Part shown: piece by piece, positions 1 to 63,450 of the stretch
Position numbering within the stretch: the stretch's first letter is position 1
How the letters are laid out: the number at the start of each line of letters is the position of its first letter
Source: an uncultured Clostridia bacterium
GTDB taxonomy: Bacteria > Bacillota > Clostridia > TANB77 > CAG-508
Length of the DNA: 63,450 bases
Direction: 5' to 3'
Assembly: GCA_934183045.1 (NCBI GenBank)
Contig: CAKPRW010000001.1
Location: 1 to 63,450, forward strand
The notes under the pieces: generated by a model
The model's input: the letters and a program-made list of their open reading frames with translations, nothing else
Told to the model about the DNA's origin: nothing
Database searches by the model: none
Made by a program: the position numbers and the translations under genes

Positions 1-718
1 GACTGGCTCTAATTTTTCTAATGTTATATTCCGCATTTTCCAAGTTATTTAATATAAAGTCAGCGAAATTTATGAATGTATTATCATCTATTCTTCTTGT
101 TAAATATTTTCCCTTTAATTCTGAATTTTCAAATTGCTTTTCAACTTTTTTTCTTTGTTTTGTTAGCATTTCTTCTTGTTCTTTTGATACTTTTAAGTTT
201 AATTTTTTTATATAATACAAAGGATATCTTAATTGGTGTGATATTCCAAGCGCAATCAAAATATCTGGTGATAAGTTAGCATTCATATGTGTATGTAAAT
301 CAGTTCTAAATTTATATTTCTTTAGTATATATGATTTTACTATCGTTTTTTCTATTGGTAATTCATACTCTTTTGTTTGAGACATTAATGTCTTTGCAAT
401 AGCTGGTATAGTTGCTTTTAAGTCTATACTTCCATCCTCAAAAATATTTGCAATCTTTATACCTCCTAACCTAAATATATATACAGTTTTATTATTAGCA
501 TTAATACTAGCAGGTATAACACCTTTTATAACTTTTAGTCCATCTTCTTCCTTTTCCGTTTCTACATTACATAGATTTGCTAAATTAGTAATTAAGTTTC
601 CTGTATTATGATTTGGTGTTCTTAGTATATAAGATATTTCGTCTACATTGTTTTGATATAATTCCACAATAATATCTTTTTCTTTATCTAAATAAAACTT
701 ATTTAATAACATTGACAT
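1..718 (-). CDS. Partial CDS (N-terminal part, continues beyond window start): amidohydrolase-fold, adenosine/AMP-deaminase-like protein
   Basis: The minus-strand frame is open from ATG 718 (second ATG at 712, GGAGA just upstream) to base 1, checked codon by codon. It is absent from the ORF track only because it is open-ended. FRTDLHTHMNANLSPDILIALG resembles the N-terminal metal-binding HxH strand of adenosine-deaminase-type hydrolases. Track ORFs 21..215 and 76..279 are antisense to it. Confidence 0.5.
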   Translation of the reverse strand, partial: MSMLLNKFYLDKEKDIIVELYQNNVDEISYILRTPNHNTGNLITNLANLCNVETEKEEDGLKVIKGVIPASINANNKTVYIFRLGGIKIANIFEDGSIDLKATIPAIAKTLMSQTKEYELPIEKTIVKSYILKKYKFRTDLHTHMNANLSPDILIALGISHQLRYPLYYIKKLNLKVSKEQEEMLTKQRKKVEKQFENSELKGKYLTRRIDDNTFINFADFILNNLENAEYNIRKIRAS

Positions 719-872
719 TCTCCATTTCTTAATATAATTTTTAAATAATATTTTATCATATTTTATTATTCTTTTCAATGTTTATTCTATGTTTTTTATT
801 CATTACTTAAATTATTACATATCATATAAATACTCTATTTTCCATATACATTATATATGGGAGGTGTATTCA

Positions 873-1898
873 TTGTTTATTAAAACTGTTAAAATAAGCA
901 AAAAACTTATTATTTTTTCAGTAATTCTAGTTTTTCTAATAACCTCTATTGTTTTATATTACTCTTTCGCAAATGATGAATCTAATAATACAGAGAATGA
1001 GAAAGATTTTATAAAGTGGGTTGATTTTACTGTTACTGCTGACTTATTAAGTAAGACTGCCAAATTAGATATTGATTCGCACTCTCAAAATTCTGATATA
1101 AAATATAATTGGATAGAGATTTTAGCTTATTTAGCATGTAAAAATGGAGGCAATTTCAAAAATTACAAACAAAAAGATTTAGACGATTTATTGTCACAAC
1201 TACAAAATAATAAGACTATGGAAGAAATTACTAAAAATATAAAATATTTTTCTTATTACTACGAAAGTTATTCTGCAATCTTAGGTAATTTTATTGGTGA
1301 CTACTCTATAGAAGTTGAAAATGAAGACGGTTCTAAAAGTTTTCAGAACAAGTATGGTTTGAAAGCATTTTTACCAATCGCAAAAAACTATAGCTTTAAT
1401 CACTATGATGATTTTGGAAATGCACGATCATATGGTTTTAAAAGAACTCATCTCGGTAATGATTTAATGGGAAGTATTGGCACTCCTATTATTGCAGTTG
1501 AATCTGGAACTATAGAACATTTAGGTTGGAATCAATATGGCGGATGGAGAATTGGTATTAGAAGCAATGATTCAAAACGTTATTATTATTACGCCCATTT
1601 ACGAAAAAATCATCCTTATGCTGAAGGAATTAAAGAAGGTGGTACTGTTTTAGCTGGAGATGTAATAGGTTATCTTGGTATGACAGGCTATAGCATAAAG
1701 GAAAATGTTAATAATATTAACACTCCTCATTTACATTTTGGTATGCAATTAATTTTTGATGAATCTCAAGTTGATAGCCCTAATGAAATTTGGATTGATG
1801 TTTATCAAATTATAGAATTTTTGAAAAAGAATCGTTCTGAAGTTTATATGTCTAATAAAGAAACTAAAGATTATTCAAGAAAATACAGTTTACAGTAA
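873..1898 (+). CDS. M23 (LytM-type) zinc metallopeptidase with N-terminal membrane anchor
   Basis: HLGNDL (HxxxD) and PHLHFG (HxH) motifs are present. Start moved to TTG 873, 6 nt after GGGAGGTG, which gives the signal anchor KLIIFSVILVFLITSIVLYY. Confidence 0.85.
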   Translation: MFIKTVKISKKLIIFSVILVFLITSIVLYYSFANDESNNTENEKDFIKWVDFTVTADLLSKTAKLDIDSHSQNSDIKYNWIEILAYLACKNGGNFKNYKQKDLDDLLSQLQNNKTMEEITKNIKYFSYYYESYSAILGNFIGDYSIEVENEDGSKSFQNKYGLKAFLPIAKNYSFNHYDDFGNARSYGFKRTHLGNDLMGSIGTPIIAVESGTIEHLGWNQYGGWRIGIRSNDSKRYYYYAHLRKNHPYAEGIKEGGTVLAGDVIGYLGMTGYSIKENVNNINTPHLHFGMQLIFDESQVDSPNEIWIDVYQIIEFLKKNRSEVYMSNKETKDYSRKYSLQ

Positions 1899-2031
1899 CT
1901 TTTTATCTATTTAATCATATAAAAATATCATTTGTATATTGGTAATAATTTAAAAAATACCAAATGAGTAGACTCTTTTTAATGCCTATTCATTAGATAT
2001 TTTTTAAATTATTTTCTTCTATATATTAAAA

Positions 2032-3168
2032 CTATCTTTTTCCTAATACTATGCTGATTTCTTTACTTATTTTTCCTCTTTTAATTTGTAATTTTACTTC
2101 TTCACCAGGATTTTTAGTATAAATATACTCTCTTAGGTCATTCATTGTATTTAATTCTTTTGAATCAATATTAGTTATAATATCTCCCTCTTGTAATTCA
2201 GTATTATCAGCTGGACCATTTTTGGTAATTTGTGCAACATAAATTCCTTTTTCTAAATTAATATTAAAATTCAAGTTTAAGTATGGTATAACTTCTTTAT
2301 CATAAGCATATATTCCTATTGTTCCTTCTTGAAAATCGCCACTTTCTTTAAAGCTTTGAATAATAGGTTTAATAATATTTATTGGTATTGCAAATCCTAT
2401 TCCTTCTGCTGATGAAATTTTAACTGTATTTATCCCTATTACTTCTCCATTTGGATAAATTAATGGTCCACCACTATTTCCAGGATTTATTGTAGCATCT
2501 GTTTGTATTAAATCCGTCATATATGAAGATTTATCAGATTCTTCTAATTTTATTGTTCTATTTTTTGCACTAATAATTCCAGAAGTTACTGTTCTTCTAA
2601 ATTCGAATCCTATAGGATTACCTATTGCATATACAGTTTCTCCAACACGTATTTTACTAGAATCACCTAGATCAACATATTCTAAATTTTTAGCGTTAAT
2701 CTTTGTAATTGATAAATCTAAGTCCACATCACTCCATACTACTGTCCCTTCATAATTATTTCCATTTTCTAATGTCAAATAACACCTACTATATTTACTA
2801 CCAGTAACATGTTCATTACTTAATATATATCCATCATCACTTACTATAATTCCTGTTCCTAGTCCTAATTCGCTCTCTGTACTTTTAGATAAAATACTAC
2901 TACCCGTATTTTTCAATTTTGAAATTCCAACAATTTTTTTTGTAGTTTTTTCAATTATATCTGCTACTTTTTCACTGTTTTCTTCTTTATTTTCCACAGT
3001 TTGTTCTTTTATTGTGGATTGTACCCTTTCTGTTTCATAAGTATTATTATCTATTTCTATTTTATCGTATGTAACATACATATAAAATCCTAATATCCAT
3101 AAAATTATTACTATACTAAAAATAATTAAAACCTTTTTTAAATTGTTTTTTTTCTTATTTTTTTTCAA
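2032..3168 (-). CDS. htrA: HtrA/DegP-family S1C serine protease with C-terminal PDZ domain
   Basis: Contains the trypsin-like core with catalytic GNSGGPL, an N-terminal TM segment and a PDZ-like tail. Start moved to TTG 3168, 6 nt after GGAGGTG. Confidence 0.85.
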   Translation of the reverse strand: MKKNKKKNNLKKVLIIFSIVIILWILGFYMYVTYDKIEIDNNTYETERVQSTIKEQTVENKEENSEKVADIIEKTTKKIVGISKLKNTGSSILSKSTESELGLGTGIIVSDDGYILSNEHVTGSKYSRCYLTLENGNNYEGTVVWSDVDLDLSITKINAKNLEYVDLGDSSKIRVGETVYAIGNPIGFEFRRTVTSGIISAKNRTIKLEESDKSSYMTDLIQTDATINPGNSGGPLIYPNGEVIGINTVKISSAEGIGFAIPINIIKPIIQSFKESGDFQEGTIGIYAYDKEVIPYLNLNFNINLEKGIYVAQITKNGPADNTELQEGDIITNIDSKELNTMNDLREYIYTKNPGEEVKLQIKRGKISKEISIVLGKR

Positions 3169-3381
3169 AATATTACACCTCCAAAATATTGTTTCCAATA
3201 CTATTTTTTTTAAACTATCTTGCATAAAAAATAAGCAGATTTTAAATTATTTTTTATCTCTATTTAATCAAATTTATTTTTTCTACAATTTTCATCTTTA
3301 TTCCTCATTTTTTGCAAATTTATTTGATTTTTTTAGTGTTTATATATATAATCATAATAATAAATTTTAAAGGTGATATCT

Positions 3382-6300
3382 ATGAAAAATAAATCTTATA
3401 ATTTAACAAATCCACAAAAAAGCATATGGAACACAGAACTATTTTTTAATGGTTCTAATATTAATAATATTTGTGGTACTATTAGACTATATGAACCACT
3501 CGATTTTAAGCTTTTACAGAAATCACTAGAATTAATTGTTGATAAAAATGATAGCTTTCATACTAATTTTACAATAAAAGATGGTTCTATTTCTCAATCA
3601 TTTGATAACACAATTGATTACAAAATAGATATAATAGAAATAGAAAATGAAGAAGAATTACATAAACTTGAACAACAAACTATGTCTCATATTTTTGATA
3701 TATTAAATTCGGATTTATTTGATATTAAAATTTTCAAGTTTCCAGATCTTAGTGGTGGTGTTATTGTTAATATCCATCATATTATCTCTGATTCTTGGAC
3801 TTTAGGACTAATTGCTAAAGAAATTGTTAATAATTATTACTGTCTTTATAACAATATACCTATTGAATCAAATCAATACTCTTATATTGATTATATTAAT
3901 TCAGAAGAAAAATATATTGATAGTAATAAATATCTAAAAGATAAACAATTTTGGAAAGACTACTTAAAAGATTGTCCAAATTGTATTACTATACCTAATA
4001 ACAAAGAAATTTCTAATAATGATTTTTCTTCTTTAGGAAATAGAAAAATGTTTAAATTAGAAAATAAATATATAAAAAAAATAAATGAATTTTGCCATAA
4101 TTACAATATTTCGTTATTTAGTTTTCTTATGGCTATATATTCTATATATATTGGAAAAATTAATAACTCAGACGACTTTATTTTAGGCACGCCAATCTTA
4201 AATAGAGTAAATTCTGCACAAAAAAATACAATGGGTATGTTTATTAATACCATACCTTTTAGAGTAAAAATTGAAGATAATTATAGTTTTCTTGCATTCT
4301 TAAATAATATTGCTTTAAATTTCACTTCTATATTAAGGCACCAAAAACACTCATATCAGTTTATATTAGAAGATTTAAGAAAAGAAGATCCAAAAACACC
4401 AAACTTATATCAAATATTATTATCTTATCAGATTACTAAAATAAAAACAGATGATAATATGAAATACTCTTCTGAATGGAATTTTAATGGGAATGTTGCA
4501 GATGATATAGATATTCATTTCTTTGACTTAAATGATTCTGGTGATATAAATATTGCATATGATTATAAAATATCAAAATATACAGATACAGATATTTCAA
4601 ATATACATTCAAGAATTTTATACATTATATCTCAGGTTCTAAATAATCCTAGTATGTTTATTAAAGAAATATCTATCACAACACCAAAAGAACTACAAGA
4701 AATATTGTTTTTTAATAGTCAAAATAATTGTTCTTATCCAAGTGATAAAACAATATCTCAATTGTTTGAAGAACAAGTTGAATTAACACCAAACAATATT
4801 GCTATTAAATTTAAGAATACTTATTTAACATATGAGGAATTAAATAAAAAAGCAAATCAAGTCGCTAATTTTTTAAGAAATTTAGGAATTAAGTCTAATG
4901 ATGTTATAGCTATCAGATTAAATAAATCTCTTGAAATGGTTATAGGAATTTTAGGAATTTTAAAGGCTGGTGGATGCTATTTACCAATAGATTTATCATA
5001 TCCTCAAGAGAGAGTGTCTTTTATGTTAGAAGATAGCCAAGCCAAAATATTTCTTACAAATGAGACTCATAAAAATGATGTGGATATTAGTATCCCCTAT
5101 TACCTATTAGATCTTTCTTCTGATAATGAAATCTATTTTAATTCAGAAGAAAACTTGGAATGCATTAACTCTCCTGAAGATTTAATATATATTATATATA
5201 CATCTGGATCAACAGGGACTCCAAAGGGAGTTATGTTATGCCATAGAAACGTTGTACGTTTAATAAAAAATAAAGATTTTCAATTTGATTTTGACGAAAA
5301 TGATGTATGGACTATGTTCCATTCAGTTGCTTTTGACTTTTCAGTTTGGGAATTATATGCATGTTTATTATATGGATCAAAATTGATATTAGTACCAGAA
5401 ACTACTGCAAAAGATCCTAAAAAGTTTTTACAATTATTAAGAACCGAAAAAGTAACTGTTTTAAACCAAACTCCTACTTACTTCTATAATTTATTAGATA
5501 GAGAACTTTTAAATGAAGATTCTGATCTATTTATTAGATATATTATATTTGGAGGAGAAGCTTTAAAACCAAATTTAGTAAAACCTTGGAAAGATAAATA
5601 TCCTTTTACTAAAATAATTAATATGTACGGAATAACAGAAACTACTGTCCATGTAACTTTTAAAGAGTTAACTGATAAAGATCTATTATCATCTAGTTCT
5701 AATATAGGAAAACCTATACCTACATTAAAAGTTTATGTTATGGACAAATATTTACACATCTTACCATATGGAGTAGAAGGTGAAATGTGTGTAAGCGGTT
5801 TAGGAGTTTGCAAAGGTTATTTAAATAGAGAAGAATTAAATGCTAAAAAGTTTGTACAAAATCCTTATAATCCTAGTGAAATTTTATACCGTTCTGCTGA
5901 TAATGCGATTCTTTCTGAAAGTGGAGATTTATATTATTTAGGTAGAATTGACAATCAAGTAAAAGTTAGAGGATTTCGTATAGAAATTGGAGAAATAGAA
6001 ACAAAATTATTAAAGCATCCTGGAATCTCAAAATGTGTTGTTTTACCAAAGAAAAAAGGTGATACAGACTCATATTTAGTAGCTTATATTGTTACAAACG
6101 AAAAATTATCATCTAGTGACTTAAAATTATATATTTCTAAATTAGTTCCAGAATATATGATTCCTAGTTTCTTCGTATTTTTAGACAAAATGCCACTTAC
6201 AAGCAATGGTAAAGTAAATAGAAAAAAATTATTAAATATGGAAATTAAAACTGAATCTAATACGAAATATATAGCTCCTAGAAATGACTTTGAAAAGGCT

Positions 6301-7659
6301 TTTCAAGAAATATTAGAAAATGCCTTAAATACCCCTCATATAGGAATAGATGATAATATATTAGAACTTGGTGCTGATTCTTTAACACTTATGCAAATTA
6401 CTATACATTTGCTAGAAAAAAACTATATTGTAAATATACAAGATATTTATGAATTTAAAACAATTAGAGGTGTTTCAGATAACTTTACTTTGCCTAAAGA
6501 ATCTAATATATATCAAAAATCCATGTCTAAAGAATTATACTATGATTTTAAAGAGGACTTTTCTAAAGAAAAAATTAATGCCAAAAATATTTTACTTACA
6601 GGTGCCACTGGATATTTAGGAATTCATATTTTATATGAATTAATAAATAAAGCGGATTCTAATATATACTGTCTAATTCGTAATAAAAATGGACAAGAAT
6701 CAAAAGAAAGATTAATAAAAAAATTAACTTTCTATTTCGGAAAAGACATCTTAAAATTTATTGATAACCGAATACATGTAATAGTTGCTGATATCTCTTT
6801 ACCTAAATTTGGATTAAATGATAAAGATTATAAAAATTTAGGTAACAAAATTGATGTAGTTATTCATTCCGCTGCAATAGTTGACCATTATGGCGATAAT
6901 AGTATATTTGAATCAATTAATGTAACAGGTACTATTAACATTATTGATTTTTGTAAAGAATTTTCTATTTATATGAATCATATTTCTACAACATCCGTAT
7001 CTGCTTCTATTCCAGATGCAAATACTCCTACTATCTTTGATGAACATGCATTATATGTAGGCCAGAATTATGAAGATAATATCTATATAGAAACAAAATT
7101 CAAGGCTGAATATAAAATATGGGAAGCTATCAACACTGGTATGAAAATATCTGTTTATCGTTTAGGTAATATAACCGCAAGATATTCAGATGGACAATTC
7201 CAAGAAAATGATACCAAAAATGCATTTTTAAACAGAACTATTACTCTTTCAAAATTAAACAAACTACCTCAATCTATTTCAAACTTTGAAATAGACCTAA
7301 GTCCTGTTGATACATGTTCATCTATTATAGCAAGTTCTATTTATTACAAAAGTAGCTATTCAAAAGTATTTCATATTTATAATAATCATCAATTGAAATT
7401 TGTTGACTTATTAAAAACTATTAAAAAATCTAATAAAGAGATTGCTATAGTATCTGATGAAGAATTTTATAAGTACATAAAAAATAAAAAAGATCTTTTA
7501 GGTATTATAAATGATTTAACTAGTCACTCTTCAAAATATAATTCTAATATTGATCTAAAAAATGATTTTACTATTAACTATATGAAAAACTTAGGTTTAT
7601 CTTGGCCTATTATAAATGCAAATTATATTAATAGCTTTTTTGAAAAATATATTAAATAA
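3382..7659 (+). CDS. Single-module non-ribosomal peptide synthetase, domain order C-A-T-R (terminal thioester reductase)
   Basis: C-domain His motif HHIISDSWT. A-domain cores IYTSGSTGTPKGV, NMYGITETT, GRIDNQVKVRGFRIEIGEIE and PLTSNGKVNRKKL. Carrier motif LGADSL. Reductase Rossmann motif LLTGATGYLGIHIL and catalytic YIETK. ATG 3382 lies 5 nt after AAAGGTG. Confidence 0.9.
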   Translation: MKNKSYNLTNPQKSIWNTELFFNGSNINNICGTIRLYEPLDFKLLQKSLELIVDKNDSFHTNFTIKDGSISQSFDNTIDYKIDIIEIENEEELHKLEQQTMSHIFDILNSDLFDIKIFKFPDLSGGVIVNIHHIISDSWTLGLIAKEIVNNYYCLYNNIPIESNQYSYIDYINSEEKYIDSNKYLKDKQFWKDYLKDCPNCITIPNNKEISNNDFSSLGNRKMFKLENKYIKKINEFCHNYNISLFSFLMAIYSIYIGKINNSDDFILGTPILNRVNSAQKNTMGMFINTIPFRVKIEDNYSFLAFLNNIALNFTSILRHQKHSYQFILEDLRKEDPKTPNLYQILLSYQITKIKTDDNMKYSSEWNFNGNVADDIDIHFFDLNDSGDINIAYDYKISKYTDTDISNIHSRILYIISQVLNNPSMFIKEISITTPKELQEILFFNSQNNCSYPSDKTISQLFEEQVELTPNNIAIKFKNTYLTYEELNKKANQVANFLRNLGIKSNDVIAIRLNKSLEMVIGILGILKAGGCYLPIDLSYPQERVSFMLEDSQAKIFLTNETHKNDVDISIPYYLLDLSSDNEIYFNSEENLECINSPEDLIYIIYTSGSTGTPKGVMLCHRNVVRLIKNKDFQFDFDENDVWTMFHSVAFDFSVWELYACLLYGSKLILVPETTAKDPKKFLQLLRTEKVTVLNQTPTYFYNLLDRELLNEDSDLFIRYIIFGGEALKPNLVKPWKDKYPFTKIINMYGITETTVHVTFKELTDKDLLSSSSNIGKPIPTLKVYVMDKYLHILPYGVEGEMCVSGLGVCKGYLNREELNAKKFVQNPYNPSEILYRSADNAILSESGDLYYLGRIDNQVKVRGFRIEIGEIETKLLKHPGISKCVVLPKKKGDTDSYLVAYIVTNEKLSSSDLKLYISKLVPEYMIPSFFVFLDKMPLTSNGKVNRKKLLNMEIKTESNTKYIAPRNDFEKAFQEILENALNTPHIGIDDNILELGADSLTLMQITIHLLEKNYIVNIQDIYEFKTIRGVSDNFTLPKESNIYQKSMSKELYYDFKEDFSKEKINAKNILLTGATGYLGIHILYELINKADSNIYCLIRNKNGQESKERLIKKLTFYFGKDILKFIDNRIHVIVADISLPKFGLNDKDYKNLGNKIDVVIHSAAIVDHYGDNSIFESINVTGTINIIDFCKEFSIYMNHISTTSVSASIPDANTPTIFDEHALYVGQNYEDNIYIETKFKAEYKIWEAINTGMKISVYRLGNITARYSDGQFQENDTKNAFLNRTITLSKLNKLPQSISNFEIDLSPVDTCSSIIASSIYYKSSYSKVFHIYNNHQLKFVDLLKTIKKSNKEIAIVSDEEFYKYIKNKKDLLGIINDLTSHSSKYNSNIDLKNDFTINYMKNLGLSWPIINANYINSFFEKYIK

Positions 7660-7674
7660 AGGAGTTTACCAATA

Positions 7675-9729
7675 ATGAAAAAAAAGATTACTTCGTGTCT
7701 ATATAAAATTATAGCACTATATCTTGCTGTACCATCACTTATAGCATTTATACTATACTTTTTTCTACCTACTATTTTAAATTATCCTCCTGAAAGCATT
7801 GATAATCAATTTCAGTTGGATTTTGATGGTATAACATATACTCAACAATACATTTTATTAATTTCTTTAATTGTGTTATGCAGTTTAATTATATTGTTTA
7901 TTAGATCTTATAAAATGTATAAATGTTCAACAAAACTATCTGACGAGAACATCAAACTGTCTGAAGAAGAAACAATTTCAATGTTACTTAAAATAAGAGC
8001 ATATTGTTATAATACACCCTATCTACTATATTTCTTAGAAATACTTTTGCCATTAATATTTTTGCCTATTACTTTTATTTTAATAGATGCTTATACATTA
8101 ACAATTATAGAAATATGCTTAATGTATATATCTTGTTTTACACTTGCATCTGTTATAAGTTTTGTATTTTCTAAAACTGAATTTGGATATATATTAAACT
8201 TACTTCATGATATGTATCCAAATTTAATGGATAATATAGAACTAGAATATTCAAGGAAAAAGAGAGCTGGTATAAAATCTTTATCAGTAAAATTAATGTT
8301 ACAATTCTCTCCTCTAGTTCTTTTAACACTTATCCTTACATCATTAGTCGGATATGTACAAGCTGCTAAAAAAACTGGTGAAATATATTACTCATCATAT
8401 TATTCACTTATATCTGATTCCTTTAGTGGAACATTCTCTTCAAGAGATGAAGTAGAAAACAAGTTAAAAAGTATTTCATTATTAGATACATCTCACAAAT
8501 ATTTTATTATAGATAGCTCTGGAAATTATACAGTTTCAGACAATTCTAAATTACAACCATTTTTCATAAAGTACACTTTAGAAAAATCAGATACACAAAA
8601 TGGACATTCTTACGATTATTTTTGTTTAGATTCTGAAGGAATTTCATTAAAGTGTAATCTATCTGATGGTACTTATTGTTATGCTGGAATTATATATGAT
8701 ACTAGTCAACCAAACTTTTTAAAATTTATTTTAATATGTGATACTGTCTTATATTGTATAATATTTTTAATATTACTTTATGTTTCACATTCTTTGTCAG
8801 CAGAAATTAAAACTGTTTCAAAGAAATTAACTAACATAGCATCATCTAACAAAAATAATATAAATTTAAATAATAATTTAGTTGTTACTTCTGAAGATGC
8901 ACTAGCAGACCTTGCCTTAGCTTTCAATCTTACACAAAGCTTTACAAAAGATAACATTAATGAGTTGCAATCTAATCAAACAATGCTTATGGAAAGAGAA
9001 AGACTTGCTTCTCTAGGACAATTAATTGGTGGTATTGCTCACAATTTAAAAACACCAATAATGTCAATATCTGGTGCTGCAGAAGGGCTTAGCGACCTGA
9101 TTAAAGAATATGATTCTTCTATAGACGATCCAGAAGTAAACTCTCAAGACCATCATGATATTGCCAAAGATATGAATTCTTGGATAGTTAAAATAAGAGA
9201 ATATACTAGCTACATGTCTGATATTATAACAGCTGTTAAAGGTCAAGCTGTTACATTATCTGAGACAGATAATGTATCCTTTGATATAGAAGAATTAATT
9301 AAGAGAGTAGATATTTTAATGAAACATGAATTAAAAAATGCCTTAGTGTATTTAAATGTTTCTTTATCAGTACCTGAAAACACTAAATTAATTGGTGATA
9401 TTAATAGTTTGGTACAAGTTATTAACAATATGATTTCTAATTCAATTCAATCATATAACGGAAAACCTGAACAAAAAATAGATTTAAGTATAGAGCAAAA
9501 GAATAATAACTTAATTATATCTATTCAAGATTATGGATGTGGACTATCTGAAAAAGTTAAAGATAAGTTATTTAATGAGATGATTACAACAAAAGGAAAA
9601 AACGGAACAGGATTAGGATTATATATGTCTTATTCAACAATAAAAGCTCATTTCAATGGAAATATCACATTTGAATCAGAAGCTGGAAAAGGTACTACAT
9701 TCCACATTATATTGCCATTAAAAAAATAA
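7675..9729 (+). CDS. Membrane sensor histidine kinase
   Basis: Has several N-terminal TM segments, an H-box GGIAHNLKTP, and HATPase N/G boxes (NMISNSIQ, DYGCGL, GTGLGLY). Confidence 0.85.
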   Translation: MKKKITSCLYKIIALYLAVPSLIAFILYFFLPTILNYPPESIDNQFQLDFDGITYTQQYILLISLIVLCSLIILFIRSYKMYKCSTKLSDENIKLSEEETISMLLKIRAYCYNTPYLLYFLEILLPLIFLPITFILIDAYTLTIIEICLMYISCFTLASVISFVFSKTEFGYILNLLHDMYPNLMDNIELEYSRKKRAGIKSLSVKLMLQFSPLVLLTLILTSLVGYVQAAKKTGEIYYSSYYSLISDSFSGTFSSRDEVENKLKSISLLDTSHKYFIIDSSGNYTVSDNSKLQPFFIKYTLEKSDTQNGHSYDYFCLDSEGISLKCNLSDGTYCYAGIIYDTSQPNFLKFILICDTVLYCIIFLILLYVSHSLSAEIKTVSKKLTNIASSNKNNINLNNNLVVTSEDALADLALAFNLTQSFTKDNINELQSNQTMLMERERLASLGQLIGGIAHNLKTPIMSISGAAEGLSDLIKEYDSSIDDPEVNSQDHHDIAKDMNSWIVKIREYTSYMSDIITAVKGQAVTLSETDNVSFDIEELIKRVDILMKHELKNALVYLNVSLSVPENTKLIGDINSLVQVINNMISNSIQSYNGKPEQKIDLSIEQKNNNLIISIQDYGCGLSEKVKDKLFNEMITTKGKNGTGLGLYMSYSTIKAHFNGNITFESEAGKGTTFHIILPLKK

Positions 9730-9841
9730 TAAAAAAAGAAGAGTTATTATGTATAACTTTTCTTTTTTATTTTTTAAAAGTATTGCTTTTTTTCTTTTGT
9801 ATATATATAATACACTTAATTCTATCTAAGGAGGGATGATT

Positions 9842-29070: not shown

Positions 29071-29099
29071 TAATATAAAATTAATTTAAGTAAAAAAAT

Positions 29100-29122
29100 A
29101 AAAATGTCAAATTGACATTTTT
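29100..29122. terminator. Bidirectional terminator between the DnaI-like gene and gyrA
   Basis: AAAAATGTCAA-A-TTGACATTTTT palindrome within A/T runs. Confidence 0.6.
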
Positions 29123-29141
29123 ATTTTTTATTTTAAAATTT

Positions 29142-31589
29142 TTATTCAATATCTGGTTTTAAAGTCTCTATACTTACTACTCTACCACCATCATTAGTTC
29201 TCATTAAAGTAACCCCTTGTGTTGATCTTCCTAATACACTAATATCTTTTACATTAATTCTAATTATTGTTCCTGTATCTGTTACTAGCATAACATCTTC
29301 ATCTTCATGTGCTACTCTTACTCCTACAATTTTTCCAGTTTTTGGTGTTATTTTATATGTAATTACACCTTTTCCACCTCTTATTTGTACTCTGTATTCA
29401 TCTAATTCTGTTCTTTTTCCAAATCCGTTTTCTGTAATTGCAAGTAATGTAGACTTATCTCCAGCTATTACTGATTCCATTCCTATTACTTCATCGTCAT
29501 CATCAAGTCTTATTCCTATAACACCTTGAGAAACTCTACCAATAGGTCTTACATCTTTTTCATCAAATGTAATACACATACCGTTTTTTGTTACTAATAC
29601 TATATTATCTTGTCCATCTGTTAATCTAACTTCTATTAATTCATCATTTTCCTTTAAAGTAATACCTTGTAAACCTGTTTTTCTTGTTGAGTTATATTCT
29701 GTTAAAGCTGTCTTTTTAATTAGTCCATTCTTTGTAGACATTAACAAGTATTTTCCCTCGGCAAAGTTTTGAATTGGAATAACTGCTGACACTTTTTCTC
29801 CTGGGTCTAAACTTAATAAATTAACGATTGCTGTTCCCTTAGCTGTTCTACCAGCTTCTGGAATCTCATAACCTCTTAATTTATATAATTTTCCTTTATT
29901 AGTAAAGAATAATATAGTATCATGAGTTGAAGCAATAAAGATTTGTTTAACAAAATCATCTTCTCTAGTAGTCATTCCTGTAATACCTTTTCCGCCTCTT
30001 TTTTGACTTCTATATGTATCAATTGGTAATCTCTTAATATATCCGAAATGTGTTAAAGTAATAACAGTTTGCTCTTCTTTTACTAAATCTTCAATATCAA
30101 TTTCTCCTTCAGCAGCTACAATTTTTGTCTTTCTTTCGTCACCAAATTTATCTCTTATTTCAATTAATTCTTCCTTAATTATGTCAAACACTAATCTTTC
30201 ACTACTTAAAATTTCTCTTAAGTGTGCTATTAACGCCATTAATTCATTATACTCATTTTCTATCTTTTCTCTTTGTAATCCTGATAATGTTTTTAATCTC
30301 ATATCAAGAATTGCTTGTGCTTGTATTTCAGATAAACCAAATCTTTCCATTAATCTTTCCCTAGCATCGTCATATGAAGAACGAATTATGTTAATAATTT
30401 CATCTATGTTGTCTAATGCTATCTTTAATCCTTCTAAAATATGAGCTCTAGCTAATGCTTTATCTAAATCAAATTGTGTTCTTCTTAAAATTACATCTTT
30501 TCTATGGTCTATATAACAATCTAAACATTGTCTTAAAGTTAATATTTTAGGTTCTCCATTTACTAATGCAAGCATTATAATACCAAAAGTTGTTTGCATT
30601 TGAGTATGCTTAAATAATTGATTTAAAACTACTTGTGCATTTGCATCTCTTTTTAATTCTATAACAACTCTTACTCTATCTTTTCTATCAGACTCATCTC
30701 TACATTCAGATATTCCTTCTACTTTCTTTTCTTTTGAAAGATCTGAAATAGTTTTAATTAAATTTGCTTTATTTACTTGGTATGGTAATGAAGAAACTAT
30801 TATTCTTTGTTTATTTCCACTCATTTCTTCTATTTCAGTTTCTGCTCTTAATGTAATTTTTCCTCTACCTGTTGTATAAGCTTGTTTTATTCCTTCCATT
30901 CCAAGAATGATACCTTCAGTTGGAAAGTCTGGACCTTTTATAACTGACATTAAATCTTCATCTGTAACTTCATCTTCATCAATGATTTTTATAATACCAT
31001 TAATAACTTCTGTTAAATTATGAGGTGGTATATTTGTTGCCATACCAACTGCTATTCCTGATGAACCATTAATTAAAAGTGCTGGTATTCTTGCTGGTAA
31101 TACCGTAGGTTCTTGTAATCTGTCGTCATAGTTTGGCATAAAGTTAACTGTATTTTTTTCTATATCTGTAAGCATGTATTCAGATATTTTTGACATTCTT
31201 GCTTCAGTATACCTCATTGCTGCGGCACCGTCTCCATCTACAGATCCGAAATTCCCATGTCCATCAATTAACATATATCTCATAGAGAAATCTTGTGCAA
31301 GTCTTACCATAGCATCATATACAGAACTATCTCCATGTGGATGATATCTTCCTAAAACAGATCCAACTGTATTTGCACATTTTCTATATGGTTTATCTGA
31401 TGTAATTCCATCTTCATGCATTGAATATAAAATTCTTCTATGTACAGGTTTTAAACCATCTCTTACATCTGGAAGTGCACGAGATACAATAACACTCATA
31501 GCATAATCTATATATGCTGTTCTCATCTCTTTTTCAATATCTCTTTCAATGATTTTTCCGTCGTTTCTTTCTTGTGGTCTATCTTCCAT
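29142..31589 (-). CDS. gyrA: DNA gyrase subunit A
   Basis: AMRYTE active-site Tyr region, the QRDR-like GRYHPHGDSSVYDAMV, and C-terminal beta-pinwheel repeats. Confidence 0.97.
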   Translation of the reverse strand: MEDRPQERNDGKIIERDIEKEMRTAYIDYAMSVIVSRALPDVRDGLKPVHRRILYSMHEDGITSDKPYRKCANTVGSVLGRYHPHGDSSVYDAMVRLAQDFSMRYMLIDGHGNFGSVDGDGAAAMRYTEARMSKISEYMLTDIEKNTVNFMPNYDDRLQEPTVLPARIPALLINGSSGIAVGMATNIPPHNLTEVINGIIKIIDEDEVTDEDLMSVIKGPDFPTEGIILGMEGIKQAYTTGRGKITLRAETEIEEMSGNKQRIIVSSLPYQVNKANLIKTISDLSKEKKVEGISECRDESDRKDRVRVVIELKRDANAQVVLNQLFKHTQMQTTFGIIMLALVNGEPKILTLRQCLDCYIDHRKDVILRRTQFDLDKALARAHILEGLKIALDNIDEIINIIRSSYDDARERLMERFGLSEIQAQAILDMRLKTLSGLQREKIENEYNELMALIAHLREILSSERLVFDIIKEELIEIRDKFGDERKTKIVAAEGEIDIEDLVKEEQTVITLTHFGYIKRLPIDTYRSQKRGGKGITGMTTREDDFVKQIFIASTHDTILFFTNKGKLYKLRGYEIPEAGRTAKGTAIVNLLSLDPGEKVSAVIPIQNFAEGKYLLMSTKNGLIKKTALTEYNSTRKTGLQGITLKENDELIEVRLTDGQDNIVLVTKNGMCITFDEKDVRPIGRVSQGVIGIRLDDDDEVIGMESVIAGDKSTLLAITENGFGKRTELDEYRVQIRGGKGVITYKITPKTGKIVGVRVAHEDEDVMLVTDTGTIIRINVKDISVLGRSTQGVTLMRTNDGGRVVSIETLKPDIE

Positions 31590-31624
31590 TTTTCTCCCTC
31601 TTTTCTTTATTTTTCTACATTTGT

Positions 31625-31653
31625 ATTATACTAAAATAGTATAAAATATGCAA
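31625..31653 (-). promoter_or_regulatory. Dedicated sigma-A-type promoter for gyrA
   Basis: On the minus strand: TTGCAT (31653-31648), a 17-nt spacer, then TATAAT (31630-31625), about 35 nt upstream of the gyrA ATG. Confidence 0.5.
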
Positions 31654-31709
31654 GTAAAAACCACTAAAAAGTAGAGATATCGGTTAAAACATTACATAAA
31701 AATATTGTC

Positions 31710-32432
31710 TTATTTTAATTTTTCTACCAATTCTAATTGTTCTTTACTTAAATTAAAATTTTGACCATTATTTTTTATTAAACTATGTAGCATTTCTATT
31801 GTTTTTGCTTCATTTATTGTTTTTTCTATTGGCGCAATATTGTTTAATTGTTTTTTTATTTTATTATATTCTTTTTCCATTCCTTCAAAATTTTTATTAT
31901 TAAAATACTCTTTCCAATTATCTATGTATTTATTTGTATATTCTATCGCTTCATATTGTTTATTAAATGTATTTTCTATATTACTTTCTATGCTATTTAA
32001 AATAGTATTCTTTCCCTGTTTTATTGTTTTAGCAATTGTATTATTAATTAATCCTTCTTTCCTTACCTTATCAACTACAGTATCCAATAAAGAAGACATT
32101 CCATCTATTAGTCCTCCTGTTTTTACAACCTCTTGCATTTGTGATACGGACTCAAAATTTCCAGTAAGAATGCCAACTGCGCTTTTTCCTAAATCAATTG
32201 TATCATCAATCGTCTTTGTAATCCCCTCCTTCAAACCATAATTTAATAAATTATCTTTTAAATTAATAACTTGATTATCTAAAAAATCTGGTAATACAGC
32301 TCTTATTCCCATATCTATTGCTGCATTAATTGTTTTTCCAAGAGTTGTTTCTAAAAATTGTTTTTGTGTTTCATTATTAATAGTATTATTTATTTCTATA
32401 TTATTGTCTTTTTCTAAATTATTTATTTCCAT
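31710..32432 (-). CDS. Hypothetical protein (helical, no recognisable motif)
   Basis: 240-aa ORF. ATG lies 6 nt after AGAAGGA. Amino-acid composition is normal, unlike the neighbouring array. Confidence 0.6.
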   Translation of the reverse strand: MEINNLEKDNNIEINNTINNETQKQFLETTLGKTINAAIDMGIRAVLPDFLDNQVINLKDNLLNYGLKEGITKTIDDTIDLGKSAVGILTGNFESVSQMQEVVKTGGLIDGMSSLLDTVVDKVRKEGLINNTIAKTIKQGKNTILNSIESNIENTFNKQYEAIEYTNKYIDNWKEYFNNKNFEGMEKEYNKIKKQLNNIAPIEKTINEAKTIEMLHSLIKNNGQNFNLSKEQLELVEKLK

Positions 32433-32449
32433 GTTATGTCCTTCTTTCT

Positions 32450-35400
32450 ATTTTTATTATTTTTTTATAATTAATTTTTCTTTTTTATAAAAATATAATT
32501 TATAAATTAATTATATTTTATAATCTAATAATTCTATATTTTTTATAATAATAATTTAATATATTTTTTATAAAAAAATATAAAATAATTAATTTATTAC
32601 AAAAATATCTTGCAAAATTCATAAAAATTTTAATAAAAAATTTTTCCATTTTTATTTATATACAATCTGATTTTCGACAATATGTAAACTTTTTTGATAT
32701 ATTTTTAAAGTCCTTTTATACTTCTCTGCTATCTTTCAAATACGTTTAATGCCTAATAGATTTTGATTTTAAAAATTAAAATTTGTTCTGTTTTTTCTAT
32801 ATTATTTCTAAAAAATTGATTGAAAATAAAAGTTTTGAGATAAATCTATATTTGATCAAAAGTTTATGATTTTCATAATTATATTTTTATATTAAAAATT
32901 ATAAATTTTTTATTTTATTATTTAACAATATTTTATTACTTTTACTTTTAATAATTACTAAATTTTCCTTTCTTCTATAATTTATTTTTATATAATTTTT
33001 TTAATTTAGTTTTTTATTAAATTATAATTTTATGAATTATTTTTTCATGCTCCTTAAATTTAACTTTTTGTTAATGCTATTTTTATATTAAATTATATTT
33101 TTTAATATTTTATTTATAAATTATTTAATTTTACAATTTTTATTTTATAATAATATAATTAATCAAGTAATTATATTTAAAATTTTAATATTTTAGATTT
33201 TTTGTTAATAATAATTTAAATATTTTTTTATTAAAATTAAAAATTATTTGTTAATTTCTAAAATATATTTTTAAAATTCATCATATTTTTTAATAAATTT
33301 TTCTTTTATCTTTAATACAAAACAACATGTGTCAGACAATATGTAAACCATTTTGACATATTTTTAATATCATCTTATATTTTTGCATTACTTCCTAAAT
33401 ATATTTAATGCCTAACAAATTTTAGTTTTAAGATTTTATATCTTATCTATTTTTTACATATTATTTTCAAAAAATTATTTAAAATGAAACTTTTTGAACA
33501 AATCAATACTGAATTAAAAATATTGGAATTTTTTTCAATTTATTTTCTTATTTTTAATTTTAAATTTTTCTCTTTTGTTTTTTTAATTATTTTTTTATAT
33601 TTTAAATTTATATTAAATATTTTTTATGTTTTAAAATTATTATTTTTATTATAGAATATTTTATATGTTTTTTTATCCTATTTTTATTATTTTATTTTAT
33701 AATTTTTATATAATTTATTATTTTTATTTTTTTACTTATAAATATTTTTATATTAATTATAATTTTATATTTCATTTATAAGTTATTTAATTTTACAACT
33801 TTATTTATGCTTTTTTATTTTTATAATATTAGAATAAATTTAGTATATTTTTTATTTATAGTAAAAAACATTATATCAATTTATAGAAAATATTTATAAA
33901 ATTCATAGAAATTATTATTAAAATATTTCTTGATTTTAGTCTCAATATATTCTTATTTTTGACAATATGTAAACTATTTAAATCTATTTAAAGTGCTTTT
34001 TAATATTTTTGTATAATTCTTCAAATACATTTAATGCCTAATAGTTTTGAATTTTTGAGTTTGTAATTTATAACAATTTTTCTATGTTTTTATAAAGATA
34101 TTGATTTATAGTAAAAATTTTAAGATAATGCTATACTATTAAAAAACTTTTTTGAAGTCTTTAATTTTCTTTTTTGATTTAATTTATAAGTTTTTTATTT
34201 TATTTTTTTATAATTATTGTTATTTTATATTTTAATAAAAAATATTTATTTTTTATTAGTAAATATTTTACATGTTTTTTATATTTTATATTTGTATTAT
34301 TTCTTTTTTTTAGTTATTATTGATTTATTATTTTTTAATTAACTTATTTTCTTATTATTTATTTTATATAATTTTTAAATTCGAATTTTTATTAATTAGT
34401 TTATTATATTAAATCATATTTTTAATATTTTATTTTCGACTTATTTATTTTTATAATTTAGATTTTTATAATATCAAATTTAATTTTTTAATCTTGTATT
34501 TTCATTAATAATAAATTTTATATTTTTTTACTAATTATAAAAAAATTGCTTATTAAAAATTTAAAATATATATTTAAAATTTTTAATACTTATATGCTTT
34601 TTTCTTTTTTATTCTTATTTCAATAGCATCCTTCTTTGGAAATATGTAAACCATTTTATATCTTTAAAAATTTCTTTTTATATTTTTTTCAATCTACCAA
34701 ACAGATTTAATGCCTAGTGAATATTAGTTTTTAAATTCTAAACTTTAGATACCTTTTCTTTATTTTTAAGATAATTTTGCTATATACTAAAAATTTTAAA
34801 TTAAATATATATTATATAAAAAATTTTTAAACTTTTATTTTAATTTTTATTTTCAAATTATTTTTTATTTATTTTTAATAATTTTTAATAATTTTTTATT
34901 CTTATTAAATCTTGAATAATTTTTTTATTTTATATTTTTTTGTGATAAATTTCTATTGCCAAATTTTTATTATTTAATTGTTTTTTTATGATTTTTTTAT
35001 TTTAATTTTTTATTAATTTATTTTTTTATATTAAATTATATTTTTAATATTTTATTTTCAAATTATTTATTTTTATTATTTATAATATTATAAATAATAA
35101 ACTAACAATTTTTTAAATATTGTATTTTTATTAATAATACTTTTAATATATTTTTTATTAATACAAAAAATCGTTTATCATTTTTTTATATTCTTCTAAA
35201 ATTTAAAGTAACTTTTAATAAAATTTTTTTTGATCCTTTAGTCAATATGATTTAATTATTAATAATATGTAAACCATTTTCACTTATTTTAAATATCTTT
35301 TTATACTTTTCCATAATTCTTCAAATAGATTTAACGCCTAATAGATTTCAATTTTTAAATTTAAAGTTTAGATTAATTTTTCTATGTTTTTATAAGAAAT

Positions 35401-36345
35401 CTAATATATAATAAAAATTTTGAAATAAATTTTTATAATTTTCTTTTTCAATCTTAATTTTAAATTTTTTATAATTATTATTTTATTTTTCTATTCTTAA
35501 TTAATTTTTTAAAAAAATTCAACATTATTATTTTTATAATTAAGTATTTGATATTTTTTGTATATGATTTATTTTTTATTAATATAAATTTTTTCAATTT
35601 TATTTTTTACTAATTACTTTTTTATATGATTTATTTTTTTTATCAATTAATATTTTAATATTATTTATAATTGCATATTTTATTTATAAATTATTTAATT
35701 TTATAATTCACTTTATAATTTCTATTTTTATAATATTAAAATAAATTTATTAATTATTTTTTATGTTTTTGAATTTTATATTTTATTAAAAATATTTTTA
35801 CTCTTTTTTTATTAATTATAGAAATTTTTATACTACTTTTTAAAATCTCCTTTCAAAATTTTTAATAAAACATTTATCTTTTTTATTTCACTATATCTTA
35901 ATTTTCTATAATATGTAAACTGTTTTTATACACTCTAAATGCTTTTTTATGTTTTTATATAATTTCTTGAATAGATTTAATGCCTAATAGATTTCAATTT
36001 TTAAATTCGAAGTTTAGATCAATTTTTCTATCTTTTTATAAAAAGTCTGATCTACAATAAAATTTTTGAAATAAATATATACTGAATAAAAAAATTTTTT
36101 TAACACCTTCAATTTTATTTTTTATTTAGTTTTTATGTTTTTTATTTTTATTTTTGTTTATTATTTCTATTTTATATTTATTATTTTTTTATTATTAAAT
36201 ATTTAATATATTTTTTATATTTAATAATATAAAGATTTCAAATAAAAAATTTTTTATCAATTTGATATTTAAAATTATTTTATAATTTTGGTGTTTTTAT
36301 ATTAAAATATTAATTAATTTTTATTTTAATAACAATTAATTATTT
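32450..36345 (-). repeat. Tandem array of six degenerate, ORF-less copies (period 623-679 bp) of the 3' two-thirds of gene 36346..37422
   Basis: AATATGTAAAC occurs at 32679, 33338, 33964, 34641, 35264 and 35910 (genic copy at 36589). TTTAAYGCCTA occurs at 32745, 33404, 34030, 34706, 35330 and 35976 (genic copy at 36655). No ORF of 60 aa or more exists in any frame. Minus-strand translation of unit 6 gives LLGIKSIQEII*KHKKAFRVYKNSLHII, against LLGIKDLNQFIIKYANSFSEQKNSLHIV in the gene. Confidence 0.85.
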
Positions 36346-37422
36346 TTATATTATATTATTCTTTATCCTTAATTTTTTTATTTTATTTTTCAAACCATTA
36401 TTTTTTAATAAATGAAATAATAATACTTTTATTTTGATAATTAATTTTATTTTATTAAAATTAATTATATTAGTTTTATGATTTTTTGAAATTTTATTTA
36501 TATTAATTGAATATTTTTTTAATGAACAGTCTAAAACATGTATATAAATCTTTGCACTTATTGAATATAAATTTACTTTGTTACCCACAATATGTAAACT
36601 GTTTTTTTGTTCTGAAAAGCTATTGGCGTATTTTATTATAAATTGATTAAGATCTTTAATGCCTAGTAAATTTTCATTTGTATATATAATAATATCTGTC
36701 GTTTGCATTATAATTTGTTTGAAAAAAGTTCTATTCTTACAATTTTTAATTCTAATAAATATAATATCAAATTTCTTTTTTTCTTTATCTAAAAAATTTT
36801 TAATTTCATTTTTGTTTTTTATTTTAAAATTATTATAATAATAATTTTTAATTTTTATATTTTGAGAATAATTTACATTAATATTTTTATTATTATTTAT
36901 ATTTATTATTAATATTTTTTTATTTATCAAATATTTAATAATTGTTTTTATAATTAAATCATTTTTATCAATTTCTTCTCCACATATTAATATTATTTTT
37001 TTATTTATATTTTTATTTAAATTATTATTTTTAATGTTTTCTTTATTTGATATTTTTTCATTTTTTAAAATATTAAATATTATACTATAATTAATGTTTT
37101 TTAATTGATATACTTTTTTCAACCCTATTTCTTTTAAATTGTCATATTGTTTTTTTTCATTATTTTTTAATATAATTATTATTTCTATTTTGTTATTAAT
37201 TTCTTTTATATGTTTCACTAATTTTTCTAATTTTATTTTTCCTGGTATTTTACTATTAATTATAATTGTATCTATGTTTTTATTTTTTTCTAATATTTCT
37301 ATAATTGCTTCCCTATATTGAATATCTTTACTTATTACCTCATATTCGTTTCTTTGTTTTAATAATTGATTAATCTGAGGATTATTTAGTGCTGTTACTA
37401 TCTTCTTCTTTTTTTCCTTCAA
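36346..37422 (-). CDS. Hypothetical K/N/I-rich protein, last gene of the island operon and parent of the tandem array
   Basis: TTG start lies 4 nt after GAAAGGAAG and overlaps the VirB4-like gene by 41 nt. The overall layout (N-terminal about 140 aa plus C-terminal about 215 aa) faintly recalls receiver-like plus ParA/CpaE-like proteins, but no Walker A is visible. Confidence 0.5.
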   Translation of the reverse strand: MKEKKKKIVTALNNPQINQLLKQRNEYEVISKDIQYREAIIEILEKNKNIDTIIINSKIPGKIKLEKLVKHIKEINNKIEIIIILKNNEKKQYDNLKEIGLKKVYQLKNINYSIIFNILKNEKISNKENIKNNNLNKNINKKIILICGEEIDKNDLIIKTIIKYLINKKILIININNNKNINVNYSQNIKIKNYYYNNFKIKNKNEIKNFLDKEKKKFDIIFIRIKNCKNRTFFKQIIMQTTDIIIYTNENLLGIKDLNQFIIKYANSFSEQKNSLHIVGNKVNLYSISAKIYIHVLDCSLKKYSININKISKNHKTNIINFNKIKLIIKIKVLLFHLLKNNGLKNKIKKLRIKNNII

Positions 37423-39211
37423 TAATCTTCCTTTCTAATTCAGAGCATTCTACCTTTGTTAATATATGATCTTCACTAACAAACATTAAGCACTCTCCTC
37501 TTTTTAAAGATTTAATTTCTATTTTCTCTTTTTCAGATAAATTAGAATATTCAGATAGAATTTTTATGTTCTCTTCTTCCAATGAGAAAAATGTTTTTAT
37601 GCTAGAATTATTTAATATACTTTTTCCATATGTTCCATTATCTAAGCTAAATATGTCAGAAATATCTTGAGTAATAGCTACCCCACTTCCACTGTATTTT
37701 CTTATAGTTTTAAAAATCTTATATATAAAACTAGCCACTTCTTTATTTGATGTTACTCCTATTAGTCTCCATATTTCATCTAAATATATTGCTTTTTTGT
37801 CCTTTCTATTTTCTTTTATTTTATCCCAAAAAATATCTGTAAAAAGATACATTCCATATTTTAAATTTTCTTCACCTAAATCATAAACATCAGCAATTAT
37901 TAAACTATTATCTAATTCTATGTTTGTATAATTGTTAAAAAATTTCATCGATCCCTTTACAAAAGGAATTAATTTAATTTGAAACCTTTTTGTTCTTTTA
38001 TCATTTCCAAGTATATTATATAAATCTTCTAGTATAGGCATATCTTTTGAATTTTTAAATATTTTCTTATTGTTTTTATTCTTTTCTTTATATAAAGTAT
38101 TATCATCAAATGTAATATTTTTTTCTTTATAAGTTTCTATTATTTTTTCCTCTATTAAAGCCTTTTCTTCTTCATCTAATTCTCCAAAAATCAAGTTGAA
38201 AAATCCTATTAATTTTCCTATTTTAGTAGCTAAATATCCACTCTCTCCATCTTCTATACTTTCTTTTCTAATATCTAAAATATTTATATATGTATTTGAA
38301 TTAGGTCCTATTTTTATTTGAGTTCCTTTTAATTCTTTACATAAATTACTATATTCTCTTTCTGGATCAATAACGTATTGCGTTATACCAAGTAACTTAT
38401 ACCTTAATATTAGTAGCTTCGTATAAAACGATTTTCCTGCTCCACTTGTACCAAAAATACACATATTCGCATTCTTATATTTTTGAGTATCATATCTGTC
38501 TATGAAAACTAAAGAATTATTATATATATTTGTTCCTATAAATATACCTTCCTGATCAAAAATCGTTGATGAAATGAAAGAATATGTTGAAATTAGTCCA
38601 CTTGTTAGTATATTTCTTCTAGCTGATCTTTTTATGAAATCTGGATTATTCATTAATGGTAAACATGATTTAAATAATTCTTCTTGTCTAAAATTTGCTC
38701 TAATTGTTTGCATTCCTTTACTTTGTGTTATTCCTTCAACCTTATTCAGAAAATACTCTAATTCCTTTATATCTTCTGAATATAAATTTATGTAAATATA
38801 TAAAAAATAAATATCTTCATTATTTATTTGAATTTCTTTTCTTATATATTTAGCATCATTATAAGTAAATGCAGCTATATCAATATCCTGTCTGTTTTGA
38901 TTTCCTTCTTTTAACTCCACACCTACATTTCCAATATGATAGGTTAAATCTTTAATTGTTTTATATGGATCTTGTTTTTCATAAAAAATTGATATATTCA
39001 TATTAATATTTGTATCTACTAATGTTTTTAACAATAAATCTGTTTGTTCTCTATAGTAATTCACTATAATTAATCCTGAATAATATAAATTATCAATTTC
39101 TAAATATTTTGGATTTTGAACATTTATATATGATGGACATATTTCATCTTTTAAGTTTAATACTCCATCTAGAAATTTATTTTCTTTCTTATTTAATTTA
39201 ATATTTTTTAT
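37382..39211 (-). CDS. VirB4-like T4SS ATPase (island paralogue)
   Basis: Walker A FGTSGAGKSF and Walker B AIYLDEIWRL. The frame is open up to stop 39245-39247. AAAGGAGGT is followed 6 nt later by ATA 39211 (ATT at 39202). The extension DEICPSYINVQNPKYLEIDNLYYSGLIIVNYYR aligns with ELIAPAGIDASHVDHLEIISNTKRYARSFFVSNLPR of ORF 60215. The track start GTG 39064 has no SD. Confidence 0.75.
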   Translation of the reverse strand: MKNIKLNKKENKFLDGVLNLKDEICPSYINVQNPKYLEIDNLYYSGLIIVNYYREQTDLLLKTLVDTNINMNISIFYEKQDPYKTIKDLTYHIGNVGVELKEGNQNRQDIDIAAFTYNDAKYIRKEIQINNEDIYFLYIYINLYSEDIKELEYFLNKVEGITQSKGMQTIRANFRQEELFKSCLPLMNNPDFIKRSARRNILTSGLISTYSFISSTIFDQEGIFIGTNIYNNSLVFIDRYDTQKYKNANMCIFGTSGAGKSFYTKLLILRYKLLGITQYVIDPEREYSNLCKELKGTQIKIGPNSNTYINILDIRKESIEDGESGYLATKIGKLIGFFNLIFGELDEEEKALIEEKIIETYKEKNITFDDNTLYKEKNKNNKKIFKNSKDMPILEDLYNILGNDKRTKRFQIKLIPFVKGSMKFFNNYTNIELDNSLIIADVYDLGEENLKYGMYLFTDIFWDKIKENRKDKKAIYLDEIWRLIGVTSNKEVASFIYKIFKTIRKYSGSGVAITQDISDIFSLDNGTYGKSILNNSSIKTFFSLEEENIKILSEYSNLSEKEKIEIKSLKRGECLMFVSEDHILTKVECSELERKIIEGKKEEDSNSTK

Positions 39212-39258
39212 CTCTCTACCTCCTTTTAAAATATTATTTAATAATTAATTTTTTATAT

Positions 39259-39858
39259 TTATTTTCTTTCATATATAGTATTTTTTATAATATTATTTAA
39301 ATTTTTTCTTGTGTTAAAAAATGAATTAAATAAATTTTTTATTTCTTTTTTACTATTAATTTCCATGACAAAATTTCCACATCTAAATAATGATTCTTTT
39401 ATTTTAAAATATTTTTCTTTTAAATCATTCTTAATAATTTCTTCATAATTATTAAATTGATTTTTTTTATTTATTTGATTTGATATGATGATATAAAAAT
39501 TTTTAGAAGAAGATTTCTTACTTAGATTAATTTCATTTATATATTTTATATAATCTTGTGATATTTCTTGTAAATATCTATTTTGCTTTTTATTTATATT
39601 TTTTTCTATATTTGAAATATGTGGATTTAAATTTTCCTTATTACTTTGAATTAAAATTTGAATATTAAAATTACATGTTTTTAAAAAAGTTTTGTAAGAA
39701 TTTAAAATAGCTTCTTTTTCTAAATCAGACTTTAAATTATAATTAATAGGAATTATTTTTAATATTTTAATATATCTATTATCTTTTAATTTTATAATTC
39801 CACTATTATAAATTTTTTCTATTGGTAACCATTCTTGAGTCGTTTTTTTCTTAATAAT
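39259..39858 (-). CDS. T4SS-associated protein, paralogue of the soluble part of ORF 59042..60190 (missed by the ORF track)
   Basis: A 199-codon open frame bounded by TAA 39873-39871 and TAA 39261-39259, translated by hand. It has no ATG/GTG/TTG until codon 160. GGAGGTG is followed 5 nt later by ATT-ATT (39858/39855). IPINYNLKSDLEKEAILNSYKTFLKTCNFNIQILIQS and KNFYIIIS match GINYDLMSGLEKNSVEQGFLQFLNTLRYPIQLYIQT and KNYYVIISY. Confidence 0.65.
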   Translation of the reverse strand: MIKKKTTQEWLPIEKIYNSGIIKLKDNRYIKILKIIPINYNLKSDLEKEAILNSYKTFLKTCNFNIQILIQSNKENLNPHISNIEKNINKKQNRYLQEISQDYIKYINEINLSKKSSSKNFYIIISNQINKKNQFNNYEEIIKNDLKEKYFKIKESLFRCGNFVMEINSKKEIKNLFNSFFNTRKNLNNIIKNTIYERK

Positions 39859-39876
39859 TTCACCTCCATTTTTTGT

Positions 39877-39905
39877 ATTTTACATTATTTTACAATTGTT
39901 GTCAA
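39877..39905 (-). promoter_or_regulatory. Consensus sigma-A-type promoter of the island operon
   Basis: On the minus strand: TTGACA (39905-39900), a 17-nt spacer, then TAAAAT (39882-39877). GGAGGTG begins about 10 nt downstream of the -10 element. Confidence 0.6.
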
Positions 39906-40028
39906 CCAGTTTTCATCTACTTTTTTCGACATTAGAATTATGTAATTTTTTATTTTTATAAATTTTTAATATTTTTTGAATATTTTTTTCTTTTTTGTTC
40001 ATAATAAAGATATAAGGTTAATAATAGT

Positions 40029-40402
40029 TGAGCCAAGAGTAATAATAGATATTAATTTGTTTATTATTATTCGGACAAAGATGTATTATGGTGTATTTAA
40101 TATATTATAATATGTCGGCGAGAAGAGTATATTATGTGTTTGTAGGCTATATTTTTATTTATATTTTTAATCTTTATTAATTATTTATATATGGTCAAAT
40201 TATATGTAATATATTCGAGCTAAGATTATTCTTATATCTAGTTATTTCAAATGGTTGTTATTAGTCCTATATAGGATGAATACAGTTATTTATGGTGTAT
40301 TAATGGTCGAGCAAATGATTAATATATTTGGTAGAAGGCTTATTTATATAGTAATATATATTAGGTTTGAATATTAGGTATATTAGTTTTAGCTAAGATT
40401 AT
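40029..40402. repeat. Non-coding stretch with degenerate direct repeats (iteron-like G/C islands in an AT background)
   Basis: TCGRGCWAAGAKTAWTAT-like words occur at 40029, 40071, 40115, 40215, 40307 and 40388. The exact 12-mer TTATGGTGTATT occurs at 40086 and 40290. Confidence 0.4.
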
Positions 40403-40419
40403 TATTAGCTTTATAGATT

Positions 40420-40452
40420 AATGGCAGATAAATTATATATTTATCTGCCATT
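40420..40452. terminator. Hairpin just downstream of gyrB
   Basis: AATGGCAGATAA, a 9-nt loop, TTATCTGCCATT. The T-run is present only on the plus-strand side. Confidence 0.5.
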
Positions 40453-40459
40453 AAATTTT

Positions 40460-42388
40460 TTAAATATCTAGATTCTTTACATATTTTGCATTTTTTTGTA
40501 TAAATTCTCTTCTTGGTTCAACTTCATCCCCCATTAATAAAGTAAATATTTCATCTGCTTTTATAGCATCATCCATTGTAACTTTTATTAATATTCTCTT
40601 TTCTGGATCCATTGTTGTTTCCCATAATTGTTCTGGATTCATCTCTCCTAAACCTTTATATCTTTGTAATCCTAGTTGTTCTCTAGTTATTCCCTTTTCT
40701 TCTAATTCTTTATATGCTTTTTCCAAATCCTCATCTGTATAACAATAAAGATCTTCCATTCCTTTTTTAGATAGTTTATATAATGGTGGTTGCGCTAGAT
40801 ATACATTTCCATTTTCAATTAAAGGTCTCATATATCTAAAGAAGAAAGTTAACAATAAAGTTCTAATATGCGCACCATCAACATCGGCATCAGCCATTAT
40901 AATTACTTTTCCATATCTTATTTTTGTTATATCAAAATCAGGACCAATTCCAGCTCCTACAGCTAATATAACAGGATTTAATTTGTCATTTCCATAAATT
41001 TTATCAGCTCTTGCTTTTTCAACATTTAACATTTTTCCCCATAAAGGTAAAATTGCTTGGAATTTTCTGTCTCTTCCCTGTTTTGCACTTCCTCCTGCAG
41101 AATCTCCCTCAACTATATAAACTTCACATTCATCTGCATTTTTACTACTACAATCAGCTAATTTACCTGGTAATGTTGATGTTTCTAATGAGTTTTTCTT
41201 TCTTACTAATTCTCTTGCTTTTCTAGCAGCTTCTCTTGCACGAGATGCGCTAATACATTTCTCTAATATTGATTTTGCTACATTTGGATTTTCTTCTAAG
41301 AATGTTGATAAAGATTCATTTACCATACTTTGTACAACACCTGTTACTTCACTATTTCCTAATTTTGTTTTAGTTTGTCCTTCAAATTGAGGTTCCTTTA
41401 CCTTTACTGATACTACTGCTGTAATTCCTTCTCTTATGTCTTCCCCTTGTAAATTGTTATCTTTTTCTTTTAAGATATTATGACTTCTAGCATAATCATT
41501 AAATACTTTTGTTAATGATCTTTTAAATCCTTCTAAGTGTGTACCACCTTCTATTGTGTTTATGTTATTTACAAATGTATATATATTTTCAGAATAACTT
41601 GATGTATATTGTATAGCAATTTCTACTGGTACTTCTCCATTTTTTTCTATATAAATAGGAGTTTTATTCAATTTTTCTTTATTTTTATTTAAAAATTCTA
41701 CAAATGAAATTAAACCACCTTCAAAACAAAATTCAGCTTTTTTAGGAGTTTCTTCCCTTTTGTCTTCAATTGTTATTTTTAAACCTTTTGTTAAAAATGC
41801 TATTTCTCTAAATCTTTTTTCTAAAACTTCATATTCATAATCAAGACTTTCAAAAATTGTATCATCTGCTAAAAATCTAACTTTTGTTCCTGTTCCTTTT
41901 GCTTCCCCTATTACTTCTAGTTTTTGAGTAGTCTTTCCTTTTTCAAATTTCATTTGATATAGTTTTCCATCTCTTTTTATCATTACTTCAGTCCATGTAG
42001 ATAAAGCATTAACTACTGATGCACCAACTCCATGAAGACCTCCTGATACTTTATATCCACTATCTCCACCAAATTTTCCACCTGCATGTAATACTGTATA
42101 TACTGTTTCCGCAGTAGATATTTTTGTTTTAGGATGTATTTCTACTGGTATCCCTCTCCCATTATCTTCTACACTAATAATATTTCCAGGTTCTATTACT
42201 ACATTTATTTCTGTACAATATCCAGCTAATGCTTCATCAACACCATTATCGACAATTTCATATACACAATGATGTAATCCTCTTACAGAAGTACTTCCTA
42301 TATACATACCTGGTCTTTTTCTTACTGCTTCAAGACCTTCTAATACTTGTATTTGTTCTGCCCCATATTTATGATCATATTTTTCCAT
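40460..42388 (-). CDS. gyrB: DNA gyrase subunit B
   Basis: GHKL ATPase motifs ([22 protein letters not shown]), Toprim [20 protein letters not shown] and [12 protein letters not shown]. Confidence 0.97.
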
Positions 42389-42412
42389 TTAACTTCCTCC
42401 TTATTGGTAAAA

Positions 42413-43486
42413 TTAATTTTCATTAAAAACTTTACCATCTTTTACATTATATATTAAAACGTTTTTATTTTCAATATCAAATTTTTCTGTACACGTAATA
42501 ATAATTTGAGTATCTTTGATATTCTTTAAAAAATGTTTTCTTCTACTTTCATCTAATTCTGACATAAAATCATCTAATAATAAAATAGGATTTTCTCCAG
42601 TTTCTTCATATATAATATTAAGTTCTGATAATTTCAAAGATAATATTGCCGTTCTATGTTGACCTTGTGAACCATATATACTTACTTCTTTATCATTAAT
42701 GTATATCACAAAATCGTCTCTATGAATCCCTTTTGTTGTATACCCTTTTATTATATCTAATTTTCTTCTTTGTTTTAATAAGTTAACATATTCTTCTTTA
42801 CTTTTGCATTCCGAAATATATTTAATATCAATTTTTTCTTTTTTATTTGTAATATTTTCATGAATTTTTTCTATTTTTTCTTCTATTTTATTTATAAAGT
42901 TATTTCTATAATTAAAAATATTAATTGCATATTCTGCCAATTTTTCATCCCATATATCTAATAAATTTTCATCTTTTTTCTCTTCTCGTATTTGCCTTAA
43001 ATAATTATTTCTTTGTTCTAACGTTTTTAAGTATAAATTCAAATTATACATATAATTAGGTTTTAATTGGCTAATCATTATATCTAAAAATCTTCTTCTA
43101 TTTTGAGGTCCACCTTTTAAAATATTTATATCATCTGGTGTAAAAATAACAATATTTATATTTCCTAATAATTCACTCAATTTTTTTAATTTTATTCCAT
43201 TTACAAATACACTTTTTTTATTTTCTAATTCTATTTTTATTTTTCCATCTCTATCTAATTTTTCAAAAAACACTTCTACCATAGCATTTTTTTCATTTAA
43301 ATTAATCATTTCTTTATCTTTTTTTGCTCTAAAAGATTTTCCCATACTGCTTAAGAAAATAGATTCTATTATATTAGTTTTTCCTTGTGCATTTTCACCA
43401 TAAAAAATATTTATATTTTTATTTAAATTAATTTCTTCCTCTTTATAATTTCTAAAATTATTTATCTTTACTTTTTTTATCCACAT
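42413..43486 (-). CDS. recF: DNA replication/repair protein RecF
   Basis: Walker A GENAQGKTN, the signature SQGQHRT, and LLLDDFMSELD. Confidence 0.92.
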   Translation of the reverse strand: MWIKKVKINNFRNYKEEEINLNKNINIFYGENAQGKTNIIESIFLSSMGKSFRAKKDKEMINLNEKNAMVEVFFEKLDRDGKIKIELENKKSVFVNGIKLKKLSELLGNINIVIFTPDDINILKGGPQNRRRFLDIMISQLKPNYMYNLNLYLKTLEQRNNYLRQIREEKKDENLLDIWDEKLAEYAINIFNYRNNFINKIEEKIEKIHENITNKKEKIDIKYISECKSKEEYVNLLKQRRKLDIIKGYTTKGIHRDDFVIYINDKEVSIYGSQGQHRTAILSLKLSELNIIYEETGENPILLLDDFMSELDESRRKHFLKNIKDTQIIITCTEKFDIENKNVLIYNVKDGKVFNEN

Positions 43487-43530
43487 ATTATTTCTCCATT
43501 TTGTGTATAAACCATTTTTGATATTTCTAT

Positions 43531-43754
43531 TTTTTTCTATTTTTTCCTATTTTTTTCTTTTTTTTTCTATTTTTTCCTATTTTTTTGATTTTCCACTTTA
43601 TTTTTTATTTATGAAATTATATTAATAAAAAATAAAATCGCCTTATTTTGGATTCTCACGCTTCGTTTTTTATTTAAATATTTCATTTTTTTAAAATCTT
43701 TTTTTTTCTAATTTATTCTATTTTATTCTTTTTTTTTCTAATTTATTCTATTTT
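43531..43754. repeat. Two pairs of T-rich direct repeats with 30-bp period in the dnaN-recF spacer
   Basis: TTTTTTCTATTTTTTCCTATTTTTTT occurs at 43531 and 43561. TTTTTTTCTAATTTATTCTATTTT occurs at 43701 and 43731. Confidence 0.7.
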
Positions 43755-43778
43755 TTAATATTTAATTTTTCAACTTTT

Positions 43779-43821
43779 TTATCCACTTTTAATGCATTAT
43801 TTGTGGATAACTTTATCCACA
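43779..43821. promoter_or_regulatory. DnaA-box cluster downstream of dnaN
   Basis: TTATCCACT (43779), TGTGGATAA (43802, perfect) and TTATCCACA (43813, perfect). Confidence 0.65.
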
Positions 43822-43859
43822 AATAAATATTAAAGGCAGAATTTCTTCTACCTTTTTTA

Positions 43860-44978
43860 CTATTCTTCTTTTAATCTTATTGGTAAAATCATATATGTAT
43901 AATCATTGTTATCTATTGACTTAATTAAACATGGAGATATACTTGTTCCAAATTCTATATATACCTCTTCATCTTCTATTGCTTTTAAACTATCTAAAAA
44001 ATATTTAGGATTAAATCCAGCTTCTAAGTTTTTACCTTCTGTTGCAACATATAATTCTTCTTTTGCATCTCCAGTTTGATTTGTACAAGAAATTGTTACT
44101 TTTCCTATATCAACATTTACTTTTACTGGATATTTTTTTTCTTTTTCTATTGAAGATGATGAAATCAAACTAATTCTTTCAAAACTATCTTGTATATTAT
44201 TTTTGCTAACTTTCACTCTTGTCTCCCAATTACTTGGTATAACATTTTTATAATTTAAAAATTCTCCATCTAAAATTCTTGTTACTATTTTACAGTTGTC
44301 CATTTCAAATAATGCTTGATTTTTTGAAATACCTATTTTTATTGTTTCAAATGAATCTGATATTATTTTATTTACTTCATTTAATGTTTTTCCTGGTATT
44401 ACAGCACTAAAATTATTTGTTTGTTTATTTAAATAAATACTTCTTAATGCTAATCTAAAACCATCAACTGCAACTAAATTTAATTTATTGTTTTCCACTT
44501 CGAATAAACAACCTGTGAATATCGGTCTACTTTCTTCTGTGCTAACTGCAAATATTGTTTTTCTTATCATATTTTTTAAAATATTTTGATCAATTTCTAT
44601 AGAATTTTCTACTTCTATCTTTGGTAATTCTGGAAATTCTTCTGGATTCATAGTAGCTAATTTATATAAAGAACCTTCACATTCTATTTCTAATAAATTT
44701 TTTTCATTTAAAGTTATACTTATTTCTGTATCTGGTAATTTTCTTATTATTTCACTAAACATTATTGCATTTACAACTGTACTTCCTTGTTCTTTTACAT
44801 CACATTCCATTACATATTCTATACCAATTTCTAAATCATATGTTGTTAATTTTATTTCATTTTCATTTGTTTGAATTAATATTCCTTCTAGTATAGGCAT
44901 TGTTGTTTTAGATGCAACTCCTTTTACTACGGAATTTATTGCTTTTAGTATTTTGTCTTTGTAACAAACAATTTTCAT
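43860..44978 (-). CDS. dnaN: DNA polymerase III beta sliding clamp
   Basis: 372 aa in the canonical position after dnaA, with three-domain clamp length and motifs (e.g. PILEGILI, LVAVDGFRLA, ILPIRL C-terminus). Confidence 0.95.
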   Translation of the reverse strand: MKIVCYKDKILKAINSVVKGVASKTTMPILEGILIQTNENEIKLTTYDLEIGIEYVMECDVKEQGSTVVNAIMFSEIIRKLPDTEISITLNEKNLLEIECEGSLYKLATMNPEEFPELPKIEVENSIEIDQNILKNMIRKTIFAVSTEESRPIFTGCLFEVENNKLNLVAVDGFRLALRSIYLNKQTNNFSAVIPGKTLNEVNKIISDSFETIKIGISKNQALFEMDNCKIVTRILDGEFLNYKNVIPSNWETRVKVSKNNIQDSFERISLISSSSIEKEKKYPVKVNVDIGKVTISCTNQTGDAKEELYVATEGKNLEAGFNPKYFLDSLKAIEDEEVYIEFGTSISPCLIKSIDNNDYTYMILPIRLKEE

Positions 44979-44994
44979 TTTGGTTCCTCCTTGT

Positions 44995-45052
44995 ATATAA
45001 TATAAATATTTTTAGTAGTAATAGTATTAGGTGCTGTGGAAAATGTGGAAAA
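44995..45052. promoter_or_regulatory. oriC unwinding module: AT-rich element, DnaA-trios, GC spacer and tandem DnaA boxes
   Basis: AT-only 44995-45012. TAG TAG TAA TAG TAT TAG (45013-45030, which is 3'-GAT-5'-type trios). GTGC spacer. TGTGGAAAA twice (45035, 45044). Further boxes at 45099, 45117 (TAATCCACA) and 45192 (TGTGGATAT). Confidence 0.7.
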
Positions 45053-45299
45053 CTATGTTGAAAGTTAGAATCCCTAAAAAAAATGATGTTTATAATTTAG
45101 TGGAAAACTATTTTTTTAATCCACAGTTATTTTTTTTGTTGTTGATTTTTTCATGTGTTCACAATTTTTTAACAGGTTATTAACATGTGGGTGTGGATAT
45201 CGAATGCATTAGTTCCGTAAGAACAGAAACGATATTATTTTCCAAACAGTTATTTTTCCAAACACAAATTTTAAAAAAATCTTTAATTCATTTTTGTTA

Positions 45300-46664
45300 T
45301 TATTGTTTCCCATTTATGATAATGTTTTTCACACTATCCACAATTAGCTTGGTATTATTTTTTTCTTTGGTTTCTTTTTCTATTTTTCTACAAGCATGCA
45401 TTACGGTTGAATGGTCTCTTCCCCCAAACTCAGTTCCTATTTGTGGATAAGACATATTTGCAATTATTCTACATAGATACATTGCAATTTGTCTTGGAAA
45501 AGCAACTTCATTAGATCTCTTATTTCCTGATAGATCATCTTTATTTATGCTAAAATATTTTGCAACAGTTTCTTTTATAAAGTCACAAGAGATAACTTTT
45601 TCATTTTCATATTTAAATTCATTTATAGTTTTTTCAGCTAATTCTATAGTAATTGGACTATGTGTTAGTGATGCGATTGCAACTACTTTATTAAAGACTC
45701 CTTCTAATTCTCTAATATTTGAATCGATTTTATTAGCTATATTTGAAAGGATAAAGTCATCAATAACTATATTTTCTTCTTGTGCTTTTTTTCTTAAAAT
45801 TGCTAAACGTGTTTCGTAATCTGGACATGAAATATCAGCAAGTAGTCCCCATTCAAATCTAGATTTTAATCTATCTTCTAGAAATGGTATATCCCTAGGT
45901 GGTTGATCACTTGAAATGATAATTTGTTTAGCATTATCATATAAAGTATTGAATGTATGGAAAAATTCTTCTTGTATTCTTTCTTTTCCAGCTATAAACT
46001 GTATATCATCTATTAATAAAACATCAATATTTCTATATTTGTTTCTAAATACTTCGTTTTTATTATCTTTAATTGCATTTATTAATTGATTAGTAAATTT
46101 TTCTGATGTTACATATAAAACATTTGCATTTCTATTGTCCTCAATTATTTTATTTCCAATAGCATTCATTAAGTGAGTTTTTCCTAAACCTACACCACCA
46201 TATAAAAATAAAGGATTATAAGATTTTGCGGGTTCCTTCCCTACTGCTAATGCAGCAGCATATGCAAATCTGTTATTATCACCCACAACAAAGGTTTCAA
46301 ATGTGTATTTAGAATTTAAAGTAGACATATTTGTTTTTATTTCTTTTGTAGAAGAATTTGAGATATTATTGTCTGAAATAATATCTTCTGTAATTGTTGT
46401 ATCATTTTCTTCTTTTGATAAATCTATTACAGAATAAGTCCAATCTTTATTTGTTATATATCTTAAAGTGTTGAGAATTAAACTTCTATACTTGTTTTCT
46501 ATAAAATCTTTATGGAATTCAGAAGTTGTTGTAAATACGATATTATTATCTTCTATACTTCTTATATCTAATGGCATAATCCATGTATCATAAGATATTT
46601 TAGTAACTTCAGGCTTTAATAATTCTCTTATTTTTTCGATTAATTCTTCTTTTTCTATTGCCAC
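45300..46664 (-). CDS. dnaA: Chromosomal replication initiator DnaA
   Basis: AAA+ Walker A GGVGLGKTHL, LLIDDIQF, and the domain IV HTH ...RDHSTVMHACRKIE. GTG start follows AAAGGATGA. Confidence 0.97.
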   Translation of the reverse strand: MAIEKEELIEKIRELLKPEVTKISYDTWIMPLDIRSIEDNNIVFTTTSEFHKDFIENKYRSLILNTLRYITNKDWTYSVIDLSKEENDTTITEDIISDNNISNSSTKEIKTNMSTLNSKYTFETFVVGDNNRFAYAAALAVGKEPAKSYNPLFLYGGVGLGKTHLMNAIGNKIIEDNRNANVLYVTSEKFTNQLINAIKDNKNEVFRNKYRNIDVLLIDDIQFIAGKERIQEEFFHTFNTLYDNAKQIIISSDQPPRDIPFLEDRLKSRFEWGLLADISCPDYETRLAILRKKAQEENIVIDDFILSNIANKIDSNIRELEGVFNKVVAIASLTHSPITIELAEKTINEFKYENEKVISCDFIKETVAKYFSINKDDLSGNKRSNEVAFPRQIAMYLCRIIANMSYPQIGTEFGGRDHSTVMHACRKIEKETKEKNNTKLIVDSVKNIIINGKQ

Positions 46665-46689
46665 TAAGAATCATCCTTTCTTTTTAAAA

Positions 46690-46899
46690 TTATCCACAAA
46701 ATTATCCACAAATGTTTATAACTTTGTAATAAATTTGTAATAATAAACATAAAATTACGAACAAAAATTTCAGTATTTTTCAATAAAAATCTTACATATT
46801 TTGTACTTTTCATATAATAACAAATTTTTATATAATAAGTCAATAAAATTGTGGAAAAAAATTTTATAAAGTGGATAATTATAAAAAAATTGTGGAAAA
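46690..46899. promoter_or_regulatory. DnaA-box cluster upstream of dnaA (oriC part 1 / dnaA autoregulation)
   Basis: TTATCCACA at 46690 and 46702 (both perfect), TGTGGAAAA at 46850 and 46891, and AGTGGATAA at 46870. Confidence 0.7.
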
Positions 46900-47010
46900 A
46901 GTATAAAAAATTACAAAAATGTTACAAAAATAAATTAACATAAATATAATTTGGCGATAAATGATGATTATAAAAAATGCTTATAAATTTCTAAAAAATA
47001 TAAAAATTAC

Positions 47011-47040
47011 TTGACAACTTGTTAAAATTTAGGGTATAAT
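47011..47040 (+). promoter_or_regulatory. rpmH promoter
   Basis: TTGACA (47011-47016), an 18-nt spacer, then TATAAT (47035-47040). Confidence 0.6.
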
Positions 47041-47103
47041 CGATATACTTGTTATTTTAGATAATAAAATTTTATAAATAAATCAATATAGGAGGTGCTA
47101 AAT

Positions 47104-47238
47104 ATGAAAAGAACATTTCAACCAAAAAATAGACAAGAAAAAAGAGAGCATGGATTTATGAAAAGAATGAAAACTGCATCAGGTAGAAAAATATTAAAAG
47201 CAAGAAGAGCAAAAGGTAGAAAAAAATTAAGTGCGTAG
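47104..47238 (+). CDS. rpmH: 50S ribosomal protein L34
   Basis: [47 protein letters not shown] follows AGGAGGTG. It is too short for the ORF track. Confidence 0.95.
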
Positions 47239-47269
47239 TTTTAAATGTATATTAATTATTTTTAGTGTT

Positions 47270-47300
47270 TTATAAAGGCCGCAATAGCGAGCCTTTATAA
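47270..47300 (+). other. Strong hairpin between rpmH and rnpA (attenuator/terminator-like, no T-run)
   Basis: TTATAAAGGC-CGC-AATA-GCG-A-GCCTTTATAA. Confidence 0.5.
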
Positions 47301-47374
47301 CATATTCTAAAAGTAATTAATGATTTTTTTCATTAAATATTTAACTTTTCATTTGTATTTTTAGGAGAAAAATA

Positions 47375-47725
47375 ATGAAAAAAACAAAAATGTTAAAAAA
47401 GAATTATGAGTTTAAAAATGTTTTATCAAAAGGTACGTATTATTCAGGAAAATATATAGAGGCATTCATAAAGAAAAATAATAGTCAAAATATTTATTTA
47501 GGAATTGCTGTAGGAGTAAAAACATCTAATGCGGTAATGAGAAATAAAATAAAAAGACTTATAAGAGAAAATTATAGAAATATTGAAGACAAAATATTGA
47601 ATGGTTATAGTATTGTTTTTTTATGGAAAAAGAAGGCTGATACTAAGAATGCAAACTTCGAAAATATAAAAGGTGACATAAAAAAATGCTTTGATAAAGC
47701 AAAAATAATAGAGGATAATGAATGA
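47375..47725 (+). CDS. rnpA: RNase P protein component
   Basis: Canonical position after rpmH. Basic 116-aa protein with the KIKRLIRE (RNR-like) motif. Confidence 0.9.
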
Positions 47726-47940
47726 AAAAATTACTAATTTCCTTAATTGAATTATATAAAAAGTATATTTCACCATGGATTGAAAGTAAAAATTTACATT
47801 GCAAATTTTATCCAACCTGTTCAGACTATATGAGACAAGCTATAGAGAAATATGGGGCAGGAAAGGGATTAATAAAAGGAATTATAAGAATTTTGAAATG
47901 TAATCCTTTTTCAAAAGGTGGATTTGATCCGCTAAAATAG
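47722..47940 (+). CDS. yidD: Membrane protein insertion efficiency factor YidD
   Basis: [19 protein letters not shown] and [10 protein letters not shown] motifs. Overlaps the rnpA stop (ATGA). Confidence 0.9.
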
Positions 47941-47960
47941 ATTTAGGAGGAACAAACTGA

Positions 47961-48845
47961 ATGTTTCAATTTTTTGCAAATCTTTTTGGATATTTATTAG
48001 AGTTGTTATATAATATTGTAAATAATTATGGTATAGCAATAATATTATTTACAGTTATAATAAAATTGTTGTTATTGCCATTATCAATAAAACAACAAAG
48101 AACCACAAAGAAAAGTGCAGAACTTCAAGAAAAAATGAAGGCAATTCAATTTAAATATAAAAATGATCCAGAAAAGATGAATAAAGAGGTAATGGATTTA
48201 TATAAAACAGAAAATATGAGTCCATTTAGTGGGTGTTTAACAGCGATTATACAAATGTTGTTACTTTTATCAATATTCTATCTAGTTAGAAGTCCATTAA
48301 CTTTTATGGAAAAAGTACCAGTAGATAATATAAACAATTACGTGGCACAACTTCAAGAAGAAGGTAAAACAATAAGTAATGTTTATCCAGAAATAGATTT
48401 AATTAGAGAATATAACTTATTAAAAGAAAAGAATCCGGAAGACGCTAATGTAGATAAATTAAATTTACAAATGAATTTTTTCGGTTTGGACTTAAGTAAA
48501 ATACCTCAACAAAACATGGATGATTATACAGTTTATATAATACCTGTTTTATATATTATGTCATCATTTATATCAATAAAAATGACTACTATGAAACAAG
48601 AAAAGATGAGAAAAGAAAAAAGTTCTAAAATTATAGATGGTAATACAGGAGAAGAAGAGGAAAAAGAAGATAACAATGAAATGGATGCAGTAATGCAAAC
48701 GAATAAAATGATGTCTTGGATGATGCCAATAATGTCTATTTCAATTGCTTTTGTTGCACCTTTAGGTTTAGCTTTATATTGGTTAATTAATAATTTACTT
48801 ATGATAATTGAAAGATTAGTATTTGATAAATTAATAAAAAACTAA
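47961..48845 (+). CDS. yidC: YidC/SpoIIIJ membrane protein insertase
   Basis: YGIAIILFTVIIKLLLLPLSIKQ and C-terminal LALYWLINNLL motifs. Confidence 0.9.
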   Translation: MFQFFANLFGYLLELLYNIVNNYGIAIILFTVIIKLLLLPLSIKQQRTTKKSAELQEKMKAIQFKYKNDPEKMNKEVMDLYKTENMSPFSGCLTAIIQMLLLLSIFYLVRSPLTFMEKVPVDNINNYVAQLQEEGKTISNVYPEIDLIREYNLLKEKNPEDANVDKLNLQMNFFGLDLSKIPQQNMDDYTVYIIPVLYIMSSFISIKMTTMKQEKMRKEKSSKIIDGNTGEEEEKEDNNEMDAVMQTNKMMSWMMPIMSISIAFVAPLGLALYWLINNLLMIIERLVFDKLIKN

Positions 48846-48857
48846 AGGAGATTGGAT

Positions 48858-63450: not shown

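What the first reader, a model, noticed from the sequence alone, without database searches (positions are those of the whole stretch)
31590..40459. gyrB and gyrA are separated by an ~8.9 kb ultra-AT-rich insert carrying T4SS-type genes
In Firmicute origin regions gyrB and gyrA are normally adjacent and co-transcribed. Here the gyrB stop (40460) and the gyrA start (31589) are about 8.9 kb apart.

The intervening DNA is visibly far more AT-rich than either gyrase gene and has its own architecture:
- a consensus promoter on the minus strand (TTGACA-17-TAAAAT, 39905-39877);
- a three-gene operon made of the 59042-like accessory protein, a VirB4-like ATPase with intact Walker A/B motifs, and a K/N/I-rich gene;
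- a 3.9 kb tandem relic array;
- an orphan 240-aa gene.

gyrA now has its own TTGCAT-17-TATAAT promoter. An insertion that uncouples the two gyrase subunits about 5 kb from oriC is unusual. It raises the question of whether the insert is a decaying conjugative-element fragment or a retained functional module.
Basis: partly seen in the sequence, partly recalled or inferred. Interest (0 to 1): 0.7.

Follow-up and report, generated by a model that had tools for sequence, protein, structure and literature searches.

The report
Conserved secretion-system module splitting the gyrase genes
The 8.9 kb between gyrB and gyrA is not a recent insertion: it is an old, conserved piece of a chromosomal type IV secretion system in an uncultured gut Clostridia lineage, and beside it lies a previously undescribed, highly structured RNA of about 430 nt.

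Summary
gyrB (stop at 40460) and gyrA (start at 31589) are 8,870 bp apart, and two independent metagenome assemblies show the same layout.

The idea of a recent insert or a decaying conjugative element is not supported.
- The order recF-gyrB-[RNA]-g1-VirB4-g3-g4-gyrA recurs wherever a contig is long enough, across at least 120 metagenome contigs and several species-level MAGs.
- VirB4 has dN/dS of 0.05-0.18, like gyrB, dnaA and recF.
- Third-codon-position GC (GC3) of the four genes (7-13%) matches housekeeping genes.
- No relaxase or integrase was found among the ORFs I scanned.

What the parts are:
- g1 plus g2 form a split VirB4 (TrsD-like plus TrsE-like).
- g3 is a pseudo-receiver fused to a ParA/MinD-like domain, and it is degenerating.
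- g4 is a clade-specific helical protein, not an orphan.
- The 3.9 kb array is six dead copies of the 3' part of g3. It is specific to this species and sits at neutral composition (10% GC).

Two further T4SS clusters flank oriC. The whole closely resembles the relaxase-less, oriC-proximal T4SS described in Patescibacteria.

New findings:
- A ~430-nt RNA on the + strand (about 40012-40414) with strong covariation and no Rfam match.
- A conserved tandem TGTCGAA (Spo0A-box-like) operator upstream of the g1 promoter.

The parts
40418..40454 (.). Hairpin shared by the convergent gyrB gene and the RNA gene (terminator). The T-run lies on the + strand.
   Evidence: It is the only terminator-like site found in the region. 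The stem shows compensatory changes across species: 9-10 of its 15 pairs in A3/A5.
39976..40462 (+). Gene for a ~430-450-nt structured RNA. Promoter: -35 TTGAAT at 39976-39981, 18-nt spacer, -10 CATAAT at 40000-40005. Core fold: 40012-40414, a closing helix enclosing five hairpins, each preceded by a GAGCNAA-type junction. The terminator follows.
   Evidence: - Conservation: 77-91% nucleotide identity in 9 species, although the proportion of synonymous differences (pS) in flanking genes is 0.4-0.6.
- Covariation in 60 sequences: 149 pairs, 95.4% paired, 97 pairs with compensatory changes (shuffles 59 +/- 3; slid controls 50-62).
- Strand specificity: -182.8 kcal/mol on this strand against -72.6 on the opposite strand.
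- Promoter: present 7-8 nt before helix 1 in 58 of 89 unique sequences.
- No Rfam match.
- GC is 21.8%, against about 10% for neutral DNA here.
39915..39931 (-). Operator-like direct repeat: TGTCGAA at 39931-39925 plus a degenerate second box AGTAGAT at 39921-39915. It lies about 10 nt upstream of the -35 element. It resembles tandem Spo0A '0A boxes'.
   Evidence: Many related species have TGTCGAW-N3-TGTCGAW at the same place. The exact heptamer occurs only twice in the 63 kb window. The assignment to Spo0A is an inference from the published 0A-box consensus.
39877..39905 (-). Promoter of the g1-g2-g3(-g4) operon, TTGACA-17-TAAAAT.
   Evidence: TTGACA is conserved at this position in relatives.
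39259..39858 (-). g1: a TrsD/TraD-like protein of 199 aa, equivalent to the detached N-terminal domain of VirB4. It starts at ATT after GGAGGTG.
   Evidence: - NCBIfam: CD1110-family VirB4 positions 1-148 (E=3.6e-10) and TrsD NF041427 (E=9.5e-7).
- dN/dS is 0.10-0.44.
- Paralogue of the ORF at 59042.
37382..39211 (-). g2: VirB4/TrsE-like ATPase of 609 aa. It starts at ATA after GGAGGT, and the first canonical start is a GVG-type GTG at 39064.
   Evidence: Family assignment. dN/dS is 0.05-0.18. It is 58-90% identical in relatives. The best plasmid homologue is only 35.5% identical.
36346..37422 (-). g3: a 358-aa protein with an atypical (pseudo-)receiver domain at the N-terminus and a degenerate ParA/MinD-like C-terminus with no Walker A. 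Its TTG start overlaps the end of g2.
   Evidence: - Weak Response_reg hit.
- The orthologue in L033 has GPNGVGKS and passes Pfam CbiA.
- Only the N-terminal ~65 aa align significantly between species.
- dN/dS is 0.27-0.78.
32450..36340 (-). Array of six dead tandem copies (624-679 bp each) of the 3' (ParA-like) part of g3, at 10.2% GC. The invariant motifs TAGGCRTTAAA...GTTTACATATT lie at 35986-35910, 35340-35264, 34716-34641, 34040-33964, 33414-33338 and 32755-32679. The source copy within g3 is at 36665-36589.
   Evidence: - locate the units.
- tblastn shows NLLGIK...LHIV in frame with stop codons in every unit.
- The array is identical or nearly so in other strains.
- It is absent in all other species fetched.
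- It has no RNA fold.
31710..32432 (-). g4: a 240-aa all-helical protein with no known domain. It is clade-specific and always the last gene before gyrA.
   Evidence: - 3,979 homologues with no Pfam assignment.
- 47-71% identical in relatives.
- dN/dS is 0.19-0.40.
- The AlphaFold2 model has low confidence (pLDDT 52.6).
31625..31653 (-). Promoter-like site before gyrA, TTGCAT-17-TATAAT.
   Evidence: Read directly from the sequence. The -35 element matches only 3 of 6 positions and the site is not in the scan list.
23936..27007 (+). T4SS cluster A, beyond gyrA: a VirD4-like coupling protein (506 aa), a VirB2-like pilin (109 aa), a weak VirB6/TrbL-like protein (292 aa) and a 100-aa ORF.
   Evidence: The cluster is syntenic in L087 and L088.
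56770..62170 (+). T4SS cluster C, on the other side of oriC: four tandem VirB2-like pilin genes, a PrgI/VirB3-like gene, a TrsD-like gene with a transmembrane segment (382 aa) and a second VirB4 (651 aa).
   Evidence: VirB4_2 is 26% identical to g2 (E=6e-36).

Best explanation
The DNA between gyrB and gyrA is a vertically inherited, functional chromosomal module shared by a whole clade of uncultured, ~25% GC gut Clostridia. It is not an insertion in this genome. It consists of two divergently transcribed units.

(1) RNA gene. A gene on the + strand encodes a structured RNA of about 430 nt. It has its own sigma-70-type promoter and shares a terminator hairpin with the convergent gyrB.

(2) Operon g1-g4. 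This is driven by TTGACA-17-TAAAAT, with a tandem TGTCGAA-type operator just upstream of the -35 element. I infer that this operator binds a response regulator, most likely Spo0A.
- g1 and g2 together make one VirB4 ATPase split into a TrsD-like N-domain protein and a TrsE-like motor, as in pGO1-type systems of Gram-positive (monoderm) bacteria.
- g3 is a pseudo-receiver fused to a ParA/MinD-like domain (the same architecture as TadZ/CpaE). It is evolving fast and has lost its Walker A motif in this species.
- g4 is a helical protein of unknown role.

Together with two more clusters around oriC, these genes form a relaxase-less T4SS of the MPF-FATA class (the monoderm conjugation type). The other clusters supply the coupling protein, a VirB6-like protein, a PrgI/VirB3-like protein, five VirB2-like pilins and a second split VirB4. 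I infer that this system works in something other than classical plasmid or ICE conjugation, such as cell-cell contact or macromolecule exchange or uptake, as proposed for the equivalent oriC-proximal system of Patescibacteria.

Only in this species, the 3' half of g3 was tandemly amplified six times. The copies then decayed to the neutral base composition (10% GC), which lengthened the gap from about 5-6 kb to 8.9 kb.

Shown here: homologies, synteny, purifying selection, RNA covariation, and the origin of the array from g3.
Inferred: Spo0A control, a non-conjugative role, and any functional link between the RNA and the T4SS.
For: Synteny:
- The same gene order occurs in L010, L033, L087 and L088 (gyrB 83-96% identical) with gaps of 5.1-9.2 kb.
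- It also occurs in at least 120 metagenome contigs wherever the contig is long enough (gyrB in 106, g1 in 77, VirB4 in 56, gyrA in 15).

Selection: dN/dS is 0.05-0.18 for g2, against 0.04-0.17 for gyrB, 0.07-0.26 for dnaA and 0.11-0.29 for recF.

Composition: GC3 of g1-g4 is 7-13%, as in housekeeping genes. The array, at 10.2% GC, sits at the GC3 level.

Split VirB4: g1 covers CD1110-family positions 1-148 and g2 covers 178-729. g1 also hits the TrsD family. g2 matches PDB 4ag5. The same split occurs in cluster C.

Other T4SS parts. No relaxase or integrase was found among the 35 or so window ORFs scanned.

Known parallel: PMC12102498 describes VirB4 + TrsD + PrgI + VirB6 + VirB2-like pilin arrays, without a relaxase and near dnaA, in Patescibacteria. 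These genes are essential for epibiotic growth in one strain.

RNA.

Operator.

Array derived from g3. Specific to this species. Stable between strains.
Against: - No expression data exist. Promoters, the RNA transcript and the operon structure are all predicted.
- g1 and g2 lack canonical start codons in this species. This is also true of 13 of 64 g1 orthologues and 15 of 53 g2 orthologues, so translation depends on ATT/ATA starts.
- g1 is frameshifted in one relative, L088.
- VirB8-like and VirB1-like components were not identified. The PrgI and VirB6-like hits are below Pfam cut-offs.
- Only 63 kb of the genome was inspected, so a relaxase could lie elsewhere.
- The Spo0A assignment rests only on motif resemblance. 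The presence of spo0A in this lineage was not checked.
- The RNA is absent from one sub-lineage (L033) that still has the four genes, so it is not indispensable to them.
- Two short motifs are invariant in all six relic copies. Pure neutral decay does not explain this.
Confidence: 0.75

Rival explanations
1. Decaying fragment of a conjugative element (ICE or plasmid) that integrated between gyrB and gyrA and is being eroded.
For: - The genes are T4SS-type.
- g3 is degenerate and followed by six dead copies.
- g1 and g2 lack canonical start codons.
- g1 is frameshifted in L088.
- GC is very low.
Against: - Gene order is conserved across many species and at least 120 contigs.
- g2 has dN/dS of 0.05-0.18, equal to housekeeping genes.
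- GC3 is the same as core genes.
- No integrase, relaxase or flanking repeats were seen.
- The nearest plasmid VirB4 is only 35.5% identical.
- A 609-codon ORF stays intact in DNA whose neutral GC is about 10%.
Confidence: 0.05
2. An active chromosomal conjugation system. The T4SS transfers chromosomal DNA, and the conserved 430-nt element is not an RNA gene but a single-stranded DNA structure (an oriT or single-strand origin) used during transfer.
For: - A coupling protein (T4CP) is present.
- The fold is strand-specific, which ssDNA could also show.
- The element always lies beside the T4SS operon.
Against: - No relaxase was found among the ORFs scanned.
- A sigma-70-type promoter sits at a fixed 7-8 nt from helix 1, and an intrinsic terminator with its T-run lies on the same strand. 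Both point to transcription.
- There are many invariant G-U pairs and a GNRA-type loop in the most conserved hairpin.
- The element is absent from viral contigs and plasmids.
Confidence: 0.1
3. The 3.9 kb repeat array is a functional element rather than neutral debris. For example, it could be a set of spaced protein-binding sites or promoters, one of which now drives g4.
For: - Two motifs (TAGGC.TTAAA and GTTTACATATT) are invariant in all six relics and in g3, at constant spacing, while the copies are otherwise only 60-74% alike.
- Of 140 columns that hold any G/C, only 5 are invariant, and all 5 lie in these motifs.
- One of the only two TGTCGAA heptamers in the window lies in the last unit, 240 bp upstream of g4.
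- The array is nearly identical between strains.
Against: - The array exists only in this species.
- Relatives have g4 directly after g3.
- GC of 10.2% equals the neutral level.
- Every unit carries in-frame stop codons.
- There is no conserved RNA fold.
- Other species have different ultra-AT tandem repeats at other positions in the module, which suggests a general tendency to duplicate AT-rich DNA.
Confidence: 0.2
4. Assembly artefact: the 31.6-40.5 kb segment is a misjoin.
For: Many contigs of related MAGs break just after gyrB, which shows that this ultra-AT DNA is hard to assemble.
Against: - Two independent assemblies from different samples span the whole gap at 99.6-99.9% identity.
- Dozens of other contigs span the homologous gap.
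Confidence: 0.01

Closest known systems
Chromosomal, relaxase-less, MPF-FATA-derived T4SS of Patescibacteria (Microb Genom 2025, PMC12102498)
   Same: - VirB4 with an adjacent TrsD homologue.
- PrgI/VirB3-like and VirB6-like proteins.
- Tandem arrays of divergent VirB2-like pilins (PF18895/PF04956).
- The T4CP is encoded away from virB4.
- No relaxase nearby.
- Located next to dnaA, dnaN, rnpA and rpmH at the replication origin.
- Host with a small, AT-rich genome.
   Different: - The host here is labelled Clostridia, not Patescibacteria.
- Two paralogous split VirB4 sets are present.
- The genes are interleaved with gyrB and gyrA.
- The module carries a receiver-ParA-like gene, g4, a structured RNA and a TGTCGAA operator, none of which is reported for Patescibacteria.
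- Whether g2 falls inside the Patescibacteria VirB4 clade was not tested.
pGO1/pSK41 TrsD-TrsE (and pIP501 TraD-TraE) of Gram-positive conjugative plasmids
   Same: A small protein homologous to the VirB4 N-terminus is encoded just upstream of a VirB4 that lacks this domain. The matches are to NCBIfam TrsD and CD1110.
   Different: - The plasmid systems carry a relaxase and oriT, a lytic transglycosylase and VirB8-like genes in one operon. None of these was seen here.
- Identity to plasmid VirB4s is at most 35.5%.
- The module here is chromosomal and vertically inherited.
TadZ/CpaE (atypical receiver domain plus ParA/MinD ATPase) of Tad pili
   Same: g3 has the same two-domain order. The phospho-acceptor Asp is replaced: IIINSK in place of the acceptor strand, read. 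The L033 orthologue has a deviant Walker A and passes Pfam CbiA.
   Different: - g3 is associated with a T4SS, not with a CpaF/TadA system.
- The ATPase domain is degenerate in this species.
- Similarity to TadZ itself was not demonstrated by any search.
Large structured bacterial ncRNAs of unknown function (OLE, ROOL, GOLLD, raiA)
   Same: The size class is similar (hundreds of nt), the fold is multi-helix with extensive covariation, and the phylogenetic range is narrow within Bacillota.
   Different: - No sequence or structure match to any of the 4,227 Rfam 15 families, even at E<=10.
- Its architecture is distinct: five hairpins, each preceded by a GAGCNAA junction, inside one closing helix.
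- Its genomic position is fixed between gyrB and a T4SS operon.

Membership tests
VirB4/TrsE-type T4SS ATPase (MPF-FATA class) | P-loop ATPase domain of the VirB4/TraC family with Walker A and Walker B motifs | tested here: met
   - Pfam P-loop_TraG 66.4 bits (cut-off 25.8) and AAA_10 53 bits.
- NCBIfam CD1110 family E=1.6e-83, although 281 bits is below the equivalog cut-off of 325.
- PDB 4ag5 VirB4 E=3e-42.
- GTSGAGKS and IYLDE are read in the sequence.
VirB4/TrsE-type T4SS ATPase (MPF-FATA class) | N-terminal VirB4 domain, either fused or supplied by a separate TrsD-like protein | tested here: met
   g1 matches CD1110 positions 1-148 (E=3.6e-10) and TrsD NF041427 (E=9.5e-7). Both are below the curated cut-offs.
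Complete monoderm conjugative T4SS (ICE or plasmid) | Relaxase (MOB) and oriT | tested here: not met
   No relaxase domain was found in any of the roughly 35 window ORFs scanned against Pfam. Only this 63 kb was searched, and CONJscan/MOBscan were not available.
Complete monoderm conjugative T4SS (ICE or plasmid) | Coupling protein (VirD4/T4CP) | tested here: met
   The 506-aa ORF at 23936-25456 scores TrwB_AAD_bind 30.7 bits (cut-off 20.5) and TraG-D_C 25.2 bits (cut-off 22).
Complete monoderm conjugative T4SS (ICE or plasmid) | VirB3/PrgI, VirB6/PrgH, VirB8/PrgL and VirB1-like hydrolase | tested here: inconclusive
   - PrgI 22.2 bits (cut-off 27).
- TrbL/VirB6 16.7 bits (cut-off 25.9).
- No VirB8-like or CHAP/SLT hydrolase was recognised.
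- A Peptidase_M23 gene lies at 789-1898.
Complete monoderm conjugative T4SS (ICE or plasmid) | Mobility: integrase, att repeats, patchy distribution and foreign composition | tested here: not met
   Synteny is fixed in the clade. GC3 equals that of core genes. No integrase was found. The module is absent from the plasmid and viral collections.
Patescibacteria-type chromosomal T4SS | VirB4 + TrsD + PrgI + VirB2-like pilin array, no relaxase, near dnaA | tested here: met
   for the components. dnaA is at 45300-46664, which is 6 kb from g1 and 10 kb from the pilin array. The defining features are taken from PMC12102498.
Patescibacteria-type chromosomal T4SS | VirB4 falls inside the monophyletic Patescibacteria VirB4 clade | not testable with these tools
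   No Patescibacteria VirB4 sequences could be obtained.
Spo0A-regulated promoter | Tandem 0A boxes (TGNCGAA) about 10 bp apart, near the -35 element | tested here: met
   The window has TGTCGAA plus a degenerate second box. L088, L011, L104, L119 and L033 have TGTCGAA-N3-TGTCGAW about 10 nt upstream of TTGACA. The consensus is recalled from the literature on B. subtilis abrB and spoII promoters.
Spo0A-regulated promoter | spo0A gene present and protein binds the site | not tested
   The window holds no spo0A. The MAGs were not searched.
Structured non-coding RNA (new class) | Conserved secondary structure supported by compensatory changes and specific to one strand | tested here: met
Structured non-coding RNA (new class) | The element is transcribed | not testable with these tools
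   Only a conserved promoter-like site and a terminator are available as evidence.
Any Rfam 15 family | Covariance-model match | tested here: not met
   No hit at E<=1 over 31000-41000. Over 39950-40480 at E<=10, the only hits were chance matches to the terminator hairpin.

The most novel reading that the evidence does not exclude
The ~430-nt element between gyrB and g1 is a new class of large structured non-coding RNA. It is functionally coupled to a domesticated, origin-proximal T4SS, for example as its regulator, scaffold or even cargo. The RNA and the T4SS operon would be switched on together by Spo0A-like signalling in an abundant but uncultured lineage of human-gut Clostridia.
Probability: 0.3. 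Interest if true: 0.85.

Novelty: new variant of a known kind. Interest (0 to 1): 0.66.

Why it matters
Chromosomal T4SSs that have lost their relaxase and sit at the replication origin were described only recently, in Patescibacteria, where they are essential for the epibiotic lifestyle. Finding the same architecture, conserved and under strong selection, in a widespread gut Clostridia lineage suggests convergent or shared domestication of the monoderm conjugation machine. It would also offer a second system in which to ask what such machines transport.

The associated RNA is a well-supported candidate for a new large structured RNA class. It has a fixed genomic partner, which is rare and makes its function testable.

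The tandem 0A-type operator offers a concrete regulatory hypothesis.

The relic array shows how a 25% GC genome turns duplicated coding DNA into 10% GC filler. It also explains why assemblies of these organisms break at this locus.

Tried and rejected
- Structure of g4. AlphaFold2 with a 25-sequence alignment gave pLDDT 52.6. This is too poor for a fold search, so none was run. The available homologues are all at least 73% identical, so the alignment was shallow.
- Small protein in the gyrB-g1 spacer. A 40-aa hydrophobic ORF (40255-40377) looked conserved. I rejected it because in-frame stops are conserved in the flanks, one species has a stop inside it, there is no RBS, and substitutions fall mostly at second codon positions.
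- RNA structure in the relic array. Consensus energies are weak on both strands (-18.7 and -21.7 kcal/mol).
- Silent-cassette (antigenic-variation-like) reading of the array. I rejected this because every unit has stop codons inside the conserved core and g3 is cytoplasmic.
- C-terminal homology of g3 between species. BLASTP aligns only the N-terminal ~65 residues. The ParA/MinD assignment for the window's g3 therefore rests on the L033 orthologue and on motif reading.
- Taxonomy. The TANB77 pilin paper (PMC11680825) concerns a Tad/CpaF pilus, not this system. The reduced-genome Clostridia paper (PMC12306168) gave no link. The GTDB placement of the lineage remains undetermined.
- Literature search for a matching RNA. 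Nothing was found.
- Promoter scans inside the array. These are uninformative: 108 sites against 112 expected.

Full report
**1. The observation**

gyrB occupies 40460-42388(-) and gyrA occupies 29142-31589(-). The two genes are therefore separated by 8,870 bp (31590-40459).

The window as a whole has about 25% GC. The gap averages 15.4% GC, and the stretch 32450-36340 has only 10.2%.

Reading the minus strand together with the ORF list gives the following order, starting from gyrB:
- a hairpin;
- a 430-bp stretch of unusual composition;
- a TTGACA-17-TAAAAT promoter (39905-39877), the best promoter-like site in the region;
- g1 (39858-39259);
- g2 (39211-37382);
- g3 (37422-36346);
- six repeats of about 650 bp;
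- g4 (32432-31710);
- a TTGCAT-17-TATAAT site;
- gyrA.

The segment is not a misjoin. Contigs from two independent ENA assemblies span it with the same layout and are 99.6% and 99.9% identical to the window, including across the array.

**2. The genes**

*g2.* g2 is a VirB4-family ATPase.
- Pfam: P-loop_TraG, AAA_10 and DUF87.
- NCBIfam: 'VirB4-like conjugal transfer ATPase, CD1110 family', positions 178-729 of 752, E=1.6e-83.
- PDB: 4ag5 VirB4, E=3e-42.

It matches positions 1-148 of the same CD1110 model and also the TrsD/TraD family. So g1 plus g2 form one VirB4 split into a TrsD-like and a TrsE-like polypeptide, as in pGO1-type plasmids.

The same split recurs at 59042-62170, in a 382-aa ORF followed by a 651-aa ORF. 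Each is 26% identical to its counterpart in the gap.

*g3.* g3 has a weak receiver-domain match. Its orthologue in a related species (L033) has an intact deviant Walker A (GPNGVGKS) and passes the Pfam MinD/ParA (CbiA) threshold. In the window the corresponding motif reads GEEIDKNDL, so the ATPase part is degenerate. Only the first 65 or so residues align significantly between species.

*g4.* g4 has 3,979 homologues, none with a domain assignment. The predicted structure is all-helical but of low confidence.

*Start codons.* Neither g1 nor g2 has an ATG, GTG or TTG where the relatives start. ATT and ATA follow a perfect GGAGGT instead. This is not peculiar to this genome: 13 of 64 distinct g1 orthologues and 15 of 53 g2 orthologues also lack a canonical start.

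**3. Not an insertion**

A scan of one genome per species with gyrB followed by tblastn recovered close relatives with gyrB 83-96% identical. These include L010 and L033, and L087 and L088 fetched through VirB4 homologues. All carry g1, VirB4, g3 and g4 in the same order between gyrB and gyrA, with gaps of 5.1-9.2 kb.

A metagenome scan returned at least 120 further contigs. Wherever the contig is long enough, the order recF-gyrB-element-g1-VirB4-g3-g4-gyrA holds. Across these contigs VirB4 identity falls as low as 58%.

*Selection.* Nei-Gojobori estimates against four species:

| gene | dN/dS |
|---|---|
| g2 | 0.05-0.18 |
| gyrB | 0.04-0.17 |
| dnaA | 0.07-0.26 |
| recF | 0.11-0.29 |
| g1 | 0.10-0.44 |
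| g4 | 0.19-0.40 |
| g3, N-terminus | 0.27-0.78 |

*Composition.* Third-position GC of g1-g4 (7-13%) is the same as in gyrB, gyrA and dnaN (8-11%). The lower overall GC comes from first and second codon positions, that is, from K/N/I-rich proteins. It is not a foreign signature.

*Mobility.*
- The nearest plasmid-borne VirB4 is only 35.5% identical.
- No relaxase or integrase domain was found in the window ORFs scanned.

*How unusual is the separation?* Less than claimed. Among 66 informative outgroup loci, 35 have gyrA within 200 bp of gyrB, 9 have more than 1 kb between them, and 14 have no gyrA within 5 kb or more. The next outgroup (L013, gyrB 69% identical) has neither gyrA nor T4SS genes after gyrB.

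**4. The wider system**

The window holds two more T4SS clusters.
- Cluster A lies just beyond gyrA, at 23936-27007. It encodes a VirD4-like coupling protein, a VirB2-like pilin and a weak VirB6-like protein.
- Cluster C lies on the other side of oriC, at 56770-62170. It encodes four tandem VirB2-like pilins, a PrgI/VirB3-like protein, the TrsD-like 382-aa protein and the second VirB4.

Cluster A is syntenic in the relatives. dnaA lies at 45300-46664, and the GC skew turns at about 47 kb.

This combination is exactly what a 2025 study describes for Patescibacteria: VirB4 + TrsD + PrgI + VirB6-like + arrays of VirB2-like pilins, a T4CP encoded apart from virB4, no relaxase, and a position next to dnaA, dnaN, rnpA and rpmH. 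In Patescibacteria the system is thought to have been co-opted for a non-conjugative role, and it is essential for epibiotic growth in one strain (PMC12102498).

The organism here is labelled Clostridia in the NCBI records of its relatives. Its gyrB is 57-69% identical to the outgroup loci. Most of those are Clostridia and other Bacillota, with some spirochaetes and other phyla.

**5. A structured RNA next to gyrB**

*Conservation.* The 430 bp between the gyrB hairpin and the g1 promoter is 77-91% identical among nine species. The proportion of synonymous differences (pS) in the flanking genes, by contrast, is 0.4-0.6. The element is not coding, for three reasons:
- stop codons are conserved in the best frame;
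- one species interrupts the only small ORF;
- substitutions fall mainly at second codon positions.

*First fold, nine sequences.* RNAalifold on the window's + strand gave -128 kcal/mol and 149 pairs, 48 of them with compensatory changes. On the opposite strand it gave -30.7 kcal/mol and 70 pairs.

*Second fold, 60 sequences (<93% identical).*

| measure | observed | shuffles | partners slid 1-3 columns |
|---|---|---|---|
| consensus energy, kcal/mol | -182.8 (opposite strand -72.6) | | |
| cells paired | 95.4% | | |
| pairs with changes on both sides | 97 of 149 | 59 +/- 3 | 50-62 |
| cells with changes on both sides | 850 | 236 | 144-206 |

*Examples of covarying pairs:* AU:30/UA:27; UA:37/CG:19; AU:37/GC:18; CG:23/UA:17/UG:9/AU:7.

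*Fold.* A closing helix of 18 pairs (about 40012 with about 40414) encloses five hairpins. Each hairpin is preceded by a GAGCNAA-type junction. The most conserved hairpin ends in a GYAA loop.

*Signals of transcription.*
- In 58 of 89 unique sequences, TTG(A/T)AT-18 nt-(C/T/A)ATAAT lies exactly 7-8 nt before helix 1. In the window this promoter is at 39976-40005.
- The hairpin at 40418-40454, followed by a T-run on the + strand, terminates the RNA. Its stem covaries.

*Distribution.*
- No Rfam 15 family matches.
- The element occurs once per locus and is absent from L033 and L013.
- It is absent from viral contigs and plasmids.
- The literature search found no described counterpart.

I regard the structure as well supported. 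Its function is unknown. Its invariable position, divergent from the T4SS operon, is the only lead.

**6. A conserved operator**

Immediately upstream of the -35 element of the g1 promoter, relatives carry TGTCGAW-N3-TGTCGAW. Examples:
- L088: TTTGTCGAATTTTGTCGATG
- L011: TTGTCGAATATTGTCGAACG
- L033: ATGTCGAAATTTGTCGAAC

The repeat lies about 10 nt before TTGACA. The window keeps the first box exactly (39931-39925) and has a degenerate second box.

The heptamer and the 10-bp phasing are those of tandem Spo0A '0A boxes'. That consensus is my recollection from B. subtilis abrB and spoII promoters and was not tested here.

TGTCGAA occurs only twice in the 63 kb window. The second copy lies in the last relic unit, 240 bp upstream of g4.

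**7. The array**

Six units lie in register with codons ~106-351 of g3 (at most). They are spaced 679, 646, 624, 676, 626 and 659 bp apart (first figure: from g3's own copy to unit 1).

tblastn recovers '...NLLGIK...N(S/G)LHI(V/I)...' in frame in every unit, but with stop codons throughout. The units are therefore dead copies of the ParA-like half of g3.

- The array is found only in this species. The closest relatives have 25-190 bp between g3 and g4.
- Its GC (10.2%) equals the GC3 of the genes, as expected for neutral DNA in this genome.
- Other species have different ultra-AT stretches and repeats of about 500 bp elsewhere in the module. Tandem duplication followed by decay therefore seems to be a recurrent process in this clade.

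One thing is not explained. Two motifs, TAGGC(A/G)TTAAA and GTTTACATATT, are invariant in all six relics and in g3, at constant spacing, although the copies are otherwise 60-74% alike. Of 140 alignment columns that contain any G or C, only five are invariant, and all five lie in these motifs. The relics have no conserved RNA fold.

**8. Verdict**

The finding is real. What it found is a clade-wide, selected, origin-proximal T4SS module. It is neither a recent insertion nor a decaying conjugative element.

- The system is a new variant of a recently recognised kind: the Patescibacteria-type, relaxase-less T4SS of the MPF-FATA (monoderm conjugation) class. Here it occurs in Clostridia.
- The species-specific array is mostly neutral debris, apart from the puzzle of the two invariant motifs.

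Noticed in passing
window 39976-40462 (+): A structured RNA candidate of about 430 nt with a conserved promoter and terminator. Covariation is strong in 60 sequences and there is no Rfam match. It always lies between gyrB and the T4SS operon.
   Followed up: yes
window 39915-39931 (-); the same position in L088, L011, L104, L119, L033: A tandem TGTCGAW-N3-TGTCGAW direct repeat about 10 nt upstream of the -35 element of the g1 promoter. It resembles tandem Spo0A boxes. TGTCGAA occurs only twice in the window; the other copy (32673-32679) lies in the last relic unit, upstream of g4.
   Followed up: partly
window 39858 and 39211 (-); orthologues in L087, L093, L106, L116, L166 and others: g1 and g2 begin with ATT and ATA after a strong Shine-Dalgarno sequence. 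Of distinct orthologues across species, 13 of 64 g1 and 15 of 53 g2 also lack any ATG, GTG or TTG start. Non-canonical initiation therefore seems to be tolerated in this clade.
   Followed up: partly
window 56770-58387 (+) and 25484-25813 (+): Four tandem, divergent VirB2-like pilin genes (134, 128, 144 and 171 aa), with a fifth beside the coupling protein. VirB2-type pilins are unusual in monoderm T4SSs but typical of the Patescibacteria system.
   Followed up: partly
L088 1950-4320, 8480-10000, 12000-15290: A related species (gyrB 93% identical) has other stretches of 8-12% GC: 2.4 kb between dnaN and recF, 1.5 kb between g1 and VirB4 with ~500-bp tandem repeats, and 3.4 kb between VirB4 and g4. 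g1 is frameshifted there. Many related contigs end just after gyrB, which suggests that this DNA breaks assemblies.
   Followed up: partly
window 44748-44868 (dnaN, 5' part): Both other strains (L001 and L002) differ from the window by the same 14 substitutions within 120 bp, while the surrounding kilobases are nearly identical. This looks like a short recombination tract. L001 also has a dense patch of differences across 49.7-52.3 kb (mnmE/mnmG).
   Followed up: no
window 27086-29070 (+): Between T4SS cluster A and gyrA lie a DnaD/DnaB_2-domain protein (325 aa), a 200-aa ORF and a 99-aa ORF with weak IstB/DnaA-ATPase similarity (possibly a helicase-loader remnant). They are syntenic in relatives.
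   Followed up: no
window 3373-7659 (+): A single-module NRPS-like gene with condensation, adenylation, thiolation and terminal reductase domains (1,428 aa). This is notable in a small, 25% GC genome. A histidine kinase and a receiver-HD response regulator follow it.
   Followed up: no
window 32679-32755, 33338-33414, 33964-34040, 34641-34716, 35264-35340, 35910-35986: Two motifs (TAGGCRTTAAA and GTTTACATATT, about 55 nt apart) are invariant in all six dead copies of g3, although the rest of each copy has decayed. No explanation was found.
   Followed up: partly

What the first reader, a model, noticed from the sequence alone, without database searches (positions are those of the whole stretch)
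32450..36667. Six ORF-less tandem relics of one gene keep two invariant 11-mers at a fixed 71-nt spacing
No ORF of 60 aa or more exists in any frame between 32433 and 36345, and G/C bases are very sparse. The stretch is nevertheless six head-to-tail units. Their periods, measured motif to motif, are 659, 626, 677, 623, 646 and 679 bp.

Each unit aligns with the 3' two-thirds plus the short downstream spacer of gene 36346..37422. Minus-strand translations are recognisably homologous but carry stops. For example, unit 6 gives LLGIKSIQEII*KHKKAFRVYKNSLHII against LLGIKDLNQFIIKYANSFSEQKNSLHIV in the gene.

AATATGTAAAC is identical in all 7 copies. TTTAAYGCCTA is identical apart from one T/C position. 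The spacing between the two motifs is 71 nt in six copies and 70 nt in one. Mutation pressure towards AT should erase G/C-containing words first, so their survival in otherwise drifted units suggests selection at the DNA or RNA level. Candidate functions are protein-binding sites, recombination handles or small-RNA elements. The alternative is a very specific recent duplication history. I know of no described element with this layout.
Basis: seen in the sequence. Interest (0 to 1): 0.75.

Follow-up and report, generated by a model that had tools for sequence, protein, structure and literature searches.

The report
Conserved two-box DNA site in decaying gene copies
Six decayed partial copies of a ParA-like gene near the replication origin of an uncultured gut Clostridium all keep one two-part DNA site at a fixed spacing; about 24 of the related species sampled keep such non-coding copies too, so the copies persist as carriers of a binding site whose partner is unknown.

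Summary

The two 11-mers are the two boxes of one oriented element. On the gene strand it reads YTAGGCRT ... RGTTTACATAT. The offset is 66 nt (65 in one unit), not 71.

The founding copy lies inside a fast-evolving ParA/MinD-family gene, where the boxes encode LG and SLHI. That gene sits in a vertically inherited T4SS-like island between gyrB and gyrA, about 10-14 kb from oriC. The host clade is uncultured low-GC gut Clostridia.

Across 83 related loci there are about 75 non-coding copies, downstream of the gene and upstream of the VirB4-like ATPase. The boxes are near-invariant in them, while spacer and flanks diverge towards chance level. Spacing falls into two classes, 65-67 and 54-56, one helical turn apart. 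The box-A glycine codon is GGC, a codon otherwise used for 3.7% of glycines. No RNA structure, conserved small ORF or conserved -10 element was found.

Best reading: a selected bipartite protein-docking site on duplex DNA, multiplied by tandem duplication of the gene's 3' half, whose coding remainder decays. The specific role is inferred. A centromere- or tether-like role is my first choice and a regulatory role my second.

The parts
32433..36345 (-). Array of six decayed units (periods 623-679 bp), 10.3% GC, no ORF of 60 aa or more. The units are relics of the 3' half of the ParA-like gene plus its downstream spacer.
   Evidence: a young equivalent array in L046
32679..32755 (-). Box-pair module 1, the most distal. 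Box B is at 32679-32689 and box A at 32745-32755. In strains L003 and L004 box A carries a C>A change at 32751.
33338..33414 (-). Box-pair module 2 (offset 66)
33964..34040 (-). Box-pair module 3 (offset 66)
34641..34716 (-). Box-pair module 4 (offset 65, the one shorter spacer)
35264..35340 (-). Box-pair module 5 (offset 66). Box A reads TAGGCGTTAAA, the single substitution in the 132 box positions of the six relics.
35910..35986 (-). Box-pair module 6 (offset 66), next to the gene
36589..36665 (-). Founding box pair inside the ParA-like gene. Box A encodes L-G-I-K, with Gly as GGC. Box B encodes S-L-H-I.
36346..37422 (-). 358-aa ParA/MinD-family gene with a receiver-like N-terminus. It evolves very fast (35% identity to L011, against 82-91% for its neighbours). 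The Walker A motif is lost in this lineage.
37382..39064 (-). VirB4-like conjugal-transfer-type ATPase (C-terminal ATPase part), 82% identical to the L011 orthologue
39259..39858 (-). TraC-like / VirB4 N-domain gene of 199 codons with an ATT start, preceded by a promoter-like site and an RBS. Gene callers missed it.
31710..32432 (-). p240, a conserved all-helical 240-aa protein of unknown function. It always lies directly downstream of the ParA-like gene or its array.
29142..31589 (-). gyrA, one flank of the island
40460..42388 (-). gyrB, the other flank. dnaA is at 45300-46664 and the GC-skew minimum at about 47 kb marks oriC.
23936..26702 (+). Further T4SS-type genes: a VirD4-like coupling protein (23936-25456), a T4SS pilin-like gene (25484-25813, weak) and a VirB6/TrbL-like gene (25824-26702, weak)

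Best explanation
SHOWN. The two 11-mers are the boxes of one oriented, bipartite DNA element. On the gene-sense strand it reads YTAGGCRT, then 58-59 nt or 47-49 nt, then RGTTTACATAT. The founding copy lies in the 3' third of a ParA/MinD-family gene. That gene belongs to a vertically inherited T4SS-like island between gyrB and gyrA, 10-14 kb from oriC. Tandem segmental duplication of the gene's 3' half plus its downstream spacer made the extra copies. In some species further copies lie upstream of the VirB4-like gene. The hitch-hiking coding sequence decays to the local mutational equilibrium of about 10% GC. The boxes and their spacing are held by purifying selection.

INFERRED (about 0.8). 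The element acts as duplex DNA that docks a sequence-specific protein or protein pair on one face of the helix.

INFERRED, my committed guess (about 0.4; this is the confidence given for this entry). The modules act by number, as centromere- or tether-like loading sites. Through them an island-associated or origin-associated factor, working with the ParA-like/p240/T4SS module, holds or positions the origin-proximal chromosome. Extra copies are kept because each one adds binding capacity.
For: - In 83 loci (1.36 Mb), GTTTACATAT occurs 108 times on the gene strand and 5 times on the other. My own composition estimate gives about 8 per strand by chance. 102 of the 108 have TAGG[CGT] at a fixed distance upstream.
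- In non-coding copies the information content is confined to TTAGGCAT and AGTTTACATAT.
- Spacing is 66 in every gene copy. In non-coding copies it is 65-67 (54 copies) or 54-56 (20 copies), with nothing in between. Unit periods meanwhile range from 440 to 1335 bp.
- The short spacing class occurs in 7 species. Those copies mostly resemble their own species' gene, which argues for repeated origin.
- Sister-species comparison by position: mismatches are 7.8% in boxes, 20.0% in spacers and 18.4% in flanks, p about 2e-5.
- Window alone: 21 of 22 box columns are invariant against 19 of 55 spacer columns, p = 5e-7.
- The Gly codon in box A is GGC in 20 of 25 genes and GGG in 5 of 25. GGC makes up 3.7% of 3110 Gly codons in neighbouring genes.
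- In L082 nine non-coding copies have spacers at background identity (47-51%) to the gene, yet all keep the boxes at offset 66.
- In L029 the six non-coding copies keep canonical box A while the gene copy itself has diverged.
- No RNA structure was found, and there is no Rfam hit in the array.
- For the centromere-like guess: a ParA-family gene adjoins the arrays. The position is origin-proximal. Arrays flank the ATPase-ParA operon in several species. Copy number and unit length vary freely, as expected of sites that act independently. The window holds no canonical parS although ParA and ParB are present.
Against: - No binding protein is identified. The p240 model is low-confidence (pLDDT 56) and has no DNA-binding domain hit.
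- In the window lineage the ParA-like protein has lost its Walker A motif. If it is the partner, ATPase activity is not needed there.
- Many species of the subclade have only the genic copy, so extra copies are dispensable.
- Unit periods of 440-1335 bp are unlike plasmid centromere repeats.
- The boxes are not palindromic, unlike parS.
- At strain level the data are nearly clonal, and one of the few SNPs hits a box.
- Copies were partly ascertained through the boxes themselves. This bias is mitigated by the fully occupied periodic arrays and by the positional sister-species test.
Confidence: 0.4

Rival explanations
1. Regulatory module. Box B supplies a -35-type element (TTTACA). This is the hexamer recognised by sigma-A-type holoenzymes and, in Clostridia, by TcdR-family sigma factors. 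Box A would be an activator or repressor site that must sit on the same helical face. The genic copy would be an internal promoter or operator for p240, and upstream copies would serve the VirB4-ParA operon. Duplicated modules would persist as extra promoters or as titration sites.
For: - Box B contains TTTACA. TcdR-group sigma factors use -35 TTTACA with -10 GTTATA (PMC4031146).
- Spacing quantised by one helical turn is classic behaviour for activator-dependent promoters (established knowledge).
- Every species with the element has a copy upstream of p240, and some have one upstream of the ATPase.
- TAnnnT hexamers are enriched 16 and 19 nt downstream of TTTACA in about a third of non-coding copies.
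Against: - No conserved -10 element: information content downstream of box B is about zero.
- The T at position 13, needed if box B itself held a -10 element, is present in only 53% of non-coding copies. No GTTATA is seen.
- Promoter-like sites in the region are no more frequent than in shuffled sequence.
- Eleven invariant bases are more than a -35 hexamer needs.
- Distal copies, 0.6-4 kb from any gene, are as well conserved as proximal ones.
- The distance to the downstream start codon ranges from 31 to 1976 nt.
Confidence: 0.25
2. Recombination or transfer site. The boxes would be recognition sequences for a tyrosine recombinase (Xer-like) or for a T4SS relaxosome (oriT- or overdrive-like, with the ParA-like protein playing the part of VirC1). 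Recombination between direct copies would also drive array expansion and contraction.
For: - The reverse complement of box B, ATATGTAAACT, matches the XerD arm of B. subtilis dif, TTATGTAAACT, at 10 of 11 positions. The dif sequence was confirmed in PMC3025954.
- The island encodes VirB4-, VirD4-, VirB6- and pilin-like proteins and a ParA-like protein.
- The arrays are dynamic in copy number between species.
Against: - No second recombinase arm lies 6-8 bp from box B (sequence inspection and the alignment).
- The location is next to oriC, not at the terminus.
- No relaxase or recombinase gene is found in the 63-kb window.
- No inverted repeat or hairpin potential is seen.
- Copy number is identical in six assemblies of the window species, so the array is not recombinationally unstable.
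Confidence: 0.12
3. RNA-level element. The units would be transcribed, sense or antisense. The two boxes would be single-stranded recognition or seed sequences for an RNA-binding protein, or for pairing with the ParA-like mRNA. The relics would then act as decoys or trans-acting regulators.
For: - The boxes are identical between the gene and the relics, so antisense transcripts of the relics would pair with the mRNA at exactly these two 10-11-nt stretches.
- A second conserved AT-only block about 210-270 nt downstream of box B carries promoter-like hexamers on the opposite strand in some units.
Against: - No consensus structure on either strand in 44 non-coding copies.
- Single-unit folds are no better than shuffled sequence, with z = +0.66 and +0.86.
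- No Rfam family matches.
- Two spacing classes one helical turn apart have no obvious meaning for single-stranded RNA.
- In L029 the gene copy has diverged from the boxes while the non-coding copies keep them, so pairing with the mRNA is not what is conserved there.
- The putative antisense promoter is not conserved in spacing between units (sequence inspection).
Confidence: 0.08
4. Self-propagation (molecular drive). Units with intact boxes would be preferentially duplicated by a box-dependent mechanism, and units with damaged boxes would be lost. The boxes would then look conserved without any benefit to the host.
For: - Arrays arose or were remodelled repeatedly. Some are very young or homogenised: units in L046 are 85-89% identical to the gene over spacer and flank positions, and copies in L082 are 88-100% identical within each family.
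- Copies also occur in a second intergenic gap.
Against: - Old arrays (the window, L032, L044) have units whose spacers are 35-75% identical to one another, yet their boxes are intact. Birth-death turnover cannot protect boxes over that much divergence without per-copy selection.
- The arrays are fully occupied. No dead units were found in the window, L011, L046 or L063.
- The genic copy shows nucleotide-level constraint too.
Confidence: 0.07
5. Neutral relics. The motifs would be conserved only as a legacy of protein-level constraint (LG and SLHI are conserved residues), through recent origin, or through gene conversion from the gene.
For: - The boxes coincide with the two best-conserved residue clusters of the C-terminal half in orthologues.
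- AGT and TTA codons are expected under AT bias.
Against: - The relics carry in-frame stops between the boxes, some shared among units, which shows divergence after pseudogenisation.
- Spacers have diverged to 48% identity with the gene, and the short-class copies carry deletions of about 11 nt. Conversion from the gene has therefore not occurred.
- The rare GGC codon is fixed.
- Non-coding copies are conserved where the gene copy is not (L029).
- Sister-species substitution rates differ 2.5-fold.
Confidence: 0.03

Closest known systems
Chromosomal parS sites of ParABS systems (for example the B. subtilis parS sites clustered around oriC, one of them inside spo0J; from my own knowledge)
   Same: Several copies of a short DNA site under nucleotide-level selection are clustered within about 15 kb of oriC. 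One copy is embedded in the coding sequence of a partition-family gene. Copy number varies between species, and the sites appear to act independently of their mutual distance.
   Different: parS is a single 16-bp palindrome. This element is asymmetric and bipartite, with an offset of 66 or 55 nt and a fixed orientation. No parS-like sequence is present. The adjacent ATPase is a receiver-like/MinD-like protein in a T4SS context, not Soj. No ParB-type partner is known.
Plasmid centromeres with phased bipartite boxes or flanking repeat clusters (P1 parS box A/box B around an IHF bend; pB171 parC1/parC2; F sopC; from my own knowledge)
   Same: The repeats adjoin a ParA-family gene. Two different boxes have a constrained helical register. 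In some species arrays lie on both sides of the ATPase operon.
   Different: Unit periods are 440-1335 bp, not 6-43 bp. The repeats are decayed pieces of the ATPase gene itself. The locus is chromosomal and vertically inherited, and the ParA-like protein and p240 have no plasmid homologues.
Activator-dependent promoters and TcdR-family promoters of Clostridia (-35 TTTACA, -10 GTTATA; PMC4031146)
   Same: Box B contains TTTACA. The upstream box sits at distances that differ by one helical turn.
   Different: There is no conserved -10 element. The invariant stretch is 11 nt long. Copies far from any gene are conserved equally well.
dif / XerD-binding arm (B. subtilis dif ACTTCCTAGAATATATATTATGTAAACT; PMC3025954)
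   Same: The reverse complement of box B matches the XerD arm at 10 of 11 positions.
   Different: There is no partner arm at 6-8 bp. The location is origin-proximal, not terminal. The copies form tandem arrays, and the second box is 55 nt away.
Agrobacterium VirC1 (ParA-like)/VirC2 binding the overdrive sequence next to T-DNA borders (from my own knowledge)
   Same: A ParA-family protein encoded with T4SS genes acts together with a cis-acting DNA site made of direct repeats.
   Different: No relaxase, VirC2-like protein or border-type nick site was identified. The system here is chromosomal and apparently domesticated.
Minimal Gram-positive 'type IVC' secretion systems (VirB1/B4/B6/D4 only; PMC3464263; C. 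difficile preprint 10.1101/2021.07.12.452133)
   Same: The gene content of the surrounding island is similar: VirB4-, VirD4-, VirB6- and pilin-like proteins.
   Different: Those systems sit on mobile islands. This one is at a fixed place between gyrB and gyrA in at least 80 species, has a split VirB4, and carries a ParA-like gene with the box arrays.

Membership tests
ParABS parS centromere | 16-bp palindrome close to TGTTNCACGTGAAACA | tested here: not met
   No match with up to 2 mismatches in the window. The four matches at 3 mismatches are at chance level and lie outside the array. The boxes are not palindromic.
ParABS parS centromere | Sites clustered near oriC | tested here: met
   The array lies 10-14 kb from dnaA and the GC-skew minimum. 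All copies in related loci lie within the dnaN-gyrA interval.
ParABS parS centromere | Bound by ParB | not testable with these tools
   ParB is encoded at 54979-55818. There are no binding data.
Plasmid-type (type I) partition locus | Walker-type ParA ATPase gene adjacent to the repeats | tested here: inconclusive
   Orthologues carry CbiA and AAA_31 domains above cut-off and a GxxxxGK[ST] motif. The window's own copy has lost Walker A.
Plasmid-type (type I) partition locus | Centromere made of short iterated repeats (period of tens of bp) bound by a small adaptor protein | tested here: not met
   Periods are 440-1335 bp. p240 has no recognisable DNA-binding domain.
Sigma-70-type or TcdR-type promoter | -35 hexamer TTGACA or TTTACA | tested here: met
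   TTTACA lies inside box B in all copies.
Sigma-70-type or TcdR-type promoter | Conserved -10 element 16-18 nt downstream (TATAAT or GTTATA) | tested here: not met
   Information content downstream of box B is about zero. TAnnnT is only partly enriched. Promoter-like sites are not above shuffled sequence.
Xer/dif recombination site | Two 11-bp arms in inverted orientation separated by 6-8 bp | tested here: not met
   Only one arm-like sequence is present (10 of 11 to the XerD arm). Nothing is conserved at the partner position.
Conjugative oriT | Relaxase gene nearby, and an inverted repeat next to a nick site | tested here: not met
   No relaxase domain is found in the annotated ORFs of the window. 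No hairpin potential is seen. The rest of the genome could not be examined.
Structured non-coding RNA | Rfam match, or a conserved secondary structure with covariation | tested here: not met
   Only tRNAs match Rfam. RNAalifold returns an open chain on both strands. Fold z-scores are positive.
Type I toxin-antitoxin long direct repeats (LDR- or Sib-like) | A conserved small ORF in each repeat unit | tested here: not met
   The ORFs of 25 aa or more differ in position, strand and sequence between units.
Neutrally decaying pseudogene array | Disabled reading frames | tested here: met
   In-frame stops are present in every relic.
Neutrally decaying pseudogene array | Uniform decay along the unit | tested here: not met
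   Boxes against spacer or flanks. Spacing is quantised.

The most novel reading that the evidence does not exclude
A clade of reduced-genome gut Clostridia has domesticated a minimal T4SS with a ParA-like ATPase next to oriC. It has also evolved its own lineage-specific origin-proximal cis-element: a bipartite, helically phased docking site born inside the ParA-like gene and multiplied as pseudogene arrays. Through this site the machine grips, positions or hands over the chromosome. That would make it a new kind of chromosomal centromere, tether or transfer-initiation site. A basal lineage carries arrays with different partner words around the same GTTTAC core (L091, L058), which would indicate co-evolution between the site and its binding factor.
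Probability: 0.27. Interest if true: 0.85.

Novelty: new variant of a known kind. Interest (0 to 1): 0.7.

Why it matters
1. It shows cleanly how a cis-acting site embedded in a gene can be amplified by partial gene duplication. The coding part decays and only the site, with its helical register, survives. Many ORF-less, extremely AT-rich intergenic stretches in reduced genomes might be read the same way.

2. It points to an unstudied system. A T4SS-like/ParA-like island is fixed between gyrB and gyrA in at least 80 species of uncultured human and animal gut Clostridia. Nothing is known about the function of such a vertically inherited secretion-type machine at the replication origin.

It can be used to fish for the binding factor, even from uncultured organisms, using recombinant proteins or metagenomic lysates.

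Tried and rejected
- Alternative genetic code as the cause of the 'stops': rejected. Long ORFs read normally in table 11.
- Defence-system reading of the HerA-like ATPase: PADLOC gave only weak mad8 and DndH hits. NCBIfam identifies it as VirB4-like.
- Decaying ICE remnant: rejected. The island is syntenic and conserved in at least 80 species, with the ATPase 73-99% identical.
- Promoter scan: not above shuffled sequence.
- Type I TA or small-peptide reading: no conserved small ORF.
- RNA structure: none.
- Phased A-tracts in the spacer: marginal at best, z = 2.1 at a 10-bp period.
- p240 structure prediction: pLDDT 56, so it was not searched against fold libraries.
- Plasmid homologues of the ParA-like protein and p240: none. 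The nearest plasmid VirB4 context (Vescimonas) was uninformative.
- Viral-contig pattern scan: I set the gap to 44-58 and so missed the main class, which has a gap of 59. The 80 single hits look like chance, and the scan is uninformative.
- Global alignment of arrays between species with different copy numbers mis-registers the units and gave no signal. It was replaced by unit-wise positional matching.
- A permissive blastn self-comparison drowned in AT-rich noise.
- A whole-unit folding script timed out.
- Strain-level polymorphism: too few differences to test selection.

Full report
**1. Checking the observation**

AATATGTAAAC occurs seven times in the 63-kb window. All copies are on the + strand and in the array, and 0.18 are expected by chance. 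TTTAAYGCCTA occurs seven times in register with it, plus one unrelated copy at 1978.

The periods are correct at 659, 626, 677, 623, 646 and 679 bp. The longest ORF between 32433 and 36345 is 56 aa. GC is 10.3%, against about 25% for the window.

The quoted spacing is wrong. The offset is 66 nt start to start, a 55-nt gap, and 65 in the unit at 34641. It is not 71/70.

The array is real. Six independent metagenome assemblies of the same species carry seven motif pairs in 3907-3913 bp.

**2. What the units are**

On the minus strand the motifs read TAGGCATTAAA and GTTTACATATT. Inside gene 36346-37422 they encode L-G-I-K and S-L-H-I.

tblastn links each relic to aa 247-296 of the gene, with in-frame stops. 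A DNA profile of the relics matches only a 91-nt core of the gene. A protein profile of the C-terminal domain detects 360-440 nt of homology in two units, at weak E-values.

Related species settle the origin.
- In L046 four units are 80-95% identical to the gene, from about aa 180 to about 120 nt past the stop codon.
- In L011 and L063 the units are about 43-46% identical at the protein level over about 140 residues. They carry stops, some shared between units, so relics also duplicated from other relics.

The extent is the C-terminal half or less, not two-thirds.

**3. Context**

The window spans oriC. The gene order is rnpA/yidC/jag/mnmE/mnmG/rsmG/parA/parB on one side and dnaA-dnaN-recF-gyrB on the other. 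The GC-skew minimum is at about 47 kb.

Between gyrB and gyrA lies an island with these parts:
- a TraC-like VirB4 N-domain gene, which has an ATT start and was missed by callers;
- a VirB4-like ATPase;
- the 358-aa gene;
- the array;
- a conserved 240-aa protein, p240.

VirD4-, pilin- and VirB6-like genes lie just beyond gyrA.

The 358-aa protein belongs to the ParA/MinD superfamily and has a receiver-like N-terminus. Its homologues carry CbiA, AAA_31 and ParA domains.

The island is syntenic in at least 80 species of uncultured gut Clostridia, for example Clostridium sp. CAG:343. GyrA is 81-99% identical and the ATPase 73-99% identical to the reference (L011) orthologues across them. It is therefore vertically inherited and not a decaying mobile element.

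The ParA-like gene is the fast-evolving member. It is 35% identical between the window and L011, against 82% for the ATPase and 91% for GyrA. In the window lineage it has lost its Walker A motif.

**4. The key result**

A DNA profile of the genic core finds copies well beyond the window's array. They lie downstream of the ParA-like gene and between the TraC-like and ATPase genes. In a few species they also lie upstream of gyrB. In L082 that upstream copy is part of a 2.75-kb segmental duplication.

In 1.36 Mb of related loci, GTTTACATAT occurs 108 times on the gene strand and 5 times on the other. By my own composition estimate about 8 per strand would be expected by chance. 102 of the 108 have TAGG[CGT] at a fixed distance upstream.

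In the roughly 75 non-coding copies from 24 species:
- Information is confined to TTAGGCAT and AGTTTACATAT.
- The spacer and flanks diverge towards background.
- The offset from T of TAGGC to G of GTTTAC is 66 in every gene. In non-coding copies it is 65-67 (54 copies) or 54-56 (20 copies), with no intermediate values. The units themselves vary from 440 to 1335 bp.
- The short class occurs in seven species. Those copies mostly resemble their own species' gene, which suggests repeated origin.

Further evidence for constraint:
- Matching units by position between sister species gives mismatch rates of 7.8% in boxes, 20.0% in spacers and 18.4% in flanks, p about 2e-5.
- Within the window, relic spacers are 58-75% identical to each other and 48% identical to the gene. 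21 of 22 box columns are invariant against 19 of 55 spacer columns, p = 5e-7.
- Inside the coding copy, the box-A glycine is GGC in 20 of 25 species and GGG in 5 of 25. GGC supplies only 3.7% of 3110 glycine codons in neighbouring genes.
- In L082 nine non-coding copies retain the boxes and the 66-nt offset, although their spacers are at background identity to the gene.
- In L029 six non-coding copies keep canonical box A and a shared box-B variant (GTTAACATAT), while the gene copy itself has drifted.

These facts exclude protein-level legacy, recent origin and gene conversion from the gene as explanations.

**5. Distribution**

On an ATPase tree the element is confined to one subclade of about 40 species. 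Non-coding copy number there ranges from 0 to 9. The window's closest relative, L050, has neither the array nor the motif.

A basal lineage has arrays at the same place with different invariant words.
- L091: AGTAAACATAAAT, then GTTTACCAATATAA starting 83 nt downstream (start to start).
- L058: GTTTAC, then GTAAAC starting about 145-154 nt downstream (start to start).

The GTTTAC/GTAAAC hexamer is thus a shared core. The hexamer is not enriched in the window overall.

**6. What it is not**

- No Rfam family matches in the array.
- There is no consensus RNA structure on either strand, and single-unit folds are no better than shuffled sequence.
- There is no conserved small ORF.
- Promoter-like sites are not in excess. 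There is no conserved -10 element, although TTTACA lies in box B and TAnnnT is partly enriched 16 and 19 nt downstream.
- There is no parS-like palindrome.
- There is no second Xer arm, although box B matches the B. subtilis XerD arm at 10 of 11 positions.
- No relaxase is encoded in the window.

**7. Most likely mechanism**

Shown: an oriented bipartite element is under purifying selection for both sequence and spacing. Its founding copy is inside the ParA-like gene. It was multiplied by tandem duplication of that gene's 3' half, and the remainder of each copy decays.

Inferred (about 0.8): it acts as duplex DNA that docks a protein or protein pair on one helical face.

Committed guess (about 0.4): the modules are centromere- or tether-like loading sites for a factor working with the ParA-like/p240/T4SS module at the origin. 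They would act by number. This fits the ParA-gene adjacency, the origin-proximal clustering, the arrays flanking the operon, and the free variation in unit length and copy number.

Against this guess, no binding protein is known and p240 could not be modelled. The ParA-like protein of the window has lost its ATPase motif. Many species manage with the genic copy alone.

The main rival (0.25) is a regulatory module: an activator site plus a TTTACA -35 element. The lesser rivals are a recombination or transfer site, an RNA-level motif, self-propagation and neutrality.

**8. Novelty**

I found no description of this element, of the gyrB-gyrA T4SS/ParA island, or of binding-site arrays carried on decaying copies of the adjacent gene (literature searches).

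It behaves like known arrays of origin-proximal or par-associated binding sites. It fails the defining tests of parS, plasmid centromeres, promoters, dif and oriT. I therefore file it as a new variant of a known kind, a selected protein-binding site array. Whether it is a new type of chromosomal centromere or tether remains open.

Noticed in passing
window 39259-39858 (minus strand): The TraC-like / VirB4 N-domain gene is an intact 199-codon frame. It has a TTGACA-17-TAAAAT promoter-like site and a GGAGGTG ribosome-binding site, but an ATT start codon. ORF listing and the public gene calls therefore miss it and report only a 35-aa fragment.
   Followed up: yes
window 54163-55818, and the whole window: Canonical ParA (Soj) and ParB (Spo0J) genes are present. 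No parS-like palindrome with up to 2 mismatches exists anywhere in the 63 kb around oriC, and the hits at 3 mismatches are at chance level.
   Followed up: partly
window 59042-62170: A second VirB4/TraG-P-loop-type ATPase (651 aa, 60215-62170) lies on the other side of oriC. It is preceded by a 382-aa ORF with no Pfam hit. T4SS-type genes therefore flank the origin on both sides.
   Followed up: no
window 3373-7659: A single-module NRPS of 1428 aa has condensation, adenylation, carrier and terminal reductase domains. It is followed by a histidine kinase and an HD-domain response regulator. This is notable in such a low-GC, apparently reduced genome.
   Followed up: no
window 28064-29070: The DnaI/IstB-like helicase-loader gene downstream of the DnaB_2-domain gene is split into a 200-aa ORF and a 99-aa ORF. 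The 99-aa part carries the LLIIDDLG Walker-B-like motif. Related species (L011) show a similar split.
   Followed up: no
window 36346-37422 compared with L011:10001-11062: The ParA-like gene evolves far faster than its neighbours: 35% identity, against 71-91% for p240, the ATPase and GyrA. It has lost its Walker A motif in the window lineage, in its sister L050 and in several other lineages, yet keeps an open frame at about 11% GC.
   Followed up: partly
L091:12696-16774, L058:12684-14535, L029:12798-17411: Other lineages carry arrays at the same position with different conserved words.
- L091 has four units with AGTAAACATAAAT, GTTTACCAATATAA starting 83 nt downstream of it, and GTAAAC at +153.
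- L058 has GTTTAC followed by GTAAAC about 145-154 nt downstream (start to start).
- L029 has six units with the box-B variant GTTAACATAT, while its gene copy has diverged.
   Followed up: partly
L082:1-2750 compared with L082:5461-8179: A 2.75-kb segment (the gyrB 3' end, the TraC-like gene and two box-pair units) is present twice at 96.9% identity in this MAG contig. This is either a real segmental duplication or an assembly artefact.
   Followed up: no
window 43524-43754 (dnaN-recF gap): Tandem repeats of a 10-bp unit (TTTCTATTTT, also readable at a 30-bp period) fill an 18.7% GC intergenic gap. The gap lies in the region upstream of gyrB where L032, L044 and L082 carry box-pair copies.
   Followed up: no
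window units, about 210-270 nt downstream of box B on the gene strand (for example 33095-33160 and 35655-35735): A second block is as well conserved among the six units as the box region, at 0.62-0.79 pairwise identity. It consists only of A and T (...TTATAAAATTAAATAATTTATAAATAAAATAT...). On the opposite strand it carries promoter-like hexamers in some units. Its significance across species was not tested.
   Followed up: partly
window 40418-40454: This is the only terminator-like hairpin in the 9-kb region scanned: a 16-pair stem followed by a T-run. It lies just downstream of the gyrB stop codon but on the + strand, opposite to the island genes, where it follows no ORF.
   Followed up: no
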